The position numbers were made by a program, and so were the translations under genes. A stretch of 61,150 nucleotides of DNA, taken from IMG/VR virus record IMGVR_UViG_3300025572_000003. The stretch is one strand, 5' to 3'. Below, piece by piece: positions 1 through 61,150 of the stretch (the stretch's first letter is position 1; each line of letters begins with the position of its first letter). The notes beneath the pieces are model-generated. The model ran no database searches, was not told where the DNA came from, and worked only from the letters and a program-made list of their open reading frames with translations. Source of the DNA: a virus.

Positions 1-127
1 CATGTTTTTGTATGGGGTAATGATCAGGGGCACTAACATGGCAGCAGTCATGGAAAAGGAAGATATTGTCAACATGCTTGAAGAACTGGTTGAAAAGGCT
101 AACCAGCTACTCGGGCTTGTCGAAGAC
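1..127. repeat. Terminal direct repeat, left copy (127 bp, identical to 61024..61150)
   Basis: Bases 1-127 (catgtttttgtatgggg...cttgtcgaagac) recur exactly at 61024-61150. Confidence 0.95.
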
Positions 128-223
128 GGAGTCTATGAAGAGGCTCAACAGCAAGTGACTGAGATCGAACAGAAGCTTAGTGAAGTACATCAGTTTCTCG
201 ATCCCAAGGCCAAGGAGAACTAG
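38..223 (+). CDS. hypothetical small acidic coiled-coil protein (61 aa) between queE and dpdA
   Basis: ATG at 38 follows the queE stop across the circular junction. Part of ORF track 2..223. Confidence 0.5.
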   Translation: MAAVMEKEDIVNMLEELVEKANQLLGLVEDGVYEEAQQQVTEIEQKLSEVHQFLDPKAKEN

Positions 224-224
224 T

Positions 225-1091
225 ATGGCAAGTTTTGCGCCGGTCTGCCCTATCCATATCCTTGAGGCACTCATTGACATCGATCAGGCAGGCAACTACC
301 ACCTACCGCTTGCCCACGACGTGATCCATAACGAAATCCGATATGAACGTGCATTCAAGGTTATCCGTGAACAGTATGGACATTATCGGAGCACAGTTAT
401 CCTTGACAATTCTGTCATTGAACTTGGTTCGGCAGTGAACATTGAGGTAATTGCTGCCGCTGCAAAAACTGTCAAGGCCAATGTAATTGTTCTCCCTGAC
501 GTGCTTCTGGATGCTTCAGCAACAATTACGCAGTGTCGAAAAGCCCTAGATCCATGGTCTAAAAAGCTTGATCATGAATTGGGAGAGGGTAATTACACTT
601 TCATGTATGTTCCGCAAGGGACTACGCCGAATGAGTTTGCAGCTTGTGCCGAAGCACTCGCAGAAGATGAACGGATTGGTTGGTGGGGTATTCCGCGCAA
701 TTACAACATCAAAGGCCTCGGATCAAGGCGGGATGCTGTTGATATTGTACATATGCTAAACCCCAAGCGCAACATCCATCTCCTCGGCTTTTCAGACAAC
801 ATCCTCGATGATATACTTTCCGCACAGCATTCTGCAGTTACAGGAATGGACTCTGCAGTACCTCTTCGCGCAGCATCTCATGGCATGTCAATGTCTTTCG
901 ATATGGACAAAGAACTACCTCCAAGAGGTGACTGGTGGGAAGATCCCAAGACAGTATTTGACGTAGCAATGGTAAAGAACCTTAAATGGATACGGCGTCA
1001 TATCGGCGATCACGGGCGGAAGATCGAACGCCAGTATGTTGGCGGGGGTGTTGACAATGGAGTCCTCTACTACAAGCCAAACCAAGTATAA
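225..1091 (+). CDS. dpdA: DpdA-like DNA transglycosylase (tRNA-guanine transglycosylase superfamily, 7-deazaguanine insertion into DNA)
   Basis: ATG 225 (MASFAPV) is 1 nt after the upstream stop. TGT-fold landmarks IHLLGFS and GMDSAVPLR resemble the TGT HLLG.G and FD..P.R motifs. Sits next to queCDE. Confidence 0.7.
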   Translation: MASFAPVCPIHILEALIDIDQAGNYHLPLAHDVIHNEIRYERAFKVIREQYGHYRSTVILDNSVIELGSAVNIEVIAAAAKTVKANVIVLPDVLLDASATITQCRKALDPWSKKLDHELGEGNYTFMYVPQGTTPNEFAACAEALAEDERIGWWGIPRNYNIKGLGSRRDAVDIVHMLNPKRNIHLLGFSDNILDDILSAQHSAVTGMDSAVPLRAASHGMSMSFDMDKELPPRGDWWEDPKTVFDVAMVKNLKWIRRHIGDHGRKIERQYVGGGVDNGVLYYKPNQV

Positions 1092-1344
1092 GAACGGTAA
1101 CCCGTATTCAGATATTTTGGTTGTGTGCGCTGACAATGATCATATTGTTGCAACGCGGGAGGCACTTAGCAGGCTGTTGTCCGTATACTGTGTAACACCT
1201 GGAATGAGTATTCATGGCAGACGCTACCGGCGGATAATTGTTCTAGACCGGTTCATTGATCGAAACGACGTGAACGTTATTCGCTGGCTACGTGATTTGC
1301 CAAATTACCTGATGAACAAGAACGATGGTATCCATTACATCTGA
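1036..1344 (+). CDS. hypothetical protein (start uncertain: ATG 1036/1057 overlap dpdA; TTG 1117 or GTG 1123 possible)
   Basis: ORF track 1036..1344. No recognisable motif. Confidence 0.35.
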   Translation: MLAGVLTMESSTTSQTKYKNGNPYSDILVVCADNDHIVATREALSRLLSVYCVTPGMSIHGRRYRRIIVLDRFIDRNDVNVIRWLRDLPNYLMNKNDGIHYI

Positions 1345-1379
1345 CGGATACAATCACAACCAATAAAGGGCATATACGC

Positions 1380-3845
1380 ATGATTAATGTCCAACCTCGA
1401 GTCGTTCCACCGCGCGGTCCAGAAGATAGCCCTTTTGTCATTGTTGGTGAAGCTCCGGGGAAGGAAGAAATCAAGAAAGGTATGCCCTTTGTTGGGCCTT
1501 CTGGCCAAGTATTGTCGGAAGCACTTAAGCAGCTTCCCCACCCCGAACCTTACATTCTTAATGTTGTTCCGCATATGATTCAGGGAGAGAAGTCTCCTGA
1601 AATGTTGCAGGAGCTTGTACACAAATACCAAGCACAAGTACTTGAACTGGTGCGAAAGCATCCACGCAAAATAATTCTAGCACTTGGAAATGTTGCACTT
1701 TGGGCGCTGACCAACGATTTCAGTCACAAGATCACAAAGATACGCGGCAAGCTGCTGCAGTCTGATCTTTCCGAACGTGGTATTATTCCTACAACTCATC
1801 CTGCGTTTCTATTGCGCGGCAACGGTTCTTTCAGGCAGTTCAAGATTGACGTTGGCTATGCAATGGATCTTGCTGCTGGAGGTAAAGTTCGTGAGTTTGT
1901 CCCACCCACATGGGAATTACTGGACACAGTAGAGAAGGTCAAATGGTTTGTTGAGCAGGTTAAGCAGCATGAAGGGCTTGTATCAGGCGACTTGGAAACT
2001 GGCGGTTTTTCTCATCGGCTTGACAAAGTCCTAATGGGTGGCTTCACCCTTGACGGCAAGCATGTTTATGTTATTCCAGGTAAGAAACGGGAGTATATTA
2101 AAGCAGGTATTCCTGATCTATTCCCGTATCTGGCCGAGATGTGGGACGTTAGCTCTGAACAAGTACGATTCAACTGGCATAATGGCAAGTTCGATATCAA
2201 GTTCTTCCATCACCAGTATAACCAAGCCGCACGTGTTGACGATGATACCATGCTAATGTCTTATGCATTGGATGAAACATGTGGCGTACATGACTTGGAA
2301 ACAGTTGCTGCTGATTGGCTACACAGTCCAGATTGGAAAGGTATTCTAGACTCGCACAAAAAGAAGAATGAGTCCTACGATGTCATTCCAGAATCTGTAC
2401 TTGTTAAGTATATGGCATACGATATTGCTAACACTCACAACCTGGCATTCATTCTACGGCCGTTGATCGAGGCTGACTCAAAATCCTCCTTATTGTATTA
2501 CAAGACGTTGATCCCGGGAAGCAAGTATCTAGCCGAAATTGAAAAGGCTGGTATGCTTGTTGATCTGGAACGAGTTGAAAGCAATGCAGCCAGGTACGAA
2601 AAGGATGCAAAGGTCTACGAAGAGGAGTTAGAGCGGATTGCACGAGATGCGGGCATGCTTCCAACTACTCAAACCATTACCAAAGGTGGTAAGAAGGTTA
2701 AGGTAGTAGCGGCTGTCAACGTCAATTCACCCCAGCAGCTTAAGGAACTGTTCTTCGACGTACTCCAGATTCCGTCAAAGGAGAAGAGCACTAATGAAAA
2801 AGTGCTGAAGTCACTGCCAGATCATCCTGCAGTGGTTGCACTCCGTAAGTACCGCAAGATCAATAAGGGCCTGACAACTTATGTCCTCCCTGCAACAGAA
2901 CATATTCAGGATGATGGACGAGTTCACCCGACTTATTTGCTTCACGGTACTGCAACTGGTCGTCTTGCATGTAACAACCCAAACTTGCAGAATATTCCGC
3001 GTGAACCGCTTTTGCGTGGGCAATTCATTCCAAAGCCTGGATATTGCTTCGTTGAGGTCGATTTGAACCAGGCTGAGCTTCGATCACTCGCCATTCTGTC
3101 TGGAGATCCAGAACTTTGCCGAATCTATACTGATCCCAATTCAGTTGGACTACATGAAGAAGTACGCGCAGAATTGTACGGGCATCCAAAAGACTGGTCT
3201 GAGCAACAGATTCAAGCCTATATGCAGAAGTGGTACGTAGATACCATCGAGCGAGTAGTCGAAGAGCAGAAGATGCGTGCAAAGAACGTGAATTTCGGCA
3301 TCGTGTATGGAATCACGCCTTTTGGGTTGGCAGAGCAGATTGAGGATACCCCGCAGGAAGCTAGTCGAATGCTCGCAGGTTGGGCTAAAAAGTTCAAGGT
3401 TGCTTGGAACTTCATTCAGCTTTGCAGAAATGCACCACTTAATGGTAAGAATATCGTAACCTGCTTTGGACATAAGAAGCGGTTTGAGATCGTAACCCCA
3501 GAAACGATTATGGCGATCCAAAACGAAGCGGCAAACTTTCCGCACCAAAGCACTGCATCTACGATCACCCTTCATGGCGGTATGCGTATCCAAGACACTC
3601 TGCGGAAGGAATATGATACAAATATCGTCAACACCGTCCACGACTCAATTCTAATGGAGGTACCACTTGTCAAAGATGTAATTGAAGCAGTTGCCAACCT
3701 AGCTATCAATGCGCTAGAACAGGTTCCGCGAGATTGGGGTCTAACTCGAATTCCTTTCAAGGCGGAAGCTAAAGGTGGAATGCGTTGGGGTGAGCTGAAG
3801 AGTTTGAATAAGTTCTATGCAGAAGTCTTTGCTGAGTCTGCATAG
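1380..3845 (+). CDS. polA: DNA polymerase I family (3'-5' exo + pol A) with N-terminal family-4-like uracil-DNA glycosylase domain
   Basis: UDG motifs GEAPGKEE..G.PFVGPSG and HPAFLLR lie in the first ~170 aa. Exo motifs: DLETGG, NGKFD, YMAYDIANT. Pol motifs: DLNQAELRSLA (A), RAKNVNFGIVYG (B), VHDSILMEV (C). Confidence 0.93.
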   Translation: MINVQPRVVPPRGPEDSPFVIVGEAPGKEEIKKGMPFVGPSGQVLSEALKQLPHPEPYILNVVPHMIQGEKSPEMLQELVHKYQAQVLELVRKHPRKIILALGNVALWALTNDFSHKITKIRGKLLQSDLSERGIIPTTHPAFLLRGNGSFRQFKIDVGYAMDLAAGGKVREFVPPTWELLDTVEKVKWFVEQVKQHEGLVSGDLETGGFSHRLDKVLMGGFTLDGKHVYVIPGKKREYIKAGIPDLFPYLAEMWDVSSEQVRFNWHNGKFDIKFFHHQYNQAARVDDDTMLMSYALDETCGVHDLETVAADWLHSPDWKGILDSHKKKNESYDVIPESVLVKYMAYDIANTHNLAFILRPLIEADSKSSLLYYKTLIPGSKYLAEIEKAGMLVDLERVESNAARYEKDAKVYEEELERIARDAGMLPTTQTITKGGKKVKVVAAVNVNSPQQLKELFFDVLQIPSKEKSTNEKVLKSLPDHPAVVALRKYRKINKGLTTYVLPATEHIQDDGRVHPTYLLHGTATGRLACNNPNLQNIPREPLLRGQFIPKPGYCFVEVDLNQAELRSLAILSGDPELCRIYTDPNSVGLHEEVRAELYGHPKDWSEQQIQAYMQKWYVDTIERVVEEQKMRAKNVNFGIVYGITPFGLAEQIEDTPQEASRMLAGWAKKFKVAWNFIQLCRNAPLNGKNIVTCFGHKKRFEIVTPETIMAIQNEAANFPHQSTASTITLHGGMRIQDTLRKEYDTNIVNTVHDSILMEVPLVKDVIEAVANLAINALEQVPRDWGLTRIPFKAEAKGGMRWGELKSLNKFYAEVFAESA

Positions 3846-3868
3846 ACAACCTATCAGAATTTTCGCCC

Positions 3869-3898
3869 TTGCAACCATCAAAGAGTCTCAGCTATAAT
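3869..3898 (+). promoter_or_regulatory. sigma70-like promoter
   Basis: TTGCAA-18 nt-TATAAT between polA and CDS 3925. Confidence 0.55.
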
Positions 3899-3924
3899 TG
3901 ATAGTAAACTGGAAAGAGGGTGCT

Positions 3925-4215
3925 ATGCATATACAAGGCAAAGCAGATTTCACAGCTGTAGGCCGGGAATTAACTCTTGAACAGAAAACCCTAGTATACT
4001 GGAACCTCTCAAGTAGCTTTTACGATCGACTAAATTGTGGGGTAATCACTGTTGCCGATGCGTTCACTGCAATCAACATTTGTACAGATTTCCTTTCCAG
4101 TTCACGTCCTCTGTACAAGCGTTTCATGGAGTTGCGTCACGCAATCATCACTGGCAACCAGGATGTCAATGAAGTAACCTCCAATCAGGTTGTAGAAGAC
4201 GCGCGTGGAGCATAA
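3925..4215 (+). CDS. hypothetical protein
   Basis: ATG 3925 preceded by GGAAAGAGGG. Promoter-like TTGCAA-18-TATAAT lies upstream. Confidence 0.5.
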   Translation: MHIQGKADFTAVGRELTLEQKTLVYWNLSSSFYDRLNCGVITVADAFTAINICTDFLSSSRPLYKRFMELRHAIITGNQDVNEVTSNQVVEDARGA

Positions 4216-4217
4216 CA

Positions 4218-6614
4218 ATGTCTACCAACACCATGGCAAACAATCCTTTTGCAGCTAGGCTTGACCCGCTTCATCTGGCGCAAGACTTCCCGTACAAAGG
4301 CCTCTGCAAAGATATTTGGCGTGACAAGTATGCACAGCCGGGCGAAGAATCCTTCAGTGACACTGCACGCAGAGTGGTTGAAGGTGTTTACGCCAAAGAT
4401 CCGGATGAACAAGCAAAAATCCTCGCATATCATGCGATCAATGCGGGTCTTTGGGTTCCTGCCGGTAGAATCCTTGCAGGAGCTGGAACTGCGAAGCGTG
4501 TTACTCTAATGAACTGCTATGTTACCGGAACCATCGATGATTCGATGGAAGGTATCATGCGCGAACATACCAACTTTGCACTTACTATGCAGCAAGGAGG
4601 CGGAGACGGTGCTGATTTCTCTCCAATCCGTCCTGAAGGGGCTGTACTTAAACGCACGGGAACGAAAGCGTCGGGTCCGCTCCCTTTTATGGACATGTGG
4701 GACGCTATGTGCACTACTATTCGTAGTGCTGGTGATCGTCGGGGCGCTATGATGGCAGTGTTGAGTGACACGCATCCCGACTTGCCTAAATACATTGTTG
4801 CCAAGCAGACACCGGGTCGTTTGACTAATTTCAACATTTCCGTCCTTGTTTCCGACGCCTTTATGGAGGCTGTGAAGGATGATGAGGATTGGGTATTGCA
4901 CTTCCCGGTGATCCCTTGGGAGCGTGAGGATTGGCTCAAGGAATATGATTTTGTCGATGACAATGGTGTGCAGCAATATGCGTACTCCGTCTGGAAAGCT
5001 CGTGAACTGTGGGAATTGATTACCAAGAACACGTATGATTGGTCTGAACCAGGCGTTATCTTTATCGACCGAATCAACGAAGCCAATAATCTCTGGTACT
5101 GTGAAACTATCCGCTGTACGAATCCGTGCGGTGAACAGCCTCTACCGCCTCATGGCTCATGCAATCTCGGTCATGTCAATCTGGCGCGAATGGTTACCAA
5201 TCCGTTCACTGATAATGCGCAGTTTGACTTCAACCTTCTGAAAGAGATTGTTGCTATTGGTACGCGCTTCTTGGATAATGTGATTGATGTCACGAACTAT
5301 CCGCTTGAAGAGCAGCGTCTTGAGCAGTACAACAAACGTCGTATTGGTCTTGGCTTCACGGGTCTTGCAGATGCTATGGCTCAGCTTGGCATCCGCTATG
5401 GATCACTGAAGTCTGCTGATTTTGCCGAGCGCGTAATGAACTGCATTGCAGTCGCTACATATACGGCATCTATCAACCTTGCTAAAGAGCGCGGTGCGTT
5501 TCCGCTCTTTGATCCTGACCGATACCTGGATGAAAATTCGGGATCGTTTGTTAACAGGCAGATGCCTGCAGAGATTCGTGCGCTGATTCGCAAATACGGC
5601 ATCCGCAATGGTGTTCTAAACACGATTGCACCAACAGGCACCACGAGTATTGTATTTGGTAACTGTTCTGGTGGTCTCGAACCTGTCTTTGCACATTTTA
5701 CCCAGCGTAACGTGCGACAGGCAGATGGATCCTGGCTCCCATATCGTGAATACGGTTATGCTGCAAGACTCTTCTATGCACTGTTTGGAGAGACAACTCC
5801 TCTTCCATCGTACATGGTAACTGCAGAGGATCTGACTGTTCATGAGCATATCCTCATCCAGTCTCGAGTCCAGCGGTGGGTGGATGCATCAATTTCCAAA
5901 ACCATCAATATCCCTGAAAACATGCCTTATGACGACTTCGTCAAGGTTTACGAACTGGCATACAATGCAGGTTGCAAGGGATGCACCACTTACAGGCCAA
6001 GCGATGTACGTGGAGCAGTTCTTGTCAAAGCTAGCGATACCGATGCAACGGCAGAAAGCGGAAGCGGAAGCCCTGTTCCGAAAGCGGTGGAACAACTCAG
6101 AGAGCGTCCTGATGTCTTGCACGGATACACGTACAAGGTCAAGTGGCCCAGACGAGATGCTGCCTTCTACCTCACCATCAACGAGGACGATGAAGGAGTA
6201 CCGTTTGAAATCTTCATTACTAGCAAGGATGGATCGCACAGCGAGTGGACTACGGCACTTTCCTTGATGATCACAGCCATCTTCCGAAAAGGCGGTGATG
6301 TCTCGTTCATTCCGCAGGAACTTAAGCAGATTCAGTCTCTGCATGATGGTGCATTCATCGATCAGCAGTATGTTGGATCGCTTCCTGCATACATTGGTCG
6401 AATCCTTGAAAAGCATATGGAACGGAAGAAGGGCAATACCACGTCCCAGTCGGAGCTGAAGATTGCATCTGCCGATGGTGGATTGGCTATTGCTGACGGT
6501 AAGATCGTGATCAAGGATCAAAGAGGTGAGACTTGCCCCTCATGTAAAGCGCCGACACTCTTCCGAGTTGAGGGGTGCAAAAAGTGCAAGTCGTGCGGTT
6601 ACAGTGCATGTTAA
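4218..6614 (+). CDS. nrdJ: ribonucleotide reductase, class II (adenosylcobalamin-dependent)
   Basis: Active-site stretch CTNPCGEQPLPPHGSCNLGHVNL. C-terminal Cys cluster CPSCKAP..CKKCKSCGYSAC. GGAG RBS. Confidence 0.92.
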   Translation: MSTNTMANNPFAARLDPLHLAQDFPYKGLCKDIWRDKYAQPGEESFSDTARRVVEGVYAKDPDEQAKILAYHAINAGLWVPAGRILAGAGTAKRVTLMNCYVTGTIDDSMEGIMREHTNFALTMQQGGGDGADFSPIRPEGAVLKRTGTKASGPLPFMDMWDAMCTTIRSAGDRRGAMMAVLSDTHPDLPKYIVAKQTPGRLTNFNISVLVSDAFMEAVKDDEDWVLHFPVIPWEREDWLKEYDFVDDNGVQQYAYSVWKARELWELITKNTYDWSEPGVIFIDRINEANNLWYCETIRCTNPCGEQPLPPHGSCNLGHVNLARMVTNPFTDNAQFDFNLLKEIVAIGTRFLDNVIDVTNYPLEEQRLEQYNKRRIGLGFTGLADAMAQLGIRYGSLKSADFAERVMNCIAVATYTASINLAKERGAFPLFDPDRYLDENSGSFVNRQMPAEIRALIRKYGIRNGVLNTIAPTGTTSIVFGNCSGGLEPVFAHFTQRNVRQADGSWLPYREYGYAARLFYALFGETTPLPSYMVTAEDLTVHEHILIQSRVQRWVDASISKTINIPENMPYDDFVKVYELAYNAGCKGCTTYRPSDVRGAVLVKASDTDATAESGSGSPVPKAVEQLRERPDVLHGYTYKVKWPRRDAAFYLTINEDDEGVPFEIFITSKDGSHSEWTTALSLMITAIFRKGGDVSFIPQELKQIQSLHDGAFIDQQYVGSLPAYIGRILEKHMERKKGNTTSQSELKIASADGGLAIADGKIVIKDQRGETCPSCKAPTLFRVEGCKKCKSCGYSAC

Positions 6615-6626
6615 TAGGAGGACATA

Positions 6627-7196
6627 ATGAACAAGTCTGCCGAAACGTTTGACGAGCTGCAGCGTAACATGGAAGAGGCTTTCAAAGAGCTGACCAATAA
6701 TGTTCGACTGACTGAGCGTCCAACGCTTCCAGTCAGGGAACCCGCAGAGCGAGATATGCTGGGTCGTAAGAAGGTTATCGGCCTACGCAATGCAGACTCT
6801 GATGTGGGAGTTAATCCGAAGGATCGGATTGGTGCTGCCAAGATCGATTTCTCACTGATCCCAACGGCTGGCAAGATTGCTGAAGCCAAAGCACTGATGG
6901 ATGGTGGATCGAAGTATGGCCCATACAACTGGCGTGTGGAACCTGTTCGGGCACGTACATACATTAGCGCAATCGAACGTCACCTGGAAGACTATAAGGA
7001 AGGTCATGAGATTGCATCAGATTCCTTGATTGAGCATCTTGGCCATATCAAGGCATGCTGCTCCATCCTGATTGACGCCGCTGTTCAGGGTATGCTGATT
7101 GATGATCGTCCGATTAACCGCATTCAGGAGCGGTCACTCATTGATGAGGCCAACCAGTGGATCAAGCAGAACAAGCCGGAAGGATGGGGTCGATGA
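6627..7196 (+). CDS. MazG-like all-alpha NTP pyrophosphohydrolase-type protein (DUF5664 / dATP-dGTP diphosphohydrolase-like domain)
   Basis: Pattern KIDFSLIP..A.A...G..KYGPYNWR...Y..A..RHL......D..IEHLGH matches my recollection of this phage domain family. Perfect AGGAGG RBS. Confidence 0.45.
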   Translation: MNKSAETFDELQRNMEEAFKELTNNVRLTERPTLPVREPAERDMLGRKKVIGLRNADSDVGVNPKDRIGAAKIDFSLIPTAGKIAEAKALMDGGSKYGPYNWRVEPVRARTYISAIERHLEDYKEGHEIASDSLIEHLGHIKACCSILIDAAVQGMLIDDRPINRIQERSLIDEANQWIKQNKPEGWGR

Positions 7197-7245
7197 CAGC
7201 ATCAACGTCACTTCGTAACTTCCAGTCTTGATGAGGAGAGGGTGT

Positions 7246-8097
7246 ATGACCCAAAGTACACATAAGGTAATCCACCTGGCTGAAACCCAATTAAATGCAT
7301 CCGGAGTATCTGAGTTCCTGAAAGAACTTGGTGCACCTGAATGGTCTTCTGTTGAACCTAAGAGTGATGCCGATCTGCTCGTTGAAATTGCTGGACGACT
7401 CTGCTACAAGTCGTTCAACACTGAGCTGAATCCGAACATTACACGGGTACGCGAAGGTAATCAGGAATATGTCAAAAACATCCTGAAGCAGAAGCACGGA
7501 TCTGTTTTGGAACACGCTTCTGTTACATTTGCATTCCTCAATGTCTCTCGGATCTTCACCCACGAAATCGTACGCCATCGTGCAGGTATGGCATTCAGCC
7601 AGGAAAGTCAGCGTTTCGTCCGGCTTGATACTTTCGAGGTGTATATCCCAGATCTCACTGATGCACTTGAGGAACTTTACGACAGCCAGTACACGGATAG
7701 TACAGCAAGTGCTAAGCAGATCTGGGTTAATCAAGCTCAACAGGACTTCATTGCCTCAGTAGAGCATGTCAAAGAGCAAGCACAAACTGCACTTCGAGAC
7801 TTGATTGCTAGCTGGGGGCTCGATAACGAAGGTGTTACATTCTCAGTCAAGAAGAAGCTGACATCTGCATTGCGTCGACTTGTTCCCGGTGGAGTTAACA
7901 CCCATATCATTGTAACAGGTAACCACCGTGCATGGCGGCATGTTATCGAGAATCGTACTGCTCCCGGTGCTGAGCAGGAGATTAGAGATATCCTCTATGA
8001 CGTCGGTAAGCAGTTGAAAATGCGCTATCCTGCAATCTACCAAGATATGAATCAAGACGAAGATGGGTGTTGGCGGTTTGTGAATTCAAAGGTTTAA
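7246..8097 (+). CDS. thyX: flavin-dependent thymidylate synthase
   Basis: ThyX signature RHRAGMAFSQESQRF (RHR..S....S.R). RBS GGAGAGGG before ATG 7246. Confidence 0.9.
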   Translation: MTQSTHKVIHLAETQLNASGVSEFLKELGAPEWSSVEPKSDADLLVEIAGRLCYKSFNTELNPNITRVREGNQEYVKNILKQKHGSVLEHASVTFAFLNVSRIFTHEIVRHRAGMAFSQESQRFVRLDTFEVYIPDLTDALEELYDSQYTDSTASAKQIWVNQAQQDFIASVEHVKEQAQTALRDLIASWGLDNEGVTFSVKKKLTSALRRLVPGGVNTHIIVTGNHRAWRHVIENRTAPGAEQEIRDILYDVGKQLKMRYPAIYQDMNQDEDGCWRFVNSKV

Positions 8098-8117
8098 AAC
8101 CCGCTCAACCAACTATC

Positions 8118-8148
8118 GTATTTAAACTTTCCGGACCCTTGGCGGAGG
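8118..8148 (+). repeat. TTTAAA-N-TGGCGGAGG motif, copy 1
   Basis: gtatttaaactttccggacccttggcggagg. Related copies at 30267-30297 and 23198-23227. Confidence 0.7.
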
Positions 8149-8168
8149 GAAGAAACAGTAAGGGCTCG

Positions 8169-8186
8169 TGAGTGCAGTGTGGGTTG
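8169..8186 (+). repeat. intergenic box TGAGTGCAGTNTGGGYTG, copy 1
   Basis: tgagtgcagtgtgggttg between thyX and folE. Confidence 0.9.
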
Positions 8187-8286
8187 CAGTGTGTCCCAAA
8201 AAGCGCTCTCCTGCGCTTAATGGCTTACCTCTCTGTGTTCTTCACCTCCGCTAAGTTCTGGGACCTGACCTGAAAGGCATTGATAC

Positions 8287-8964
8287 ATGGCTACCGATCC
8301 TGAACTTGGTGAAAAGATCCATAAACACCTTGTTGCCCTGGGGCTTGAAACGCCGATGGAGAAGAATCCAGAAGCACCCCTATTGGTCGACGGGGTACCC
8401 TTGAATAAGTTCGACAGTATTAAGCATTGCCACCACTTGACAATGCGTTCATTGGGTTTGGATCTTAATGACGACTCGTTGCGGGACACACCTAAGCGGA
8501 TCGCGAAGATGTACTGCAATGAGATCTTCACCGGACTCGATTACGCAAACTTCCCCAAGGCGACCACTGTTGAGAACAAGATGCAGTACAATGAAATGGT
8601 CTGCGTCAGTGGTATCACAGTACAGTCTATGTGTGAGCACCATTTCCTCCCGTTTGTTGGGACCGCATCTGTAGCGTATATTCCCGACAAGCTTGTACTC
8701 GGACTCAGCAAGTTCAATCGGGTGGTTGAATTCTTCTCTCGTAGGCCGCAGATTCAGGAAAGACTTACCGAACAGATCTCGGCAGCATTGCGGCTTATTC
8801 TCCAGACCGAAGATGTTGCAGTAGTCATCAATGCAGATCACTATTGCGTCAAGCTCCGCGGTATTCGTGATGGATGCTCAAACACCGTAACTTCTCGTTT
8901 GGCAGGTAAATTCCGCACTGTACCTGAACTGCGTGCAGAATTTCTGGCTTTGAGCCGTACGTGA
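8287..8964 (+). CDS. folE: GTP cyclohydrolase I
   Basis: CEHHFLPF zinc/active-site motif, typical length. First step of the preQ0 pathway. Confidence 0.9.
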   Translation: MATDPELGEKIHKHLVALGLETPMEKNPEAPLLVDGVPLNKFDSIKHCHHLTMRSLGLDLNDDSLRDTPKRIAKMYCNEIFTGLDYANFPKATTVENKMQYNEMVCVSGITVQSMCEHHFLPFVGTASVAYIPDKLVLGLSKFNRVVEFFSRRPQIQERLTEQISAALRLILQTEDVAVVINADHYCVKLRGIRDGCSNTVTSRLAGKFRTVPELRAEFLALSRT

Positions 8965-8984
8965 GGATGCTCTAAAAATAAAGT

Positions 8985-9017
8985 GGGGTGGATCCCGACG
9001 ACGAAAGGATCCACCCC
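8985..9017. terminator. bidirectional stem-loop between convergent plus and minus gene blocks
   Basis: GGGGTGGATCC (8985-8995) / GGATCCACCCC (9007-9017), an 11-bp perfect stem. The A-run upstream gives a U-tract for the minus strand. Confidence 0.75.
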
Positions 9018-9063
9018 TGCTGGTTTATGACGCCCGAATAATCGGAGGCAAACTACTCGGACA

Positions 9064-9273
9064 TCACCAGCATCCCTGTGACTCACCGTATTCGTTGTGT
9101 GCGAAGATCATATCTTCGGTCTCCTTGGTGAGTACATCTGCATGTGAAGGCCGGATAACTCGCCAGCCCGCACAGTTAGTCCCTATACCACTTGTTCCGC
9201 AAGCGCTGAGTAACGTCATCAGCAGCATTACGAACACGGTCTTCGATGTTATTGCGCAACCGTTCATTTTCAT
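9064..9273 (-). CDS. o-spanin (outer-membrane lipoprotein spanin subunit)
   Basis: Signal peptide plus lipobox LLSAC. Overlaps the 3' part of the i-spanin gene in another frame. Confidence 0.65.
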   Translation of the reverse strand: MKMNGCAITSKTVFVMLLMTLLSACGTSGIGTNCAGWRVIRPSHADVLTKETEDMIFAHNEYGESQGCW

Positions 9274-9421
9274 AGTTAGCCCTCATCTGTTTGTCCTGCT
9301 CCTGCTTTTTGCCGTCATTCTTCCCTTTGAAGAACGCCATAGCAATTGCCAGTAGAGCACCTAGGCCGACCAAAAGTTCTCCTAGGAATGGCTTGACAAG
9401 CCCATAGATAATGTCGAGCAT
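9176..9421 (-). CDS. i-spanin candidate (N-terminal TM helix + charged coiled coil)
   Basis: TM segment LLVGLGALLAIAMAFF followed by a K/E/R-rich helix. Immediately downstream of the endolysin and overlapped by the lipoprotein ORF. Confidence 0.55.
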   Translation of the reverse strand: MLDIIYGLVKPFLGELLVGLGALLAIAMAFFKGKNDGKKQEQDKQMRANYENERLRNNIEDRVRNAADDVTQRLRNKWYRD

Positions 9422-9424
9422 ATG

Positions 9425-10561
9425 TCACTCCTGGATTGCTGTCTGGTTCATACGCATCCATCGACGGATAAGTCCGTACATGATGAAGGCAATACCAGCA
9501 ACTACGATTGCACCCAACGCAAACTGCAGAATCTGATTACCCTCTACCAGGTTTCGAACCGTATCCACATGTTCAATAGCCTGATCAAGGGTAATTCCTG
9601 CAACTACAAGTCCACCACCGGCTGTTTCGGGTTTAGTGGATGGAGAGGTTGCAATTGGCTCATTTGAAGAAGGCTCAATAACTCTGGTAGCGGCGAGTCT
9701 CGCTTCGATCGCGGCAAGAGTTGCAGGGCCTGCAATGCCGTCGACCTTCAGCTTATTAGCCTTCTGAAAGTCACGAATAGCCCGCTCTGTTGCAGGACCC
9801 ATCCGGCCGTCAACAATGAGCTTTGGATTAGCTCCGAGTGCATTAAGATCTCGTTGCAGCTGCCGCGTCTTACTGTCGGTACGCGCAACATCCCAAGAAG
9901 TTGCCGTACCACCCATAATCCGCCAAACCTTATTGAACCAGCCCATCCGATCGTTATAGCCATTGTATCCGCCGTTAATCACTTTGGTAATGGCTCTTGC
10001 ATCGTTTTTGTCGGCAAGTGCATTGAGCTTATGCCTAGACCAGAAGCTCAGTGCAGGAAGAAGAATTACTGACGGAGTTGCAATCTTATCTGGATCTGCA
10101 TAGAGATCGATACCAATCTCCGCACTGAGACGCTTGTACTCATGTCCGCCAGTATTCTGCAGAGGACCGCCACCACGGTACTTGTAGCCATCACCCTTGC
10201 GAGTATTGCCGAGCTCTTTAGCCTTCTTCGGGTTGCCTAGACCATACACACGTTCTGCAAGTGCTTCAGGGTTATGCGCTAGTGCAGATGCTTCTGCTTT
10301 GGTAATTGCTGCAGAATGCTTGTTGACGCCAAAGACCTGCATAATTCGGGTTGCAGAATAGTTCATATTCTCCCGAACTGCAGTCAGCCCGCCAGACTCA
10401 TGCAGGATCTGTGCAAGGAAGTGTGCAGCACGCAGCTTGTTGTCGATCCCATAGCTTGCCCATAGGTTATTAGCATCTGCCAGTTCGAATGCCTTAAGGT
10501 AGATACTATTGGCATTCTTCAGACCAAGCTGCTTAATGATTGGATACAATTGCATCGACAT
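9425..10561 (-). CDS. endolysin: GH19 (chitinase-like) lysozyme + PG_binding_1 domain + C-terminal TM helix
   Basis: GH19 motifs HFLAQILHESGG and YKYRGGGPLQNTG. PG-binding repeat DGRMGPATERAIRDFQ..VDGIAGPAT. C-terminal FALGAIVVAGIAFIMYGLI. Start ATG 10561 has GGAGG 7 nt upstream. The longer ORF to 11008 overlaps the upstream gene. Confidence 0.85.
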   Translation of the reverse strand: MSMQLYPIIKQLGLKNANSIYLKAFELADANNLWASYGIDNKLRAAHFLAQILHESGGLTAVRENMNYSATRIMQVFGVNKHSAAITKAEASALAHNPEALAERVYGLGNPKKAKELGNTRKGDGYKYRGGGPLQNTGGHEYKRLSAEIGIDLYADPDKIATPSVILLPALSFWSRHKLNALADKNDARAITKVINGGYNGYNDRMGWFNKVWRIMGGTATSWDVARTDSKTRQLQRDLNALGANPKLIVDGRMGPATERAIRDFQKANKLKVDGIAGPATLAAIEARLAATRVIEPSSNEPIATSPSTKPETAGGGLVVAGITLDQAIEHVDTVRNLVEGNQILQFALGAIVVAGIAFIMYGLIRRWMRMNQTAIQE

Positions 10562-10634
10562 CTTAGCCTCCATAGTTATAGTAGTCACAGGCCTTTCGAA
10601 CTTTGCCACATGGCGTCGGTTGCGATGAGAGTGG

Positions 10635-11045
10635 TCACGACGGCCACTCCATAGGCACAGCGCCCGCCAGCTCGGCGATGAATTGCTCAACGGTCGGCTG
10701 CTCTCGCTCGCCGTTCTCGACCTTCGCAAGCTCGGCGAAGACGTAGGCCCACACAGCATCCCGCCACGCCACGAACGCCTGCGCCTCAGCCGCCCATTGC
10801 GGGTTGGTTGAGTCGACGTAGGAAGCACATGAGACCGCATTGTCGTAGTCGCGGGCCTGCGCTGTAGCATCGACATGCGCGCGGATGGCGGCACGGTAGT
10901 CTTCGAGCGACGGCGGCGGATTGAGAAAAGCCGCAATCTCTGGGTCGGTTTCAGGCAGCGGCTCCGGGTCGGTGAGTCCCTCTTGCGGGAGGCCGTATAG
11001 CGCCACAATCGCGCCGTCGCTGTTCCGTTCTACATAGTACATCAT
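10635..11045 (-). CDS. hypothetical protein, possible tail-fiber assembly chaperone
   Basis: ATGA overlap with the upstream fiber gene stop (11042-11045). Position directly after the fiber gene. Acidic, Trp-rich C-terminal half. Confidence 0.35.
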   Translation of the reverse strand: MMYYVERNSDGAIVALYGLPQEGLTDPEPLPETDPEIAAFLNPPPSLEDYRAAIRAHVDATAQARDYDNAVSCASYVDSTNPQWAAEAQAFVAWRDAVWAYVFAELAKVENGEREQPTVEQFIAELAGAVPMEWPS

Positions 11046-12469
11046 GCGCCGATCCTCGGAATTTGATAGTCGATCCAGCCCCGACAGCGTAGACTGCAAG
11101 GAGTAGAGGGGTGCGGACTGTTAGTAACCTCCAGTTGAATTTGCTGCGTTGTGTTCGTGAACGCCATAATTGGCGTGACGCTAGTCATCGCGCCAGCTGA
11201 TGAATGCAGGGCAGCAGTGTCTCGAATGTCTGGGTGCAGACCATCGTACACGTACATATGCACATACGCATTACTTCCCGCCGTGTTCAGCACGGCCTGA
11301 AAAAGCCCCTGCACGCGCACGCCGTTCGGAACCACCACAGACAGCGGAGCTTTTGCGCGCGTCGTGGTGGCCGAATAGACCACGATGCCATCTGCGGCAT
11401 TGAAAAGAAACGTGTTACCGTTTTGCACAAACGGCCGGATGTTCCCGCTGCCATCGGTCATGATCGCTCCGAGCCGCTGTATGCGCGTGTGGCCAGACGG
11501 AACCGCGGGGTTTGTTGCCGAGAGGGCAAGCGTCGCCGTAAATTCACCCGTGGTATTGTTGCGAAACGCCCAGACGTGGTAGGTCGTGTTCGGCTGCTTT
11601 GGGGCAACGCCAAATGTCGCGGTGTACACGGCTGGGTTGACGACCGTCACTCCATTGCTATAGGCGCGCCCTGGCGCAATGTCGATTTTGTTGTTTGGGT
11701 CAGCCGCATTGTTCGAAAGCGTCAGCCCCTGGACAAACCCATCCAGCGCAATGCCGCTGTGCCAGATAGTGCGGAAGTTGGTCCCATCGTACCACGACAA
11801 ATTTTCGCCAACAAATAATAGCCTTGCGGCAGTCGCTCCATCAGGAGTACGAATCTCAATTACTATGCGCCTGTTTGTGTTGTCCCAGTATATGACAGCA
11901 TTTTGCAGGGAGCCGTCAGCATTCCTGAACCGGATACTGTTGTATCCATCACCGCTCATGAATATGTTCGAGCCCAGCACATCGAGCTGACCATCCACCT
12001 GGATGTTGCCGCGGGCTCTGGCGGTCACGCCGTTCGAGGCCTTGATCTTCTTGCCGGTGGTGGCGTCGAACAGGACAACCTCGTTGTTAACCACACCGCC
12101 ACTCGGGCCGAAGACATCGCCGATGCCGTCTGGATCAGGCAGCTCACGCACGAGCGCCAAATACTCACCCAACTTCCGCCCGTAATTGCGCGGGTCGGTG
12201 TGCGCGATGCCGCGCATCACCACATACGCCCCGTTGGTGATGTTGGCGCCTGTCCAGTTGAGGGCCAGTCTCAGCTCGGTATCCGAGATGATCTCCTCGA
12301 CCAGGCCAATCGCACCACCCGTGAGGAAGAGATCGCCCTGCTCAAGGGCCGAGGTCCATGCGCCGCCGGTTCCGGTCACAATCCGGCTGCCGTTGGTCAC
12401 AGTCGCGACCGAGCCTTGCCCCGCGCCGGGGATGTTGGTTCCGTAGAGGTAGGGATATGCAAGCGTCAT
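11042..12469 (-). CDS. tail fiber / receptor-binding protein candidate
   Basis: 475 aa, Gly/Thr/Asn-rich and beta-rich. Last large gene of the tail module. Confidence 0.5.
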   Translation of the reverse strand: MTLAYPYLYGTNIPGAGQGSVATVTNGSRIVTGTGGAWTSALEQGDLFLTGGAIGLVEEIISDTELRLALNWTGANITNGAYVVMRGIAHTDPRNYGRKLGEYLALVRELPDPDGIGDVFGPSGGVVNNEVVLFDATTGKKIKASNGVTARARGNIQVDGQLDVLGSNIFMSGDGYNSIRFRNADGSLQNAVIYWDNTNRRIVIEIRTPDGATAARLLFVGENLSWYDGTNFRTIWHSGIALDGFVQGLTLSNNAADPNNKIDIAPGRAYSNGVTVVNPAVYTATFGVAPKQPNTTYHVWAFRNNTTGEFTATLALSATNPAVPSGHTRIQRLGAIMTDGSGNIRPFVQNGNTFLFNAADGIVVYSATTTRAKAPLSVVVPNGVRVQGLFQAVLNTAGSNAYVHMYVYDGLHPDIRDTAALHSSAGAMTSVTPIMAFTNTTQQIQLEVTNSPHPSTPCSLRCRGWIDYQIPRIGA

Positions 12470-12527
12470 AGCCGTGCGCTCCTCGACCGCGTGCTACGCG
12501 GCACGAAATAGTTGCTCAGGATTGTGT

Positions 12528-12899
12528 TCAGAGGTTGCGCGGCAGCGGGATACCCGCCGTACTCAAGGCCGCAGCAATTTCGGCGTGCGTCTGGGCGGCC
12601 CGCACAGCCTGTTTTACGGCAACACGCCGCAGTTTGCGCTCCAACGTTTCCTCAGACATAACCAGAACGCGCGAGGCGAGATCAGCCACTGACATGCCTC
12701 GCATGTCGGCCTCCGCCACGAAGGCAGCTGGTGGTGTGCCTCCATCCCTAACATGCATTGCGGCAGCAATAGTAGCGGCATCTTCGCTGGCCAGCATGAG
12801 CCTTGGCGAGACTTGTGCGAAATGCATATCGATAGCGCGCTCAGCCTGTTCACGGAAGGCGTCAAGAGGCGGAGCGACAGTGATGGCTTGGTTGGTCAT
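12528..12899 (-). CDS. hypothetical protein
   Basis: ORF track. High-GC codon pattern consistent with neighbours. Confidence 0.45.
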   Translation of the reverse strand: MTNQAITVAPPLDAFREQAERAIDMHFAQVSPRLMLASEDAATIAAAMHVRDGGTPPAAFVAEADMRGMSVADLASRVLVMSEETLERKLRRVAVKQAVRAAQTHAEIAAALSTAGIPLPRNL

Positions 12900-13291
12900 T
12901 AGCGCACCTCCACAGTGAAGCGAGCATCACGCTGCGGGAAGGCTTCAATGGCGATCTCGTAGGTGCCCGGCAGGACGAACGTAAGATCGGCGGCATCCAC
13001 CTCTGCGGTGAACGTCTGCGTCGCGGGCCCAGTGATGGAAACGCGGGCACCAGGCACCAAACCGGAAAGCGTCACAGACTGGCCCGCCTCTATCGTCGTC
13101 TTGTCCAGCGCAGCCGTCGAAGCCGGTCGCATGCGCAAGGCACCATCGACGACATACCCGACAGATGGGTCGTGCGAGACCTCGATAAAAGAAAGGCCCC
13201 GCTTCTCAAGCAGTGTCCTGTAGCTGGCAGGATCAGCGACGCTGGCCGTCTGCACGATACGGCCCGTCTCATCATAGATAACGAAGGTCAT
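12899..13291 (-). CDS. hypothetical protein
   Basis: ORF track. Start/stop coupled to neighbours. Confidence 0.45.
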   Translation of the reverse strand: MTFVIYDETGRIVQTASVADPASYRTLLEKRGLSFIEVSHDPSVGYVVDGALRMRPASTAALDKTTIEAGQSVTLSGLVPGARVSITGPATQTFTAEVDAADLTFVLPGTYEIAIEAFPQRDARFTVEVR

Positions 13292-13671
13292 GTGATATTC
13301 CCTATAACGAAGAAGATAAAGGGCCCGGTGAGGCCACCAGCCGTATGCACAGTAACCCGATCTTGGTAAACGGTATACCAGAAACCAAAATCATATGAAT
13401 GGACATAATTGTATCCATTCCAAGTAGCCGCGACTTCGCGTATAGGTGTGAGCCCGTCAAAGCGATGGCCGATAACGAGCGGGAATGTCGGATAGACTCG
13501 GCTGAAGTAGGCAGTACCACCAGACTCGGCGATAACATGGCGCTCGCAGATCGCCGCTTTGTACTTGGACGAAAACGACAACCCGGGGTCGAGATCGCTA
13601 GCGACACCTCCCGCCACCGAAGCGACGCGAAACGGGTCAGCCGGATTTCCCATCTCAAGATGTAGCGCCAT
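13288..13671 (-). CDS. hypothetical protein
   Basis: ORF track. 4-nt overlap with the downstream gene. Confidence 0.45.
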   Translation of the reverse strand: MALHLEMGNPADPFRVASVAGGVASDLDPGLSFSSKYKAAICERHVIAESGGTAYFSRVYPTFPLVIGHRFDGLTPIREVAATWNGYNYVHSYDFGFWYTVYQDRVTVHTAGGLTGPFIFFVIGNIT

Positions 13672-14093
13672 CAGAATGTCCTCCGATAGATGATGTAGAG
13701 CGCATAGCTTGCAATGAGTTCAGGAGGACCAGTCCACCACCGATGCGCTGCGATATAAAGCTGCGTTTGCGACACGCTGTACACCAGCTCGAAATATGCT
13801 CTCATGAAGCCGTAAGAATCCACAAAATGGGGCGGGACAGTGATGGCCCCATTCGTGACACCACACACGAACGCCTCCGGCACCGCATCATATGGGCCGA
13901 TATTGATCGTTGTTGCTCGATGGTAGGAAGGCGTGCCAACTCCCTGCTCAGGAAGAAACGCGAGCCCCATTTCCAGTATTTGCCCGAAGTTCGCGCCAAG
14001 ATAAAGCAATAGATCAGATATACCGGCCGTATCGACGTCAAATCCGGGCTTGGAAATCTTCAACGTTGTTGCGTCGAGAAGAACACGCTTCAC
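13671..14093 (-). CDS. hypothetical protein (140 aa), paralog of 14098..14520
   Basis: GTG 14093 with GGAG 7 nt upstream, 4 nt after the upstream stop. Shares RV.L...L..S.PG.DV.TA with its neighbour. Confidence 0.45.
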   Translation of the reverse strand: MKRVLLDATTLKISKPGFDVDTAGISDLLLYLGANFGQILEMGLAFLPEQGVGTPSYHRATTINIGPYDAVPEAFVCGVTNGAITVPPHFVDSYGFMRAYFELVYSVSQTQLYIAAHRWWTGPPELIASYALYIIYRRTF

Positions 14094-14097
14094 TCCC

Positions 14098-14520
14098 TTA
14101 CTCCATGATGAAGATGACGTACTTGAAGGTTGCGTCCCCACTATCGTATGGGCTAACGTACGTGAAGTACACAGTCCTGCTCCCCGGTGCCCCGCCCCAG
14201 ACAGCCTTGAATCGCACGTTTGAAAATACGATTTGGCTAGTGTCGCGCTGAAAATAACTGAACGGGACCAGTGTATTAGGTCCCGCTGCCGCGCACCACC
14301 ACATCGCGGGAACACCCGTGATGAAGGACGGCAACGCGATTACCTGATTGATGGAGACATAGCCGGACATCACCACCGACGCGACCTCCCCCCACTCGGT
14401 AGAGAAAGACAGGTCCGTGATGCTGCTTGGATCGGCTGTGAACACATCGATGCCAGGCAGAGAGACGAAAAGCCCAATCGGCCCAGCCGGATGCTGCCCG
14501 AGAATAACCCTACGAGTCAC
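14098..14520 (-). CDS. hypothetical protein (140 aa), paralog of 13671..14093
   Basis: ORF track. N-terminal RVILG..GLFVSLPGIDVFTA. Confidence 0.45.
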   Translation of the reverse strand: MTRRVILGQHPAGPIGLFVSLPGIDVFTADPSSITDLSFSTEWGEVASVVMSGYVSINQVIALPSFITGVPAMWWCAAAGPNTLVPFSYFQRDTSQIVFSNVRFKAVWGGAPGSRTVYFTYVSPYDSGDATFKYVIFIME

Positions 14521-17500
14521 TGATCACGATCCTCGCGTTGTCTAGCTCAATGCGCAGACGGTTATTACTGCTGCGCACAACACCGGCTGTGAGATCACCG
14601 ACGTTGCCTGAGATGGCCGACAGTTGCGACACCGCCAGCGCCGGTGCAGCGATGGTGCCATCCGCAATCAGGTCGCCCTTGATGGACACCTTGGCCTGCC
14701 CGCCACGAGTGAGGATTGAGAAGAAGTACTCCGCCGGCACACTGGGGTCCGTCGATGGCGGGCCGATCAGGAACTTGTCCGTCCTGACGCGGAACTCGTT
14801 GACCAAGTTACCAGTCGAGCCAGTGCCAGTGATGCTCTCGAAGCCAGCCAGGTAGCCATTGGCATCGATCGATACCTTGTAGCTGCCGACGATACTGCCC
14901 TTCCAATCGGACAGCGCGCCAAGGGTCGCAGACACCGTGACGTTGTTGTTGTCGTAGTCGGCGACAATCTCCGAGCCCAGAACAGCAAGAGCCTTGTTAG
15001 CGGCCGCCTCAACATTGGAAATCTGACTGGCCTGTGCTGTGACAGTCGCAGTGACATTGTTCAAGCCATTCTCCAGGCCTGCGATGTCGTCTGACATTTC
15101 GTCCAGATCATCGCTGACCGTTACGCCATTGGCTTCATACTTGGCGACGATTTCCGAGCCCAGCGTGGCGAGTGCTTTTTCGGCGTCTGCCTCAACACTG
15201 GCAATCTGGGTCGCCTGCGCCGAGACGGTGCCCCTGATCTGAGTCAGGTTGTCAGAAACGGTCCTGTCGGTCAGATCGTACTCGGCCGTGATCTGCGATC
15301 CCAGCACCGCCTTGGCATAGTCAGCCGTCGCCTGTACAGTCGCTATCTGACGGATGGCGGCCCGTGCCGCGCCTTCGGCCGCGTCGGCAATCACATGCCC
15401 CTCGGCGGCGAGATCAGCAATCTCCTGGAGCTGCGGTGCCTGCAGGATGAAGTCGCGCAGTTCGCTCTTCAGGTCATCCTCGTCAAGCCGGATCGTGAGG
15501 AAGTCACCACGCAACTCAACATCAATACCTTCAACATCCACCACGCTCCACGGCCCCTCAAGATTGCTGACCGTGATCGGGCGTACACGCAGCTTGAGAT
15601 CAACCGGTGCGACGATCACTTGCAGGGATGGCGTCGAGCCGCGATAGACCTCGTCCCAGCTCTCACCGCCATCGTAGGACACCTGCGCCACGTAGAGTGC
15701 GGCCCCGTTTGGCGGCATCCACCCAGCCCGCAGCATGGCATTCGTCCCCTGCTGTGCCATCATCGCCGCGATCTGCGTGATCACCGGCACGGACGGCTCA
15801 AGGAACGGCGGCACAGGCGCAGGAGGCGGCACACCATCCTCGGTGATGTCGTAGACCTCCGGCGCATCGATAACCGTCTCGATGTCCATGTACCGGCCAT
15901 CCGGCGAGGACGTGCCACGCGTGACCAGCCCGTGATAGGTCCGCGGCTCGCCTGCAGAAAACACGAACGAGCACGCCTCCTCCGTAGGCTGGCGCGCGAT
16001 GGCCACCGCAGCAGTGATGCCCTGATCTGCCTCCACTGCAGCGAGGTCCAAAGCCTCGAAAATGGCGATGTCGTCTGCACCGCCACGCAGTACACGCACA
16101 GGCCCGAAGGGGCTCCCGTTGCGCCGACGCACCTCGAGGTAATGATTGCCAGTCGGCTGCCACTCCACCGGCCGCGACAACTTGACCTGCCGCGTCGCTG
16201 CGTTGTAGGCCTCAACATAGCCGCTCTGCCCCCACGTCTGAGGCAGGTCAGACGAGATGGCGACGAGATCGCCACGCTTGAGCAGACGCCCCTCCATCTC
16301 TACACGGCACGACACGGTCCGGCGACGGTAGCGGCTGACGGCGGCCAGATGCCGCGCTACACCAACGGCCTGCGCACGCTTCGTCAAGCCCGGCACTTGA
16401 ACACGCGCAGGCATGGAGAGCATCTGCCCAGCCGGTGCCGAGGAGACATCAGCCAGTCGCCACGTGGTCTCGTCCAGATACTCGACGACGACACCATCGG
16501 CCCACTCCTCGTCCTGCAGGTTACGAACGATGGAGAGTGAGCCGCGCACCATCTCCCGGTCGGTGATGAGCATCGTCGGCAGGCCACGTGGCTCGTCGCG
16601 CACCATGGTTAGCCGGTCGCCAATGAAGGCAGGGTTGGCACGGCCGACGCGCAGTGCGGTCTCAATGGCCTCCTGGATCGAAGTCGGCTCGGTGAACACG
16701 TGGTCGAACGTGTGCCCGAGGCTGTCGTAGAGAGCCGCGTAGCTGGCAAATGTCTGCAGGTCCACGTTCGCCAGCGGCAGGCCAGCCGAGTAGATAGGGT
16801 TCGACCAGATATCGAGCGCAGCCCAGACAGGATTGCGCGTCGGCTGCTCCACCCACGTCGAGCCGTTCCAGGCCGCTACCATGCGCGTGGCGATCACACC
16901 GATCTTGCGGCTTGAGAGTCCGGACAGCGTGGCGTCGGCCTGCATGCGCAGAGCAATGGTCGTCACATGCGGGAACGTCTGCGGCCCGTCGATGTGGGCC
17001 CTCAGAGCCGACCAGACGACCTGGTTGGCGCCACGCACCTTGCCACCATAAAGCGACTGCCCGTCGATCTCGGCATCGGTCCGACGCGCGCGCACCTCAA
17101 ACCGCCCGGGCGATACATTCACTCGCTCGGTGACGCGGATTTGTGACTGCTTGGTGAACTGGTAGCCCTTCGACAGGATGGTGAACCAGCCGCCCACCGG
17201 CTCACCGGCGTCAGTGACGTACCGTGCCTGCACCTCAATCCCTGTGTGCGCCCACAGAACCCTATCTTTGTAGGTCGTGTAGGAGCCGCCCGGCCACACG
17301 AAGTCGAGCAGGATCGTCTTGGCCTGCGTGCCGGCCGCATTGACGATAAAGCCACCGATCCACGTGGACGGGTCCGGCAGTCGCTGGCCACCCACCTCAC
17401 TCGCCGTCACGACATTGACGGGGAAGAGATCGACCTGCTCACCTGGCTCATTGATCTCAACTGCGACCGAGCCTGCAAAAGAGGGCAGCACGCCATCGGT

Positions 17501-18187
17501 CTTGTTCCAGATCGGCGTGTCGTCGATGCGGATCTCCTCCACGTCGTACCGCCCGCAGCCAAGCGCCAGCAGCTCATAAAGATACTGGTTGTCGCCCGCG
17601 AATTCGCTGTACGGCGGCGCGGCGAAGTCGGGATAGACCAGACGGCGGCCATACCCGACAGGGATCGGCTGCAGCGGGCGCGCAGTATTGCCGTCAGCAG
17701 AGATGGAAAACAGGTCCTCGCTCTTCTCGCTCTGCCCGCCAGCCTTCGGGCGCATGAAGGCAGAGAGCAGCAACCCACCACCAGCGAGAATGAGCGCGCC
17801 GATGATGCTTGCGGCCGCTGATTTGGCACCACCGAGGCCGAGAGCGCCAGCAATGACGCCGCCAGCCCACGGCGCAAGGGCCGTCAGGGCGACCATGGCG
17901 ACCACCGCAGCGATGGACTTACGCGACGAGGCACCCGTGGCGCCTCCACCACCGAGAGGGCGGGACAGGAAAACCACCTCATCCCGCTTGCGCAGCTTAC
18001 GATGCGGCCACTCCCGAACCGGCACGGGCTGACCGTTGATGAGGCAAATGGTCGGCAGACCGGCAAAGGTCCAGCCCTGCCGGCGCACAAAGCTCGCAAT
18101 TGTCTCCCGATGACGGCGCTCGGCGGCATCGACCACAAGCAGCGGTGTACCGGCGGGGTCAGCGAGTTGGTGCAGGACAAGCGGCAT
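14510..18187 (-). CDS. host-specificity protein: lambda gpJ-like central tail fibre with gpI-like N-terminal domain fused
   Basis: The N-terminal ~150 aa resemble gpI, including a Gly-rich hydrophobic stretch (GGGGATGASS..IAAVVAMVAL..). This is followed by a gpJ-type N-terminus NTARPLQPIPVGYGRRLVYPD. 1225 aa. C-terminal coiled repeats. Confidence 0.7.
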   Translation of the reverse strand: MPLVLHQLADPAGTPLLVVDAAERRHRETIASFVRRQGWTFAGLPTICLINGQPVPVREWPHRKLRKRDEVVFLSRPLGGGGATGASSRKSIAAVVAMVALTALAPWAGGVIAGALGLGGAKSAAASIIGALILAGGGLLLSAFMRPKAGGQSEKSEDLFSISADGNTARPLQPIPVGYGRRLVYPDFAAPPYSEFAGDNQYLYELLALGCGRYDVEEIRIDDTPIWNKTDGVLPSFAGSVAVEINEPGEQVDLFPVNVVTASEVGGQRLPDPSTWIGGFIVNAAGTQAKTILLDFVWPGGSYTTYKDRVLWAHTGIEVQARYVTDAGEPVGGWFTILSKGYQFTKQSQIRVTERVNVSPGRFEVRARRTDAEIDGQSLYGGKVRGANQVVWSALRAHIDGPQTFPHVTTIALRMQADATLSGLSSRKIGVIATRMVAAWNGSTWVEQPTRNPVWAALDIWSNPIYSAGLPLANVDLQTFASYAALYDSLGHTFDHVFTEPTSIQEAIETALRVGRANPAFIGDRLTMVRDEPRGLPTMLITDREMVRGSLSIVRNLQDEEWADGVVVEYLDETTWRLADVSSAPAGQMLSMPARVQVPGLTKRAQAVGVARHLAAVSRYRRRTVSCRVEMEGRLLKRGDLVAISSDLPQTWGQSGYVEAYNAATRQVKLSRPVEWQPTGNHYLEVRRRNGSPFGPVRVLRGGADDIAIFEALDLAAVEADQGITAAVAIARQPTEEACSFVFSAGEPRTYHGLVTRGTSSPDGRYMDIETVIDAPEVYDITEDGVPPPAPVPPFLEPSVPVITQIAAMMAQQGTNAMLRAGWMPPNGAALYVAQVSYDGGESWDEVYRGSTPSLQVIVAPVDLKLRVRPITVSNLEGPWSVVDVEGIDVELRGDFLTIRLDEDDLKSELRDFILQAPQLQEIADLAAEGHVIADAAEGAARAAIRQIATVQATADYAKAVLGSQITAEYDLTDRTVSDNLTQIRGTVSAQATQIASVEADAEKALATLGSEIVAKYEANGVTVSDDLDEMSDDIAGLENGLNNVTATVTAQASQISNVEAAANKALAVLGSEIVADYDNNNVTVSATLGALSDWKGSIVGSYKVSIDANGYLAGFESITGTGSTGNLVNEFRVRTDKFLIGPPSTDPSVPAEYFFSILTRGGQAKVSIKGDLIADGTIAAPALAVSQLSAISGNVGDLTAGVVRSSNNRLRIELDNARIVISDS

Positions 18188-18195
18188 CTCGTATC

Positions 18196-18612
18196 CTATG
18201 CAGTGCGGCGGAAATACCGGACGTTGTGAAAGCCCTTGGCGAGCAGCGTCGGCCAGTCGTCTGCGACAACACCGGTCGGCGCATCAGTATGCAGCACGAG
18301 CCTGCGGGCGCCGTCAGCAACAAAGACCCCGAGGTGAAAGTCCCGGCCGTCCACGTTGCCCATCAGCACGAGGTCGCCATCCTGTGGCGGCGCAACGCGC
18401 TCCCACATGACGCGCTCTGGATGGCCAAGAATGGCTCGGGCCGTAGCTCGGGGCTCGGCGGCTTCCCGCGTGATCGTAGGCAGCTCGACGCCGTAGATTT
18501 CGCCCAGCACATAACGGGCGAGCCCATAGCAGTCGAACGCATCGGGACCGTCCGCCCCTACCACGTAGGGCCGGCCAATCAGCTCCCGGAGGCGTGCAAT
18601 CCTGTTGCTCAT
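18196..18612 (-). CDS. NlpC/P60-family tail protein (lambda gpK-like)
   Basis: Catalytic Cys context FDCYGLARYV and downstream His (FHLGVFV). Position between the gpL-like and gpJ-like genes. Confidence 0.65.
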   Translation of the reverse strand: MSNRIARLRELIGRPYVVGADGPDAFDCYGLARYVLGEIYGVELPTITREAAEPRATARAILGHPERVMWERVAPPQDGDLVLMGNVDGRDFHLGVFVADGARRLVLHTDAPTGVVADDWPTLLAKGFHNVRYFRRTA

Positions 18613-19136
18613 GATGTCGCCAGCAAGCTCGGGTATTCCTGCGCCGAGTAAACCTTACGCAGGAAGCGGAGGTTCTGCGGGTTGGCGAGGGTCACATGCC
18701 CCTCGATACGCGAGCCTGTCTCCGTGATCTCGCGCATCACCATCCTGAACGGCCCATACGCCACGGTGGTCGGGTCACTCGCGAGGTAGACGCGGAAGAT
18801 GACGGTGAGCGTGGCATTCATCGTCTCCGCCTGGTCAAGATAGCGCGACACCTCGCGGCCGATATTATCAACCCGCAGCACCGCCTCGACCGGGCGCCCC
18901 TCCTCAAAGCCAGGCCATTCAATCTCGAACGGCACGGCCTTGAAGACCACATCCTGCCCGCCATTGAGCGGCGCGCCGGGCTCCAACCGCAAGGTCTTGT
19001 CCTCGAGCTGGTTGACGACGCGCACAGACTGGGCACCGAAAGCCGGGTGCAGCAGCTCGACCGTCACGAGCTGCACATCCGTCTTGGGGTTGGACGCGAT
19101 GTTGATGGCAAATTCGTCAGTCCACGGATCAGCCAT
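18609..19136 (-). CDS. minor tail protein (DUF1833-like, gpL position)
   Basis: Gene order plus my recollection of the DUF1833 pattern (VELLHPAF...VPFEI..P). Confidence 0.45.
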   Translation of the reverse strand: MADPWTDEFAINIASNPKTDVQLVTVELLHPAFGAQSVRVVNQLEDKTLRLEPGAPLNGGQDVVFKAVPFEIEWPGFEEGRPVEAVLRVDNIGREVSRYLDQAETMNATLTVIFRVYLASDPTTVAYGPFRMVMREITETGSRIEGHVTLANPQNLRFLRKVYSAQEYPSLLATS

Positions 19137-19504
19137 TACAAGTCCCTCACATCCAGCACGTAGGAAACGCGATAACCAAGACCAGATGGTTGTACAGTGT
19201 ATGTACCTCCTCTAATCCTGCACGTTTTCTCTACGTAGTCAGTACCATCCCATACCAGCTTGGTGAACTCGCTCGATCCATAGTTGAGATCATCTTGTAC
19301 AAATGCCTTGAACGTAGCGTATTCCTCTCGGCTAAACTGGAATACTTCTGGCATTTGCGCAATAATGTCAGAGTATACAGGTCTCGAACGAATATTACCT
19401 CCTTGCATTTCAGACTCAAGCGGCGGTCTGAATGGCTCATTTATGCTCCACCCATCCCGCAATGGCTTGTATCGTAGCCCTGCAGGCCATGTAGGCAGTG
19501 CCAT
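19136..19504 (-). CDS. minor tail protein (gpM position)
   Basis: 122 aa directly after the tape measure gene. Low-GC, unlike the downstream genes. Confidence 0.45.
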   Translation of the reverse strand: MALPTWPAGLRYKPLRDGWSINEPFRPPLESEMQGGNIRSRPVYSDIIAQMPEVFQFSREEYATFKAFVQDDLNYGSSEFTKLVWDGTDYVEKTCRIRGGTYTVQPSGLGYRVSYVLDVRDL

Positions 19505-19506
19505 TG

Positions 19507-22500
19507 CTACCTCCCCGGAAATGGCGTGACGCCCATTGTACGAAGTGATTGTCTCATTGGGCCGCCTTTACGCATATCGTTCAACCAGGTGTTGACCACT
19601 ATCGCTTGGATATCAATCCCGTTAAGACCTTCAGTAGCTTGTATCTCAGTAGCAGTTCCCGGAGCTTCCTGTATGACGATGTTTACACTGCCGCCTGAAC
19701 CGCCAGCAACTCCGCCACGAGGAATGATCGTCTCACCCTTTTGTAGAATTGCCGGAACTTCATCAGGAGATAGGCCTGCAATACCCCCACTGTGATACCT
19801 GGGTGCTCCGATAAAAGCCGAAGCAGAAACCGATCTCTTAGCTCCCGATCCTCCGGCAACACCGCCACTATGGTAAATGCCTGCAAATAGGTTACCAAAG
19901 AAACCACCGGCTAATGTAGGGAATGGAGATCCAGTTGCAGGGTTACCGCCAAACAAGGCATTCTTCAGTGGATTCAAGATCGCCAGCTGCATAAAGCCCT
20001 TGATCAGATCAGCAATAACCTGCTTGCCAATATTCGACAGTTCCTGGAATGCATCCTTACCTTCCAGAATAGAATCCACAAAACTATTCATGGCATCATC
20101 AAGGCCACGGCCAACTACACCAGCAAATGTTTCCATCCAAGAAACCGAATGCTGCATATTATATTGGCCTTCCTTAACTCTGCGCAGGGCTTCAGCATAC
20201 TGTTCAGTAAGTGTGGTGACTTCACTCATTGGGACCTTGGCTTTGGTTAGCCGGTCACGGAAATCTTCCACAGACTTATTGATCTCAAGCTGGATCTGTG
20301 CAAACTGTTGCTGCCACTTGGGCATCTGCAAGATCTCGTAAGCCTGGTTGAGCTCACGAATAGTATCCTTGGCGTTTTTGATTGCGAGGGCAGTACGGTT
20401 AGAGCCGTCACCACTGCCACCACTAAGCATACCGGATGCAACAGCTTTCCTGCGAGCCTCTTCCTCTTTGGTTTGCCTGTTAAGGATCTCGTTAAGTTCC
20501 TTGATGTTGCCTTCGACTGTCTCGGCAGTAACACCTAGATTCTTGAGTTCGGTTTGGTACTGTGAGATGCGCTGGGAGGCAGCTTTCATTGCCTGCTCCT
20601 GGCCAATCATCACACCCATGAACCGCGGAATACCTGGAGCCGCATCAGAGAAGAAGTTCTCCTCTTCCTGTGCAATCAGTTTAGTCAGTTCAGTCATGCG
20701 GCTGCGCGTAGATGCCAGCATGACTTCTTGCTGCTTAATGTACTCCTGGGTGGTTGCTCTAATTGTTGAACCCATCTCCTTTTGGGCTTTGATGTACGCT
20801 TCTACACCAGCCAAAGCGCCGAAATGAGCCTGGTTTGTGCCGCTAATGGCAGCTTCCATCAGTTTAAAACCGCCCACAGCACCAGCCGCAGCCAATCCAA
20901 CGCGGGCCAATAGTGTAGCAATCGCACCCAGAGGATTAGACATTGCTGCAGCATTGAATGCAAGCATCGCCGCAGTCAACGACCTGATGATCGTAATAAG
21001 CGATGTAAACCCAGAAATAATTGCAGGAGCATAGATTGCAGTCAGTGCACCGACGATAGCACCAGAAACGGCGCCAATACCGGTAACCACGCTATCCATG
21101 TTCTTGCCAAGATAGTCAAAGGCACTCGTAATCCCATTGAGTGCATTGACGTACGCAGACGAGAACCCGATTGTATCGTCGGCAGCCTTATTAAACCGCA
21201 GCCAAGCATTGTTCAGGCGGTTTTCAGCGGCAATCACGGTGTTAATTGACTTTGTAACGTCAATACCAAGCCGCTTAACTACCGTATCCGAGAACTTGAC
21301 AAGAACATCAGAGGTCAATTGCCCCTGCTTCATCATCTTGTTCAGCTCTTGAGTCGTAACCCCCAGTGCTTGAGCCATAATCTGCACAGCACCCGGAAGT
21401 CGATCACCGAGCTGTCCACGAAGTTCTTCTGCTTGAACTTGGCCCTTTGAAATGATCTGTTCAATGGCACGCAGAGATCCTGCAAGCTCATCATTCGAGG
21501 AACCGAGTTTCTGGGCTGCAAACAGCATGTTCTCGAAAATAATCCGAGTCTGTTCGCCTTCCAGGTTAGTACCCTTAGCAGCGGCAGTCAGTCGAACAAA
21601 CTGCTGAGCAGTTGTTGCAAAGGCAGAACCTGCACGATCTGAAACTTCCATGACATATGCAAGCTCGTTCTGAGTCAGAGCTGCACTGCCCGTAAGGCTC
21701 TGCATTGCCTGTGTGACACGTTCAATCTGCTTGGCTGCGTCAATCGCTCCCTGACTGACCTTCAGGAACGTATAAGCACCTGCGGATAGTCCAGTGACCA
21801 TCGCAGCAGTGGTAAAATTAACGCGTTCAGACAGTGATGAGATCAGCGTAAGACGCGTAGCAATACCTGACAGAGGCCCATGCAAGAGTACTGCCATGTC
21901 AGAAGCACGGCGGAGAGCACCTTCAAGGCCAGACCAATGCGTCTTCTGTTGGAATTCCTTCAGAAGGTCTTTATTTCTCTGCATTCCCTGTTGAAACTGC
22001 TGCATAGCCCGCTGGAATTCAACAGGATTCAGGACCCCAGACGCCAATTGACTACGCAGATTTTGCAGGTTAGAAGTCGCGCCAGCAGCGAGACTGGCAG
22101 GAGCCTTGATACGTGCAACAGCCGCATTGAAACGGTCAACCTGTTGCTGAGCTGAAAACAATGCCCTTTCCAGCTTTAGAGTATACTGCTCCTGCTCTTT
22201 TGCGGCCTTAGCTGCCTCACGCTGTGCAGCCGCCGCCTGCCGCTGCTTAGCATTGAACTCATTGAGCTGCCGATTGACCCTTCCAGTTGATGCCTGAAAG
22301 TCTTCCATCGACCGTTGAAACTGGAGTGCAGAAACCTGACCCTTACCTAACTCGCGTACAAGGCGGTTAAAGGTCATGGTTGTTGACTGAATCAGGCGAT
22401 CATTGGCGCCACTATTGCGAATCGCCTGATTCAGCTTCAGTGTAGTCTGAAGAGCAGACAGGATTGCGGCTTCTTGTCGCCGCAAAGCTGCCTCAGCCTT

Positions 22501-22635
22501 TCGAGCTCCTTCAGACTGATCCTGGGCAGCACGGTTGACTGCCTGCCCAAACTGCAACACAGCACGGCGAGCAGCATCAAGTCGACGCGTGTCTGGACCC
22601 AACCCGAAGTTAATATCCCCGAGATTGATGGCCAC
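19507..22635 (-). CDS. tape measure protein
   Basis: 1042 aa, long alpha-helical Q/A-rich N-terminal part, central hydrophobic Gly/Ala segment, position after the G/GT chaperone. GTG start at 22635. Confidence 0.85.
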   Translation of the reverse strand: MAINLGDINFGLGPDTRRLDAARRAVLQFGQAVNRAAQDQSEGARKAEAALRRQEAAILSALQTTLKLNQAIRNSGANDRLIQSTTMTFNRLVRELGKGQVSALQFQRSMEDFQASTGRVNRQLNEFNAKQRQAAAAQREAAKAAKEQEQYTLKLERALFSAQQQVDRFNAAVARIKAPASLAAGATSNLQNLRSQLASGVLNPVEFQRAMQQFQQGMQRNKDLLKEFQQKTHWSGLEGALRRASDMAVLLHGPLSGIATRLTLISSLSERVNFTTAAMVTGLSAGAYTFLKVSQGAIDAAKQIERVTQAMQSLTGSAALTQNELAYVMEVSDRAGSAFATTAQQFVRLTAAAKGTNLEGEQTRIIFENMLFAAQKLGSSNDELAGSLRAIEQIISKGQVQAEELRGQLGDRLPGAVQIMAQALGVTTQELNKMMKQGQLTSDVLVKFSDTVVKRLGIDVTKSINTVIAAENRLNNAWLRFNKAADDTIGFSSAYVNALNGITSAFDYLGKNMDSVVTGIGAVSGAIVGALTAIYAPAIISGFTSLITIIRSLTAAMLAFNAAAMSNPLGAIATLLARVGLAAAGAVGGFKLMEAAISGTNQAHFGALAGVEAYIKAQKEMGSTIRATTQEYIKQQEVMLASTRSRMTELTKLIAQEEENFFSDAAPGIPRFMGVMIGQEQAMKAASQRISQYQTELKNLGVTAETVEGNIKELNEILNRQTKEEEARRKAVASGMLSGGSGDGSNRTALAIKNAKDTIRELNQAYEILQMPKWQQQFAQIQLEINKSVEDFRDRLTKAKVPMSEVTTLTEQYAEALRRVKEGQYNMQHSVSWMETFAGVVGRGLDDAMNSFVDSILEGKDAFQELSNIGKQVIADLIKGFMQLAILNPLKNALFGGNPATGSPFPTLAGGFFGNLFAGIYHSGGVAGGSGAKRSVSASAFIGAPRYHSGGIAGLSPDEVPAILQKGETIIPRGGVAGGSGGSVNIVIQEAPGTATEIQATEGLNGIDIQAIVVNTWLNDMRKGGPMRQSLRTMGVTPFPGR

Positions 22636-23215
22636 TATCGCCTCCTCTTGCTCCTACCGCCGGAATTCTGTGTGGTAATATTTGACCGCCGTTTTTCCGC
22701 TTGCGCCTGAATTTCCAAGAATGCACCCCAACGAGCAAATTCGTCTGGTGACATTGCTAGGATTTCGCCTTCAGTCTTGCCAAGTGCATACGCAAGCTTA
22801 AGAACTGCATATGCTATTTTGTCTCGTTGGAGTTCTTGGCGGTATCGAGAAAATTTACCTCCGAAAGCTCCGTAAGCGCATTGCTCACCCGAATAAAGTC
22901 AGCACCGAACGGCATAGCGCGGAAAGAGGCTGCATCTGCTTCTTCAAACGGCCTAATCTGCGTACCAGGAATATACGCATACCGGATAAGGGTGTTGATC
23001 ACAGCAGCCTGTCGATCTTCGGCCTGCTGTGCATCAATCACGTCGCCAAGCGTCGGCTGCCTGAGCTCAATCTCCTGACCAAAGAACTCGACAATCTTGG
23101 TCTTCACCTTCTTGGCGGAAAAGATCTTTGCCCTAAAGGCATCACGATCGATCGGTTCAGACATTTTTGCCTCCATTGATTTGGAACTACCTACAATTAC
23201 TTTAAAGTTCGGCAT
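22635..23215 (-). CDS. tail assembly chaperone GT-like fusion made by programmed -1 frameshift
   Basis: After the slip at A_AAT_TTT the -1 frame stays open for 71 codons. It ends at TAG 22637-22635, overlapping the tape-measure GTG. Confidence 0.65.
22814..23215 (-). CDS. tail assembly chaperone (gpG-like)
   Basis: 133 aa between the major tail and tape measure genes. Contains the slippery site near its 3' end. Confidence 0.7.
   Translation of the reverse strand: MPNFKVIVGSSKSMEAKMSEPIDRDAFRAKIFSAKKVKTKIVEFFGQEIELRQPTLGDVIDAQQAEDRQAAVINTLIRYAYIPGTQIRPFEEADAASFRAMPFGADFIRVSNALTELSEVNFLDTAKNSNETK
22850..22856 (-). promoter_or_regulatory. -1 ribosomal frameshift slippery heptamer A_AAT_TTT
   Basis: In zero frame GTA AAT TTT CTC. 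X_XXY_YYZ pattern located 11 codons before the G stop. Confidence 0.6.
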
Positions 23216-23227
23216 CCCTGGCGGAGG
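23198..23227 (+). repeat. TTTAAA-N-TGGCGGAGG motif, copy 3
   Basis: tactttaaagttcggcatccctggcggagg. Overlaps the start codon region of chaperone gene G on the minus strand. Confidence 0.55.
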
Positions 23228-23268
23228 AGAGACACATCAAAGTTCGTCGCCACTCTGATGCGTCCTCC
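23223..23268 (-). promoter_or_regulatory. long stem-loop between the major tail protein and chaperone genes
   Basis: Minus-strand GGAGGA-CGCATCAGAG...CTTTGATGTG-(tctc)-TCCTCC, ending 7 nt before the G start codon. Confidence 0.5.
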
Positions 23269-23277
23269 TTTTGCCGT

Positions 23278-24318
23278 TTATGGATATGCCGACAGCGCAC
23301 CACTGCCCTGGAAATTGACAGTGAATTCATTCATCACCTCAAGACCGCCTGTAAGGGTCAGGTCGGTGATCACAGCTTCACCCTGCTGACCAGTATCACC
23401 ATCAGGCAGGTACGCTACCTGAATGTACTCATTCTCTTCCCATGCCTTCAGGCACTTCTGTACCGAAACGTTCAGTGCAGCGTCAGGAGCAATAAACCAG
23501 TGGAACGGATACGGAACTTTATCGTCATCCGGGACCGAGAGGTTGAACGTGATCGTCTCCTGCTCCAAGTCGCCAACATCACCAGACTGTCCAGTAGACA
23601 TTGCTTTGAAGAAACCTCGAGCAATGACCTTATCCTGTCCGTCGGGATTGATTTCGATAATCAGTTCGGCACGATTCTGAAGGAGCTGCAGGAAGTTGTT
23701 GGCAGACTTGTAGATGCCCTGGAGCTCGAGAGACACCGTCTTAAGACCGTACTCAAAGGTACGATATCCATTGTTCGTCTGTGCGGTATCCATGCAGGTA
23801 TTGTCGATCGCATTGGCAGTCTGCGTCAAGGTAAACGCATTGGAGCAGCCAACAGCCTGCAGCGGGAAATATGCTCCCGAAGCAATTGTGACAGGGCCAG
23901 TAACGACATAACCACTTGCAAACGTAACCTGACCAAAGAGGTAGTCAACCGCTTCAATGTCTTCTGCGTCGACTTCAACCCCGTTGTCCTCGATGATCAG
24001 TGGCACTGCTCGGTTCAGCACCCGCTTAGTAGCATCAGTCACCTGATAGACCTGCCCAGACACTTGCGACATGGGCTCATTAGTCAGAGCAGTCGAAGTG
24101 CCTGCACGCATGATCGTGGCAACGTAACCTGCAAAGCCTTTATACAGGCCGTTGGCAGAAATCGTCCAGCCAATCAGACCTGTCTGCGTCGAGGAATAGT
24201 TCTGGCCAAAGATGGTATCTTCGATGTCACCTGCTTCAAAGGACAGTTCGGCGGTGTTACCTGGTAGAGTATGCCAAGTAGAACCGTTGTCATCCGAAAC
24301 CCTTACGCGCTTAGCCAT
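23278..24318 (-). CDS. major tail (tube) protein, possibly with duplicated tube-like segments
   Basis: Position upstream of G/GT. Two segments with similar patterns (GSTWHTLPGNTAELSFEAGDIEDT.. and TLTQTANAIDNTCMDTA..YGLKTVSLELQG). Confidence 0.6.
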   Translation of the reverse strand: MAKRVRVSDDNGSTWHTLPGNTAELSFEAGDIEDTIFGQNYSSTQTGLIGWTISANGLYKGFAGYVATIMRAGTSTALTNEPMSQVSGQVYQVTDATKRVLNRAVPLIIEDNGVEVDAEDIEAVDYLFGQVTFASGYVVTGPVTIASGAYFPLQAVGCSNAFTLTQTANAIDNTCMDTAQTNNGYRTFEYGLKTVSLELQGIYKSANNFLQLLQNRAELIIEINPDGQDKVIARGFFKAMSTGQSGDVGDLEQETITFNLSVPDDDKVPYPFHWFIAPDAALNVSVQKCLKAWEENEYIQVAYLPDGDTGQQGEAVITDLTLTGGLEVMNEFTVNFQGSGALSAYP

Positions 24319-24329
24319 TGTATGTCTCC

Positions 24330-24806
24330 TTATGGCCCTGGATCGTCAAGTGCCTGCCTATTAGTCAGCGCATTTGGCGGACGTTCTTGCAGGATTCGGA
24401 AGTTGATCGAAAAGAGTGGCCGATTCTTGTCGTCGTTCTTGACGAAGGCAATATCGGCGAGCATTGTGACACCACTCCACCAAACCTGATCAGCGCCATC
24501 CCCAATTGCCTGTGGATCTAGGCCAAGAAGGGCATCCTTAACAGCTTGTGCCTTAGCATATGCTGTAGGATACCCGTGTACGCTACCTCGAATAATTGCC
24601 TGTACTGTAACAAAGTCCAGCAACCATTTGGTGTTCGGGTTGAACCCTCCTGAGTCGTACAGTGCAATTATTTCATCTGGTTGATCGGGCATCCAACCGA
24701 TACGGATTAGCCACTCACTACCAGTCGGTGTTCCAGTTGTGCCTACACCTCTCTGGGTGAGCAACCAACCTACGCCTTGTGCGGGACTAGCCAACGGAGC
24801 CCCCAT
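24330..24806 (-). CDS. tail terminator / tail completion protein candidate
   Basis: Gene order. Pattern IGWMPDQPDEIIALYDSGG..VQAIIRG is typical of this position in siphoviruses. Confidence 0.45.
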   Translation of the reverse strand: MGAPLASPAQGVGWLLTQRGVGTTGTPTGSEWLIRIGWMPDQPDEIIALYDSGGFNPNTKWLLDFVTVQAIIRGSVHGYPTAYAKAQAVKDALLGLDPQAIGDGADQVWWSGVTMLADIAFVKNDDKNRPLFSINFRILQERPPNALTNRQALDDPGP

Positions 24807-25254
24807 TCATGAATTGTCTGTACAACTGACCCAACCGGACATAGATCGAGGAGAGATCCTCTTTCATTGCCTGCTCGAGGAATTTGTAACGCGTCGGAGC
24901 AGCGTGGTTGTATGGGATCTCGTGAACATAAACTGCATAGTTCGGTTTACCCCCACGAGCAAAACCCATTTCAACACGCGGCTTACCCCTGAACGTTGCC
25001 TTCTCCAGATAAGCAGAGCCTTTGAGATCTCCGGTGTCAACGGGCGTATACATTAGAGCCTTGTCAAAGGTAGGCTCCAGCGCCTCAAGCATGATGTCTT
25101 CTGATACTTCCTCGAATTGATCGAAAATGTCCAGAAGAGCATCTGTCAAGGCTTTTGACTGTCTCCGCATCTGCGCAACATACCCAGGATGTGAAGGCCA
25201 TAATCCTTGAGACGGAGTACGTTGCAGTCCAACGTTAACATGCAGACGACGCAT
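24787..25254 (-). CDS. HK97 gp10-like head-tail connector / tail component
   Basis: PVDTGDLKGS motif. Gene order. Confidence 0.5.
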   Translation of the reverse strand: MRRLHVNVGLQRTPSQGLWPSHPGYVAQMRRQSKALTDALLDIFDQFEEVSEDIMLEALEPTFDKALMYTPVDTGDLKGSAYLEKATFRGKPRVEMGFARGGKPNYAVYVHEIPYNHAAPTRYKFLEQAMKEDLSSIYVRLGQLYRQFMNGGSVG

Positions 25255-25266
25255 AGCACATCTACC

Positions 25267-25602
25267 TCACAGGATTGCTACGTACAACGTCTTCAAGTTC
25301 CTCAGATCCGGTAGAGTCACTACTTGCCGAATCTCCCATGCACCTTGAAGAGTAGTCGGATCCGCTTCGGTAGATTCCCCAAGAAACAGGTAACCATTCA
25401 GGTCAATGACATCCTTGAAGAAGACTCTACTACGGCTTGTACGTTCTTCTCCTGTCTTATCCCTGAAAAGTTCTGCCCGATCTTCCCATCTACATGCCAA
25501 CACTTGAGGAGCAGTAAATAGGGGCTTTCCAAAAGCATCTGTACCGTCAGGTGCCCAGTACGTCGCTGTTTGCCGTAGGTTCCGCTCGAAGTTTGGCATC
25601 AT
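25267..25602 (-). CDS. head closure / head-tail adaptor protein
   Basis: ATGA overlap with the upstream stop at 25599-25602. Pattern ..YWAP..TDAFGKP.F.AP....CRWEDR. Confidence 0.5.
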   Translation of the reverse strand: MMPNFERNLRQTATYWAPDGTDAFGKPLFTAPQVLACRWEDRAELFRDKTGEERTSRSRVFFKDVIDLNGYLFLGESTEADPTTLQGAWEIRQVVTLPDLRNLKTLYVAIL

Positions 25603-26045
25603 ACTCTCCCCTTTGAATTGGGAGGCCATCCAACAGGATTCTTACCTACGACTTGGAATCGGGCTTTGATACCCTTGTTAGCTTGAGACGCAGCAAGTAC
25701 GCCGCAAGTGTCCAGTGCTAAAGCCATTTGCCCCCATCTGGAGGCATTATAACCAAACTCCGACTCTGCAGGGGTAGCATAGGACTCATCAGCTTCGCCT
25801 AGTTTGCTTCTGCGAAGTGCTCCGCCGCTAACATTACCACCAATAGCAGTGTCGGAAATAGACATAAAATGGGCAGTCAGATAGATGGTAATCTTATCAT
25901 ACCGATCTTCTGACATCGGGCAGTTGGGGCGCAGCTGTTCATTGACAACCATCAAGGCAGTATCCAAGAACGGCTGGATTTCATCATCCGCACGATCTCT
26001 GGCAGGGGAGTATACCGCCTTAATATCTGCAATGGTGACAGCCAC
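25599..26045 (-). CDS. head-tail connector (gp6-like) candidate
   Basis: Gene order after the capsid genes. Confidence 0.4.
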   Translation of the reverse strand: MAVTIADIKAVYSPARDRADDEIQPFLDTALMVVNEQLRPNCPMSEDRYDKITIYLTAHFMSISDTAIGGNVSGGALRRSKLGEADESYATPAESEFGYNASRWGQMALALDTCGVLAASQANKGIKARFQVVGKNPVGWPPNSKGRV

Positions 26046-26072
26046 AGCCCAACTCCGTCGTTAATCAGCAGA

Positions 26073-26330
26073 TTAGTCCCTGGACGGAGCCACGAACCGA
26101 TCTTTCATAAGCTCATACTGGCGCTGCGTAAGCTTGACTGTGTCGCCCTTGCGGTAAATCTTGACCTGCTTGCCTTCAGCAGTACGCGTGATCTCTCGGT
26201 GCTTACCAGACACAAGGATGAACTCGCGCGGCCAGGTTTCAGCCTTTTTTACCTCAGGCTTCTTCACTTCCTGGTTCGTAGCAGGAGCCGCAGTGAAAGT
26301 CGTGGGAGTCATGGATTTCGTATCAGCCAT
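26073..26330 (-). CDS. hypothetical protein
   Basis: ORF track. Lies between the capsid and connector genes. Confidence 0.45.
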   Translation of the reverse strand: MADTKSMTPTTFTAAPATNQEVKKPEVKKAETWPREFILVSGKHREITRTAEGKQVKIYRKGDTVKLTQRQYELMKDRFVAPSRD

Positions 26331-26396
26331 TCGATCCTCCTATGGGAAGTGGTGTAGGATCGCTACACCACTTCAAGTGCAGTTCTGATTTGCTTG

Positions 26397-27398
26397 TTAC
26401 GGTGCCGTGAAGTGGGCAATACCAGACTGCTCAAGGTAATCATTGCGAACACGCGGAACCATAATCGCAAGAACCTTGAAGTGGAGGATGAAGCCGCCAT
26501 GCGACTCCCATTCCACAAGAGTCGGCTGCAGCCCATTCACCATGTCAACGGTATCCTTCGACATCTGGACCAGAAGCACTTCGCCAGAAGTCAGATCCTT
26601 CGACATCTTAATGGACGTGATACCGGGGATCTCGAGGAGACGCGACATGATGGTCTTGTCAGACGCGGCCTTGAAGTCATCACCCATGTGAATGTACGCA
26701 TCCGCAGGAACATACATGGAGTACGGTCCATACATGTTATCCTGAACAAGGGCGTCAATCATCGACAGGGTGTCGTCAACCATCTGCTCACCAGTGGCCG
26801 TGGCCCAGTTGGCAGTCAGGTTACTCGTATTACGCGCCGGAGCAGTCGTGTAGCCGTAAATCGGGTTATTGGAACCCAGAACAGTCGCGCCCTTAAAGAG
26901 CATGGTCTCGATCTGCTCGGCGACCTTACGGCCAGCCACCTCGAGCTGAGTCGTGTCAAGAGCTTCACCAGTCGTCCGCGAGGCTTCAAGCGCACGCAGG
27001 TTGATGTTGAAGTCCTTGTGGATGATCGGGATCGGCAGGTGATCCAGCTCATACACAACTCGGTCGTTATCCGACTGGGAAATACCCGACATGGTGACCT
27101 CAGCCGGATCCATGTCAGAAATCTTTTCCCACTCGAGGCGGGTCTTACCAAGCGGGTTGGTAAGATTGTACGTCAGGCCAGCCGCAAACAGATCGGCAAC
27201 GCCGACAAGACGGCTACGTGCAACGTTCACAAGCGCCTTGTCGAACGCGATCCACTCGTCCTTGCGCAGCGTACCATTGGTACGAAGAGCACTGATATTC
27301 ATGCCTGAAGCCATGAGCTTCTGGGCAACATTACCAAATGCTTTCGTGCTACCGCCGCCACCCAGTCCGGCGACCGCGTCATTGAAATGCACGGACAT
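26397..27398 (-). CDS. major capsid protein (HK97 fold, encapsulin/linocin-M18-like)
   Basis: Pattern similarity to encapsulin shell proteins (LRKDEW..D.A...A..RL.G, LPIPIIHKDF.I..R, GPYSMYVP). Preceded by a DUF2190-like gene. Confidence 0.75.
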   Translation of the reverse strand: MSVHFNDAVAGLGGGGSTKAFGNVAQKLMASGMNISALRTNGTLRKDEWIAFDKALVNVARSRLVGVADLFAAGLTYNLTNPLGKTRLEWEKISDMDPAEVTMSGISQSDNDRVVYELDHLPIPIIHKDFNINLRALEASRTTGEALDTTQLEVAGRKVAEQIETMLFKGATVLGSNNPIYGYTTAPARNTSNLTANWATATGEQMVDDTLSMIDALVQDNMYGPYSMYVPADAYIHMGDDFKAASDKTIMSRLLEIPGITSIKMSKDLTSGEVLLVQMSKDTVDMVNGLQPTLVEWESHGGFILHFKVLAIMVPRVRNDYLEQSGIAHFTAP

Positions 27399-27432
27399 TG
27401 ATCTCTCCTTGACTATATAACGCGATTACCTA

Positions 27433-27852
27433 TTAAAGGATGACAACGCGAAGACGGGCTTTCTTATCGCCGGCTGAATTGTCAAGCGCATCAAGCGCCT
27501 GAGCAATCGGAACGCCGGTAGTCACCTTGCGCAGCGTACCATCGCCAGCAGACTCCAGCAGATCGCCGATCACGATTGCAGAGGCCGCAGCAGCAACGTT
27601 CGCAAGAACGGTGCAACCACTATACACGTACTCAGACTGCACATAATCATTGGTCACATAATCGTCATCGATCGTTGCGCCAACAATGTCATTCTCGACT
27701 GCAAAAAGAGGGGCAGCAGCACCGCCCGCAGTTGCATGTCGGATCAGGAGGCCAGACGAATTAATCGTCAGGAGATCGCCGGGAGTGATTGTACCAGCCG
27801 CGACAGCTTCCTTACGGATACCACGGCCTTTCAGGAGGATAGTATTGGCCAT
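27433..27852 (-). CDS. DUF2190-like head decoration/cement protein
   Basis: 139 aa, Gly/Ala-rich and beta-rich. Conserved position just upstream of the capsid gene. Confidence 0.5.
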   Translation of the reverse strand: MANTILLKGRGIRKEAVAAGTITPGDLLTINSSGLLIRHATAGGAAAPLFAVENDIVGATIDDDYVTNDYVQSEYVYSGCTVLANVAAAASAIVIGDLLESAGDGTLRKVTTGVPIAQALDALDNSAGDKKARLRVVIL

Positions 27853-27887
27853 AATGTAACCCTCAGTTCAATTGATACCGCGGTTCC

Positions 27888-29492
27888 TTACTGCACCGGA
27901 AACAGTGCAGGAGGCATGGGGATGGAATCGTCACTCGCGGCATTCACTCGCGGAGTGGCCGTACCTTCGTACGTCGGAACAGCAGCAAGCTCGACAAGGT
28001 TCTCAAGCATGTCGAGGTCGAACGCCTGCAGCTGCTCATTGCTGAACTTGCAGCGACCAGACTCCTGCAGCGTCTTGATAAGTTCGGCCTTCTTCTGGCG
28101 ATGCATCTTCAGCCCGCTTTCGAAGACTGCACGCATCTCTGCCGGCATCTCCGAAAGATACTCAGCCATCGTTTTGACCTTCGGAGCGCTGTTAGCATGC
28201 ACTTCCGAGCTGTTCTCATTAGTGTCCATTGCAGGTGCCTTCTTCGTGGACTTCTTCTGGGTGTTAGACTCGTCCTCCGAAGTGGACGCCGGAGTTGCCT
28301 CCTGATCATTCGGAGTGTTGGCCGCTTCCGTGTTGTCGACCACCTCGCTGGCGGTCGTATTCGTCTTGGGATCGTCAGGCATGGTGGTAGACTCCTGATT
28401 TACAGAAACTCCGGCAGATTCGGAGTTATTGACCGGGACAATCTCCGTCAGAAGATTGACCTGCTCAATGTCGTCACCAAGCGTTACAGTGCGCTCGGCA
28501 GAAATGTCATAGCTACGCTGATAGTATGCCCAATCACCTGAGATCGGATCGGAGACTCCATACACAACCTTTCCGGAAGTGAATCCGACTACCCAGGCAT
28601 AGCTGCTTCGGCCAGTAGCTTTCCGTATGGCGTCCTGAAGCAGCTTGTGTACATCGCGATCGATCAGGCCTTCCGGGACAGCGTTTGCGGTGAGACGCTG
28701 GAAAGCTTCAGACTGTGCTGCAATTTCTTCTTGTGTTTGGAGCTTTGTGCCTTTGCACGCTCCGCCGCAACCGCAACCGCAGTCGCCTCTGTTGACTTTA
28801 GGACCATTGCCATGATCATGCTCTTTGTTGGTGGACATTGAATACTCCTGCCAAACGTTTGAGTTGGCTCGCATGGCTGCGCCATTAACCCGCGGAGTAC
28901 CGCAACCATCCTCCACTGAGCAAGCGCCTTTTACACCTACAGACAAGAATGCAAGGTGGTCAGGCACTACATCGCGCCAAATCCCGAAATATTCCTTGCC
29001 GTTGTAGGTACCTCTGGCTTCTTCGGTACTAGCAAAAAGTCCTGTGGATACTTCGATCACAGAACCTTTCTGGATCAGATCCACAATTTCCTCGACTTCA
29101 CCGCCAAGTTCCTTAACCCTGCTTAGGTCGATCCAAGCATCAGCCTTCAGCTTAGTGCCGTCAAGGCGTGAGTTAAACAACTGTCCGAACGAATACTGCT
29201 CAAGAACAGCCGGAGAATTGGCAGAAACAGGTACACCATCGATGACAGGATGGTTCATGACTACGGGTCGGCCATTCCACCCTTCAGGGACTTTCCCAAA
29301 CTCGCTAGCAAGCGCAAGCTCAGGAGTTGCTGCAGTCATTCCCTGCAGAACGCCTTCAACAAGCGCAACAACCGGGACGATAAGATGCTCTCGCCCGAGA
29401 TACATCTCAGTACGGAGCTCTGCCTCATCGTCCTTATGTGCGCGGAAGCTTACGCTCCTCTTAACGTTTGATGGCATTGAACCCGCTTTCAT
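27888..29492 (-). CDS. putative prohead protease/scaffolding protein (DUF2213-like N-terminal domain, acidic low-complexity C-terminal half)
   Basis: NGRPVVMNHP-type motif. Cys-rich GDCGCGCGGACKG. Position between the portal and capsid genes. Start could be TTG 29531, ATG 29492 or ATG 29477. Confidence 0.45.
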   Translation of the reverse strand: MKAGSMPSNVKRSVSFRAHKDDEAELRTEMYLGREHLIVPVVALVEGVLQGMTAATPELALASEFGKVPEGWNGRPVVMNHPVIDGVPVSANSPAVLEQYSFGQLFNSRLDGTKLKADAWIDLSRVKELGGEVEEIVDLIQKGSVIEVSTGLFASTEEARGTYNGKEYFGIWRDVVPDHLAFLSVGVKGACSVEDGCGTPRVNGAAMRANSNVWQEYSMSTNKEHDHGNGPKVNRGDCGCGCGGACKGTKLQTQEEIAAQSEAFQRLTANAVPEGLIDRDVHKLLQDAIRKATGRSSYAWVVGFTSGKVVYGVSDPISGDWAYYQRSYDISAERTVTLGDDIEQVNLLTEIVPVNNSESAGVSVNQESTTMPDDPKTNTTASEVVDNTEAANTPNDQEATPASTSEDESNTQKKSTKKAPAMDTNENSSEVHANSAPKVKTMAEYLSEMPAEMRAVFESGLKMHRQKKAELIKTLQESGRCKFSNEQLQAFDLDMLENLVELAAVPTYEGTATPRVNAASDDSIPMPPALFPVQ

Positions 29493-29582
29493 TGTTATGC
29501 AGGATCGCTCCGGTAATCGTTGCTTTAGCAACCATTCCCAGGAATCACTTTATGATCATTATAAACGGTCTTCTACCAAAAT

Positions 29583-29813
29583 TCACGTCTGGCTTTTCTG
29601 GTCAGAAAAGTCATTGTAGCTCAATTGACCATCTAATACATTGGACAGCTTATCCAAACGCCTACGCAATTCCCGTTGTGTACGTTTGTGCCGCAAGGCA
29701 ACTACATGCATACGCTTGAAATCGCGATCACAAATTGTTCGCACAGAAGCCGCCTGTTGAAGCTGCACTGTACGTTTGCCACGTCCTATCAGCCACCATA
29801 GTGCCTGAAGCAT
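29583..29813 (-). CDS. hypothetical protein
   Basis: ORF track. Confidence 0.35.
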   Translation of the reverse strand: MLQALWWLIGRGKRTVQLQQAASVRTICDRDFKRMHVVALRHKRTQRELRRRLDKLSNVLDGQLSYNDFSDQKSQT

Positions 29814-29819
29814 TGTAGA

Positions 29820-30143
29820 TTACCTCCGGCGTGAAGGCCCCCCGGTATCTACTAGTAGCTCAAGCTTATGCTTGATGTCACTGATAGTGGCGGTGAGCTG
29901 TCCAATTGCGACGGCTAACTTGCTATCCGACTCGATATTCTCAGTCACCACATCAGCAAAGCGGGTAGCATGCTTTTCAGAGTTCTGCAGGATGGTATCA
30001 GTCAGTTCTTGATTGCGGTTCTTTTCCTTAAAATAAAGGAATGCGAAAAGCATTCCCACAAGAAAAATAATCAAGGCGGCAAATCCGCCACTGTGCAGTA
30101 CCGTATCGAAAAGCTTTTCCCCCAGACGGGCTAGCGCATCCAT
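29820..30143 (-). CDS. hypothetical membrane protein (one TM helix)
   Basis: GGFAALIIFLVGMLFAFLYF hydrophobic segment. Confidence 0.45.
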   Translation of the reverse strand: MDALARLGEKLFDTVLHSGGFAALIIFLVGMLFAFLYFKEKNRNQELTDTILQNSEKHATRFADVVTENIESDSKLAVAIGQLTATISDIKHKLELLVDTGGPSRRR

Positions 30144-30210
30144 TTCTTTCGCTACCTCGTAACTGCCCTATCATAATTATAAAGCAAATTTAGTCCTCGA
30201 TCAACCAGAA

Positions 30211-30259
30211 TTTAAAAGAACAGGGTAGTCTGTAGGGTTTTTGGTCCTACAAACTACCC
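30211..30259 (-). terminator. stem-loop with U-tract after the portal gene
   Basis: 14-bp arms at 30223-30236 and 30246-30259. The single non-Watson-Crick pair is U.G on the minus-strand RNA but C.A on the plus strand. Followed on the minus strand by tgttctttt. Confidence 0.55.
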
Positions 30260-30266
30260 ATACATT

Positions 30267-30297
30267 GTATTTAACCTTTCTGCCTCACTGGCGGAGG
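30267..30297 (+). repeat. TTTAAA-N-TGGCGGAGG motif, copy 2
   Basis: gtatttaacctttctgcctcactggcggagg, about 24/31 identical to copy 1. Confidence 0.7.
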
Positions 30298-30313
30298 CGG
30301 GAGTAGTCGTGGT

Positions 30314-31753
30314 TCACCTGCGTTCTGGTGTAGTTCCAGAGCCAGATTCTTCCTCTTCCTCTTCCTCTTCCTCTTCTGCGTTCCCTTGCTCTGGAGATAC
30401 AGCAGGTTCTGGCAGAAGAAACTTGTTAGGGTCTACTTCTTCAATTGGTGGAGGCAGTTTACCGACAGGAAGGCCAGTAAATACTGGCATTTTGTCATCA
30501 GGTGCAATAAGATTGCGCGCCTCTTCAATTGACAAGAAGTCAAACTTGCATTCCTGCGCAACCTGCATTGCTCGGGCAATGTTGACTGCCGAACGTGCCA
30601 TCTGCGCTGACGTCTGCGCACGTTCCAGCGGGTTCATTTTGAACGGATCTGGCCAGAGAATCTCCAGATTTGAGGGCGCTTCCAGTACATTTGCACGCAC
30701 AAGTACATCAATGAGCGGCCTCAAAACAATGGGTTCAGCCCAGTTTGCAATCCTTTCAGCGACTCTTGCAGCCCAGTTTGCACGATCCTGCTGAGATGCA
30801 AGCTGTCCGGCCTCTGCGCCCATGAGTACGCGCTGCGGAATACCTGTAGCAGCCGACAATAGCGCAATCAGAACAGCAAATACGTTCTTTGGGTCTGCGA
30901 CATCTGAACCAAGTGACTGGATCTTGACACCCCTAGTCCGAATTACCCGCCGAAGCTGATGCATATACTCATCAAGCTCTTCAGAAAGGTTCTTCTGATC
31001 CTCTTCGTCAAGCTCCATTTCCTTGTCGACATCAACCTGCATACCCCTATTAGCCGTAAGCCAATAGGTTTCTGCTGAACCGCCGCAAACTTTTAGCAGG
31101 TCGTCAAGGGTGTTATATACGTTCTTAAGACGGGAGTGTCCAAAAACACCGTCTTCCAGTGAGTTGTCTGCTAGATGAAGCACACGTGAATAATGTACAT
31201 TAAAGGACTTGCGCGTTATGATACCCGCAGTTGCTGGCGAAGTTTCCTGAAAAGGATCACCTGGTTGTACTTGATACAGAACCGGCTTACCAAATCGAGG
31301 TGAAGTCTGATCGACTTCATACTGCAGGATCTTCAGAGACCCTTCCAGATAAGGCTGTAGGTAGATGACCCTGTTTCGACGATTGGTATTTACTGGCTGA
31401 TCCAGACTACGACCATCGTCGAGACCAATAAGCATGATAGAATAAATACCCAAACCTGCAAAAATATCTGCCTTTCGCAGATATGCATACAGGTTAGTCG
31501 ACTCCACAAGATCATTCCATTCCTTCCATGGAGCGCCATTGACTTTAAGCACGGGCGCATCTGTCCAAGTTGCATCAACAGGTGCGTTGATCACCCGAGT
31601 TGCAATGTCTTGGGTCAGATACTTGGTGACGTAGTCCTTATGAACTGGGTTTCGGTTGTACCCAAATACTGCATAGAGATCACGTGCGCCGCCAAACTGC
31701 ATGCCATTACGCAGCAGGCTAGCCCAACGTGCGAGAGTACCCTGAATGCCCAT
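30314..31753 (-). CDS. portal protein (DUF1073-like)
   Basis: 479 aa directly downstream of the large terminase. Poly-Glu C-terminus. Pattern recollection of the DUF1073 portal family. Confidence 0.75.
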   Translation of the reverse strand: MGIQGTLARWASLLRNGMQFGGARDLYAVFGYNRNPVHKDYVTKYLTQDIATRVINAPVDATWTDAPVLKVNGAPWKEWNDLVESTNLYAYLRKADIFAGLGIYSIMLIGLDDGRSLDQPVNTNRRNRVIYLQPYLEGSLKILQYEVDQTSPRFGKPVLYQVQPGDPFQETSPATAGIITRKSFNVHYSRVLHLADNSLEDGVFGHSRLKNVYNTLDDLLKVCGGSAETYWLTANRGMQVDVDKEMELDEEDQKNLSEELDEYMHQLRRVIRTRGVKIQSLGSDVADPKNVFAVLIALLSAATGIPQRVLMGAEAGQLASQQDRANWAARVAERIANWAEPIVLRPLIDVLVRANVLEAPSNLEILWPDPFKMNPLERAQTSAQMARSAVNIARAMQVAQECKFDFLSIEEARNLIAPDDKMPVFTGLPVGKLPPPIEEVDPNKFLLPEPAVSPEQGNAEEEEEEEEEESGSGTTPERR

Positions 31754-31768
31754 TGAATCCTCCGCCGA

Positions 31769-33277
31769 TTACGTTCTACCGAACGTTACTTTGCTGCGTC
31801 TGACAGCCAAACGTGCTTGACTGCGCTTGATTGCGTCAGAATTCTGTGTTGTACCTGCTCTGCGAGTCCTACCCCAAGAAGCAGAATAGATCTTTTTACC
31901 CGTTAGAATGGTATAGCCGGCTCCCGCCGTATCAATTTGGTCATCATGCTGGCCGCTCGGGAATGCATCAAACTCCTTGATGAAGTCATCATTCCAAGGC
32001 CCTCTGACCAATTTAACCTTGCCTGCCTCTGCACCTGCGATAAACGGCTGTGCACGAACAAGCTTATTCTTTACAACCGGAACTTCATCGACATCAAAGC
32101 CCTCAAGGACGTTGATTCGATAGTGGCTAACAAGCGACTTGCCTGCAGATCCCGGTTCGCGTTCGATACGGATTTTAACTTCTTCGCCATCCAGCTGTGC
32201 AGTTTTAGCAACCAAAGCTTCCACTTGGGCAGGAGAGACCTGCTTTCGGACAACGTTCTCAATGTATACCACGTCAGTCATGGCGCAGTAAGACATTAGA
32301 GTACCTACTGTCCAATCGCCTCCATCCTCAGTTGCAGCAAGATCCCAGACACGAACACGTTTGAGAACCTTCTGTTCCTGTGGCGGAATGCTGTCAACGA
32401 TGCCCAGCCAGTTACCATTTGTGATCTTTTTGGTCTCGTCAACCGGTTTTTGCTGGTAAAGTGCTGCAAAGAAGACCGAACCAAGCGTTTCCTGCAGTTC
32501 CTGCAGCTTTTCAAGCGGGTAACGCTCCGGGAACAGTGCTTCCCCTACTTGTCGCCCAAGGATGTCGCCGTGTTCAGCAATTGCAGGCAGTTCAATGTAA
32601 TCCCATTGACCAGGGAAATTCTGCAAAATCCGGCCAATCAGATCGTCAGAATGCCATCGAGTGGCGATAATAATGCATGAACCGTCAGGTTCAAGGCGGG
32701 TAAATGCTGTGGTAACGAACCAATTCCAGATATAATCACGGTACGCAGGCGACAAAGCTTCCTTAATTTCCTTGATGTAGTCGTCAATCAGCAGGACATT
32801 CGCACCTCGACCAGTAATCGGACCACCAAGACCGACTGCGAACATTCCACCACCTTGCTCGGTGTGGAACGCCTCAACCCGGCTAGAATCCTTGCGGATC
32901 CGCGCATTTAGTAGTGCAAAATTCTCCTCATCCAGGAAAATATCACGTACTTGGCGCGAAAAACCAGTAGCAAGGTCTGCACCATAACCAGTCAGGATGG
33001 TTTTATACTGTGGAAATGTCTCCAAAATCCAAGCAGGAGTGTAGACTGAGGTCAACTGGCTCTTACCATGACGCGGAGGCGCAGAAATAATGATTCGCGC
33101 ACCACCTCTGGCAATTCCCTGTGCAATTTTTGCACTGATATACATGAGGTGAGGCGCGGGAATCCATTGTCCCCGGCTAATCTTGTGTGCAAAAGTCGCA
33201 GGTGTCAGCTTCCAGTTAGACAAAATATGCTGGAGTTTCTGTTTCTGTCTGGGAGAATGGAGAATTGGTTGGTTCAT
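31769..33277 (-). CDS. terL: terminase large subunit
   Basis: Walker A SAPPRHGKSQ, Walker B VLLIDD, nuclease-domain WDLAATEDGGDWTVG. ATG 33277 lies 1 nt after the upstream stop. Confidence 0.9.
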   Translation of the reverse strand: MNQPILHSPRQKQKLQHILSNWKLTPATFAHKISRGQWIPAPHLMYISAKIAQGIARGGARIIISAPPRHGKSQLTSVYTPAWILETFPQYKTILTGYGADLATGFSRQVRDIFLDEENFALLNARIRKDSSRVEAFHTEQGGGMFAVGLGGPITGRGANVLLIDDYIKEIKEALSPAYRDYIWNWFVTTAFTRLEPDGSCIIIATRWHSDDLIGRILQNFPGQWDYIELPAIAEHGDILGRQVGEALFPERYPLEKLQELQETLGSVFFAALYQQKPVDETKKITNGNWLGIVDSIPPQEQKVLKRVRVWDLAATEDGGDWTVGTLMSYCAMTDVVYIENVVRKQVSPAQVEALVAKTAQLDGEEVKIRIEREPGSAGKSLVSHYRINVLEGFDVDEVPVVKNKLVRAQPFIAGAEAGKVKLVRGPWNDDFIKEFDAFPSGQHDDQIDTAGAGYTILTGKKIYSASWGRTRRAGTTQNSDAIKRSQARLAVRRSKVTFGRT

Positions 33278-33278
33278 A

Positions 33279-34391
33279 TCAGTCACCACTAATCTGCTGC
33301 TGGCGAATAATCAGCTGCTGCGCCATATCAACAACTGAGGGATCCGCAAGCAACTGGTCGACATCCGTCTGAACTTCTGTTTCAACCGGTGCTCCATTCT
33401 GAGCAAGTTGCTGAACAAGAACGTTGACAGAGGGAGGTGCTCGACGGTTTGCGTCGTTGTTCTCCTTTGCCTCACCATTTGCGGGCAAGCCGGTGGAGAT
33501 GCGCTGGATCTTAACCAGCTTCTCCATCATGCCAACTGCCTTTTCAGGTGTCAAAGAGTCATCATCAAATGCAGCCGATTCCAAATAGGTGTACAAACGG
33601 CGGAGTAGTTTGGATGCCATTTGGTAATGGTCATCCTCAGTCGACAGCATCCGCTGAAGCTTGAGCTTTTGGTGGTGGGCAATCTGATAAAGGTCAAAAG
33701 CCTTTACACGCCATGGCCAATAATACAAGTGGTAGTACTCTCGAAGATCATCGAGCTTGTATCCTACCATGTCACTAATTTGCCGTGCACCACCCATCTC
33801 TAGGTAGTCGACAAATGCACTATATGCTTCGTCAGGCTCGAATTCCAGTTTGCGCCAGAACAGGTGTCCATTTGGTGTGACTGGGAAGCCGTCATCATAA
33901 GTCAGCTCAATCGTGGCTGCCTCTAGACACTCTTCACAATCTGTAATGTTATATACAATGTTAGGACCGTCATCAGCGGAGGAGCCAGACGAAGTAGCGG
34001 TGGTGTTCTGCGACTGGTATCTTGTGATCGCATTGGCGAACATGCGAACGTCTAGCATATCAGGACGATATACATAGATCGGCAGCCCGTATTTGTTCAA
34101 CGGGATTGATTCGTTCAGTTGCTGAATGAGTTGCCATGTTTTGTTGAGCTTCTTGGGGTTGAGCTTCCGCAAGAAACTAATCTTCCCGCTAATATCAACT
34201 GGGAGTTCTGGCTTAGGGAGGGTCTTGTATGGCTCAACAGCTTCACGATCGCGGCATTCATCCTGCTTGAACTGAGGCTCACGCAGACCTGAGAGATCCA
34301 TAGGCGCAGTCGTGGCCTTATAATCTTCAGGGGTAAGATCAATCAGATTTGGCATTGGTGCTGCCACTTCCTGAAAAGAATTGGTCAACAT
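33279..34391 (-). CDS. putative terminase small subunit / DNA-packaging accessory protein
   Basis: First gene of the minus-strand operon, immediately upstream of terL. No firm motif. Confidence 0.35.
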   Translation of the reverse strand: MLTNSFQEVAAPMPNLIDLTPEDYKATTAPMDLSGLREPQFKQDECRDREAVEPYKTLPKPELPVDISGKISFLRKLNPKKLNKTWQLIQQLNESIPLNKYGLPIYVYRPDMLDVRMFANAITRYQSQNTTATSSGSSADDGPNIVYNITDCEECLEAATIELTYDDGFPVTPNGHLFWRKLEFEPDEAYSAFVDYLEMGGARQISDMVGYKLDDLREYYHLYYWPWRVKAFDLYQIAHHQKLKLQRMLSTEDDHYQMASKLLRRLYTYLESAAFDDDSLTPEKAVGMMEKLVKIQRISTGLPANGEAKENNDANRRAPPSVNVLVQQLAQNGAPVETEVQTDVDQLLADPSVVDMAQQLIIRQQQISGD

Positions 34392-34468
34392 TATATTACC
34401 ATTTTCTAGTGTGGGAGGGCAACCGGAAAAACGATGGTCCCTAAAGGTGCATTATGCTTGGTATCCAC

Positions 34469-34486
34469 TGAGTGCAGTTTGGGTTG
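34469..34486 (+). repeat. intergenic box TGAGTGCAGTNTGGGYTG, copy 2
   Basis: tgagtgcagtttgggttg. See copies at 8169, 35547, 56927 and 38189 (minus). Confidence 0.9.
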
Positions 34487-34498
34487 AAGACCCGCAAT

Positions 34499-34549
34499 GT
34501 GGTGATGTGGTGATGCGGCGACATGACGATGCGGTGATGTGGTGATGTG
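34499..34549 (+). repeat. GATGTGG-type short repeat array (15-bp GGTGATGTGGTGATG twice, 32 bp apart)
   Basis: ggtgatgtggtgatg at 34501-34515 and 34533-34547. Confidence 0.85.
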
Positions 34550-34589
34550 AGAAACATGTCATACCATTATTAGCCTATCATTTTTGCAC

Positions 34590-34619
34590 TTGAGACCGAT
34601 TCTATTTCTGTATTATAAT
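34590..34619 (+). promoter_or_regulatory. sigma70-like promoter for the plus-strand early genes
   Basis: TTGAGA-18 nt-TATAAT. Confidence 0.55.
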
Positions 34620-34713
34620 ACATAGTATCCTGAAGGATACCCAGGTGCTAAAAGGCTGCATAAACACCTAAAGTCTGCAACCAATTGGTTATCAGGGAAA
34701 CGAGGCAATAAAA

Positions 34714-35040
34714 ATGACGCATCCGGTAATATTCGAACTCAAGCGCGATGGTTCGGTAGATTTTGAGCGGACGGCAAGACGCCGGATTGAAGGTGTTTTC
34801 GAAAGGATCCATGATCTGGTTGCAGCAGATACTTGGGTCAAGGAACTTCACGATGAGGTCATGCACTTCGAACTCGGCCGAACCAGCCCTTTGAACGATG
34901 ATGACACCGACTTCTTCAATATGTCATCGTTCTTCTACTCCCAGCTGTACTCTTATTGCGCTGGACGCATGTGGAGTATTGAAGGGACACTGGGTAATAT
35001 CATTGCTGCATCACTTAAAGCAGAGGAGGCTCCAGCATAA
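34714..35040 (+). CDS. hypothetical protein
   Basis: ORF track. First plus-strand gene after the divergent intergenic region. Confidence 0.5.
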   Translation: MTHPVIFELKRDGSVDFERTARRRIEGVFERIHDLVAADTWVKELHDEVMHFELGRTSPLNDDDTDFFNMSSFFYSQLYSYCAGRMWSIEGTLGNIIAASLKAEEAPA

Positions 35041-35162
35041 CACCAACACAACCATCGAAATACACCTACATCGAACGTTCTAAATCCAAGTCCAAACTGA
35101 TCAATGAGAGTATGAGGCGTGCGCACTCCTAGACAGAAAAGACAGGATAGGAGTTATCTCCA

Positions 35163-35408
35163 ATGACAAGAAATTTCAAGATGGACCTGAATGCATTGAA
35201 GGCAATAGACCTCGAAGACCCTCGTAAGCAGAACCAGGTGCTTCGTTATCGCGAAAACCTTATCAAGGAAGCTGGTTCGAAGAGTGAGGCGATCAGGCGG
35301 CTCAATGCTGAAGGGTGGACGCGTACGCAAATTGCTGATTTTCTGGGTCTGCGTTATCAGCATGTGCGTACAGTCCTGATTACCCCACTCACTTCCAAAG
35401 CTAGATAG
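35163..35408 (+). CDS. small HTH DNA-binding protein, IRYQHVRNVL family, paralog 1
   Basis: C-terminal S.AIRRL..EGWTRTQIADFLGLRYQHVRTVLITPL. GGAG RBS. Confidence 0.6.
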   Translation: MTRNFKMDLNALKAIDLEDPRKQNQVLRYRENLIKEAGSKSEAIRRLNAEGWTRTQIADFLGLRYQHVRTVLITPLTSKAR

Positions 35409-35453
35409 GCTCACTCCGACAAAGTGACCTCCACCCATCTAGCTGATGGAAGT

Positions 35454-35490
35454 AGGGCTACTGTCTAAATGATGGTAGCCCTTTCTTTTT
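35454..35490 (+). terminator. rho-independent terminator after HTH paralog 1
   Basis: AGGGCTAC / GTAGCCCT stem followed by TTCTTTTT. Confidence 0.6.
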
Positions 35491-35546
35491 GGCCGTTGAG
35501 GCCCTTTAAAAATCATGACTACAACCGCATCTACAAGATGCTGTTC

Positions 35547-35564
35547 TGAGTGCAGTTTGGGCTG
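35547..35564 (+). repeat. intergenic box TGAGTGCAGTNTGGGYTG, copy 3
   Basis: tgagtgcagtttgggctg. Confidence 0.9.
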
Positions 35565-35604
35565 AAGTGTGAACCCAAGCCTAAATATACATGTGCATAT
35601 ACAT

Positions 35605-35637
35605 GAGGATGAAGATGTGGATGTGGGTGTGGATGTT
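35605..35637 (+). repeat. GATGTGG-type short repeat array
   Basis: gaggatgaaGATGTGGATGTGGgtgtGGATGTtg. Confidence 0.8.
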
Positions 35638-35716
35638 GCCTGATGGGCATAAGGCAAACTGTGCCAAACTGTCTATGAAAATTACCTAGTGTTGTTTTGA
35701 CCACTGGGCGCAGGGA

Positions 35717-35740
35717 GGACACGGTTCCTATTCCGTGTCC
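35717..35740 (+). promoter_or_regulatory. perfect 8-bp hairpin GGACACGG/CCGTGTCC (no U-tract)
   Basis: ggacacggttcctattccgtgtcc. Confidence 0.4.
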
Positions 35741-35827
35741 GAAAATTACTCCATTGAGGCATTAAATCCTGGTCATAAAATGATCCAAGTGACTTGAAAA
35801 TAATACGATTTGACCCATAGATTTGTG

Positions 35828-35856
35828 TTGATTGATCCTCGAAGATGGTGTATATT
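35828..35856 (+). promoter_or_regulatory. sigma70-like promoter for HTH paralog 2
   Basis: TTGATT-17 nt-TATATT. Confidence 0.5.
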
Positions 35857-35862
35857 GAATTT

Positions 35863-35895
35863 GTAAGTTGATAAGAGATTAATCAATCAACTTAC
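35863..35895 (+). promoter_or_regulatory. 10-bp perfect inverted repeat (operator or 5'-UTR hairpin) between promoter and RBS
   Basis: GTAAGTTGAT-13 nt-ATCAACTTAC. Confidence 0.55.
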
Positions 35896-35935
35896 ACAAG
35901 TGAAACCACAGTAACACACAAAAGGAAACATTATC

Positions 35936-36145
35936 ATGGCCACCAAGAAGATCGAGAATGTTGTTGAGTCCACGGTTGTTCCGGAGATCGATGTGGAGGA
36001 GCTCCTCAAGGAACACAAGACAAAGTCTAATGTTATCCGGTTTCTCTCGAGTCAGGGTAAGACTCGATCGGAGATCGCGAAACTCCTGAACATCCGGTAC
36101 CAACACGTCCGGAACGTCCTGACGACCCCGTTGAAAAAGGGATGA
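35936..36145 (+). CDS. small HTH DNA-binding protein, IRYQHVRNVL family, paralog 2
   Basis: KSNVIRFLSSQGKTRSEIAKLLNIRYQHVRNVLTTPL. Confidence 0.6.
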   Translation: MATKKIENVVESTVVPEIDVEELLKEHKTKSNVIRFLSSQGKTRSEIAKLLNIRYQHVRNVLTTPLKKG

Positions 36146-36159
36146 TTCACTGGTTCTTA

Positions 36160-36196
36160 GTAGGGTGGTTCACTACCACCCTACTCCTCCTCCTTT
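36160..36196 (+). terminator. rho-independent terminator after HTH paralog 2
   Basis: GTAGGGTGGT (36160-36169) / ACCACCCTAC (36175-36184), then TCCTCCTCCTTTT. Confidence 0.65.
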
Positions 36197-36212
36197 TGGT
36201 ACAGGTTCTGAG

Positions 36213-36440
36213 ATGACAACACAGAACAGAAGTGAATATGTGACCATCAACATTCTGATCCTTAGTCAAGACACTAGGATCAGGATCCTAAAGGAACTGA
36301 CTGACTACTATGGAGACTTGGTTCTAGATCTGACCAAACAGAACATACATCAACCAGACGTCCCATCTTGTATCGAGTCGGTCGAAGAAACTGGTGCGGC
36401 TATTAGAAATATCGTCCAGACCATCACTGACTATCTGTGA
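36213..36440 (+). CDS. hypothetical protein (start moved to ATG 36213 because GTG 36165 lies inside the terminator stem)
   Basis: ORF track 36165..36440. Confidence 0.4.
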   Translation: MTTQNRSEYVTINILILSQDTRIRILKELTDYYGDLVLDLTKQNIHQPDVPSCIESVEETGAAIRNIVQTITDYL

Positions 36441-36540
36441 CTAGGATCTTCCTAGTAGGGATCGGGGGTATGATGGTAATCATCATCTCCCTGATCCTCC
36501 TAGTTCAAATCCTGAGGTAAGGATAAGGAGTACACAACCA

Positions 36541-36627
36541 ATGCGCCCCACTATTGTCTTAGGCGAGCTCGCCTCGCTCACCGCGTTCCTCACCGCCCTC
36601 GTAGGCTGGCTGTACGTCCTCGCATGA
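36541..36627 (+). CDS. 28-aa hydrophobic peptide (MRPTIVLGELASLTAFLTALVGWLYVLA)
   Basis: AGGAG 10 nt upstream of the ATG. A strong terminator lies 25 nt downstream. Below the ORF-track size cut-off. Confidence 0.45.
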   Translation: MRPTIVLGELASLTAFLTALVGWLYVLA

Positions 36628-36652
36628 ATGTATGCCCGATTGAACACTGTCG

Positions 36653-36679
36653 GAAGAGGGCGCAAGCCCTCTTCTTTTT
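36653..36679 (+). terminator. strong rho-independent terminator
   Basis: GAAGAGGGC-gcaa-GCCCTCTTC followed by TTTTT. Confidence 0.85.
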
Positions 36680-36740
36680 GGTCCTTGTCGGGCCCGGACC
36701 GCCCAGGTCTGTATACAGCCCGCATATTTGCTCTACCTGC

Positions 36741-36780
36741 CCCTCGCCCATGCTACAACTCGCCCTCGCCCTCGCCCATG
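36741..36780 (+). repeat. CTCGCC-type simple repeats (ccctcgcccatg twice)
   Basis: ccctcgcccatgctacaactcgccctcgccctcgcccatg. Confidence 0.75.
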
Positions 36781-36852
36781 ATTTTTGCACTAGAAGACCA
36801 TCGCTTGTCCAAGATATAATGAATCCATACTTGCACAGAGCGAGGCCACATC

Positions 36853-37266
36853 ATGACCAGAGCCAAAACCACACATAGGCGCAGGAGCGAAGTAGTAGTA
36901 GTAGAGGTGGGTGACAGTGAGGACCCGAACACACTTGGTGTGCGGACGGAAACTTTGGAACAATTCCTACACGACATTCATGGGACGTCTTCCCAAGAGA
37001 ACTTACCGGAAAACGAAGGGATACCGTCCTTGCAGTTCTTGAAGGAACATTTCAAGACCAAGAGCGCGGCCATCCGGTATCTGCATGAGCTGGGCTTCCC
37101 TGTGAAAGTGATCGCCAAACACCTGAACATTCGGTATCAACATGCCCGAAATGTCTTGAAAACCGAGCTCAAACGCGGTCCCAACGAACCGCTACCTGCT
37201 GACCTTCTCAGTCTGGGCTGTGGTGGGATCGCGCAGACCATCCTAACATCGAAAGACCAAAATTGA
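36853..37266 (+). CDS. HTH DNA-binding protein, IRYQHVRNVL family, paralog 3 (longer N-terminus)
   Basis: KSAAIRYLHELGFPVKVIAKHLNIRYQHARNVLKTEL. Confidence 0.6.
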   Translation: MTRAKTTHRRRSEVVVVEVGDSEDPNTLGVRTETLEQFLHDIHGTSSQENLPENEGIPSLQFLKEHFKTKSAAIRYLHELGFPVKVIAKHLNIRYQHARNVLKTELKRGPNEPLPADLLSLGCGGIAQTILTSKDQN

Positions 37267-37302
37267 TGGTCAGACACAGACATTCCAAACTGAAACCGTA
37301 GA

Positions 37303-37338
37303 CAAACCCGTCGGACTTTAACGGCAAACCCGTCGAAC
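37303..37338 (+). repeat. 14-bp direct repeat CAAACCCGTCGRAC x2, 22-bp phasing
   Basis: caaacccgtcggac (37303-37316) and caaacccgtcgaac (37325-37338), upstream of CDS 37358. Confidence 0.7.
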
Positions 37339-37357
37339 ATTTAAAGGGCAACGTAAG

Positions 37358-37645
37358 ATGCCGATTGTGCAATATGTCCACCCGACAACGCAGACAACCG
37401 TTACTCGTACGATCCCTGTTCCAAAGAAAGTGCAGGAACTGTATAAAGGGTGGTACAAAGAGGCCCGCAAGTGGTGTCCGCAGATTCCGCCATTGAATGA
37501 ACCAAATGTAGGGCAATATGGTGATGGGAGGATCTATCGAGTACAGTCAGAACCCGAGGTTTCGTTGGATTGGATCAAGTTCGTGCTGGAGAACGACTTG
37601 GGTGAGAAAGCACATGTAGTCATCAACCGTCGTGCAAGAATGTAA
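37358..37645 (+). CDS. hypothetical protein
   Basis: ORF track. Confidence 0.5.
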   Translation: MPIVQYVHPTTQTTVTRTIPVPKKVQELYKGWYKEARKWCPQIPPLNEPNVGQYGDGRIYRVQSEPEVSLDWIKFVLENDLGEKAHVVINRRARM

Positions 37646-37667
37646 GCACGCATACGACTGAAGAACA

Positions 37668-37703
37668 GGGTGCCGCATTGGTATGTAGGCACCCCAAATT
37701 TTT
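37668..37703 (+). terminator. rho-independent terminator candidate
   Basis: GGGTGCC / GGCACCC stem followed by caaattttt. Confidence 0.5.
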
Positions 37704-37789
37704 CTACAAAACCGCCCGACAGGTAGGTGCATGGGCGGCACGGGCCCCAGAAATCCCATACAAAACAAGACATCCAAAGACTTCCTGAT

Positions 37790-38140
37790 ATATCCTCAGA
37801 CATGCTTATTCATTTATTCAAAGAAGTCATTAAAGTTCCTCGGTAACTAATGAAAGTAATAGGTAAATGCCGAGCTAACTCATTGAAAAACAACAAAAAA
37901 ATGGATTCCCCTAATTAATTAGTTTGTTTTTAGTCCTTTTTGAAATCCTTATGAATTTAGTAAATGTAAGCACATACCCTTTTTTTAAAAATCGAGACTC
38001 TACAAAACTAATGAAGTAATGGAACTCATTTTGTTGTTTAAAATCAACAACTTAGCTAGATGCCTCCCTATTACTAACATTACTTACCCAATCAATTTAA
38101 ATTCGACTTATTCACAAACTGCACCGCTATACCACATCAA
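37790..38140. other. non-coding AT-rich island (~28-32 % GC)
   Basis: Hand counts of five 60-nt lines give 27-32 % GC. Contains the palindrome ctaattaattag and an imperfect inverted repeat, ttgaaaaacaacaaaaaaatg vs cattttgttgtttaaaatcaa. Confidence 0.8.
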
Positions 38141-38188
38141 TGGTTTTGCGGGTTTTGCACGTTACATGTTTTTTGCGGGAATACACCG

Positions 38189-38206
38189 CAGCCCAGACTG
38201 CACTCA
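38189..38206 (-). repeat. intergenic box TGAGTGCAGTNTGGGYTG, copy 5 (inverted)
   Basis: Plus strand reads cagcccagactgcactca. Confidence 0.9.
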
Positions 38207-38237
38207 AAGAATGTTTTGGTCAAATACGGATTTCCTC

Positions 38238-38266
38238 TTGAGCTCGACAAATATTAATGATATAAT
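38238..38266 (+). promoter_or_regulatory. sigma70-like promoter
   Basis: TTGAGC-17 nt-TATAAT. Confidence 0.6.
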
Positions 38267-38307
38267 CAAGAAGTTAACCCATCAGGTTACAGGTAGGAGT
38301 AAAGAGG

Positions 38308-39051
38308 ATGCAGGCAGAAGACTTTGAAGACTTGGAAATGCATACTGAATTTCTTCCATCAGGCGAAGAACCGACTAAACCTGGGACAATCGAGGAAGCA
38401 AAAGCTCAGGCATATTTCAAGTTCTGCCAACATGTCACACAGCTCAAGCTTCTTGGGTATACCCAGACAGAACTTGCCCAACTACTAGCGCTCCCGCCAT
38501 ACTATGTTTCACATTATCTGAAGAAACGCCTACAGGTGACTGATGAGGTAGTCTTTAAGATTTCGGAGCTTCTTGACCAGGCATCTAAAGGCCTTCTCCC
38601 GCCTCCAAAACGCAGTGCGTCACATCCAGCCACTGCAGAAGGCGCAGAACATCAAGTATCTGGTAGACGGTCTACAGTGAGTGCTTCCAATTGGCCGTCA
38701 TTTGCTCGAGAGACTGAGGAAAGCCGCGCATTTGCAAGACATATTGTCAGTGAGTGGAACCAGAACCGCGGTAATTGGAATGAGATGAATGGCGTACAGC
38801 TTTCTATCCACTACTTGAAGATCCTAGGCGCAACTCATGCCGAGATCGGTGGTGTGATGAAAGCATGGCAGACTCAAGTTACGCTATTCCTGAATGGTGC
38901 AGTCCCGACGAAAAACCAGCTTCTGGAGCTGTATGAGTTTATCAAGCAAGGTATTCCCGATGAATTGAAGGAAGTTAGGTGGCTGGAGCTTCTAAGACAA
39001 GAAGCAATGGAAAAACTGGAGCAGAACATACACGAAAAATGGACTGGATAA
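38308..39051 (+). CDS. putative transcriptional regulator with two HTH-like segments
   Basis: LGYTQTELAQLLALPPYYVSHYLKK and LGATHAEIGGVMKAWQTQVTLFLNG. Confidence 0.45.
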   Translation: MQAEDFEDLEMHTEFLPSGEEPTKPGTIEEAKAQAYFKFCQHVTQLKLLGYTQTELAQLLALPPYYVSHYLKKRLQVTDEVVFKISELLDQASKGLLPPPKRSASHPATAEGAEHQVSGRRSTVSASNWPSFARETEESRAFARHIVSEWNQNRGNWNEMNGVQLSIHYLKILGATHAEIGGVMKAWQTQVTLFLNGAVPTKNQLLELYEFIKQGIPDELKEVRWLELLRQEAMEKLEQNIHEKWTG

Positions 39052-39071
39052 TCCACTTGCTAGACTATTGA

Positions 39072-39281
39072 ATGGTTCACTATAATAGAAGGCGTGGGGT
39101 AAACAGAAGGAACGGTAATATGTACGATGACCGCAAGGAAATTGAGATCGCTGAACGGACTCTTACGACTTCGGTTGCGCTGACGATTCTACGAGGCCTG
39201 TTCTGGGTCGTTGTAATGGCATACACTGCAATCTACGTGATGCCGTTTGCGTTAGATCTTGCACGGATTCTCAAGGAGTAA
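39072..39281 (+). CDS. hypothetical membrane protein
   Basis: TM segment LFWVVVMAYTAIYVMPFAL. Confidence 0.45.
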   Translation: MVHYNRRRGVNRRNGNMYDDRKEIEIAERTLTTSVALTILRGLFWVVVMAYTAIYVMPFALDLARILKE

Positions 39282-39285
39282 AGTC

Positions 39286-39537
39286 ATGACCATCACAGGC
39301 ATGACACGAGACACCATCGAGAGACGGATTCGACAGCTGGAGGCGGAAGCCTTGGCTGCACACAACAATGGAGATGAAGAGCATGCGGATCATTGTAGGC
39401 AGATGGCAGAAGTCTATCGCCAGAGTCGCCTGAAAATGATGGAGTTCGAGTCTGGCATACAAACTACTCGCATGTGGCTACTGTACATTGGGATTACCGT
39501 GTTTCTGGCGGCTGTGGGATACCTTTGTCTGCACTAA
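39286..39537 (+). CDS. hypothetical protein with C-terminal TM helix
   Basis: AAGGAG RBS before ATG 39286. C-terminal WLLYIGITVFLAAVGYLCL. Confidence 0.5.
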   Translation: MTITGMTRDTIERRIRQLEAEALAAHNNGDEEHADHCRQMAEVYRQSRLKMMEFESGIQTTRMWLLYIGITVFLAAVGYLCLH

Positions 39538-39608
39538 TAGACTGCAGCCCAACCACCACTACTACGAGTCTCCTGCGCTAACCGCGCGTATCCAAAGGCA
39601 GAACAACC

Positions 39609-39872
39609 ATGTCATATATGACCAAAGTATACAACTCTATCAGCATCGAAGCTCTGGACGAAACGACCAAAGAATGGCGTAGGATCTCATATGTCCAATA
39701 TGACCCATCACGTAAAGCGAATCGGCGTGTGGGCGATCAAATAGAGTATTGCCGTGCAGGAGCAATCGAACAAGCACAAAAGTGGATGGAGCAGTGGTAT
39801 CGTACACCGCAGTTCAATAAGCGACTGCTTCGCCTCGTCGACCATCGTTCAAATACGGAGATTGTACTCTGA
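39609..39872 (+). CDS. hypothetical protein
   Basis: ORF track. Confidence 0.5.
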   Translation: MSYMTKVYNSISIEALDETTKEWRRISYVQYDPSRKANRRVGDQIEYCRAGAIEQAQKWMEQWYRTPQFNKRLLRLVDHRSNTEIVL

Positions 39873-39953
39873 TGGGTAGGGATTTGACAAAGGGCGGATA
39901 GCAGGATATGCAGAAGCCAAGTGGGAGATCCGTCAAGCATTAGGAGTCATATC

Positions 39954-40310
39954 ATGACAGCACAAGCTATAGGCGATGCATTCACCAAACTAGCTAATGG
40001 CAAATACCAAGCATATGTCGTCAGCACGCCCAGAGACGGACTGTTTGTCGGTTATTTCATGGGACTTAGCTTTTGGTCTCTTTTGGATGCGGCTGGGCAA
40101 GACTGTATTCCGGTCTTTCCGTCCGTAGCTGAAGCCCGGGAAGCAATCAATCAAGGCCATGGAGAGGGATACTGCGAAAGTGCACATGCAACCTTCCACT
40201 GTATAACGGTCGAACATTTAGATCACGCAACGGCTCAGGAACTAGACAAAGCAGTTCCAACTATCCCGCCTGAAATGATCGCCCCACTTCGGTCGAACTC
40301 TCCAAACTAG
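39954..40310 (+). CDS. hypothetical protein
   Basis: AGGAG RBS before ATG 39954. Confidence 0.5.
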   Translation: MTAQAIGDAFTKLANGKYQAYVVSTPRDGLFVGYFMGLSFWSLLDAAGQDCIPVFPSVAEAREAINQGHGEGYCESAHATFHCITVEHLDHATAQELDKAVPTIPPEMIAPLRSNSPN

Positions 40311-40321
40311 CGGAGGCCGAA

Positions 40322-40834
40322 ATGGGAAAGACCCGAAAATTGGTTCCTCTTGTAGACTATGCTGAAGAAGTCATGGAGGACTTGCCAAAGTTGATCGCGT
40401 CTTACCCAACAGGTGTAAGGATCACACATCTTCAGGCGTACTATGGCGAAACGTCATCCAGAACAGTCAAAGTAATGTATATGCTTGCAGAACAGGGTAG
40501 AGTCCATTTAGGACGTACAACCTCTCGAGCACAGTACATCACTCCGATTGGGTATGAACCTCCTACCAAGTTTCCAGAACTAACGGAGCTGCAGCGCAAG
40601 CTGTTGATGTACATTCTGGACAAGTGTAACTCACACATACCGCCAGCATCAATGATCAAAACAAACTACCATCAACTCTCTCGGATTATGAACAGTTCAT
40701 ATGGTGGAATGCGTGCATGCCTAAAACGGCTCATTGAGCTTGGGTATCTACATATGACTGAGCAACCTAAATCTGGTAGACAAGATGGTATGGTAATCTC
40801 CATAGGAGCTAAGGCCCTAAAAGAGACATCTTGA
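40322..40834 (+). CDS. putative winged-helix DNA-binding protein
   Basis: MarR-like segment ..YHQLSRIMNSSYGGMRACLKRLIELGYLHM. Confidence 0.35.
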   Translation: MGKTRKLVPLVDYAEEVMEDLPKLIASYPTGVRITHLQAYYGETSSRTVKVMYMLAEQGRVHLGRTTSRAQYITPIGYEPPTKFPELTELQRKLLMYILDKCNSHIPPASMIKTNYHQLSRIMNSSYGGMRACLKRLIELGYLHMTEQPKSGRQDGMVISIGAKALKETS

Positions 40835-40860
40835 AATGTCCTAATGAATCATTGTATAAT
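40831..40860 (+). promoter_or_regulatory. sigma70-like promoter (paralogous to 48687..48716)
   Basis: TTGAAA-18 nt-TATAAT. Confidence 0.6.
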
Positions 40861-40865
40861 ATAGA

Positions 40866-41168
40866 ATGATGGGAAGAGGGAGCGGAAGTCAACCAATGTT
40901 TGAACATGCAATCCACGATCAAGTACCGAAAGGTACATACCTGATTGTCTTCTATGACGGTTGGAAGCATGTTGCTGAGGTCGTAACCGACATCTCACAG
41001 GAAGCGGTTACGCAACTATGCAAAGACATGGATGGTGCAGATATGTACGTATCGAGTTGCATGCGACTATCACCCGAACAAATTGAATCAAGCGACTACC
41101 GGATATTCATTAATAACAAGTGGCATGCAATCAGTGAACTGAAAACAAGGGAGTACTCTGACGAATGA
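40866..41168 (+). CDS. hypothetical protein
   Basis: ORF track. Confidence 0.5.
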   Translation: MMGRGSGSQPMFEHAIHDQVPKGTYLIVFYDGWKHVAEVVTDISQEAVTQLCKDMDGADMYVSSCMRLSPEQIESSDYRIFINNKWHAISELKTREYSDE

Positions 41169-41320
41169 CATACCCGAAGATCATGTTTGCAGGCTTTGTT
41201 GCGTTTTGTGCAATGATTGCCATGCAAGAGTATCAAGCACATCGTGCAGAACAGATTGCTGCACAGGCTGCAATTGAAGCTCAGAAGGAAATTGAATCCT
41301 TCCAGAACAAAATAATCTAG
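41165..41320 (+). CDS. 51-aa membrane protein (MTYPKIMFAGFVAFCAMIAMQEY...)
   Basis: ATGA overlap with the upstream stop. N-terminal TM helix. Below the ORF-track cut-off. Confidence 0.4.
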   Translation: MTYPKIMFAGFVAFCAMIAMQEYQAHRAEQIAAQAAIEAQKEIESFQNKII

Positions 41321-41352
41321 TCGTACATCAACCAGATGAAGAACAGGCAACC

Positions 41353-42285
41353 ATGATCGACCTTTCAAAGTTCAGACCACTCCTGTCTGCAACAGTTGAG
41401 CCAGGCACTGAACATTTGCTGAAGTTCCCGCTACTGGGTAGCCCGAAGATCGACGGTATTCGAGTTATCTGCCACCCAACTTTGGGACCAGTAACGCGTA
41501 CTCTGAAACCCGTACCAAACAAATTCATCCGGGAATATCTGTCGCATCCAATGTTGCGATGGCTTGATGGGGAAGTCGTTGTTGGCGATGCGTGTGCGCC
41601 AAACGTCTTCAACCTATCTCAGTCTGGAGTGATGTCACAGGACGGTACTCCAGATTTCACGTACATTGTGTTTGACCACTTTGGCAGTAGTTCACTCAAT
41701 TGTCCTTTCAGTCTTCGACTAAAGGATGCAGAGATTGCTGTACGAGAATTTGCCATACAGTCTGAAACGCAGTCGCGCGTACAGTTTCTTAAACACACCT
41801 TGATCGAAGACATCATCTCGCTAGATCAGTTCGAAAGCGAGATGTTGGACAAAGGTTATGAAGGTGTCATGCTTCGACACCCTCATGGCAAATACAAGTA
41901 CAACCGCTCTACCTTCAAAGAGCACATCCTCCTGAAAATGAAGCGGTACGAAGATGACGAAGCAGTCGTTATCGGGTGGGAGCCGCTCTACAGGAACAAC
42001 AACAAGGCATTTATCGATGAACGAGGGTACCAAAAGCGGTCAAGTCACCAAGCGAACAAAATTGCTGATGACAGTCTTCTAGGAAAACTTCTGGTCAGGG
42101 GTTCTTCAGGGAAGTGGGCTGGCGTTCAGTTTGACATTGGTTCCGGTTTTACTGAAAGCCAGCGGCGCGACTATCGAAATCAGATTGATTCCCTGATAGG
42201 TAAAACTGTGACATACAAATATCTACCATATGGGTCAAAGGATGCACCGCGCCATCCAATCTTCAAGGGCTTCCGCTATGACTGA
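41353..42285 (+). CDS. lig: ATP-dependent DNA ligase
   Basis: Adenylation motif I GSPKIDGIR (KxDG). EGVMLR motif. ~310 aa, typical of minimal phage ligases. Confidence 0.85.
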   Translation: MIDLSKFRPLLSATVEPGTEHLLKFPLLGSPKIDGIRVICHPTLGPVTRTLKPVPNKFIREYLSHPMLRWLDGEVVVGDACAPNVFNLSQSGVMSQDGTPDFTYIVFDHFGSSSLNCPFSLRLKDAEIAVREFAIQSETQSRVQFLKHTLIEDIISLDQFESEMLDKGYEGVMLRHPHGKYKYNRSTFKEHILLKMKRYEDDEAVVIGWEPLYRNNNKAFIDERGYQKRSSHQANKIADDSLLGKLLVRGSSGKWAGVQFDIGSGFTESQRRDYRNQIDSLIGKTVTYKYLPYGSKDAPRHPIFKGFRYD

Positions 42286-42835
42286 TCAGCAACCGCAATC
42301 GCTAGTAGAACTGACAAAGCTTCTACATCTGTACAATCTGCAGATGCAACAAGTGCGTGAAGAGTTCGACAAACAGCAAAAGGAGCTCAAGAGCAAAATT
42401 CAGGAAGTACAAACCCAAATCAAAATGTTGAACAGTGGCCTGGATCTTGGGAAGATCCGATCTGCTGAAGCCATTATCTATGTTGCAGGTAAGTATTTAA
42501 ATGGAGGTACTGCACGGAACACTGTTATCAACGATGTGATAGCATGGTTTTGTGAACTGGAGCCAGTAAACTATCCAAACCTCTGGCAAAGATATGCAGC
42601 CACCAAAGACTACGATCGGTGGTCGGGTCAGAGGCAGGATTGTGAATACGGGTTTGTCCCCAAACATGGCCGGATTGTCTTTGAAATTGGTATCCATCGT
42701 GATTTACGTCAAGCGTGGCCTGCTGATACCAAGCCATCACATGCATTTGCTCCCAGTGACATCGAAGCAGTAGTGTACTACCTGAACAACATTGAGCGCA
42801 TCGAACTTGCCAAAGAAGCCGGAGATGTAAAATGA
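42278..42835 (+). CDS. hypothetical protein (N-terminal coiled coil)
   Basis: ATG 42278 overlaps the ligase 3' end by 8 nt. Confidence 0.45.
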   Translation: MTDQQPQSLVELTKLLHLYNLQMQQVREEFDKQQKELKSKIQEVQTQIKMLNSGLDLGKIRSAEAIIYVAGKYLNGGTARNTVINDVIAWFCELEPVNYPNLWQRYAATKDYDRWSGQRQDCEYGFVPKHGRIVFEIGIHRDLRQAWPADTKPSHAFAPSDIEAVVYYLNNIERIELAKEAGDVK

Positions 42836-42892
42836 CTCGAAATACGGCTGAGATGCTTGCTCGAGGTCTTGCAAAACCGGAGGAAGACTAAC

Positions 42893-43996
42893 ATGCCTGT
42901 CATCCACTTGACCGAAGGTGAAATGGATATCAAATCCCTCACCACGTTTGGTCTCCATGCAAAGCCTAAGACTGATTCGCCAATCGGGTATTTTGGTACC
43001 GGATTGAAAATGGCAATTGCGGTGTTGGTGCGCAACAGATACACTGTTGTTCTTTGGATCGGAACAAAATGTTTCGAGTTCTATGTCAAAGACATCGAAT
43101 TCCGAGACAAAGGTTTCGGTCAGGTGATGATGCGTAGAAAAGATGGTCTTTTTGGCAAGTGGCGATATCAAGAGCTACCCTTCACAACCGAACTTGCCAA
43201 AAACTGGGAGGTGTGGCAGGCTTTCCGTGAACTCGAAGCTAACACCCGAGACGAGAACGGATCAACTTACTATGACACTACTCCTCCTGACCAGATCATC
43301 AATTCGGAGGGGTATACGAAGATCATTGTTGACGGGCGTGAATACGAAGATGCGTGGCACAATATCCATGACATCTTTATTCCTGGAGGATTGTTGCGCA
43401 AGGAAGGGGACGATACAATCCAGGTCTTCGAGCGTTCAAGCAAATACATTTACTACCGTGGTCTTCGGATTGTTGATCTGGAAGTTCCTTCACTATACAC
43501 GTACAACATCCTGTCTCCGATTGAACTGACAGAAGATCGGACAGCGAAGTCGATATATTCGGTCAACTACCTTATTGCGTCGTACATCGTTACCTCGAAG
43601 GATCCGAAATTTGTGTCCCAAGTGGTAACCGCCGACAAAGACAAATTTTATGAGGGGCGTCTGGACTTCGAATATCTGTACCAGAGTCCGTCTAATGTCT
43701 TCAAGGAAGTCGTAGCCGAGAAACTTTCACGTCAAGAGAAATCTGTTCTGCCAGGAATCGCAAGCTACTACGAATCCTACAGCCCACCTCCTCCACCTCC
43801 TCCAAAGGAAGAGCAACTCTGGTATAAGCTCCAACAGTGGTATTTGAAGACTGCGGGTTCACACCCTGAGCTGTTTAAGGTTGATGACCACAACCTCTTC
43901 CAAAGTTGCTTTGACGAGTTGGGAAGGCCTGCGACAGAGGCGGCGAAGGCTCTTGAAACGGAAGCAGTAGATATTGACGACACCATACTCTTCTGA
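42893..43996 (+). CDS. hypothetical protein (poly-Pro linker PPPPPPP)
   Basis: GGAGG RBS before ATG 42893. No secure motif. Confidence 0.5.
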   Translation: MPVIHLTEGEMDIKSLTTFGLHAKPKTDSPIGYFGTGLKMAIAVLVRNRYTVVLWIGTKCFEFYVKDIEFRDKGFGQVMMRRKDGLFGKWRYQELPFTTELAKNWEVWQAFRELEANTRDENGSTYYDTTPPDQIINSEGYTKIIVDGREYEDAWHNIHDIFIPGGLLRKEGDDTIQVFERSSKYIYYRGLRIVDLEVPSLYTYNILSPIELTEDRTAKSIYSVNYLIASYIVTSKDPKFVSQVVTADKDKFYEGRLDFEYLYQSPSNVFKEVVAEKLSRQEKSVLPGIASYYESYSPPPPPPPKEEQLWYKLQQWYLKTAGSHPELFKVDDHNLFQSCFDELGRPATEAAKALETEAVDIDDTILF

Positions 43997-44025
43997 GGCA
44001 CTACAAACAGTTATGGAGGACAACT

Positions 44026-44361
44026 ATGAGTAAGGAATACAACGGTGAAGTTTTCCAACTGACTATTAATGACGTAGCACAGGAGCGACTCAACACTGAA
44101 AAGGTCAAAAGCAAGTTAACTCCTGCAATGCTTAAAGAGTGTACGGATGTAGTTACGTTTCAGCAGTACCGAACCAAGCGTCTTGCAGGTACAAAGAAGG
44201 CATTCAAAATGCCCAACCTCGAGAATGCCACACCAAGTGGACTGATTGACATGCTTGGTGACGTTCGAGAACAGATGGCTGACCTCAAAAGGCTGGAAGG
44301 TATCTACAAAACTGCGCTTGAAGCGCGGTTGAAGAAGGAAGAGGAAGACAAGAAAAAGTAA
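44026..44361 (+). CDS. hypothetical protein
   Basis: ORF track. Confidence 0.5.
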   Translation: MSKEYNGEVFQLTINDVAQERLNTEKVKSKLTPAMLKECTDVVTFQQYRTKRLAGTKKAFKMPNLENATPSGLIDMLGDVREQMADLKRLEGIYKTALEARLKKEEEDKKK

Positions 44362-44456
44362 GCGGGAGCTCCACAGGATCACTAGACCAACTGTATCCTA
44401 CTTGTAGACAACACAACAATGATATATTATTGTAGGATATGGTTGGTGTAGTGGAC

Positions 44457-44485
44457 TACTACCACTACCACTACCACTACTACCG
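44457..44485 (+). repeat. CTACCA/CTA simple repeat
   Basis: ctactaccactaccactaccactactacc in the 5' region of CDS 44506. Confidence 0.8.
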
Positions 44486-44505
44486 AGGTGGAGGGCGGGC
44501 GTACG

Positions 44506-44835
44506 ATGTCAATCACAAATCACCCAAACGTAAGGGCAGCAATTGCAATGTCTAAGGAAGAACTTGACGAGCTACCGATCGGTGAGGTTATTGACACGGA
44601 TAAAACTATTCGGGATAAGATCATTCACGTACTTTCGATCTACCCCCAGATCTCTACTAGTATGCTCCAGATCGGCGTCGGTACTTCTTTGATGCCCGCT
44701 CTGTGGAAGCCTGTACTGGAAAAGATGATCGAAGAGGGGATTGTCAAGCGCGTCCGAAAGACAGTCGTGACTCCTACCGACCGCCAGCAGTCATATACGA
44801 TTTTGTCTCTGGCACAGCCTGATGCACATCGCTAA
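44506..44835 (+). CDS. putative winged-helix protein
   Basis: GGTGGAGGG RBS. C-terminal ..VLEKMIEEGIVKRV.. Confidence 0.35.
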   Translation: MSITNHPNVRAAIAMSKEELDELPIGEVIDTDKTIRDKIIHVLSIYPQISTSMLQIGVGTSLMPALWKPVLEKMIEEGIVKRVRKTVVTPTDRQQSYTILSLAQPDAHR

Positions 44836-44863
44836 CTACGACGACACGCATTTCTGGTGAGCC

Positions 44864-47251
44864 ATGACGACCGACAATCGTATGGCGGAGGACCTTGCGA
44901 CGTCAGGGCTGACAATTGAAGACGTGAATGCACGTTGGATCTCTAGCCCAGAGAAAGCCGCAACTAGGACTCCGTTCTCTGTAAACGGCTATGTAATACC
45001 GTACTTCAACATCCACGGTAAACCCGCATCTTTCTACCGGGTCAAACTGTTTGACTTTGACCCTAAGTATAAGCAGCCAAAAGACACTCCTAATCACGTC
45101 TACTTCCCTAAGGGTTTCATGGCTTGTGCAGAAAAGCACAACTATGTTATCCTGACTGAGGGAGAGAAGAAGGCTGCTTTGGCTACAAAAATGGGCTTTC
45201 CTGCCTGTGCTTTGGGTGGTGTTGATAGCTGGCGTAACCGAATTGTTACTCTTCCGGCAGATGCTGAGCTGAATGCCAACGAGAAAAAGGTTCAAGCAAA
45301 ACTGCCCGCAGGCGAAGAGCTGACCGAAGATCAGATGGCACCGCTTGCATTGGGTATGCAGGAACTGATTGATTACCTGATTAATTCGGGTAAGCATCTT
45401 GTGATCATTTACGACACTGACAGCCAGTTCGGAACGAACTTTCAGGTCCAACGCGCAGCTGCATCACTGGCATTCGAGCTTCGCTTCAAAGGTGTCCGAT
45501 TCGATCGTATCCGGCAGCTAACTCTACCACTACTTCCGCAGTTGTCAAAGGTTGGACTGGATGACTATTTGCTAAACCAACCAACAAACACTGCATTTCA
45601 TGACTTGCTAACAAACTGTCTACAGAAACGTTCGGCATTTCCAAGACATCCAAACATTCGAGACTACTTGAACAAGCGTCTCCAGAAGCCCAAGTTGTCT
45701 CGAAAGGAGATGCAGCAGGTTGCTATTGCAATTCTGTCTGAGCTGGATGCCGGTGGTTTGCGGCTGAGGTCTGCAGATGAACTGCAAGCATATTACTTTG
45801 ACTACAAAACCCACAAGCTCATGAAGGTATCCTTTACGGGTCAACCAAATGAGATGACCGAAACAGAGTTCGGACAATACATGTACCGAACATTTGGACT
45901 TGGCGCAGCAGACTTTCGAGTCATGCAATGGCTTGGTACTCAGTTTACTGGTGAAGATCCAATTGAGGATGTTACACCATACCGAGTGTTTGCACGGCCG
46001 AATTTCCACGATGACAACGTCATCATGCAGATTAGTGATGGTGAATATGTCATTATTGACAAGAATGGACTTACAATCAAGGCAAACGGTACTGACGGTA
46101 TCCTGTTTGAGTCGGGACATGTAAAACCAGTTGACACCGAGAAGCTCAAGGCAGAATGGGTAAAGCAGACATCCAACAATGCTGACAAACCACTACCCAA
46201 CTGGTGGATGGACGTTTTGTCACTTGTCAGGCTAAAAGACAAAGACAAGCAACGTGTAATCACTGCTCTAATGTTCTACCTGTCTCCTTGGCTGTACAGG
46301 TGGCGAGGTACTCAGCTGCCTATTGAGATGACTCTCGGTGAAGCCGGCTCTGGCAAATCAACACTGCAGGAACTGCGTCTCTCAATTCAAACAGGAGTTC
46401 CTAAACTACGCAATGCTCCGCAAGACCTTAAAGACTGGCATGCGTCTGTAGCAAATAGCGGCGGCTTGCACGTTACAGACAACGTACAGCTTGTTGATAG
46501 GAACTTACGGCAGAGACTCTCAGATGAAATCTGCCGTATCATCACCGAACCTAACCCTACCATTGAAATGCGTAAGTATTTCACTAATGCTGAGCTTATG
46601 CAGATTCCGGTACGATGCGTATTCGGTATTACTGCGATTCAGCAGCCCTTCCTAAATGCAGACATCTTGCAACGTGCAATCATCATTGAACTAGACAAAG
46701 CGCAAGACCTGATTAATGGGTCCCTATCATATGATGGTAGGTGGAAAGAGCAGCAGCTGTCTCGCTTTGGCGGACGTGAAGCGTGGTTGGCTCATCACTT
46801 TACTGTCCTGCATCGGTTCTTTACGCTCATCCAGCGGCGTTGGAACATGGCTTATCAAGCTAAGCACCGCCTGATCAACTTCGAACAGGCATTGTGCATA
46901 ATGGCTGAGGTATTTGGTATCCGAAGTGACTGGATTCCTGACTATCTCGTAGGGGTGACTAACCATGCAGTAACAGAAGCAGACTTTGCTTTCGAAGGAA
47001 TCTGTGCATTTGCGGCATATTGGCGTACTCATGGAATGAATGGTAAGACATATCGACCATTTACCGTTCAGGAAATTGCCAATTGGGCAATGAGTAGTGA
47101 TGTGTACGACAAGTGCGAGCAAATCACCAATACCAGAAAACTTGGGCGCTATCTGAAAGTGCATAAGACTATGATAGCGAGTGCTGCCGGGATTGTTGAA
47201 GGAGGAAGCAGTAATAACCGACAGATGTATAAATTGCTTGAAATAAATTAA
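44864..47251 (+). CDS. bifunctional primase-helicase (Toprim-like N-terminal region + P-loop NTPase)
   Basis: VILTEGEKKA..GGVDSW (Toprim-like) and Walker A GEAGSGKST. 795 aa. Confidence 0.6.
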   Translation: MTTDNRMAEDLATSGLTIEDVNARWISSPEKAATRTPFSVNGYVIPYFNIHGKPASFYRVKLFDFDPKYKQPKDTPNHVYFPKGFMACAEKHNYVILTEGEKKAALATKMGFPACALGGVDSWRNRIVTLPADAELNANEKKVQAKLPAGEELTEDQMAPLALGMQELIDYLINSGKHLVIIYDTDSQFGTNFQVQRAAASLAFELRFKGVRFDRIRQLTLPLLPQLSKVGLDDYLLNQPTNTAFHDLLTNCLQKRSAFPRHPNIRDYLNKRLQKPKLSRKEMQQVAIAILSELDAGGLRLRSADELQAYYFDYKTHKLMKVSFTGQPNEMTETEFGQYMYRTFGLGAADFRVMQWLGTQFTGEDPIEDVTPYRVFARPNFHDDNVIMQISDGEYVIIDKNGLTIKANGTDGILFESGHVKPVDTEKLKAEWVKQTSNNADKPLPNWWMDVLSLVRLKDKDKQRVITALMFYLSPWLYRWRGTQLPIEMTLGEAGSGKSTLQELRLSIQTGVPKLRNAPQDLKDWHASVANSGGLHVTDNVQLVDRNLRQRLSDEICRIITEPNPTIEMRKYFTNAELMQIPVRCVFGITAIQQPFLNADILQRAIIIELDKAQDLINGSLSYDGRWKEQQLSRFGGREAWLAHHFTVLHRFFTLIQRRWNMAYQAKHRLINFEQALCIMAEVFGIRSDWIPDYLVGVTNHAVTEADFAFEGICAFAAYWRTHGMNGKTYRPFTVQEIANWAMSSDVYDKCEQITNTRKLGRYLKVHKTMIASAAGIVEGGSSNNRQMYKLLEIN

Positions 47252-47272
47252 GTGCGACCATTAAATTGGAGC

Positions 47273-47301
47273 TTGAGGACACAGCTATGAAGCTATATAA
47301 T
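47273..47301 (+). promoter_or_regulatory. sigma70-like promoter
   Basis: TTGAGG-17 nt-TATAAT. Confidence 0.5.
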
Positions 47302-47360
47302 CAATAATGTACTGAATGAGACACCTCTGCGATGAATGTGGAGGTTATCGGAGGTTTATC

Positions 47361-47705
47361 ATGGCAAAGCGTGACAAGCAGCAGGAGGCTGAAATGTTTG
47401 AGACGACGAACACTGAGAACACTGAGAACACCGCTGCCGTCGTGGAAGAGACGAAGACGGATGAGCGCTACAAGATGGTCACGCATCCAGAGACGGGCGA
47501 GCTGGTGAAGCGCAAGGACTTCATCCTCGAGTGCTGGGTGCAGAAGCGTATGTCGCGTGGCGAGATCGCCAAGAAGCTTACCGAGATCACGGGCAAGAAG
47601 GTTCCGTACCAGATTGTCTTCGCTGCGACGAAGAATGTCGCCGGCGGCCCTGTGAAGACGGACGCTGCTTCGGCTGAGGGCACCAACGAAGGCGCCGCTG
47701 AGTAA
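47361..47705 (+). CDS. small DNA-binding-like protein, possible distant member of the HTH paralog family
   Basis: GGAGG 6 nt before ATG 47361. Motif MSRGEIAKKL....VPYQIVFAATK. Local GC ~57-75 % in sampled lines. Confidence 0.45.
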   Translation: MAKRDKQQEAEMFETTNTENTENTAAVVEETKTDERYKMVTHPETGELVKRKDFILECWVQKRMSRGEIAKKLTEITGKKVPYQIVFAATKNVAGGPVKTDAASAEGTNEGAAE

Positions 47706-47735
47706 GCACCTAGAGTCTTACGACTCCTCCCCAAC

Positions 47736-47771
47736 TAGCCGGTCTCAAGCAATTGGGATCGGCTATTTTTC
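47736..47771 (+). terminator. rho-independent terminator
   Basis: 11-bp stem TAGCCGGTCTC / GGGATCGGCTA (2 G.U pairs on the plus strand), followed by TTTTT. Confidence 0.65.
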
Positions 47772-47787
47772 TGCCTAGGAGCCGAGG

Positions 47788-48285
47788 ATGTCCAAATTTA
47801 GTGTATTCCGCAAGGCATGTAACCAGGCAAAGAACATTAAGCCATTCAGTGGAACACTCCTTGCATTAGATCCTGGTGAGACGACTGGTTGGGCAAGTTT
47901 TAGTGCAACTAATGAAGTGAGCGCACTTGTAGACCAAGGACAGATCAAGACTTGGCCTCAACAGGATATGGTTGAACAACTGACCAAGCTCTACGACCAT
48001 GTCAAACCTGATTTAGTGGTGCATGAATTATATACAGTATATGACTGGAAAACTGATGATCATGCATGGTCGCAGATTCCGACAGTACACGTTATTGGAT
48101 GCATAGAAACACTGTGCATTCAACGTAGTATCCCGTTCATTTCACAGACAGCACAAGTTGCAAAGAACTTTTGCACTGACAACAAGTTAAAGTCGTGGAA
48201 CTATTATATCGAAGGACGACGGCATGCCCGGGATGCAATTCGACACGGGTGTTACTTTCTATTGTTCGGAATGGTCAGCAAATAA
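47788..48285 (+). CDS. ruvC: RuvC-like Holliday junction resolvase
   Basis: N-terminal LLALDPGETTGWA catalytic Asp motif. ~165 aa. Confidence 0.7.
   Translation: MSKFSVFRKACNQAKNIKPFSGTLLALDPGETTGWASFSATNEVSALVDQGQIKTWPQQDMVEQLTKLYDHVKPDLVVHELYTVYDWKTDDHAWSQIPTVHVIGCIETLCIQRSIPFISQTAQVAKNFCTDNKLKSWNYYIEGRRHARDAIRHGCYFLLFGMVSK
48247..48270 (+). repeat. 24-bp direct repeat, copy 1 (inside the ruvC 3' end)
   Basis: gggtgttactttctattgttcgga, identical to 48648-48671. Confidence 0.95.
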
Positions 48286-48355
48286 TTTGGACTCTTGAGT
48301 GATCCTAATAGCATGCAATATAATATGGAGAATGAAAAGATGGAGGGTGACTGAT

Positions 48356-48610
48356 ATGAGCGCAATCAAATACATTGCCATTTTCTCCAACGGGACGCAA
48401 TATGAAACCAACACCAAGCGTCCGACTGCATATGCTTGGCGTGTTGAATGGAAACGGACGAATGGTGACATGGCTGATGCGGGAGGATTTTCCGCAACCC
48501 GCGAAAACGCTGAAAAGGCGATGAACGCTTGGATTGCTCGTATCAACAAAGGTCCCTACAATGCCGGAATTACTTTTAAGGAAGTTGCCAAAGCAAATCC
48601 TGGAGCGTGA
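48356..48610 (+). CDS. hypothetical protein (cargo of the cassette flanked by the 24-bp repeats)
   Basis: GGAGG RBS before ATG 48356. Confidence 0.5.
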   Translation: MSAIKYIAIFSNGTQYETNTKRPTAYAWRVEWKRTNGDMADAGGFSATRENAEKAMNAWIARINKGPYNAGITFKEVAKANPGA

Positions 48611-48611
48611 C

Positions 48612-48649
48612 TGATGTTCAAGCAAAGCCTGGGAAGCATAAGCTCAAGG
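48612..48649 (+). pseudogene. remnant of the 5' end of an HNH-like endonuclease gene
   Basis: tgatgttcaagcaaagcctgggaagcataagctcaagg matches 49557-49595 (the start of CDS 49559) with 4 differences including a 1-nt indel. Confidence 0.6.
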
Positions 48650-48671
48650 GTGTTACTTTCTATTGTTCGGA
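48648..48671 (+). repeat. 24-bp direct repeat, copy 2
   Basis: Identical to 48247-48270. Read in the ruvC frame it continues GCYFLLFGQLNTRL-stop. Confidence 0.95.
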
Positions 48672-48686
48672 CAGTTAAATACCCGC

Positions 48687-48716
48687 TTGTGATCCATTAA
48701 TGAATCGTAGTATAAT
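48687..48716 (+). promoter_or_regulatory. sigma70-like promoter (paralogous to 40831..40860)
   Basis: TTGTGA-18 nt-TATAAT. Confidence 0.6.
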
Positions 48717-48756
48717 ACAGAATAGATGGGTTTCAGATCAAGCATAGGAGACTGAC

Positions 48757-49002
48757 ATGCAGCTGTTCGGAATCAAAATCGTTTCTGCCAAGCACTACAA
48801 CGAACTTGAGCTTCGAATCCGGAACATTAATGAAAGTCTCGCAGAGCTCTCGGCCTGCGTAAGCGATCTCATGGAGCTTGAAGAGGCGCGGCGCAAGAAT
48901 AAGTTCAGCCCCAAGCAGCGTATGGAGCACCGCCAGGCAGTCGACGCTAAGTTTCGCAGCCTTGCGTCCAATATCGATCGTTTGCTGCAGGGAGTTAAGT
49001 GA
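48757..49002 (+). CDS. hypothetical coiled-coil protein
   Basis: ORF track. Confidence 0.5.
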   Translation: MQLFGIKIVSAKHYNELELRIRNINESLAELSACVSDLMELEEARRKNKFSPKQRMEHRQAVDAKFRSLASNIDRLLQGVK

Positions 49003-49559
49003 TGAACAATATCTGCCCCGACACTGGAATTGATGTTACAGGTTGCACTCCCGCCAAAAAAGGCGGAATTAGAGGTAAGAGTTTTTGGAACTATACATGC
49101 AGCATGTGCGGTAATGCTGCCTCCAATGCTTACAGTGAACCTCATCGTTCGCGAATGCTCCGCAACCGCATGTGTTTCTCATGCGATCACTGGCATGAGA
49201 ACATTGACAAGCGGTTGGAGAAGGATTACAAGCGATCGACTATTATTGACGGTCATTTGTATTCTCCTGGTAACCGTACAACCGGGTCATTTCGTGGAAT
49301 GGCCGGTCGCCGATTTGACATTGAATACATCGGAGAGTCCGAGTTCGCAGGGAAAAGGATCACTACCTTTGACTTGTGGAGTGCAGGTGCAATGCCTGAA
49401 TGGCTGCAGAAAAAGTATCCTGACACTGCTCGTTTCATAAACGGGGCATCCAAGAACACTCATCAGTACAAGCCTGATGGACTTGCGACGACTTCTTGGA
49501 ACCCCTCGGAAAGTCGTGTCGAACCCTACCCGCTACCATCCGCTCTCGGGCTGAAGTGA
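48999..49559 (+). CDS. hypothetical Cys-rich (zinc-finger-like) protein
   Basis: CSMCGN...CFSCDHW. Confidence 0.45.
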   Translation: MMNNICPDTGIDVTGCTPAKKGGIRGKSFWNYTCSMCGNAASNAYSEPHRSRMLRNRMCFSCDHWHENIDKRLEKDYKRSTIIDGHLYSPGNRTTGSFRGMAGRRFDIEYIGESEFAGKRITTFDLWSAGAMPEWLQKKYPDTARFINGASKNTHQYKPDGLATTSWNPSESRVEPYPLPSALGLK

Positions 49560-50128
49560 TGGCTCAAGCAAAGCCTAGGAAACATAAACTCAAGGCGGGT
49601 CAGAAGATCCATTCGTGGACTCTGATCCAACGCCTTCGGGATGACACTACCACCAAAAGTCCTAATCTGAAGATCCGGTGGCGGTGCGAATGTGTATGTG
49701 GTACTCGGATGACTCTTCCGCAATACTATCTTGTCCGAGAGAACCCGAAGACAGATTGTGGATGCGGACGTAAGACTCTCAAGACCATTTACAACCAGGA
49801 ATATCGTATCTGGTTAATGATGCATGTCAGAACGGAAGATCCGACACATGTTGCGTATAAGCATTACGGTGGAAGAGGTATCCGGGTCTGCGATGAATGG
49901 CACAAGAGCAGGGGAGACGAGGGTTTCAAAGCCTTTCTTGACTTCGTCGGTCCGCGGCCATCACCGGCTCACTCAATTGACAGAGTAGATAATGACCTTG
50001 GCTATCAACCTTATCAAGCTGATGGAGTCACAAGGCAAGTTCGATGGGCTACAGCAAAAGAGCAAAGAGCCAATCAACGACCCTATACCTACCACAAACG
50101 AGACACTAAAAAGCCCAGCGAGCAATAA
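49559..50128 (+). mobile_element. free-standing homing-endonuclease-like gene (family often annotated as HNH endonuclease)
   Basis: Pattern YRIW..M..R...P.H..YKHYGGRGI.VCDEW...F..F..D.GPRPS..HSIDR.DN...Y......RWAT..EQ..N. ATG 49559 overlaps the upstream stop. Confidence 0.5.
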
Positions 50129-50259
50129 CTTTGCACCCTACAAGAAATAATTTGATGGGCAACCAGCTTTTTGACTCTTGTGACGAGTAAATAGTCCAAG
50201 CTATTATATACGGGTAAGATGAGAGTTGAGCAAGCACTTCGAGTGCATAGGAGGCTGCA

Positions 50260-50904
50260 ATGGCAAGCCCGTACGAAGAAGGGCGTGAAGCGCGGTATTG
50301 TGGAATGCATCTGAGTCAGAATCCATACCCGCGCAATTCCGATGACTGGGCGTCGTGGCGTTACGGTTTTGTGGATGAAGACGTCCGACTGGCAACTGAA
50401 CGCCGTGCAAAACTGCATGTAGCCAAGTCTGTACAAAACCTGAAAGAGTTCATGAAAGAAGAGCAGCAAATGTCACTACCGCTCAACGGCGCAATTCAAA
50501 CGGTTGATTGTGTCTTTCAGCACGATCTCCGTCCGGAACTCGGCTACTACCACAATCCGAAGAAGAAGTATTCCTACTTGACTGACGATATGTCGATCAA
50601 GGTAGGTGACATTGTCGTAGTGGATGCCCCGTCGACGGGTTACACGTGCGTCAAGGTGGTCGGAGTGCATCCGTACATCGAGAAGCCTCGTGCAACTAAA
50701 TGGGTCGTCGGTAGGGTAGACGTTGAAGGCTTTGAAGCCGGACAGAAGCGTCGCGCTCGCATCCAGCAGTTGATGAACCAGCTGGATACTGCGGTCGAGG
50801 ATTACAAGAGGCGTGTCAAGTATGAAGAGATTGCAGAGCGGGATCCGACTGTGAAGGAACTCTTGGAGGAGCTCAACAAGCTTGCTGCTGGGAACGGGGA
50901 GTAA
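50260..50904 (+). CDS. hypothetical protein with Rmf-like N-terminal motif
   Basis: EGREARYCGMHLSQNPYPRNSDDWASWRYGF resembles the ribosome modulation factor pattern G..A..G....NPY......W..G. Confidence 0.3.
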   Translation: MASPYEEGREARYCGMHLSQNPYPRNSDDWASWRYGFVDEDVRLATERRAKLHVAKSVQNLKEFMKEEQQMSLPLNGAIQTVDCVFQHDLRPELGYYHNPKKKYSYLTDDMSIKVGDIVVVDAPSTGYTCVKVVGVHPYIEKPRATKWVVGRVDVEGFEAGQKRRARIQQLMNQLDTAVEDYKRRVKYEEIAERDPTVKELLEELNKLAAGNGE

Positions 50905-50984
50905 GATCAGCAGATCCAGCAAGGCGGCAGTCCTTAAATAACCACCGCGTACACATCCATGATTTCGAGTCATAGGAGATAGAC

Positions 50985-51572
50985 ATGCATTTCACCCAGT
51001 CCTCTACGCTTTGGTTGCGTCCCAATCCGATTAACAGTGGTGGTGAGTTTGCCCAGCTCATGAATGAGCGGGAGAAGCGCCGCGCAATGAACGCTTTCTC
51101 GGACAAGAAGCCCAATGAGGCTGATCGCCGTTGGATCCTGGGTGTTCTAACGGTCTTCGCAGATGCAGCCGAAGTTACCTTCGCACAGGCTGTGCACGCA
51201 TTCAAGACTGGTCGAATGGAGGCGCTGCGTAACTGTCACATCCGTCGACTGAGCCAGCTGAATACCGATCCGCGAGTTCATATGTTGCTGAAGCAGCCTA
51301 ATCCTCCGTTTCATGAACCGATTTTGAAGGAGCTGGAGAGTGTTCGGAAACTTGCCAACATGAGCGAAAATGATCACATTGCCTTTTTGCGTAAGGCGTG
51401 GTCGTTTGCACTCACTGTTCGGCATGAATTTGATGAACTTCCTCCGATGCTGAGTGGGCTCAAGTCGGATGATGCTGACACTACAGTGAAGCCCAAGAAG
51501 GTACGTAGCCGCAAGAGACGGGCTACTGCAGAGAAGGTTGCCCAGACACCTGCTGAACCAGTTCATGCATAA
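50985..51572 (+). CDS. hypothetical protein
   Basis: ORF track. Confidence 0.5.
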   Translation: MHFTQSSTLWLRPNPINSGGEFAQLMNEREKRRAMNAFSDKKPNEADRRWILGVLTVFADAAEVTFAQAVHAFKTGRMEALRNCHIRRLSQLNTDPRVHMLLKQPNPPFHEPILKELESVRKLANMSENDHIAFLRKAWSFALTVRHEFDELPPMLSGLKSDDADTTVKPKKVRSRKRRATAEKVAQTPAEPVHA

Positions 51573-51573
51573 C

Positions 51574-51636
51574 TGCCTCTGATGAGCTCTAGGCATAGAG
51601 CGAAACTAGTCCTATCGTGTTAGGGCTAGTCAGGCA
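51574..51636 (+). ncRNA. type I hammerhead self-cleaving ribozyme (predicted cleavage after C51631)
   Basis: Helix I is TGCCT/AGGCA. The core is CTGATGA. Helix II is GCTCT-aggcat-AGAGC, followed by GAA. Helix III is ACTAGTCC-tatcgtgtta-GGGCTAGT (one G.U pair). The GUC cleavage triplet is present and all conserved core nucleotides are canonical. Confidence 0.85.
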
Positions 51637-51842
51637 CGCAGATAGAGGGGGGTCTACAATCAGTGGATGCTGCAACCGGAAGTTGATCATTCCGGCCAAG
51701 GTAATGCATATGCGGTGTAGATCACTGTCGAATGCCTTAAGGCCACGTTGCTACTTGCTGCGCATTTGGCAACTGTGGTAGGCGTAGAGTGAAGTGTACT
51801 AGTGGAATCGATTTCTGCAGGATCGGTGACGATACTTAGTAC

Positions 51843-52184
51843 ATGGATCTCTACGCAATCCTCGTTCTTAACCTATTTGGTGTAGAAGCACAAATCATGG
51901 GCAAGAAAGATCTATACACTATCAGGCAGAATAAGCCTGATGACGTCACCTACGAGTGCGTCAAGGTTGATCCAGACTCTACGTCTGTACAGGTTTATCA
52001 CATCTCTGACCTACCTGGTGGTGCAATGATCTGTACTTGCCCTGCAGGTGGTCGTCCAACATGTCGTCACCGTCAGATGCTTCGACTATTCCAGGCTGAG
52101 GAGCGAATCAATTCTGGCTGGATGTACCAATTCGATTCCAAGAAATGGCTTGAACCGCAAACGGATGACCAAAATGGTGAATGA
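51843..52184 (+). CDS. SWIM zinc-finger protein (start may be ATG 51897)
   Basis: CTCPAGGRPTCRHRQML = CxCx(n)CxH SWIM signature. Confidence 0.6.
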   Translation: MDLYAILVLNLFGVEAQIMGKKDLYTIRQNKPDDVTYECVKVDPDSTSVQVYHISDLPGGAMICTCPAGGRPTCRHRQMLRLFQAEERINSGWMYQFDSKKWLEPQTDDQNGE

Positions 52185-52455
52185 ACCTGACAATACACGC
52201 ATGTGCGTAAATTGCGGTCGTAAACGTCCAGCCAGCGAAGGACGTGACACCCCTCATCCAGATTGTACATCACCAGACGCTTGTTCTTGGGATTTGACTC
52301 TTGAAGAAGCTTGGCAATACTGGCGTCAGAAGTACTACGATCTTCATAAGATGGTTGAACGAATTGACGCCATCGTGCATAAGCCATCTCTCATCGACGA
52401 AGAGCGCATCAGCGACATCAGAGCAATCCTCCGTCGCGAGGTCATCCGTCAATAA
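52174..52455 (+). CDS. hypothetical zinc-ribbon-like protein
   Basis: CVNCG...C..PDAC. Start overlaps the SWIM gene end. Confidence 0.4.
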   Translation: MVNEPDNTRMCVNCGRKRPASEGRDTPHPDCTSPDACSWDLTLEEAWQYWRQKYYDLHKMVERIDAIVHKPSLIDEERISDIRAILRREVIRQ

Positions 52456-52500
52456 CAATACGGCTGGGGCAACCAGTGATAAAGCCTCGGAGGAAGTAAC

Positions 52501-52698
52501 ATGGATATTGCGGCATTCATTATGGCCTGGTTTGTTGGTGCATACATCACCTTTCAGGAGCTTACCTACGGAGAAGAAGAATACATTCGGCACCTTACCT
52601 TGTGGGAAAAGGTTGCAATTGCATTGTGGCCGATTACCTGGATTGTCTTGATCTGCATCGGACTGAAAATGTGCATTATGAGGTTCTTCAGCAAATGA
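52501..52698 (+). CDS. small membrane protein (two TM helices)
   Basis: IAAFIMAWFVGAYITF and VAIALWPITWIVLICIGL. Confidence 0.5.
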   Translation: MDIAAFIMAWFVGAYITFQELTYGEEEYIRHLTLWEKVAIALWPITWIVLICIGLKMCIMRFFSK

Positions 52699-53153
52699 TC
52701 CTCTCCGGACAAAGCATTCGCAAGAGATGTCTTCAGGAAGGGTTGCTTTATCCCTTCCACGAACGTGGAGTGGTCGAAGGCATGTCCTTCGGCCTTTCTG
52801 TTGCTGGGTATGATATCCGTGTTGCCGAACCTCATGTTTTGTACCCTGGCGATTTCGTGTTGGCATCCTCTATTGAGCGGTTTGCCATGCCTGACGATCT
52901 AATCGCTTTTGTCCATGACAAAAGTACGTGGGCTCGAAAAGGGCTGGCAACACAGAATACGGTCATTGAACCTGGTTGGTGTGGTTTTTTGACTTTGGAA
53001 TTGACCAACCATTCTACGGACATCATTATCATCAAGGAAGGCATGCCAATCGCCCAGATTGTTTTCCATTTGCTTGATATGCCTGCGGAGAAACCCTATA
53101 ATGGAAAATACCAACACCAAAAAGCCGGCCCACAGGCAGCCAAATACGAGTGA
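52695..53153 (+). CDS. dcd: dCTP deaminase / dUTPase-superfamily protein
   Basis: ILSGQSI...GYDIRV......IEPGWCGFLTLELTN, typical of Dcd. ATGA overlap at 52695. Confidence 0.75.
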   Translation: MILSGQSIRKRCLQEGLLYPFHERGVVEGMSFGLSVAGYDIRVAEPHVLYPGDFVLASSIERFAMPDDLIAFVHDKSTWARKGLATQNTVIEPGWCGFLTLELTNHSTDIIIIKEGMPIAQIVFHLLDMPAEKPYNGKYQHQKAGPQAAKYE

Positions 53154-53382
53154 GGCGTGGCAGAAGCGGAAACACGTCTGGATGCACAACAGCTTGCATG
53201 GCTCTGTTGGAGTTGCCATAAGTCTCCTGAGAAGAGTCTGCAGTGCATCGTCGGCCACTCCAAACCAAAAACAGAGTGCAGGACAGATTATCTCCTTGTT
53301 ACTGCGTTTACAGCAGGATCTATGCAAGGAGCGAGTCAATCTGCAGGGTGAGATTGAACAGATCGGAAAGGGTAAGACGTAA
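53101..53382 (+). CDS. hypothetical protein
   Basis: GGAGA RBS before ATG 53101. Overlaps the dcd 3' end. Confidence 0.35.
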   Translation: MENTNTKKPAHRQPNTSEAWQKRKHVWMHNSLHGSVGVAISLLRRVCSASSATPNQKQSAGQIISLLLRLQQDLCKERVNLQGEIEQIGKGKT

Positions 53383-53383
53383 T

Positions 53384-54814
53384 ATGGCAGTCGGTGCTTT
53401 TCGGCCATTCCAGGAGGAGGATGTCCCATGGTTTTTGGGGCATCCACGCTCTATGAACTTATACGAACCTCGTCTGGGTAAGACGGTGGTATCGGTCAAT
53501 GTAGTAGGGATGGATCCTAGATCCAAAATTGTACTGGTTGCCTGCAGTAAAAATGCTATGGGCGTCTGGTACAGTCATTTCAAAGAATGGTTTGCTGAAA
53601 AGTACGCACATCGTACACTGGATGTACGGATTTTACGTGGAAAAGGACCTACTGCCAAAAAGCAGCGGGAGGAAAAGTGGCTGAAACCACGTACAGCAGA
53701 AGTCACTGTGTATATTTGTACCTTCAACGTCTTGGCAAATGACTTCTCCTTCCTAATGTCGCCAGCTACCAGAAAATCTGGGCTTATCTTTGATACAGTA
53801 ATCGCTGACGAAGTTCACATGCGGATGAAGAACCGCAAAACCAAGACCAACGACATTTTCAAGGTTCTAACCTCTCCTAAACTGGGATGCTACCGTTATC
53901 ATCCTCTTTCAGGTACTTTGGCTGGAAAAGGCGGGCCTGCAGATTTTTGGGCCATCCTCAACCAAATTAGTCCAAATGAATTCAGTTCATACTGGCGTTT
54001 TGTCAACACATTTTGTGACGTGATTGACAATGGATGGGGTAAAGAAATTGTCGGCATCAAAAATGCCAATGCTTTCTGGGCTCTCCTAGATCGGTTCTCG
54101 CGACGTAGGTTCCGTAAGGATTGTGCAACACAAATGCCAAAGATCCAACGAGACCGACTATATGTGGAAATGGATGCGCACCAACAGAAGGCATACCAAG
54201 CACTGGAGGATGACTCAGCATATTTCACTCCGGATGGGCAGTTTATTGTCACCCCAACGTCACTGGAGGCAATGCTCCGGAAGCGGCAACTTCTTGCATG
54301 CCCTGCAATTTTTGATCCTGCACTAGGTGTGGGTGCTGCATTTGAAGACTTCGTCGAAAGAATCTCGGACGAGTCTGCTACAGAAGATGACCGACATACA
54401 GTCGTATTTACGGCATTTAGAAACGCTCTCCCGCATTTCGAGCGGAGGCTCAAAGAAGCCGGATTCCATAATGTATGGCAACTATTCGGAGGTCTTGAAC
54501 CCGAAGATCTTGAAGACCGAATTAGAAAGTTCAAGGCTACAAAGGGTATTATCCTGTGTTCGATTAAATATGCGCAGGCATTCTCGCTAGTTCCAGCACA
54601 GACATGCTACTTTATCGGACCTGAATGGGATCCTAACGACAATAAGCAGGCAGAAGACCGACTAATCCCGCAAGTAGGTGTCAATCCGATCAACTCCTAC
54701 TACTACCACTACCGCAATACAGTCGACGACAACGTCATCATGACTTTGGACGACAAGAACTCACTTGCGACAGCAACCCTTGGATCAGCAAATAACCTAA
54801 AAATAACCTCGTGA
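53384..54814 (+). CDS. SNF2-family helicase
   Basis: Motif II VIADEVHMRMKN (DExH), helicase C-terminal block, preceded by the SWIM gene. Confidence 0.75.
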   Translation: MAVGAFRPFQEEDVPWFLGHPRSMNLYEPRLGKTVVSVNVVGMDPRSKIVLVACSKNAMGVWYSHFKEWFAEKYAHRTLDVRILRGKGPTAKKQREEKWLKPRTAEVTVYICTFNVLANDFSFLMSPATRKSGLIFDTVIADEVHMRMKNRKTKTNDIFKVLTSPKLGCYRYHPLSGTLAGKGGPADFWAILNQISPNEFSSYWRFVNTFCDVIDNGWGKEIVGIKNANAFWALLDRFSRRRFRKDCATQMPKIQRDRLYVEMDAHQQKAYQALEDDSAYFTPDGQFIVTPTSLEAMLRKRQLLACPAIFDPALGVGAAFEDFVERISDESATEDDRHTVVFTAFRNALPHFERRLKEAGFHNVWQLFGGLEPEDLEDRIRKFKATKGIILCSIKYAQAFSLVPAQTCYFIGPEWDPNDNKQAEDRLIPQVGVNPINSYYYHYRNTVDDNVIMTLDDKNSLATATLGSANNLKITS

Positions 54815-54867
54815 TTAGTCCTAGTAGTCTTTGCTATAATAAAAGCATAAGATGAAAGGAATACGAA

Positions 54868-55116
54868 ATGGCTACCAACACCAAGGAGTATTATGTTCTT
54901 GTCGAACGCTATCCAGCGCCTGGCGGTGGTGGGCAATACATTGTTCAGTTCGGATCATATGTGTATGACGAATGTCTCAGCGAACGTGATCTCTTGATCG
55001 AACATGGAGTCAAACTGAAGCACCTCAAGATCCTGACCGTTGAGGGCGATACTCAGGAGGCGATTGACAAGCGTGTCAGGGAGTTCAACCAGGAAATATA
55101 TGGGAGGAGCAACTGA
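54868..55116 (+). CDS. hypothetical protein
   Basis: ORF track. TATAAT at 54845. Confidence 0.5.
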   Translation: MATNTKEYYVLVERYPAPGGGGQYIVQFGSYVYDECLSERDLLIEHGVKLKHLKILTVEGDTQEAIDKRVREFNQEIYGRSN

Positions 55117-55391
55117 TGGCTAAGAAAATTGTTGCTCTCCCGATCAAGCGCCAGATCCAGAAGACCAATCGGATTCGAGTCAAGCTCACTACAGCGAGCG
55201 TAACGATTTACTGCTCGTCAGATGTTGCTGCCGCTGTCCGTGTGTATTGTGAGCGCCTCAACCAGATTCTTGTCCCTAAGAAAGGCAGAAATGGTGATGT
55301 GGTTGAGTTGCTTACCGAATTGGCAAAGAGGAAGCCTGATCACTTCCCTACCTCATCTCGTAAAGTCCTTATCGGAGATGGCCATGCCTGA
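55116..55391 (+). CDS. hypothetical protein
   Basis: ATGA-type coupling with the upstream gene. Confidence 0.5.
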   Translation: MAKKIVALPIKRQIQKTNRIRVKLTTASVTIYCSSDVAAAVRVYCERLNQILVPKKGRNGDVVELLTELAKRKPDHFPTSSRKVLIGDGHA

Positions 55392-55483
55392 TGTGCGTGA
55401 AGTCAAGGCATGGCATAACTACTGCCGCAGAAGGTTTTCTAGACACTATCCGTAACACCAGGTTCCAGTTGGTGGCCAACTTG

Positions 55484-55517
55484 AAGGACGATCTTTTCGG
55501 GTCGTCCTTTCTTTTTG
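55484..55517 (+). terminator. rho-independent terminator
   Basis: AAGGACGA / TCGTCCTT stem followed by TCTTTTT. Confidence 0.7.
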
Positions 55518-55535
55518 TGCTAAAACTGCGAAAGC

Positions 55536-55566
55536 GGGAGGAGAGGGAGAGGGGAAGAGGGGAGAG
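55536..55566 (+). repeat. 31-nt homopurine (GA) tract
   Basis: gggaggagagggagaggggaagaggggagag. Confidence 0.9.
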
Positions 55567-55769
55567 TGAGGCGGGCAATGGGGATAGATTGCCGGATGAA
55601 AATCATGGTAGATTTTTTAGCGCAGGTGCAAATTGGCAGACAAAAGTCAAAATGCCATTCCCGAAAACAGACCTTATAGGACACTTTTTGACCAAAAAGA
55701 CCTATATTGATATGCCTTACATTTTGATATAAGATGATATCTGTAGTTCGATGGGATTAGGTATTCAAA

Positions 55770-56924
55770 ATGGCTGATGCATCCACTGATTCTTGGGATC
55801 CAACACAATATGACTTCGACCCTCGACCATCTGACTTTGCCGTAGAAGAACGTCAAGAACGAATTGCGGTTATTCGCACCTCTGACAGGATCATGTTTAG
55901 GCGCTGCCGTCGCCGATGGGGATGGAACTCGCATCTTCGTGGTAATATCGGCCCCAAACAGAATCCTGCACCTCTCTGGATGGGTACTGGCTTTCACTTT
56001 GCCCTGGAAGACTGTCATGGCATAAACAAGTATGGCCATCCAGCTACTGCATTCGAGGCTTATGTTGAGGCAACAAAGAGAGCTGCTCGACGCGATCCCA
56101 ATCGACTTCCTGCTGATATCGTTGAGCTTACCGAGCTTGCTACCGGTATGCTCCGGTACTATTGGGATGAATGGCTAGTTGCGCGTGACAAACTAGTTAC
56201 ATATGTGCATGACGGCATCCCCCAGACAGAGGTTAACTTCCGAGTCGAAATTCCATGGGAAGCCGGTAAGTACGGGTATGACAAAGTTGTCTACTCGGGA
56301 ACACTAGATCGGGTAGTGATTGATGAGCATGGGCAGCTCTGGATTGTTGAGTACAAGACCGCAAAAACAATCCAGACACTGCACTACAGCAACGACAGTC
56401 AGATCTCTACCTATTGCTGGGCTGCAAACCTTTTGTATGGTCGCCCTGTTGCAGGAGTTATCTACCAACAGCATCGTAAGGCTCTTCCTGCTGAACCTCG
56501 AGTCTTGGCAAATGGGCGCCTCAGCCAAGATAAGCGACAGCTCATCACTCATAGGTCTTTGCGCAGATATATCAAGAACCTTTACGGAGAGGTTACAAAC
56601 GCGCCGCAGGATTATGTTGACTTCCTAAACTGGCTTGCTACTCAGGAAGACATGGATTCTGATAAGTTCATTCGGCGTGACAAGATTCGGCGCAACGATC
56701 ATCAGAGGGAAGCTGAGGGTGTTAAGATCCTGATGGAAATTGAGGAAATGCTCAACCCAGATCTAGCACTCTACCCAAATCCTGATCGTACCTGTCAATA
56801 TATGTGCCCATTCAATGGTGCATGTGTATCACTTGATGACGGCGGGGATTGGGAATACGAACTTAAGATCCTTATGCAACCGCGTGATGAGGAGTATGAT
56901 ACGTGGCGTAAGTATCTTGAGTAA
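55770..56924 (+). CDS. PD-(D/E)XK exonuclease, Cas4/RecB-like with Cys cluster
   Basis: DRVVIDEHGQLWIVEYKT (D..E.K). N-terminal FRRCRRRW Cys and C-terminal CQYMCPFNGAC. Confidence 0.7.
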   Translation: MADASTDSWDPTQYDFDPRPSDFAVEERQERIAVIRTSDRIMFRRCRRRWGWNSHLRGNIGPKQNPAPLWMGTGFHFALEDCHGINKYGHPATAFEAYVEATKRAARRDPNRLPADIVELTELATGMLRYYWDEWLVARDKLVTYVHDGIPQTEVNFRVEIPWEAGKYGYDKVVYSGTLDRVVIDEHGQLWIVEYKTAKTIQTLHYSNDSQISTYCWAANLLYGRPVAGVIYQQHRKALPAEPRVLANGRLSQDKRQLITHRSLRRYIKNLYGEVTNAPQDYVDFLNWLATQEDMDSDKFIRRDKIRRNDHQREAEGVKILMEIEEMLNPDLALYPNPDRTCQYMCPFNGACVSLDDGGDWEYELKILMQPRDEEYDTWRKYLE

Positions 56925-56926
56925 CG

Positions 56927-56944
56927 TGAGTGCAGTCTGGGCTG
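56927..56944 (+). repeat. intergenic box TGAGTGCAGTNTGGGYTG, copy 4
   Basis: tgagtgcagtctgggctg, 2 nt after the exonuclease stop codon. Confidence 0.9.
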
Positions 56945-56972
56945 AAAAACCGGGCTGAAACCAGAGGAAATA

Positions 56973-57009
56973 CTCTCTTTCCTTCCCTTCCCTCCTTCCC
57001 TTCCTTTTT
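56973..57009 (+). repeat. 37-nt homopyrimidine (CT) tract
   Basis: ctctctttccttcccttccctccttcccttccttttt, immediately before the RBS of CDS 57021. Confidence 0.9.
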
Positions 57010-57020
57010 GGAGATGAGTT

Positions 57021-57992
57021 ATGGCAGAAGTCTCTGCAAAGATGCCTACCCCTACTACTGCTACTACCCCCAATGCCGCTAATCAGGCGCCGAATCCGAA
57101 TTCTGCAGATCCGTCAAAGACGTCCAATGCGCGGAAGGTAACTGCTCCCTTCCAGATTCAGATCCAGCATGAAAGACAGCGTTGGCTGAAGCTCCTGATC
57201 TACGCCAAGCACGGCATTGGCAAAACTGAGCTGGCATCTACCGCAGTGGATGTCCCTGAGATGCGTGACGTGTTGGTAATCGACGCCGAAAAGGGTGACA
57301 CGACTGTCGAGGCGTCTCCGCGCATCAAAAACGCCCATCTGCTCCACAATATTCCTGTCTCCAATTTCAAGACTGTGGCATACATTCAGGAATTCTTGGC
57401 AGCATATTGCAAGGCACGAGATGCAAATGACGTCAAGAAGATGAAGGAACTGTTTTGCCGTGTTACCGGGCTTGATCCCGACACGCTGCCTGATGAACAA
57501 GTTCCTCGCTACAAGACTGTGATCATTGACTCCCTCACAGAGGTTGAGGTTTACTGCACCTATGGGATCCTCAGTATTGATCCTAACAAGGTTATGCTGG
57601 AAGGTGACATAGATGTTGCGGGTTGGCCAGAGTTTCGCAAAAACAACGAAATGGTCAAGCTGCTTGTCCGTGCATTCCGTGATCTGCCGATGAATGTTAT
57701 TTTTGTCTGCGCCGAATCGTACACCCAGGATGAGCAGAAGAGGTTTCACTATACGCCTGCTCTAACTGGTAAGCTTTCCGCGCAGGTACAAGGTTTTGTC
57801 GACATTGTCGGCTGGCTGACTGTTGGCGCACTGCAGGAGGGGCAGATCGAGGCTCCCCGCCGTCTCTATGTCCAACCAATTTCAGGTGGTCCGAGATTCG
57901 ATGCTAAGAACCGTCGCTCGGTCTACCGTCAGGCATACTTTGACAACCCCACTATGGAAACCATTATGCGTGGTATTGGGTTGTTGAAGTAA
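57021..57992 (+). CDS. RecA-fold ATPase (AAA_24 / Sak4-like recombination protein)
   Basis: Walker A AKHGIGKTE, Walker B VIIDSL. Followed by the DUF669-like gene. Confidence 0.65.
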   Translation: MAEVSAKMPTPTTATTPNAANQAPNPNSADPSKTSNARKVTAPFQIQIQHERQRWLKLLIYAKHGIGKTELASTAVDVPEMRDVLVIDAEKGDTTVEASPRIKNAHLLHNIPVSNFKTVAYIQEFLAAYCKARDANDVKKMKELFCRVTGLDPDTLPDEQVPRYKTVIIDSLTEVEVYCTYGILSIDPNKVMLEGDIDVAGWPEFRKNNEMVKLLVRAFRDLPMNVIFVCAESYTQDEQKRFHYTPALTGKLSAQVQGFVDIVGWLTVGALQEGQIEAPRRLYVQPISGGPRFDAKNRRSVYRQAYFDNPTMETIMRGIGLLK

Positions 57993-58145
57993 CTGAATGT
58001 CACGACGATATAGCCCCCGGCTCCCCAGCTCCCATGTATCGTTGTGCATCAGGAATCCGGCTCTCCTGGTTTTCAGCTCCTTGCGGGTAAGCTGAGAACG
58101 AAACCGGCAATTTAACCCTCTACTCAAACCTAAAAGGTTAGTACA

Positions 58146-58634
58146 ATGGCTGATAACAACGTGATCTCCGACGAGCTGTACGCCCAGACCGTGTTCGAGG
58201 ATGGTGGCTCGCTGGTTGTTGACCTGTCGAATATTCAGGAGATGAAGTTCGAGGTTATCCCGAAGGGTATCTATGATGCCGAGGTGGATAGCGTCGAGTA
58301 CCAGATCTCCAAGAACTCGGGTGCTCCTATGTTCCAGTTTGTCTTCTCCATTGACGGGGGTGACTATGCTGGACGCAAGCTCTACCACTATACCTCGTTC
58401 AGCCCGAAGGCTCTGCCGTCTACCAAGACACAGCTTCTGCGTATCGATCCGGAGATTTTCAACGGTCCGTTCAAGCCTCAGGAAGTTGCTGAGTCCGGCC
58501 AGCTTCTCGGTAAGAAGGTCCGTATCAAGGTCACGCACCAGGAATACAATGGCGAGCCGCAGGCGCGTATTGCGCAGATCCTGGCTCCGGCTGCTGGTGG
58601 TTCGGTTACGGGCGATGGATTCTTCGGCGGCTGA
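58146..58634 (+). CDS. DUF669-like single-stranded DNA-binding protein candidate
   Basis: Size, acidic/Gly C-terminal tail (GDGFFGG), conserved position after the AAA_24 ATPase. Confidence 0.5.
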   Translation: MADNNVISDELYAQTVFEDGGSLVVDLSNIQEMKFEVIPKGIYDAEVDSVEYQISKNSGAPMFQFVFSIDGGDYAGRKLYHYTSFSPKALPSTKTQLLRIDPEIFNGPFKPQEVAESGQLLGKKVRIKVTHQEYNGEPQARIAQILAPAAGGSVTGDGFFGG

Positions 58635-58689
58635 TAATGGCCAGCTGAGAAATCTTCCGCCTCTCAAGGATCTTGTAGGCAGGAATTGG

Positions 58690-58860
58690 GTGACTCTCAG
58701 GCAGCTCTCCGGACTCCTGGGAGTCACATACCAGACGGTACTGCGGTATGTGAAGGAAGAAAAGATTCGTGCCGTCAAGATCGGAGGTAGCTGGCGCATT
58801 TATGAGGAAGAGCTGCGCAGGTTCCTCGAAGAAGGCAATCTGTACATACCCAACCAGTAG
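58690..58860 (+). CDS. excisionase-family (MerR-like) HTH protein, 56 aa
   Basis: VTYQTVLRYVKEEKIRAVKIGGSWRI. GTG 58690 with AGGA upstream. Start uncertain. Confidence 0.5.
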   Translation: MTLRQLSGLLGVTYQTVLRYVKEEKIRAVKIGGSWRIYEEELRRFLEEGNLYIPNQ

Positions 58861-58890
58861 TTGGGCGTCTAGCCCAACTACACTTTCTAT
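58858..58890 (+). terminator. stem-loop with weak U-tract before queC
   Basis: TAGTTGGGC-gtcta-GCCCAACTA, then cactttct. Confidence 0.4.
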
Positions 58891-58923
58891 AACATACCTT
58901 CTCGAACCAGAGGCTGAATAGTC

Positions 58924-59652
58924 ATGCAGCGAAAAGCATTTGTTCTCCTGTCAGGTGGTATGGATTCTACCACGTGTCTGTACAAAGCATACAAGGACTT
59001 TGACGGCTCTGTTGAAGCTATCAGCATCAACTACGGCCAGCGTCACAAGCGTGAGCTGACTTTTGCCAAGCAGTCGTGTGATCGTCTCGGTATTAACCAC
59101 ACCATTCTCGATGTCGGCGATCTGCTGTCGGGCAAGGAAGTTCTCCTGTCTGCTGCGTCGATCGGCGAGATGGAGATGGTCCACAAGGACTACTCCGAGA
59201 TCAAGGGTGTTTCTCCTTCCTACGTCCCGTTCCGTAACGGCCTTCTTCTGTCAGCAATCACGGCTTATGCACAGAAGTACGTCAATAGTCAGGTCGGCTA
59301 CGACAACGAGCGTCTGGGCTACGCCAAGGATCTCGTGACCATTTATTATGGTGCGCATGCAGAAGACGCTGCTAATTGGGCGTATCCAGATTGCACGCCG
59401 GAATTCAATGGATCGATGGCAAATGCAATCTACACTGGATCCTACAACACCATTCGGCTGGCAACTCCGCTGCAGTGGCTTGAGAAGTGGCAGATTGTGC
59501 AGCTTGGCGAATCTCTTGGGGTTGATTGGCGCTTGACCTGGAGCTGCTACGACAACGGTGATATCCACTGCGGTAAGTGCCCCACATGCCTTGCACGAAA
59601 AGCTGCATTCAAGCGCGCAGGTGTTGTTGATCCAACCGAATACGCCGAGTGA
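58924..59652 (+). CDS. queC: 7-cyano-7-deazaguanine (preQ0) synthase
   Basis: PP-loop LLSGGMDSTT. C-terminal zinc motif CGKCPTCLARK. Confidence 0.9.
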   Translation: MQRKAFVLLSGGMDSTTCLYKAYKDFDGSVEAISINYGQRHKRELTFAKQSCDRLGINHTILDVGDLLSGKEVLLSAASIGEMEMVHKDYSEIKGVSPSYVPFRNGLLLSAITAYAQKYVNSQVGYDNERLGYAKDLVTIYYGAHAEDAANWAYPDCTPEFNGSMANAIYTGSYNTIRLATPLQWLEKWQIVQLGESLGVDWRLTWSCYDNGDIHCGKCPTCLARKAAFKRAGVVDPTEYAE

Positions 59653-60230
59653 CCAGAATGTCTGATCCTACTCTGATTTATCAGAGCACGAAGACCTACA
59701 CGCACAGTGTAGGTCTTTCTGCTTGTTTCCGCCAGTGGCGTGCCGAATCGCATTGCCGTTTCCTGCATGGATATTCGCTTGAAGTCCACTTTGTCTTCGA
59801 AGCTGTGGAATTAGACGTTCGAAACTGGGTAGTGGACTTTGGCTCACTCAAGAGCCTCAAGGGTTGGCTAGAGGATACCTTCGATCACAAGACACTAGTT
59901 GCAGAGGATGATCCGCTTCTTGAGCACTTCCAGAATATGCACAAGCTGGGAATGCTTGATCTAAGGGTTGTTCCTGCATGCGGTTGTGAAAAATTTGCCG
60001 AAATGATCTACCATTATACAGACACTTGGCTTCGAGATAATGGATATTCACCACGGTGTATTCTGCGAAGTGTGGAAGTCAAGGAACACCAAGGTAACAG
60101 CGCACGTGTAATTTGTGTAGATGCGCTTCCGCAGCGGTTAGCCACTAACATACAGTCAGACGGGCATATGGCAATTGGCGATCTCTTTAGCTATTCGCAG
60201 AACAAGGGAGATACTGATGGTCAACCCTGA
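59649..60230 (+). CDS. queD: 6-carboxy-5,6,7,8-tetrahydropterin synthase
   Basis: PTPS-like CRFLHGYS and DHK..V motifs. Start GTG 59649 or ATG 59658. Confidence 0.8.
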   Translation: MTRMSDPTLIYQSTKTYTHSVGLSACFRQWRAESHCRFLHGYSLEVHFVFEAVELDVRNWVVDFGSLKSLKGWLEDTFDHKTLVAEDDPLLEHFQNMHKLGMLDLRVVPACGCEKFAEMIYHYTDTWLRDNGYSPRCILRSVEVKEHQGNSARVICVDALPQRLATNIQSDGHMAIGDLFSYSQNKGDTDGQP

Positions 60231-61059
60231 AGATCAGGTTAACAAAAAGATACCACTCGTAGAAATGTTTGGACCAACTATACAGGGTGAAGGGTCTGTA
60301 ATTGGTCAGCAGACATATTTTCTACGGTTCGGACTTTGTGACTACAAGTGCAAGATGTGTGATTCCATGCATGCAGTCTTGCCCTCAGAAGTCAAGCGAA
60401 ATGCAACCTGGCTAACTCAGCAGGAAATCTACAACAATTTTCTTGAGTTCCATGTACCAGACAGCACTAATTGGGTCACTTTTTCCGGCGGTAATCCTGC
60501 AGTCCATGAACTGGGTCATCTCCTTGGACTTCTACGACTACAGGGTTTCAAGGTAAATGTCGAGACGCAGGGTACCTTGTGGAAGGGATGGCTTGGGAAG
60601 GTAGATTCTCTGACGATCAGTCCCAAAGGTCCTGGCATGGGTGAAAAGCATGATCAAAGTGCATTCGAGCGTTTCTGTGACGCATTGTATGCTAGCATGC
60701 GTAATGGGCTCAGACACACCCCGGATTTGTGTGTCAAGATCGTTGTGTTTGATCAGCGGGATCTGGACTTTGCAGCAGAAATCTTCTCCTACCTGAAGAA
60801 GCATCCTTTGCTGGCTTGGCAAGATCCTTCCAGATTCTTCTACCTGTCGCTTGGTAATCCTATTCCACCACCTGCTGATGGTTCGCAAGCGTTCGACCCA
60901 GAAACACGTGAGCCGTTAACAAGCTGGAAACACCATCAAATCCTCTTGCAGCGGTATCGAACGTTGTACGAGGACATTCAGAAGCATCCGATTCTGTCGC
61001 AGACGCGATTCCTTCCCCAGTGGCATGTTTTTGTATGGGGTAATGATCAGGGGCACTAA
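60217..61059 (+). CDS. queE: 7-carboxy-7-deazaguanine synthase (radical SAM)
   Basis: FGPTIQGEG and Cys triad CDYKCKMC. GGGAG RBS before ATG 60217. Confidence 0.85.
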   Translation: MVNPEDQVNKKIPLVEMFGPTIQGEGSVIGQQTYFLRFGLCDYKCKMCDSMHAVLPSEVKRNATWLTQQEIYNNFLEFHVPDSTNWVTFSGGNPAVHELGHLLGLLRLQGFKVNVETQGTLWKGWLGKVDSLTISPKGPGMGEKHDQSAFERFCDALYASMRNGLRHTPDLCVKIVVFDQRDLDFAAEIFSYLKKHPLLAWQDPSRFFYLSLGNPIPPPADGSQAFDPETREPLTSWKHHQILLQRYRTLYEDIQKHPILSQTRFLPQWHVFVWGNDQGH

Positions 61060-61150
61060 CATGGCAGCAGTCATGGAAAAGGAAGATATTGTCAACATGC
61101 TTGAAGAACTGGTTGAAAAGGCTAACCAGCTACTCGGGCTTGTCGAAGAC
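61024..61150. repeat. Terminal direct repeat, right copy
   Basis: Identical to 1-127. Contains the queE 3' end and the start of the 61-aa ORF (ATG 61061 = ATG 38). Confidence 0.95.

Follow-up and report, generated by a model that had tools for sequence, protein, structure and literature searches.

ORF2, carried in the 61,150-nt stretch of viral DNA analyzed here (IMG/VR record IMGVR_UViG_3300025572_000003; hereinafter designated the window), probably encodes a genuine, very divergent DpdA3-type member of the tRNA-guanine transglycosylase (TGT) superfamily that works within a phage 7-deazaguanine DNA-modification module. The analysis demonstrates its TGT-like fold, its profile homology to DpdA3 of Cellulophaga phage phiST, its conserved residues and its gene order; DNA as the substrate, the inserted base, the degree of replacement and a part for ORF1 are inferred. 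The system is of an already known anti-restriction kind, to which ORF2 adds one member.

Positions 1-127 of the window recur at 61024-61150 as a 127-nt direct repeat with 100% identity and a spacing of 61023 nt. This identity of the two ends indicates a circular assembly, and queC, queD and queE therefore lead directly into ORF1, ORF2, ORF3 and a gene for a UDG-PolA fusion (Table 1). The queE stop codon at 61059 corresponds to window position 36 across the junction and ORF1 begins one base later. The original prediction had placed the three que genes directly before the ORFs across this junction, which is borne out by the 127-nt overlap and by Pfam, PHROG and NCBIfam matches backing the identities of QueC, QueD and QueE. 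Gene callers start queD at 59658 (190 aa) and queE at 60217 (280 aa). The three ORFs lie where they were predicted except for the start of ORF3, which the gene callers and a likelier ribosome-binding site move from 1036 to 1057. The folE gene at 8287-8964 had gone unmentioned in the original prediction. We take the MazZ-like gene as context only, with a presumed tie to DNA modification.

Because the genes are tightly packed on the same strand and no plus-strand terminator-like site lies within positions 1-4300, queC through polA probably form one replication-linked transcription unit; promoter and terminator scans returned counts no higher than chance. Neither tRNA genes nor Rfam families, the preQ1 riboswitch included, were found in the window.

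Table 1 Features of the module and its surroundings in the window.
Feature	Coordinates	Strand	Support
Terminal overlap, circular assembly	1..127	.	identical to 61024-61150
ORF1, 61 aa, acidic predicted helical hairpin	38..223	+	16-sequence alignment; family HMM
ORF2, DpdA3-type 7-deazaguanine transglycosylase homologue (probable), 288 aa	225..1091	+	fold, profile homology, invariant residues
ORF3, 95-aa orphan (102 aa from 1036)	1057..1344	+	gene callers, likelier ribosome-binding site
UDG-superfamily domain joined N-terminally to DNA polymerase A	1380..3845	+	PF00476 E 3.9e-64; PF03167 E 8.6e-19
MazZ-like dATP/dGTP diphosphohydrolase	6627..7196	+	PF18909 E 3.4e-22
folE, GTP cyclohydrolase I, preQ0 pathway step one	8287..8964	+	PF01227 E 5.6e-62
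queC, 7-cyano-7-deazaguanine synthase, 242 aa	58924..59652	+	PF06508 E 1e-53; TIGR00364 154.9 bits, cut-off 150.3
queD, 6-carboxytetrahydropterin synthase	59649..60230	+	PF01242 E 2.7e-16; phrog_2389 E 7.5e-43
queE, radical-SAM 7-carboxy-7-deazaguanine synthase	60175..61059	+	TIGR03365 E 1.9e-58; phrog_2076 E 1.2e-34

The ORF2 start codon is assigned to ATG 225 and not to the in-frame GTG 180, since the N-terminus MAxFAPVCP is conserved across 40 homologues. In the AlphaFold (AF2) model (pLDDT 90.4, pTM 0.87), residues 1-261 are predicted to form a TGT-like TIM barrel lacking both the zinc and the tRNA-binding subdomain, and residues 262-288 a disordered, non-conserved tail that overlaps ORF3. 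The best 50 PDB matches of the model are all TGT or ArcTGT structures, with E-values down to 9.5e-8. The zinc-binding motif CxCxxC...H is absent from the ORF2 sequence, and the conserved core stops at approximately residue 260, indicating that the C-terminal tRNA-binding part is missing. Residues D61, N62, D92, R168, H185, G188 and D209 are invariant across 116 family sequences, phiST DpdA3 among them. Two motifs, IHLLGFS (residues 184-190, nt 774-794) and GMDSAVPLR (residues 207-215, nt 843-869), had been read as TGT-superfamily landmarks in the original prediction; with H185, G188 and D209 invariant in the 116 sequences, both stand beyond chance. A weak alignment with E. coli Tgt (E 0.034, non-significant alone) places D92 on D143 (FDEC) and D209 on D264 (MFDCVMPTR). 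Isoelectric point was considered as a proxy for DNA binding and dropped, as ORF2 (5.93) and E. coli Tgt (5.97) are alike.

Sequence-level profiles do not recover this relationship. Neither ORF2 nor any of 40 relatives matches PF01702 (TGT) with E up to 0.1, ORF2 reaches 12 bits with the NCBIfam DpdA model NF041059, whose cut-off is 200, and neither the single sequence nor its profile has a significant PHROG, PADLOC or PDB sequence match. The HMM check of ORF2 originally proposed thus fails on sequence, and because it does, the assignment relies on fold together with the profile homology that links ORF2 to phiST DpdA3. By these measures ORF2 scored neither as a canonical tRNA TGT nor as an unrelated TIM-barrel enzyme, and the claim that it is a DpdA-type TGT-superfamily member tied to a phage preQ0 pathway is upheld.

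The best named viral match in a BFVD fold search, at rank 2, is the phiST protein M4SLA5 (259 aa; E 3.8e-12, TM 0.66/0.72), which is gp042 of KC821604. The gene order around it is QueE, FolE, MazG, gp040, ATPase, gp042, gp043, PolIII, and the agreement of positions identifies gp042 as CGPG_00065, the DpdA3 of Cui et al. 2023 (PMC10516641). Although ORF2 and phiST DpdA3 are only ~19% identical, hhalign aligns the ORF2 family with gp042 over 186 columns (92.8% probability, E 4e-7), phmmer with phiST DpdA3 matches 17 family members directly (E 2e-15 to 1e-3), and tblastn with either protein leads to the same genes of Bacillus phages. Each is a stand-alone TGT-like TIM barrel of ~260 aa without a zinc subdomain, each carries D61, N62, D92, Q131, G132, R168, H185, G188, D209 and S210 (ORF2 numbering), and each is encoded between deazapurine synthesis genes and a replicative polymerase. 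The two modules differ in content: the window clade has a complete FolE-QueD-QueE-QueC set and UDG-PolA, whereas phiST, in which QueC is missing, encodes DpdL, MazG and PolIII alpha as well as an AAA_18 ATPase. The MazG-type gene of phiST also adjoins its deazapurine genes.

The only weak Pfam match of the clade is DUF6610 (PF20314), and for this reason the DpdA4 subfamily, typified by HVTV1_69 of Halovirus HVTV-1, was considered first. DUF6610 matches 16 of 40 ORF2 relatives (E up to 0.1, best 9.2e-6) and does not match phiST DpdA3; ORF2 itself, at 13.2 bits, stays below the gathering threshold of 27, and HVTV1_69 scores 190.8 bits. DpdA4 shares the gene order queC-queD-queE-folE-dpdA with the window clade, and the VPQG/VPHG and HLLG motifs of HVTV1_69 align with those of the ORF2 clade. 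By contrast, HVTV1_69 has 386 aa and an acidic N-terminal extension, belongs to archaeal viruses and co-occurs with QueF, leading to dPreQ1. DpdA4 was rejected as the closest family, as the hhalign match to HVTV1_69 is weak (E 0.071 with alignment A1; 36% and E 3.7e-4 with the 116 sequences) and that to phiST DpdA3 is far better. A search for loci related to HVTV1_69 returned only three near-identical haloviruses. Cultured relatives of ORF2 infect Brevundimonas, Bacillus and Weizmannia, whereas DpdA4 was described in 2023 as restricted to archaeal viruses; literature searches for DUF6610 and for subfamilies named DpdA5 or DpdA6 turned up nothing beyond Cui et al. 2023.

Other DpdA systems are more distant. 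The phage DpdA1 and DpdA2 enzymes (CAjan, 9g and iggy; Vibrio phages nt-1 and VH7D) are, as proposed for ORF2, anti-restriction transglycosylases supplied by a preQ0 pathway that the phage itself encodes, and CAjan, which carries dPreQ0, has the same FolE, QueD, QueE and QueC set as the window. These enzymes are recognized as queuine tRNA-ribosyltransferases and ORF2 is not; its fold match to proteins of this type is weak (E ~2e-4 compared with 3.8e-12 for phiST). Bacterial DpdA, which acts with the DpdB ATPase in Dpd restriction-modification, belongs to the same superfamily and has the same proposed chemistry, exchange of guanine for preQ0 in DNA; it serves host defence, and the guanines it modifies amount to <0.1% (PMC10516641). 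Tgt and ArcTGT (PF01702) have the TIM barrel in common with ORF2, and their FDCVxPTR corresponds to MDSAVPLR in ORF2, which is ~100 residues shorter, has no Pfam match and lacks the zinc site and the tRNA-binding domains.

The ORF2 branch comprises 267 metagenome proteins, nearly all labelled hypothetical, and has cultured members in Brevundimonas phages StAshley and MaInes and Bacillus phages BSP7 and BSTP. The order queC-queD-queE-(folE)-dpdA-polA is nearly universal among ~80 related loci, including the Brevundimonas and Bacillus phages. Within 6 kb of the dpdA-like gene and in fixed order, QueE is found in 64, QueC in 60, FolE in 57 and PolA, located downstream, in 64 of 79 loci; the UDG-PolA fusion is also present in the relatives examined. 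In a winter 'ssDNA virome' prepared after dsDNase treatment, all 17 of 17 contigs mapped to the two module-carrying phages StAshley and MaInes (PMC10070969). Survival of their DNA under dsDNase is a circumstantial hint of modified DNA.

We propose that FolE, QueD, QueE and QueC would convert GTP to preQ0 and that the stand-alone TIM barrel of ORF2 would then swap guanine in phage DNA for this base. By analogy with TGT enzymes, the nucleophile would be Asp209, with Asp61 and Asp92 binding the base and activating it. So modified, the phage DNA would evade restriction enzymes, and, judging from other DpdA3 phages, nearly all of its guanine may be replaced. No QueF, ArcS or amidotransferase was detected among 36 plus-strand ORFs scanned against Pfam, a set that includes the que genes and PolA, or in seed searches of all ORFs, in keeping with the absence of QueF and an ArcS-like amidotransferase noted originally, and DpdL, DpdN, QueF or an amidotransferase were found neither in the window nor in any related locus. 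Given these absences, preQ0 is the default end product of the four enzymes, making dPreQ0 the simplest and most likely product, with dADG as the alternative. The earlier forecast of dPreQ0 was therefore a fair first prediction from what is absent; what tempers it is that DpdA3 has never been shown to insert preQ0.

There is indeed a lesser but real possibility that ORF2 is a DpdA3-type DNA transglycosylase inserting a base other than preQ0, either ADG, with QueC halting at the amide, or CDG. In the DpdA3 phages known so far, 100% of guanine is replaced, by dDG, dADG or fdPreQ1 and never by dPreQ0, and Cui et al. considered it improbable that DpdA3 uses preQ0 in the phages they studied (PMC10516641). 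An amide stop has already been proposed for the QueC* of a Campylobacter phage, and the window QueC barely passes TIGR00364, falling far under the E. coli-type model. Against a non-preQ0 base stand the match of QueC to PF06508, which spans its full length with no fused amidotransferase domain, and the lack of further base-modifying enzymes described above. Two other readings move the reaction away from DNA altogether. According to one, which we consider very unlikely, the enzymes of the clade exchange the base on a free deoxynucleotide, e.g. dGMP released by the MazZ-like dGTP diphosphohydrolase, and the downstream UDG-PolA incorporates the modified dNTP, so that modification precedes replication. 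Such a scheme would account both for full guanine replacement and for why E. coli plasmids stayed unmodified by DpdA3; it is consistent with the ADG nucleoside detected in infected Campylobacter cells (PMC10516641), with the PolA gene adjoining dpdA in 64 loci, and with the MazZ-like dGTP/dATP diphosphohydrolase of the window and MazG in phiST. All characterized members of the TGT/DpdA superfamily act on polynucleotides, however, Cui et al. argue that such modifications are all post-replicative, and a Pfam scan of the window identified neither a nucleotide kinase nor a phosphoribosyltransferase. According to the other, ORF2 would act on host tRNA and not on DNA, as might be read from the best PDB fold matches, all of them tRNA enzymes. 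This is highly improbable for a protein that does not match PF01702, that lacks both the CxCxxC zinc motif and a C-terminal part for binding tRNA, whose nearest relative is the DNA-associated DpdA3, and whose gene is linked to replication genes in a phage devoid of tRNA genes. Exchange of guanine in DNA by ORF2 remains our preferred reading.

The two small ORFs flanking ORF2 had been put forward as candidate partners, on the argument that bacterial DpdA needs DpdB and none is seen in the window. PADLOC yields no Dpd match for ORF1 or ORF3 and no DpdB-like protein flanks ORF2, the rest of the window having been scanned against Pfam. The argument from DpdB is weak because, in E. coli, phage DpdA2 enzymes work with no partner (PMC10516641, Tables 2-3). 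Unlike DpdA2, DpdA3 was inactive in E. coli on its own; for this subfamily neither a substrate nor activity of any member, be it in E. coli or in vitro, has been established (PMC10516641).

ORF1 is strongly acidic (pI 4.2; 15 D+E against 5 K+R) and has no consistent Pfam or PHROG family and none above threshold. Its 16-sequence family alignment is near gap-free over a core of ~55 residues, all members have a pI of 4.05-4.6, and HMM matches are restricted to the slot directly upstream of dpdA. Of the two proposed partners, ORF1 is co-conserved upstream of ORF2-type dpdA, in 18 distinct loci with DpdA identities of 36-63%, but these make up only part of the clade. A role for ORF1 as an accessory subunit or regulator dedicated to the neighbouring DpdA is, in our estimate, rather unlikely, even if it could account for the inactivity of DpdA3 by itself in E. 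coli (PMC10516641). Its confinement to this slot, the recovery of just 12 such proteins by a profile search of 5.8 billion, and start and stop codons 1-2 nt apart argue for such a role. On the opposing side, ORF1 is absent from many family members at 30-43% identity: FolE or QueE directly abuts dpdA in five loci (L009, L013, L017, L023 and L029), the slot holds unrelated small ORFs in StAshley, L015, L016, L028, L030 and L033, and phiST and MA9V-3 have no homologue. Between strains, ORF1 differs by 4 synonymous and 7 non-synonymous changes, a pattern more in line with a moron or a rapidly evolving anti-defence gene than with a core subunit; the count itself carries little information, as the two strains compared are 97-98% identical and yield too few changes, and three contigs are identical to the window. 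ORF1 is a clade-specific, predicted acidic hairpin that may act as a DNA mimic against host defence or as an accessory factor.

For the orphan ORF3, no tie to the module could be demonstrated. From its start at 1057 it shares 35 nt with the 3' end of ORF2, its single-sequence AF2 model has a pLDDT of 48, and two exhaustive protein searches return only its own cluster. A positional analogue exists only in two loci (L003 and L084); the Smith-Waterman score is marginal, being reached by 40 of 2000 shuffles, and BLASTP finds no match between ORF3 and the L003 protein. PADLOC gives a weak match to PDC-M06A (E 5e-4). The suggested partnership of ORF3 is not supported, as it shows no co-conservation with dpdA in relatives or in database-wide searches.

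Standard annotation with Pfam, PHROG and NCBIfam overlooks the whole ORF2 branch, and phages with queCDE and seemingly no DpdA may still encode one. Of the DpdA subfamilies, DpdA3 is understood least; it is linked to complete guanine replacement and has never been reconstituted. With StAshley, MaInes, BSP7 and BSTP in culture, both the installation of preQ0 by DpdA3 and its need for an ORF1-type protein become directly testable.

Bases 1-127 of the window are identical to bases 61024-61150 (an exact 127-nt terminal overlap), so the record closes into a circular assembly of 61,023 bp. Owing to this closure, features cross the junction and queC-queD-queE lead straight into ORF1, ORF2 and ORF3, the arrangement proposed in the original prediction. 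The ATG at 225 is taken as the ORF2 start because the N-terminus MAxFAPVCP is conserved among homologues. The third ORF, originally delimited as 1036..1344, is present, but gene callers place its start at 1057. The same phage sequence was found on 16 public contigs.

Coordinates of the deazapurine module and neighbouring genes in the window
Feature	Coordinates	Strand	Description	Source
queC	58924-59652		242 aa, no fused GATase domain	Pfam, PHROGs, NCBIfam
queD	59649-60230			Pfam, PHROGs, NCBIfam
queE	60175-61059		stop at position 36 across the junction	Pfam, PHROGs, NCBIfam
ORF1	38-223
ORF2	225-1091		ATG start at 225
ORF3	1057-1344	+	95 aa by the gene callers' start
UDG-PolA fusion	1380-3845	+	N-terminal UDG-superfamily domain PF03167
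MazZ-like dATP/dGTP diphosphohydrolase	6627-7196	+	PF18909, E 3.4e-22
folE (FolE)	8287-8964

ORF2 matches neither PF01702 (TGT) nor any PHROG or PADLOC family, and leaves only traces against DUF6610 (E 0.071, 13.2 bits, threshold 27) and NCBIfam DpdA (12 bits, cut-off 200). The HMM check originally proposed for it thus fails at sequence level on both PF01702 and DpdA; ORF2 is neither a canonical TGT nor a bacterial DpdA. A PDB sequence search, including one with a 40-sequence profile, returned nothing. The 267 metagenomic homologues, typically ~255 aa, are nearly all unnamed; among 40 relatives, PF01702 is matched by none and DUF6610 weakly by 16. The AlphaFold model, built on the homologue alignment (pLDDT 90.4, pTM 0.87), is a beta/alpha barrel whose top 50 Foldseek matches in the PDB are all tRNA-guanine/archaeosine transglycosylases (E from 9.5e-8, TM ~0.6). 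Residues D61, N62, D92, R168, H185, G188 and D209 are invariant across 116 aligned sequences including that of Cellulophaga phage phiST; the motifs IHLLGFS and GMDSAVPLR occupy residues 184-190 and 207-215. A weak alignment with E. coli Tgt (E 0.034 alone) sets LPD92 on FD143EC and GMD209SAVPLR on MFD264CVMPTR, D143 and D264 being the Asp residues that bind substrate and act as nucleophile in TGT. The ~27-residue tail (residues 262-288, window 1008-1091) is predicted to be disordered, is missing from most homologues and overlaps the start of ORF3, whose insertion may have lengthened the reading frame of dpdA.

The closest named match to ORF2 among predicted structures of viral proteins is a 259-aa phiST protein (E 3.8e-12, TM 0.66/0.72), gp042 of KC821604, encoded in the order QueE, FolE, MazG, gp040, ATPase, gp042, gp043, PolIII. 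Because this order agrees with the published description of CGPG_00068 to CGPG_00064, gp042 corresponds to CGPG_00065, the founding DpdA3 (PMC10516641). The ORF2 family profile aligns with gp042 over 186 columns (hhalign probability 92.8%, E 4e-7), phmmer from phiST DpdA3 directly matches 17 ORF2-family members (down to E 2e-15), and Bacillus phage genes (BSP7_057 and those of BSTP phages) are matched by both proteins in tblastn. Together with the fold, these matches place ORF2 as a probable divergent member of the DpdA3 branch, ~19% identical to phiST DpdA3, and uphold its original description as a DpdA-like protein of the TGT superfamily. ORF2 also has some affinity to DpdA4 (HVTV1_69, DUF6610), to which the match is weaker (E 0.071 and 3.7e-4). 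Halovirus HVTV-1 (L079, 8804-13300) carries QueC, QueD, QueE, FolE and DpdA4 in the order of the bacteriophage clade, suggesting that the DpdA3 and DpdA4 modules share an ancestor. HVTV-1 DpdA4 also matches a gene of Mycobacterium phage Knocker whose annotation is ParB-like nuclease domain protein (H18, MZ150786.2, 460-1134; E 6e-9), and the Foldseek list includes a phage protein annotated ParB/Sulfiredoxin; ParB-like domains may be fused to some phage DUF6610/DpdA-like barrels.

The order queC-queD-queE-(folE)-dpdA-polA is fixed over a set comprising the window, two cultured phages and 76 IMG/VR loci. Alongside the dpdA-like gene, QueE occurs in 64 loci, QueC in 60, FolE in 57 and QueD in 44; PolA lies downstream in 64, and most of the gaps fall where contigs end. 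Brevundimonas phage StAshley has exactly QueC, QueD, QueE, a 60-aa ORF, the dpdA-like gene and PolA, and Bacillus phage BSP7 has QueC, QueD, QueE, FolE, intervening genes, BSP7_057 and PolI; the dpdA genes of these phages are annotated as hypothetical or wrongly. The UDG-PolA fusion is kept directly downstream of dpdA in all close relatives (including loci L084-L089). No terminator-like site was found on the plus strand of window 1-4300, and the window contains no tRNA genes or Rfam families.

ORF2 is a TGT-fold enzyme with conserved Asp residues, homologous to DpdA3 and encoded within a complete preQ0 pathway beside a replicative polymerase. The phage would make preQ0 from GTP, and ORF2 would exchange guanine in phage DNA for it, presumably, like TGT, by way of a covalent Asp209-DNA intermediate, leaving the DNA protected from restriction. 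That ORF2 instead performs a pre-replicative exchange at the nucleotide level is very improbable. A Pfam scan of 36 plus-strand window ORFs identified RNR, the MazZ-like diphosphohydrolase, ThyX, FolE, ligase, helicases and recombination proteins, and no QueF, ArcS, amidotransferase, formyltransferase or methyltransferase. With HVTV-1 QueF and phiST DpdL as phmmer seeds, neither the window nor any locus gave a hit, within the limited sensitivity of single seeds. The absence of an amidotransferase and QueF noted earlier is thus borne out in these searches, as is QueC without a GATase domain. The simplest predicted product is dPreQ0, with dADG possible should QueC go no further than the amide. 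DpdA3 phages carry 100% dDG, dADG or fdPreQ1 (PMC10516641), and by this precedent guanine replacement may be complete. The significance originally attached to a missing DpdB is weakly argued, because phage DpdA2 enzymes work alone in E. coli; DpdA3 enzymes are inactive there (PMC10516641), and given that inactivity DpdA3 possibly needs an additional cofactor. The MazZ-like gene sits between RNR and ThyX, near FolE; MazG adjoins the deazapurine genes of phiST, and homologues occur in three other loci (L064, L066, L075). In a phage that would replace guanine, an enzyme degrading dGTP is a suggestive companion.

In dsDNase-treated Brevundimonas viromes, 17/17 winter 'ssDNA virome' contigs map to MaInes and StAshley, whose GC is 50% vs 59-66% in the other Brevundimonas phages of that study (PMC10070969). 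These dsDNA phages are the two isolates with the queCDE-dpdA module, and their dsDNase survival may, on this circumstantial ground, reflect nuclease-resistant modified DNA.

Both small flanking ORFs had been put forward as dpdA partners. With 61 aa and a pI of 4.2, ORF1 is one of a family of 55-85 aa proteins, all very acidic (pI 4.05-4.6), which align nearly without gaps across a ~55-residue core of helix, Y/F-D/E-EA turn and helix. Members were found in 18 distinct loci, where DpdA shares 36-63% identity with ORF2; they always lie directly upstream of dpdA and nowhere else in the loci examined. Only 12 members were recovered when 5.8 billion proteins were searched with the family profile, Pfam and PHROG gave no consistent family match, and no homologue occurs in phiST or Chryseobacterium phage MA9V-3. 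Synonymous vs non-synonymous changes between strains number 5 vs 1 in one comparison and 4 vs 7 in another. ORF1 is a real, clade-specific gene tied to the slot before dpdA. Its fixed position favours the proposed partnership, but many dpdA-family members lack a homologue, so it is not an obligatory partner of the enzyme family; FolE or QueE abuts dpdA in some loci, and unrelated small ORFs, such as the basic 60-aa protein of StAshley, fill the slot elsewhere. Another conserved small protein (WLPKSQ...PEWLA..KELI) lies upstream in three related loci (L028:1945-2133, L030:5816-5998, L033:5807-5995) and downstream in a fourth (L010:6777-6995), making the flanks of dpdA a variable site for small genes. 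The acidity and size of ORF1 would suit an accessory factor or an anti-defence protein that mimics DNA. In phiST, a very acidic 67-aa ORF without homology to ORF1 (gp043, L083:3377-3580) immediately follows DpdA3.

For ORF3, partnership finds no backing. Two exhaustive searches (1.8-5.8 billion proteins) returned only its own cluster, and five close relatives have either no gene or an unrelated 56-aa ORF in its place. Only L003/L084 have a positional analogue, of marginal similarity (score reached by 40/2000 shuffles). Structure prediction gave no usable model, and PDC-M06A, a candidate defence protein in PADLOC, is matched over nearly the full length but weakly (E 5e-4, 18.4 bits). ORF3 is an orphan.

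Elsewhere in the window, two 45-nt copies in the early/replication region (48226-48270 and 48627-48671, ~400 nt apart) are 80% identical with GGGTGTTACTTTCTATTGTTCGGA in common, and may form a regulatory repeat. Window 10001-20000 has a GC of 0.57-0.61 vs 0.47-0.50 elsewhere and holds large minus-strand genes, e.g. 14510-18187 (1225 aa).

That phage DpdA enzymes modify DNA with 7-deazaguanine is already known, and DpdA3 has been a defined subfamily since 2023 (Cui et al. 2023, PMC10516641); what is new is a very divergent DpdA3 member standing for a large, essentially unannotated metagenomic clade. Its interest lies in a DpdA3-type enzyme occurring together with a full preQ0 pathway, in the invariably adjoining UDG-PolA fusion, in the clade-specific acidic ORF1, and in the existence of cultured relatives where DpdA3 function could finally be tested.

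Follow-up and report, generated by a model that had tools for sequence, protein, structure and literature searches.

A cysteine-free UDG domain of family 4 type in a proofreading family A DNA polymerase of a phage

The window, a 61,150-nucleotide stretch of viral DNA (IMG/VR record IMGVR_UViG_3300025572_000003), encodes near its start a family A DNA polymerase with a UDG-like N-terminus, in which a sequence-only reading had noted family 4 motifs without a single cysteine. The locus raises the question of whether this domain is a genuine part of the polymerase and, if it is, what a UDG deprived of the ligands of its [4Fe-4S] cluster would do there.

The fused gene and its exonuclease and polymerase domains

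1380..3845, + strand: UDG - 3'-5' exonuclease - family A DNA polymerase gene, 821 aa (open reading frame and translation, Pfam, NCBIfam, PHROG, AlphaFold2)
1380..1877, + strand: UDG-fold domain, residues 1-166, no cysteine (Pfam PF03167, PDB sequence matches, model, Foldseek)
1908..2474, + strand: 3'-5' proofreading exonuclease, residues 177-365 (weak Pfam DNA_pol_A_exo1 match, invariant residues, VIA-align)
2475..3842, + strand: family A polymerase domain with thumb, palm and fingers (PF00476, invariant residues, Foldseek, VIA-align)

The reading frame begins with an ATG at 1380, with a Shine-Dalgarno-like AAGGG 8-13 nt 5' of it, and runs on the + strand without internal stops to a stop codon at 3843-3845. 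An in-frame fusion to a complete exonuclease and polymerase had been claimed, and this single frame, the Pfam matches and the invariant residues of both enzymes bear that out; an N-terminal UDG, a 3'-5' exonuclease and PolA in one polypeptide are what defines a UDG-PolA fusion. AlphaFold2 modelled the full-length protein confidently across its domains (pLDDT 95.6, pTM 0.91), with all three packed together in the one model. The protein's only cysteines are residues 301, 531, 556, 580, 682 and 695, leaving residues 1-300 free of them, as had been said of the UDG region. The fusion is not an artefact of assembly, because an independent second contig encodes a protein of equal length (821 aa) with 96% identity and more than 100 homologues carry the UDG and polymerase domains in a single chain; a search of the phage collection returned no DNA nearly identical to the window. 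A frameshift or a mis-called start was also considered and was rejected on the intact frame, the AAGGG site and the lack of an encoded CxxC in any frame upstream of 1380, where no alternative in-frame start was found. The cluster-free state is, moreover, common to 50 independent sequences, and an artefactual origin of the fusion or of the missing cysteines is effectively refuted; the UDG-polymerase frame is confirmed as a real single-gene fusion.

Beyond the UDG domain the protein has the exo I, II and III carboxylates and the Pol motifs A, B and C of a proofreading family A polymerase. Exonuclease residues D204, E206, D272, Y344 and D348 are invariant across 115 homologues, as are polymerase residues D561 (motif A), K635, F639, Y643 and G644 (motif B) and D755 (motif C). 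Pfam DNA_pol_A (PF00476) matched residues 444-805 (E 3.9e-64) and, like the Pfam UDG match, did so far beyond chance. VIA-align placed residues 174-808 on the Bst, Klenow and Taq large fragments (540-580 aa) with a Z of ~35, and the full-length Foldseek and VIA-align match lists were filled by Pol I large fragments.

Fold, active site and cluster loss of the UDG domain

1446..1460, + strand: UDG motif A GEAPG, residues 23-27, with catalytic E24 (invariant in 115 homologues)
1488..1490, + strand: F37, base-stacking Phe of the PFVGPSG block (conservation in relatives)
1560..1562, + strand: N61, uracil-recognition Asn in ILNVV (conservation and alignment)
1572..1574, + strand: H65, at the position of the third Fe-S Cys ligand (alignment with relatives)
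1626..1628, + strand: Y83, at the position of the fourth Fe-S Cys ligand (alignment with relatives)
1797..1817, + strand: UDG motif B HPAFLLR, residues 140-146, with catalytic H140 (H140 and P141 invariant in 115 homologues)

The N-terminal domain is a UDG fold of the family 4 type. Pfam UDG (PF03167) matched residues 10-152 above its gathering threshold (E 8.6e-19, 68.5 bits against a cut-off of 24.3), and PDB sequence matches at E ~1e-16 were to the T. maritima and T. thermophilus family 4 UDGs. Structure prediction returned the alpha/beta UDG fold expected by the sequence-only reading: the domain modelled alone (pLDDT 96.6) matched 1L9G, 1UI0, 4ZBX and UdgX in Foldseek (TM 0.68-0.74, probability 1.00), as well as the UDG domain of the phiLo polymerase, 9QHS. 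The motifs picked out in the first ~170 aa are all in the translation (GEAPGKEE at residues 23-30, PFVGPSG at 36-42, HPAFLLR at 140-146). GEAPG and HPAFLLR conform to motif A, GE(A/G)PG, and motif B, HP(S/A)xxxR, by which family 4 (UDGa) is defined, and align with the equivalent motifs in the 1L9G and 1UI0 sequences, where N61 has its counterpart in the Asn of NVVKC / NIVKC. Against the curated NCBIfam models the protein scored below the cut-offs both for family 4 UDG (TIGR00758, 72.2 bits against 125.3) and for UdgX (TIGR03914, 74.5 bits against 189.95).

The fold, motifs A and B and the uracil-pocket Phe and Asn are common to the window domain and the free-standing family 4 UDGs (T. maritima TM0511, 1L9G/1VK2; T. 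thermophilus, 1UI0; S. tokodaii, 4ZBX) and UdgX, at 31-33% identity, although those consist of one domain only and bind a [4Fe-4S] cluster through four cysteines. UdgX differs further in an extra loop that bears the cross-linking His109 (Ser in the aligned H109S mutant, 8IIR); about nine residues are missing there from the window protein in the alignment to the UdgX H109S/Q53A mutant 8IIR, and a UdgX-like covalent mechanism was rejected on the missing loop. In addition to the three invariant residues, G23, G27, F37 and N61 are at least 90% conserved across the 115 homologues, and the predicted pocket is the canonical uracil-specific set of family 4.

The domain lacks all four of the cysteines that hold the cluster in family 4 (UDGa), and the earlier conclusion that the cluster is absent holds: the stretch that would hold ligands one and two, a Cys pair near the N-terminus, is deleted from the protein, and H65 and Y83 occupy the remaining two positions. 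To our knowledge, all characterised family 4 UDGs and UdgX carry the cluster. In a family of 188 relatives all four cysteines are kept in 130, and the cluster-free proteins form a single clade of 50 (support 0.997), within which there are no cultured phages. Residues were counted in 46 aligned members of this clade and in 68 cluster-bearing relatives. The position of H65 is Cys in 68/68 of the latter and His, Ser or Tyr in the clade, and that of Y83 is again Cys in 68/68 and Asn, Tyr or His in the clade. E24, F37 and H140 are each present in 46/46 cluster-free members, F37 also in 65/68 cluster-bearing relatives, and N61 is kept in 43/46 and 67/68 respectively; residue 25 of motif A is Ala in all 46 and Ser or Gly in cluster-bearing proteins. 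Relatives that share ~55-60% identity differ in the presence of the cluster and retain the same active site. Mean pairwise identity within the 46 is 0.59 for the UDG domain against 0.61 for the polymerase and 0.55 for the exonuclease, so there is no sign of UDG decay after cluster loss.

This clade is not alone in lacking the cluster, as about a dozen others among 137 representatives (50% clustering, those nearest to the UDG domain) are also without the ligands; most of these retain E, F, N and H, and they include both fusion-length and short proteins, some of which may be fragments. Cluster loss had no visible association with gene content: ThyX, dCTP deaminase, dNTP pyrophosphatase and QueD are sporadic in cluster-free and cluster-bearing loci alike. 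The clade provides a natural comparison for asking what purpose the cluster serves in family 4 UDGs, and a small, oxygen-insensitive, metal-free UDG-polymerase could serve as a reagent. MutYX, the cluster-free MutY, is an analogy for such cofactor loss; it is likewise a glycosylase lineage (PMC11722440) that lost [4Fe-4S] in particular clades and is still a glycosylase, although with the HhH fold, another substrate and no polymerase fusion.

Known UDG-polymerases and the probable role of the domain

The claimed kinship with the SPO1-related group stands, the protein being 26% identical to gp31 of Bacillus phage SPO1 (Herelleviridae) over 98% of the query, with the same three-domain order, a similar length and a UDG domain likewise without cysteine ligands. 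In gp31 motif A is degenerate (QENPF) and motif B reads HPNTVLK, whereas both motifs of the window protein are canonical. SPO1 DNA contains hydroxymethyluracil, the phage is not among the records with a DpdA-like gene, and we know of no proof of UDG activity for gp31, the only cysteine-free precedent found.

UDG-PolA fusions have been described in SPO1, SP-10, SP-15 and N4-like phages (PMC10201439), and the polymerases of Thermus phage phiLo and Yersinia phage YerA41 have an active, template-scanning UDG by cryo-EM and assays (PMC13697223, PDB 9QHS). The architecture is thus already published, solved and active in relatives, and the novelty implied for it earlier was overrated, the SPO1 domain being cysteine-free as well; what is added here is a cluster-free clade with its catalytic residues kept and a near-constant adjacency to a DpdA-like gene. 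The SP15-like phiLo and YerA41 enzymes (PDB 9QHS, 9QHU, 9QLH; PMC13697223) resemble the window protein in that a family-4-type UDG, in which the Glu of motif A and the His of motif B are intact, precedes the exonuclease and PolA, and a DNA ligase is encoded in the genome there too; an X-family polymerase and a DNA ligase encoded together are a further mark of the SP15-like subfamily. However, these enzymes are 1100-1300 aa long and have the features that delimit their subfamily: at least 1000 aa, two large inserts (Insert 1 and Insert 2) and a C-terminal domain; at 821 aa, with residues 174-808 aligning to the 540-580-aa Pol I large fragments, the window protein falls outside it. The phiLo UDG domain also keeps all four cysteines where the window domain has none, and SP15-like phages combine modified thymine with PolX, whereas the window has 7-deazaguanine genes and neither PolX nor an AP endonuclease was found among ~30 of its ORFs scanned.

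We propose, with fair confidence, that the domain is a cluster-free, catalytically competent family-4-type UDG within a replicative proofreading PolA, which clears uracil from the template. E24 and H140 are the catalytic Glu and His that mark active UDG-PolAs in the SPO1-like or SP15-like sense. By analogy with phiLo and YerA41, the domain would contact the template while this is still single-stranded, before it reaches the active site of the polymerase, and there would flip out and excise uracil arising from dUTP misincorporation or cytosine deamination; the resulting abasic site would be bypassed by the polymerase and repaired later, with a phage-encoded ligase available. The fold, the complete set of active-site residues, the missing cluster ligands and their pattern of conservation are shown directly by the sequences and models, and glycosylase activity, this template-scanning geometry and the downstream repair are inferred. 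The genes concerned are as follows.

7228..8097, + strand: ThyX thymidylate synthase (TIGR02170, 115.1 bits against a cut-off of 87.9)
41353..42285, + strand: ATP-dependent DNA ligase, possible last repair step (PF01068, PF14743)
52602..53153, + strand: dCTP deaminase (TIGR02274, 106.9 bits against a cut-off of 92.8; PHROG 1663)

Since the phage has its own dCTP deaminase and ThyX, dU nucleotides are plausible intermediates of its thymidylate supply. These two genes do not explain the UDG domain, because only a few relatives have either within 10 kb. Excision of template uracil and bypass of the abasic site have been shown experimentally for fused UDGs with both motifs, as has a flipped dU near their E and H residues (PMC13697223), and the window enzyme most likely works by the mechanism established in phiLo and YerA41.

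An unlikely alternative to uracil excision is that the domain binds DNA or uracil without cutting and instead promotes processivity or strand displacement, guides the template or serves as a 'read-ahead' sensor. Such roles have been proposed for inactive UDG domains (PMC10201439; PMC13697223), including a uracil sensor that stalls the polymerase in N4-like UDG-PolAs with a dead UDG (PMC10201439); loss of the Fe-S cluster could be a step towards a purely structural role, and the packing of every domain into a single confident model would suit it. N4-like PolAs (cluster 17, PMC10201439) do resemble the window protein in their N-terminal family 4 UDG fold and their length of ~800-900 aa, but their UDG catalytic residues are replaced or deleted, and this dead-UDG status was rejected for the window protein, whose cluster-free clade holds E24, F37 and H140 without exception and N61 nearly so. 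A water-activating Glu is not needed for pure DNA binding, and the UDG domain of the clade evolves as slowly as its polymerase domain. The earlier suggestion of a repurposed, non-catalytic module is therefore disfavoured, the catalytic and uracil-pocket residues being invariant or nearly so.

A probable guanine-modification neighbourhood

225..1091, + strand: DpdA-like (TGT-fold) DNA transglycosylase candidate (weak NCBIfam DpdA match, family profile, synteny)
1036..1344, + strand: orphan 102-aa ORF between the DpdA-like gene and the polymerase (no family match)
8287..8964, + strand: FolE (GTP cyclohydrolase I), first step to preQ0 (PF01227, E 5.6e-62)
58924..61059, + strand: queC-queD-queE block (QueC PF06508, E 1e-53; PTPS, E 2.7e-16; QueE TIGR03365, E 1.9e-58)

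The sequence-only reading had set the polymerase in a genome predicted to contain 7-deazaguanine, with a dCTP deaminase and ThyX. FolE, QueD, QueE, QueC, the deaminase and ThyX were all found; the candidate transglycosylase is a divergent DpdA-like protein, with a weak NCBIfam DpdA match (E 0.074) and no Pfam TGT match, and a profile of 41 homologues had as its top match the DNA-guanine transglycosylase PDB 7UI4 (E 0.0023 over 120 residues). In a circularly permuted genome, queC-queD-queE would lie immediately upstream of the DpdA-like gene. The orphan ORF gave no Pfam or PHROG match and by tblastn was absent from 80 related IMG/VR loci and from the MaInes locus.

The closest cultured relatives are Brevundimonas phages vB_BpoS-MaInes and StAshley (37% identity) and Bacillus/Weizmannia phages BSP7, BSP19, BSTP5/8/10/12 and Youna2 (~29%). 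They have the same module of queC-queD-queE, (folE), DpdA-like, UDG-PolA and RNR genes, but keep the four Fe-S cysteines, and the Bacillus group has GDSPI as motif A. In MaInes the queC-queD-queE order is the same and the gene equivalent in position to the DpdA-like gene encodes a product 38% identical to it; the MaInes isolate paper mentions neither deazaguanine nor polymerase domains. A survey of dpdA co-occurrence, suggested by the sequence-only reading, gave a strongly positive answer: a DpdA-like gene lies directly upstream of UDG-PolA on the same strand in 74/76 loci of IMG/VR relatives, and the two adjoin in 9/9 cultured phages that carry DpdA-like, with queC/D/E and folE nearby and hosts among the Alphaproteobacteria and Bacilli. 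This UDG-PolA subfamily almost always adjoins DpdA-like and preQ0 genes.

Such adjacency could point to a glycosylase with a shifted or additional substrate tied to the neighbouring guanine-replacement system, which might excise some other pyrimidine that is damaged or unwanted, or work in physical contact with the DpdA-like protein at the fork. In BSP19 and Youna2 the 3' end of the DpdA-like gene even overlaps the polymerase start, and the change of motif A residue 25 from Ser/Gly to Ala together with cluster loss would also fit. We consider this improbable, as the pocket residues are the canonical family 4 set for uracil and the SP15-like enzymes excised dU only and left the 5-substituted base untouched (PMC13697223). 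Synteny inside a single replication module can reflect descent and not function, and UDG-PolAs without DpdA exist (SPO1, SP15-like, N4-like). The DpdA3 phages named in PMC10516641, whose hosts are Cellulophaga, Campylobacter and Flavobacterium, show no detectable UDG of this type, because the UDG-domain search of the phage collection returned no phage of these hosts. A bolder speculation, which we rate lower still, is that the DpdA-like transglycosylase and the UDG-polymerase are a functional fork pair in phages that replace guanine with a 7-deazaguanine. If true, their adjacency, with the stop and start that overlap in the Bacillus-group phages, would mean that DNA synthesis, the removal of uracil and base exchange are coupled physically or kinetically, and the one clade without the redox-active Fe-S cluster would have lost it as an adaptation of a DNA-bound enzyme and not by neutral drift.

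UDG-PolA enzymes have so far been linked with thymine-modifying phages. This subfamily is found in a guanine-modification module instead, which suggests that built-in uracil removal is more general among phage replicases than that link implies; its members number in the hundreds in metagenomes, and a few come from cultured phages.

The UDG–PolA fusion and its relatives

The window protein is encoded by one uninterrupted ORF of 821 aa (window 1380-3845, + strand), with a Shine-Dalgarno-like AAGGG 8-13 nt 5' of the ATG at 1380; neither an in-frame start 5' of 1380 nor a CxxC motif in any reading frame upstream of the ORF was found. The motif strings quoted in the sequence-only reading are all present in the translation (GEAPGKEE, residues 23-30; PFVGPSG, 36-42; HPAFLLR, 140-146), and its statement that the UDG-like region lacks cysteine is borne out, the earliest cysteine being residue 301. 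Its in-frame fusion to exonuclease and polymerase is likewise seen in the Pfam matches, with the UDG superfamily (PF03167) covering residues 10-152 (E 8.6e-19, far over the gathering score), a weak match to the 3'-5' exonuclease at 187-363 and DNA_pol_A (PF00476) at 444-805 (E 3.9e-64). Residues 181-807 match the NCBIfam Pol I models; at the N-terminus UDG family 4 (72 vs. a cut-off of 125 bits) and UdgX (74 vs. 190 bits) both fall below threshold. A full-length AlphaFold2 model built on a 115-sequence alignment is a confident single body (pLDDT 95.6, pTM 0.91). Over residues 174-808 it aligns structurally with the large fragments of Bst, Klenow and Taq (Z ~35), and Foldseek likewise hits Pol I large fragments. 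Modelled separately (pLDDT 96.6), the N-terminal domain hits family-4 UDGs (T. maritima, T. thermophilus, S. tokodaii) and UdgX at Foldseek TM 0.68-0.74; a further hit is the phiLo polymerase (9QHS), in its UDG domain. The UDG fold assignment is thus correct, and the models and the single ORF show neither a non-UDG fold nor two separate genes.

The architecture and likely mechanism of such an enzyme are already known. Phage PolAs with N-terminal family-4 UDG domains, predicted to lie between exonuclease and polymerase, have been described; the catalytic UDG residues are lost in N4-like enzymes and kept in SPO1, SP-10 and SP-15 (Czernecki et al., 2023; PMC10201439). For the polymerases of phiLo and YerA41, structures solved by cryo-EM have the UDG domain engaging the 5' template strand in front of the active site; dU is excised and a 5-substituted base is not, the abasic site is bypassed by the polymerase, mainly with dA, and phage PolX and ligase were proposed to finish repair (Missoury et al., 2026; PMC13697223). 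Membership of the SP15-like group was rejected for the window protein, which at 821 aa lacks the large inserts of those enzymes, and membership of the N4-like group was rejected as its catalytic residues, lost in N4-like PolA, are intact. The closest proteins in the phage collection are those of Brevundimonas phages MaInes and StAshley (37% identity, 97% coverage), followed by a Bacillus/Weizmannia group (~29%) and SPO1-like Herelleviridae (~26%). More than 460 relatives were found at E < 1e-20 in a metagenomic protein collection, nearly all of those among the matches listed carrying both PF03167 and PF00476; an independent contig encodes a relative 96% identical to the window protein, and an IMG/VR scan confirmed 511 related loci.

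Loss of the iron-sulfur cluster

Alignment of 188 family members resolved four cysteine columns (a pair N-terminal to motif A, plus one each at H65 and Y83 of the window protein), which correspond to cysteines in the UDGs of T. maritima and T. thermophilus. All four are kept in 130 members and none in 45, while eight keep the fourth alone and five are apparently N-terminally truncated. A maximum-likelihood tree gathers the window protein into a single cluster-free clade (n = 50, support 0.997), the cases outside it being singletons or one pair, some apparently truncated. By parsimony on the midpoint-rooted tree, the root state would be cluster-bearing. The four cysteines are retained in the UDG-PolAs of MaInes, phiLo, BSP19 and Youna2 and in the stand-alone SP-15 UDG. 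The N-terminal UDG-like domain of SPO1 gene 31 (L002 268-897) resembles the window protein in having no cysteine ligands, so the protein from which the 'SPO1 polymerase-related UDG' family takes its name also lacks them, but its motif A is degenerate (QENPF), unlike the GEAPG of the window protein. Among 1.8 billion representatives searched, the nearest relatives of the UDG domain were overwhelmingly of fusion length, and about 12 further representatives also lacked the ligands. Absence of the cluster thus recurs in a minority of proteins and is no unique event; the cluster has probably been lost more than once. What is new here is a monophyletic cluster-free UDG-PolA clade with, as judged from its sequences, the active site intact.

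Eight proteins outside the window clade also have no Fe-S cysteines and keep the E/F/N/H active-site residues. P0196, P0223, P0241 and P0253 are of fusion length; P0229, P0259, P0263 and P0264 are short and could be gene fragments or cluster-free UDGs that stand alone.

Active site and probable function of the cluster-free domain

Across 115 homologues E24, P26, H140 and P141 are invariant, and G23, G27, F37, N61 and R146 are each conserved in at least 90%. In the cluster-free clade, 46 members of which were aligned, E24, F37 and H140 are each present in 46/46 and N61 in 43/46, and mean pairwise identity is 0.59 in the UDG domain, 0.61 in the polymerase and 0.55 in the exonuclease. At the level of sequence, this is the pattern of a maintained active site, not of a module that is in decay or purely structural, and it speaks against a non-catalytic role for the domain, which we regard as unlikely. 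Residue 25 of motif A (nt 1452-1454; homologue alignment A1) is Ala in all 46 cluster-free proteins, while 62 of the 68 cluster-bearing ones have Ser there and 6 have Gly; the substitution tracks cofactor loss. The extra loop of UdgX with its cross-linking histidine is missing from the window protein in the alignment.

The most economical reading, and one we think rather probable by analogy with phiLo and YerA41, is an active, cluster-free uracil glycosylase serving a proofreading replicase. Uracil would be removed from the template ahead of the polymerase, as for those two enzymes, shielding the phage genome from cytosine deamination and from misincorporation of dUTP, and possibly also from host defences that raise dUTP. 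A shifted substrate, or physical contact between polymerase and DpdA-like enzyme, is suggested by synteny alone and seems to us improbable.

In the UDG-PolAs of BSP19 (L086 9698-10297) and Youna2 (L085 9704-10303) the four cysteines are kept, but both motifs are unusual, motif A reading GDSPI and motif B HPQYVLQ. Both polymerases are annotated as two pieces with small ORFs between, which suggests that the gene holds an intervening element.

Linkage to the 7-deazaguanine module

The genome context given in the sequence-only reading (predicted 7-deazaguanine, a dCTP deaminase and ThyX) is borne out, with FolE and QueC/D/E present alongside the latter two.

Genes of the window accompanying UDG-PolA
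4218-6614, class II-type ribonucleotide reductase
6627-7196, dATP/dGTP-diphosphohydrolase-like, all-alpha, between the ribonucleotide reductase and ThyX genes (PF18909, E 3e-22; PHROG 801)
7228-8097, ThyX
8287-8964, FolE
41353-42285, ATP-dependent ligase
52602-53153, dCTP deaminase
58924-61059, QueC, QueD and QueE

The gene at 225-1091 (+ strand) has no match in Pfam or PHROG and a weak NCBIfam match to DpdA; the top PDB match of its 41-sequence profile is the bacterial DpdA structure 7UI4 (E 0.0023). Complete guanine replacement has been linked to the DpdA3 subfamily (PMC10516641).

When the window proteins were compared by tblastn with 80 related IMG/VR loci, a DpdA-like gene lay on the same strand within 2.5 kb upstream of the polymerase in 74 of the 76 with sufficient upstream sequence (median gap 166 nt). 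Also upstream were QueC (51/55 loci), QueE (48/55) and genes for SNF2, PD-(D/E)XK and AAA_24 proteins (43 to 50 of 55). In the cultured-phage collection a DpdA-like homologue was detectable in only nine records, exactly the nine best UDG-PolA matches, and it abuts the polymerase in 9/9 (hosts Brevundimonas, Bacillus and Weizmannia); BSP19 and Youna2 show an overlap between the end of this gene and the start of the polymerase. The survey of fusions in dpdA-positive phages suggested from the sequence alone thus gives a strong signal for this polymerase subfamily. The association is one-directional: other UDG-PolAs are without DpdA, and no phage of Cellulophaga, Campylobacter or Flavobacterium, the hosts of DpdA3 phages named in PMC10516641, came up when the phage collection was searched with the UDG domain. 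The association is real, yet partly inherited because the loci were picked by polymerase similarity. We found no paper describing the pairing, and it is new that a UDG-PolA subfamily is tightly linked to a 7-deazaguanine module, not to thymine modification.

In the window the DpdA-like and polymerase genes, which otherwise adjoin, are separated by an orphan ORF of 102 aa (1036-1344). Neither Pfam nor PHROG gave a match for it, and no homologue turned up in the MaInes locus or in any of the 80 related IMG/VR loci. Homologues of the dATP/dGTP-diphosphohydrolase-like gene occur in 11/80 related loci, and such a purine dNTP hydrolase may shape the dGTP pool of a guanine-replacing phage. GC content is 0.58-0.64 over the tail and host-recognition genes (window 12000-19000), against ~0.47 in the replication half.

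Follow-up and report, generated by a model that had tools for sequence, protein, structure and literature searches.

A type I hammerhead ribozyme motif directly behind a stop codon in the replication gene block of a tailed phage, and its possible role in mRNA processing

Hammerhead ribozymes are common in phages, and their biological role there is still unproven (2019 review, PMC6765202). The hypothesis that phage hammerheads cut long transcripts into gene-length or operon-length mRNAs was published in 2011 by Perreault et al. (PMC3088659), and the processing of phage transcripts by hammerheads is also treated in the 2019 review (PMC6765202). Polycistronic constructs of approximately 2 kb carrying hammerheads cleave in vitro, and the 5′ end of a transcript of halovirus HF2 maps within 3 nt of the hammerhead cleavage site (PMC3088659). 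Candidates were accepted in that study when they had a canonical core, standard pairs directly by the core and no multiple mispairs in the stems (PMC3088659). An earlier note on the locus described below overstated its novelty, because intergenic hammerheads of phages and prophages and the idea that they cut transcripts were both in print in 2011 (PMC3088659); with the proposed processing role known since then, the surprise offered by the present case is modest.

The DNA analyzed here, which we call the window, is a stretch of 61,150 bp and represents essentially the whole genome of a siphovirus-like dsDNA tailed phage of about 60 kb. It encodes terminase, portal, a major-tail-like protein, tape measure, tail protein J and endolysin, together with DNA polymerase, RNR, ligase, primase, SNF2 helicase, exonuclease, Sak4 and QueC. 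The same phage was found on 18 metagenomic contigs, metagenomes such as ENA ERZ777003 and SRR29487296 being its only known sources, and blastn of positions 50900-52300 against 50,697 GenBank phage records gave no match. Between about 38 and 61 kb every large ORF is on the plus strand, and genes for DNA metabolism are found to either side of the ribozyme.

The plus strand at 51574-51636 reads UGCCU/CUGAUGA/GCUCUA-GGCA-UAGAGC/GAA/ACUAGUCCUA-UCGUGU-UAGGGCUAGU/C/AGGCA. This is a complete type I hammerhead motif, canonical at C3-A9, G12-A14, A15.1-U16.1 and C17 in a GUC triplet, and the letters are exactly those given in the earlier note. The stop codon of the upstream gene (TAA, 51570-72) is followed by a single spacer base, C51573, so that the motif does begin 2 nt after the last base of the stop of CDS 50985-51572, as had been claimed. 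The 5′ strand of helix I (UGCCU, 51574-51578) pairs over 5 bp with the 3′ strand (AGGCA, 51632-51636), which would form the 5′-OH end of the downstream RNA, and the pair adjoining the core is U51578-A51632. The catalytic core C3 U4 G5 A6 U7 G8 A9 (CUGAUGA, 51579-51585), read from the sequence, aligns to the invariant core of the Rfam models Hammerhead_3 and RAGATH-1-hammerhead. It is followed by the helix II hairpin (51586-51601) with the loop GGCA, by G12 A13 A14 (51602-51604, likewise read from the sequence) and by the helix III hairpin (51605-51630) with the loop UCGUGU, the two hairpins being obtained both with the descriptor described below and by folding. Helix II has 6 bp, from G10.1-C11.1 (G51586-C51601) to A51591-U51596, and helix III has 10 bp, starting at A15.1-U16.1 (A51605-U51630); the earlier lengths of 5 bp for helix II and 8 bp for helix III were thus too short, whereas that of 5 bp for helix I was right. 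When hammerhead numbering is applied to the sequence, the predicted scissile bond lies between C17 (51631) and A1.1 (51632). We infer this cleavage site, and the chemistry of the ends, from the established chemistry of hammerheads.

The three helices of 5, 6 and 10 bp contain no mispair, and the 11 invariant core positions and 21 base pairs are free of defects, so that the element shows what Perreault et al. asked of a candidate, namely a canonical core and no mispair by the core or in the stems. On the minus strand its sole G.U pair, U51610.G51625, would become an A.C mismatch, which makes the fold specific to the plus strand, in agreement with the earlier description. When descriptors for types I, II and III were applied to both strands, only type I matched, in which helices II and III are closed by loops and helix I is open.

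The minimum free energy fold of the isolated 63-nt RNA is the hammerhead secondary structure (-26.6 kcal/mol, z = -3.5, single-sequence folding z-scores being weak evidence). Helix II is paired with a probability of 0.97-0.99 in every context folded, and helix III with 0.95-0.98 in context. For helix I with flanks, the nearest-neighbour model gives only 0.03-0.12, because a register-shifted alternative is more stable in that model. Helix I is just 5 bp long, and the tetraloop of helix II is not of the GNRA type. A tertiary contact between stem I and stem II is needed for fast hammerhead cleavage at physiological Mg2+. No recognized motif of this kind (loop-loop, loop-bulge or pseudoknot) was found at 51574-51636, and for this reason cleavage at a physiological level of Mg2+ could be slow. 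Short candidates for a contact are a possible extension of helix I past a 5-nt/1-nt internal loop and a 3-4-nt complementarity of loop II to AUGC 51565-68. We make no claim for pseudoknots of the loop II GGCA with UGCC 51538-41 or AUGC 51565-68, which for 3-4-mers are at chance level. Many natural hammerheads likewise show no predicted tertiary contact (Perreault et al., PMC3088659).

The probability of such a motif arising by chance was estimated using our own type I descriptor, which specifies the core CUGANGA, GAA, A15.1-U16.1, H17 and three helices. With both strands of the 61,150-bp window searched, it matched one site only, 51574-51636, and descriptors for all three topologies gave the same single site and no other match in the window. 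In 300 dinucleotide-preserving shuffles the type I descriptor found 0.13 matches per window when helices of at least 3/3/3 bp were required and 0.003 with at least 4/4/4 bp, and no match was obtained at the observed level of at least 5/5/8 bp. The chance expectation for the motif is effectively zero. Descriptor, shuffles and the sensitive Rfam scan agree, and judged by its sequence the element is a genuine, well-formed canonical type I hammerhead on the plus strand.

At the gathering thresholds of Rfam no match was obtained for the element. When the whole window was compared with 4227 Rfam families by cmscan in sensitive mode, the sole match with E < 1 was a hammerhead model at this locus (E = 0.0087). 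The score of Hammerhead_3 was 31.4 bits against a gathering threshold of 48.5. Its best alignment takes 51556-51611 as a type III hammerhead, a reading that we rejected: two of seven pairs in helix III and one of five in helix I are non-standard, a U is inserted between U16.1 and C17 at the cleavage site, and no match was obtained with the type III descriptor. RAGATH-1-hammerhead (RF03152), which is not discussed in the main text of Weinberg et al. 2017, scored 25.5 bits against 56.3. Among the Rfam models it alone reproduces the type I topology, sharing with the element the 5-bp helix I, the core, the long helix III and GUC, and a hairpin of 4 bp with a 9-nt loop can be drawn upstream of the element as in the model. 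The window element differs in having a 15-nt linker insertion, and the upstream hairpin, for which there is no support, falls within a coding sequence. With 25.5 bits below the threshold of 56.3, the element is not assigned to RF03152 by the Rfam criterion.

The earlier note had regarded a cmsearch score below the gathering threshold as a refutation of the ribozyme. Formally this outcome was obtained with both models, and a calibration on eight IMG/VR phage hammerhead loci showed it to be uninformative: none of their hammerheads reached the gathering score, RAGATH-1 giving 30-35 bits, Hammerhead_3 26 bits and several loci nothing at all. Because these other phage hammerheads also fall below gathering, the sub-threshold score was not counted against the window element. 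This result indicates that the Rfam gathering thresholds are insensitive to phage hammerheads with a short helix I, and annotation pipelines that depend on them will under-report such hammerheads.

Related hammerheads were searched for in IMG/VR with a pattern of the core-proximal bases, CTCTGATGAGC..GCGAAACT..AGTCAG, which has 25 fixed bases and for which we roughly estimate about 0.1 chance matches. It gave 15 matches on 14 viral contigs, and 14 of the 15 are perfect type I hammerheads, the exception being the first copy in L018, which according to a script count pairs only 2 bp in helix II. Helix I has 5 bp in 14 of the matches and 4 bp in that of L017, a contig with one hammerhead within an array of phage tRNA genes. 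With a covariance model derived from the window sequence, the pattern sites and others missed in the same contigs were recovered, 16 in total beyond the copies in the window and in a variant of the phage, L004.

The earlier note had proposed covariation of helices I-III in homologous phages as a check. In the phage's own lineage, which is represented by only two clusters of the upstream gene, the one change in the ribozyme is in a loop. Across the 18 sequences (the 16, the window and L004), 95.3% of the cells were standard pairs, compared with 25-38% when the partners were slid by 1-3 columns; the alignment was fitted to the model, 25 positions are fixed by the pattern for part of the set, and the members are not orthologues. 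In the same alignment, 16 of the 21 pairs are compensatory, with both sides changed, none of 500 shuffles reached the covariation score, and helix I is 100% paired.

A feature outside the search pattern is the triplet UAA, which stands 0-1 nt before helix I in 15 of the 18 hammerheads according to the rows of the model alignment. When 11 pattern-derived sites were checked, in eight of them this UAA was the in-frame stop of the upstream ORF at 0 nt, and the upstream ORFs were mostly unrelated. The window flank gcAUAAc shares the feature, and the copy at L018:5577 carries the same UGCAUAA heptamer. The IMG/VR hammerheads (L010-L023) resemble the window copy in being type I with an open 5-bp helix I, in the pairs next to the core, which are identical, in the UAA (AUAA or AUAAC) that precedes helix I by 0-1 nt, and in stems that covary with the window structure. 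They differ in being AT-rich, mostly with a 7-9-nt A/U-rich loop II (commonly UGAGAUU), in their A-rich 3′ flanks, in having the next ATG 18-27 nt on, and in often being present in several copies per genome (four in L018). By comparison, the window copy has a higher GC content, a 6-bp helix II closed by a GGCA tetraloop, and a 260-nt leader. In 185,579 genomes a broad pattern gave three matches only, in two Flavobacteriales MAGs and one Melainabacteria MAG, and a lineage-specific DNA pattern gave none. The short-helix-I hammerhead subtype therefore appears, on the sequences searched, to be mainly viral.

The variant phage (L004/L009) is 94-98% identical to the window throughout and has kept the hammerhead with 98% identity; the sole substitution in the ribozyme, A51595G at the fourth base of loop II, is weakly informative. 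Six more distant relatives, found via the SNF2 and SWIM-like proteins, have no hammerhead, and a covariance-model match in one of them (L005 6941-7007, E = 0.089) was rejected since the core is missing. The distant relatives are syntenic on both sides of the site, sharing a 214-aa gene before it and the SWIM-like, dcd and SNF2 genes after it, and the intervening slot has wholly different contents among them. In L005 it holds a tRNA-Pro and an unrelated 105-aa ORF and in L006 a tRNA-Leu and an unrelated 97-aa ORF, and in the stretches fetched from the other four neither hammerhead nor tRNA was found. A tRNA is an RNA that host enzymes cut out of transcripts. As the slot is filled differently among relatives, the ribozyme appears to occupy a hypervariable accessory slot in the replication gene block.

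The gene that follows the ribozyme (51897-52184, plus strand) encodes a 95-aa protein, and inspection of the translation by eye shows a SWIM-like motif, CxCx8CxH. The earlier note had placed the ribozyme about 210-260 nt upstream of this gene, and the larger figure is correct. The smaller one depends on a start at 51843, and we corrected the start to ATG 51897 because the homologues have 92-95 aa and because the variant L009, 94-98% identical, has a TAG in the extension 51843-51896; tblastn matches also begin at 51897. For this gene no Pfam match was obtained at E ≤ 0.01, with the 113-aa ORF 51843-52184 as query, and no PHROG match at E ≤ 0.001. The note had also spoken of an operon boundary, which the present results do not show. 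No sigma-70-like promoter and no intrinsic terminator were predicted at 51000-52290; the large ORFs of this region share the plus strand, and genes for DNA metabolism both precede and follow the ribozyme. The hammerhead itself was rejected as an intrinsic terminator, with no terminator-like site at 51000-52290 and CAGGCACGC after helix III. What is special at the site is a non-coding gap of 324 nt in a hypervariable slot.

Taken together, the most probable reading, to which we give a probability of about 0.6, is intercistronic processing, in which the hammerhead would cut the long rightward phage transcript between cistrons. It is supported by the plus-strand ORFs from about 38 to 61 kb with no promoter-like or terminator-like site at 51000-52290. 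The hammerhead would be transcribed within a long rightward mRNA of the replication and nucleotide-metabolism gene block; helices II and III would fold as stable hairpins, the 5-bp helix I would close the three-way junction, and the 2′-OH of C51631 would attack the neighbouring phosphate. The mRNA of the upstream ORFan would then end 59 nt past its stop with a 2′,3′-cyclic phosphate, capped by the two ribozyme hairpins, and the downstream product would begin with a 5′-OH at AGGCA, followed by the 260-nt, probably structured leader and the SWIM-like, Zn-ribbon, dcd and SNF2 genes. A fast-evolving accessory gene would in this way be split from the replication genes, and the two halves could differ in stability and translation; whether the effect on each product is stabilizing or destabilizing depends on the RNases of the host. 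Co-transcription, activity in vivo and consequences for expression are presumed in this reading. The downstream half of such a cistron separator is less obvious, because the next gene is 260 nt away, compared with 18-27 nt in the IMG/VR cases.

The upstream product may be the one that matters. The upstream gene (50985-51572, plus strand, 195 aa, with its stop at TAA 51570-72), taken from the ORF list and called as a gene on ENA and Logan contigs, is an ORFan with two matching clusters among 5.8 billion proteins, including that of the variant, and no Pfam or PHROG match and no relatives in IMG/VR were found for it. It is 94% identical to its counterpart in L004 at the nucleotide level and 89% at the amino acid level, with 10/10/15 differences at codon positions 1/2/3. 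ORFan and hammerhead could have been acquired together as a cassette whose self-made 3′ end shields the accessory mRNA from 3′ exonucleases, any downstream effects being incidental. Consistent with that, a type I hammerhead would leave 58 nt with two stable hairpins on the 5′ product, 1 nt past the stop; adjacency to the stop recurs in IMG/VR hammerheads behind unrelated upstream ORFs; and the ORFan, in a slot whose contents differ completely among relatives, has no homologues outside this phage. However, no second copy of either the ORFan or the hammerhead was found in another context that would speak for their moving together, and the proposal departs from intercistronic processing only in which product matters. 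We regard it as unlikely.

A further possibility is that the ribozyme sets the 5′ end of a functional non-coding RNA, made of the 260-nt leader or a part of it, with a role like that of the slot tRNA in the relatives. The leader (51637-51896, plus strand) has stops in all three plus-strand frames, none of which is open across it (the longest open stretch is about 53 codons), and it is predicted to be structured: the fold of 51632-51900 has z = -3.4 and none of 200 shuffles folds as well, which as a single-sequence z-score is again weak evidence. A tRNA-Pro or tRNA-Leu is present in the slot of L005 or L006, the window has no tRNA according to ARAGORN and no Rfam tRNA match, and the hammerhead of L017 is embedded among tRNA genes; in addition, HDV-like theta ribozymes adjoin phage tRNAs (PMC10879173). 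Against this, Rfam gave nothing for the leader at E ≤ 10; the leader lacks a fold resembling that of tRNA, a defined 3′ end and a terminator, and its identity of 96.7% with the variant phage is no higher than that of the neighbouring genes. The four leader substitutions that fall in predicted pairs all keep pairing, which is weak evidence. Searches for other contents of the leader gave no similarity to the slot genes of relatives, of which it might have been a degraded copy, and a repeated phage promoter motif was sought among the 20 largest direct-repeat families listed for 34-61 kb, none of which falls in the leader. A functional leader RNA is decidedly improbable on this evidence.

That the stop precedes helix I by 0-1 nt, in the window as in most of the IMG/VR examples, also bears on whether cleavage may be conditional. 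It might be gated by termination at the UAA, where the ribosome would cover helix I and the core, or by the register-shifted helix, and the cut would then report translation of the upstream gene. In the alternative pairing, CUGC 51573-76 pairs with GCAG 51638-41 and UCUG 51578-81 with CAGG 51631-34, which sequesters C3-G5 and C17; in silico it is 0.7-2.0 kcal/mol more stable than helix I in longer contexts, by nearest-neighbour energies that leave the hammerhead core and tertiary interactions out of account. Regulated cleavage in phages has been suggested by Perreault et al. (PMC3088659). The argument is purely inferential, however, and the adjacency to UAA may instead reflect genome compaction or a tertiary role of the A-rich 5′ flank. 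Such gating we hold to be very improbable. The proposals of an upstream cassette, a leader RNA and conditional cleavage refine the intercistronic processing model and do not contradict it. More speculatively, the slot might be a punctuation site of the replication transcript, filled interchangeably by a host-processed tRNA or by a hammerhead, the placement of UAA being functional through termination gating or through a tertiary role of the UAA flank, and cleavage being coupled to upstream translation; we consider this combined picture quite unlikely. Least probable of all is a non-functional or decaying motif that arose by chance or is left over from an ancestral insertion: the element scores below Rfam gathering, is absent from the more distant relatives and shows no compensatory change in its own lineage, but a relic would be expected to carry defects in core or stems, the chance expectation is practically nil, the architecture and UAA flank are common to a covarying phage class, and the flawless core and 21 intact pairs make this reading unlikely.

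Intercistronic processing by a single element could be studied here in a clean case, with one copy, a perfect core and a defined position in a near-complete phage genome between a fast-evolving ORFan and replication genes. The relatives with a tRNA in the same slot are natural comparators, and the locus could serve as a test system for the uncoupling of mRNA stability or translation across a cistron junction. Knowledge of the hammerhead class itself is unchanged by the window copy. Worth following are the slot that holds either a tRNA or a hammerhead, the Rfam blindness to the short-helix-I class, and the UAA 0-1 nt before most of the phage type I hammerheads examined, which should be tested on a larger and less biased sample.

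Compared with known systems, the window element is closest to the phage and prophage hammerheads of Perreault et al. 2011 (PaP3, Bcep176, the clusters of a C. scindens prophage, and HHphage of haloviruses HF1/HF2; PMC3088659). It is of the same class with the same canonical core, lies in an intergenic region among co-directional phage genes, and has the same proposed role in cutting transcripts. It differs from them in being a single copy and not one of a cluster flanking genes, and in having no recognizable pseudoknot or loop-loop element, and HHphage is located 13 nt before a start codon, in contrast to the 260-nt leader of the window (PMC3088659). The HDV-like theta ribozymes of gut phages (Kienbeck et al. 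2024, PMC10879173) are also small self-cleaving ribozymes in Caudoviricetes that are linked in position to tRNA genes, and they belong to another ribozyme class, the window having no tRNA. The tRNA link is indirect in the present case, consisting of the slot tRNA of the relatives and the L017 hammerhead in its array. In tRNA punctuation, processing by RNase P and RNase Z cuts polycistronic transcripts at embedded tRNAs. There too an embedded structured RNA defines the cut, and in two relatives a tRNA fills the slot of the hammerhead. The difference is in the agent and the ends: host enzymes leave a 3′-OH and a 5′-phosphate, whereas the RNA of the window is predicted to cut itself and would leave a 2′,3′-cyclic phosphate and a 5′-OH.

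In 15 of the 18 aligned rows, UAA precedes by 0-1 nt a phage hammerhead of type I whose helix I has 5 bp. At 8 of the 11 sites checked among the IMG/VR viral contigs L010-L023, this UAA is the stop codon of an upstream ORF, and the next ATG is located 18-27 nt downstream of most of these hammerhead sites, examples of which are L015 3322-3386 (minus strand) and L018 6486-6559 (plus strand). No description of this regularity was found in the literature consulted. Rfam hammerhead gathering scores were reached by none of the hammerheads in L010, L012, L013, L014, L017, L018, L022 and L023; the top score among these eight viral loci was 34.9 bits, obtained with RAGATH-1, versus a gathering score of 56.3. 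Such a class of phage hammerheads with short helix I would escape standard Rfam annotation.

Folding of the window hammerhead with nearest-neighbour parameters predicted an alternative pairing (CUGC/GCAG plus UCUG/CAGG) of 51573-51581 with 51631-51641, which would tie up the catalytic positions C3-G5 and C17. In longer contexts the calculated stability of this pairing exceeds that of helix I by 0.7-2.0 kcal/mol, and therefore it could be an on/off switch or an artefact of the energy model.

The leader that follows (51637-51896, 260 nt) is non-coding, and its predicted fold is far more stable than those of shuffled sequences (z = -3.4). The variant phage carries four substitutions at predicted pairs, and the pairing is kept in all four. 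The leader gave no Rfam match and had no similarity to the contents of the same slot in relatives. This slot, equivalent to window ~50905-51896, corresponds to 5577-5652 of L005 and 254-338 of L006, two syntenic relatives; it holds the ORFan, hammerhead and leader in the window, whereas a tRNA (Pro-UGG or Leu-UAA) and an unrelated 97-105-aa ORF occupy it in the relatives. No tRNA was found anywhere in the window phage.

The ORFan (50985-51572) differs between the two phage variants at 35 nt, distributed 10/10/15 over codon positions 1/2/3, and its identity is 89% at the amino acid level versus 94% at the nucleotide level, while the neighbouring genes show 97.5-98.5% nucleotide identity. Judging from these substitutions, evolution of the ORFan between the variants is almost neutral. 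Downstream of the leader, the 113-aa gene-caller version of the SWIM-like gene (extension 51843-51896) is too long: in the variant the extension is interrupted by TAG in frame, and the gene actually begins at ATG 51897. Between this gene and a 65-aa ORF, 52174-52455 encodes a 93-aa Zn-ribbon-like ORF, and it is a second indel-variable spot because this ORF is missing in the variant phage L009, which is 96-98% identical elsewhere.

Motifs of 25-45 nt, such as GGGTGTTACTTTCTATTGTTCGGA and TGAGTGCAGTYTGGGYTGAAG, are repeated at or near gene ends in the plus-strand block. Pairs were found at 48226-48270/48627-48671 and 48618-48649/49564-49595, a triple at 34469-34494/35547-35572/56927-56952, and a further repeat location at 34497-34547; the divergent junction near 34.5 kb carries a tandem of ATGTGGTG. 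All of these motifs lie outside the hammerhead leader, and they could serve the phage as promoters or regulatory sites.

L017 carries a phage tRNA array (8686-10183) with a hammerhead embedded at 8871-8924, the preceding tRNA being 27 nt upstream and the following one ~245 nt downstream. L018 contains four hammerheads on one strand within 4.3 kb (5577-5642, 6486-6559, 6984-7046 and 9795-9861), which flank single small genes, and this is the clustering that Perreault et al. 2011 (PMC3088659) described.
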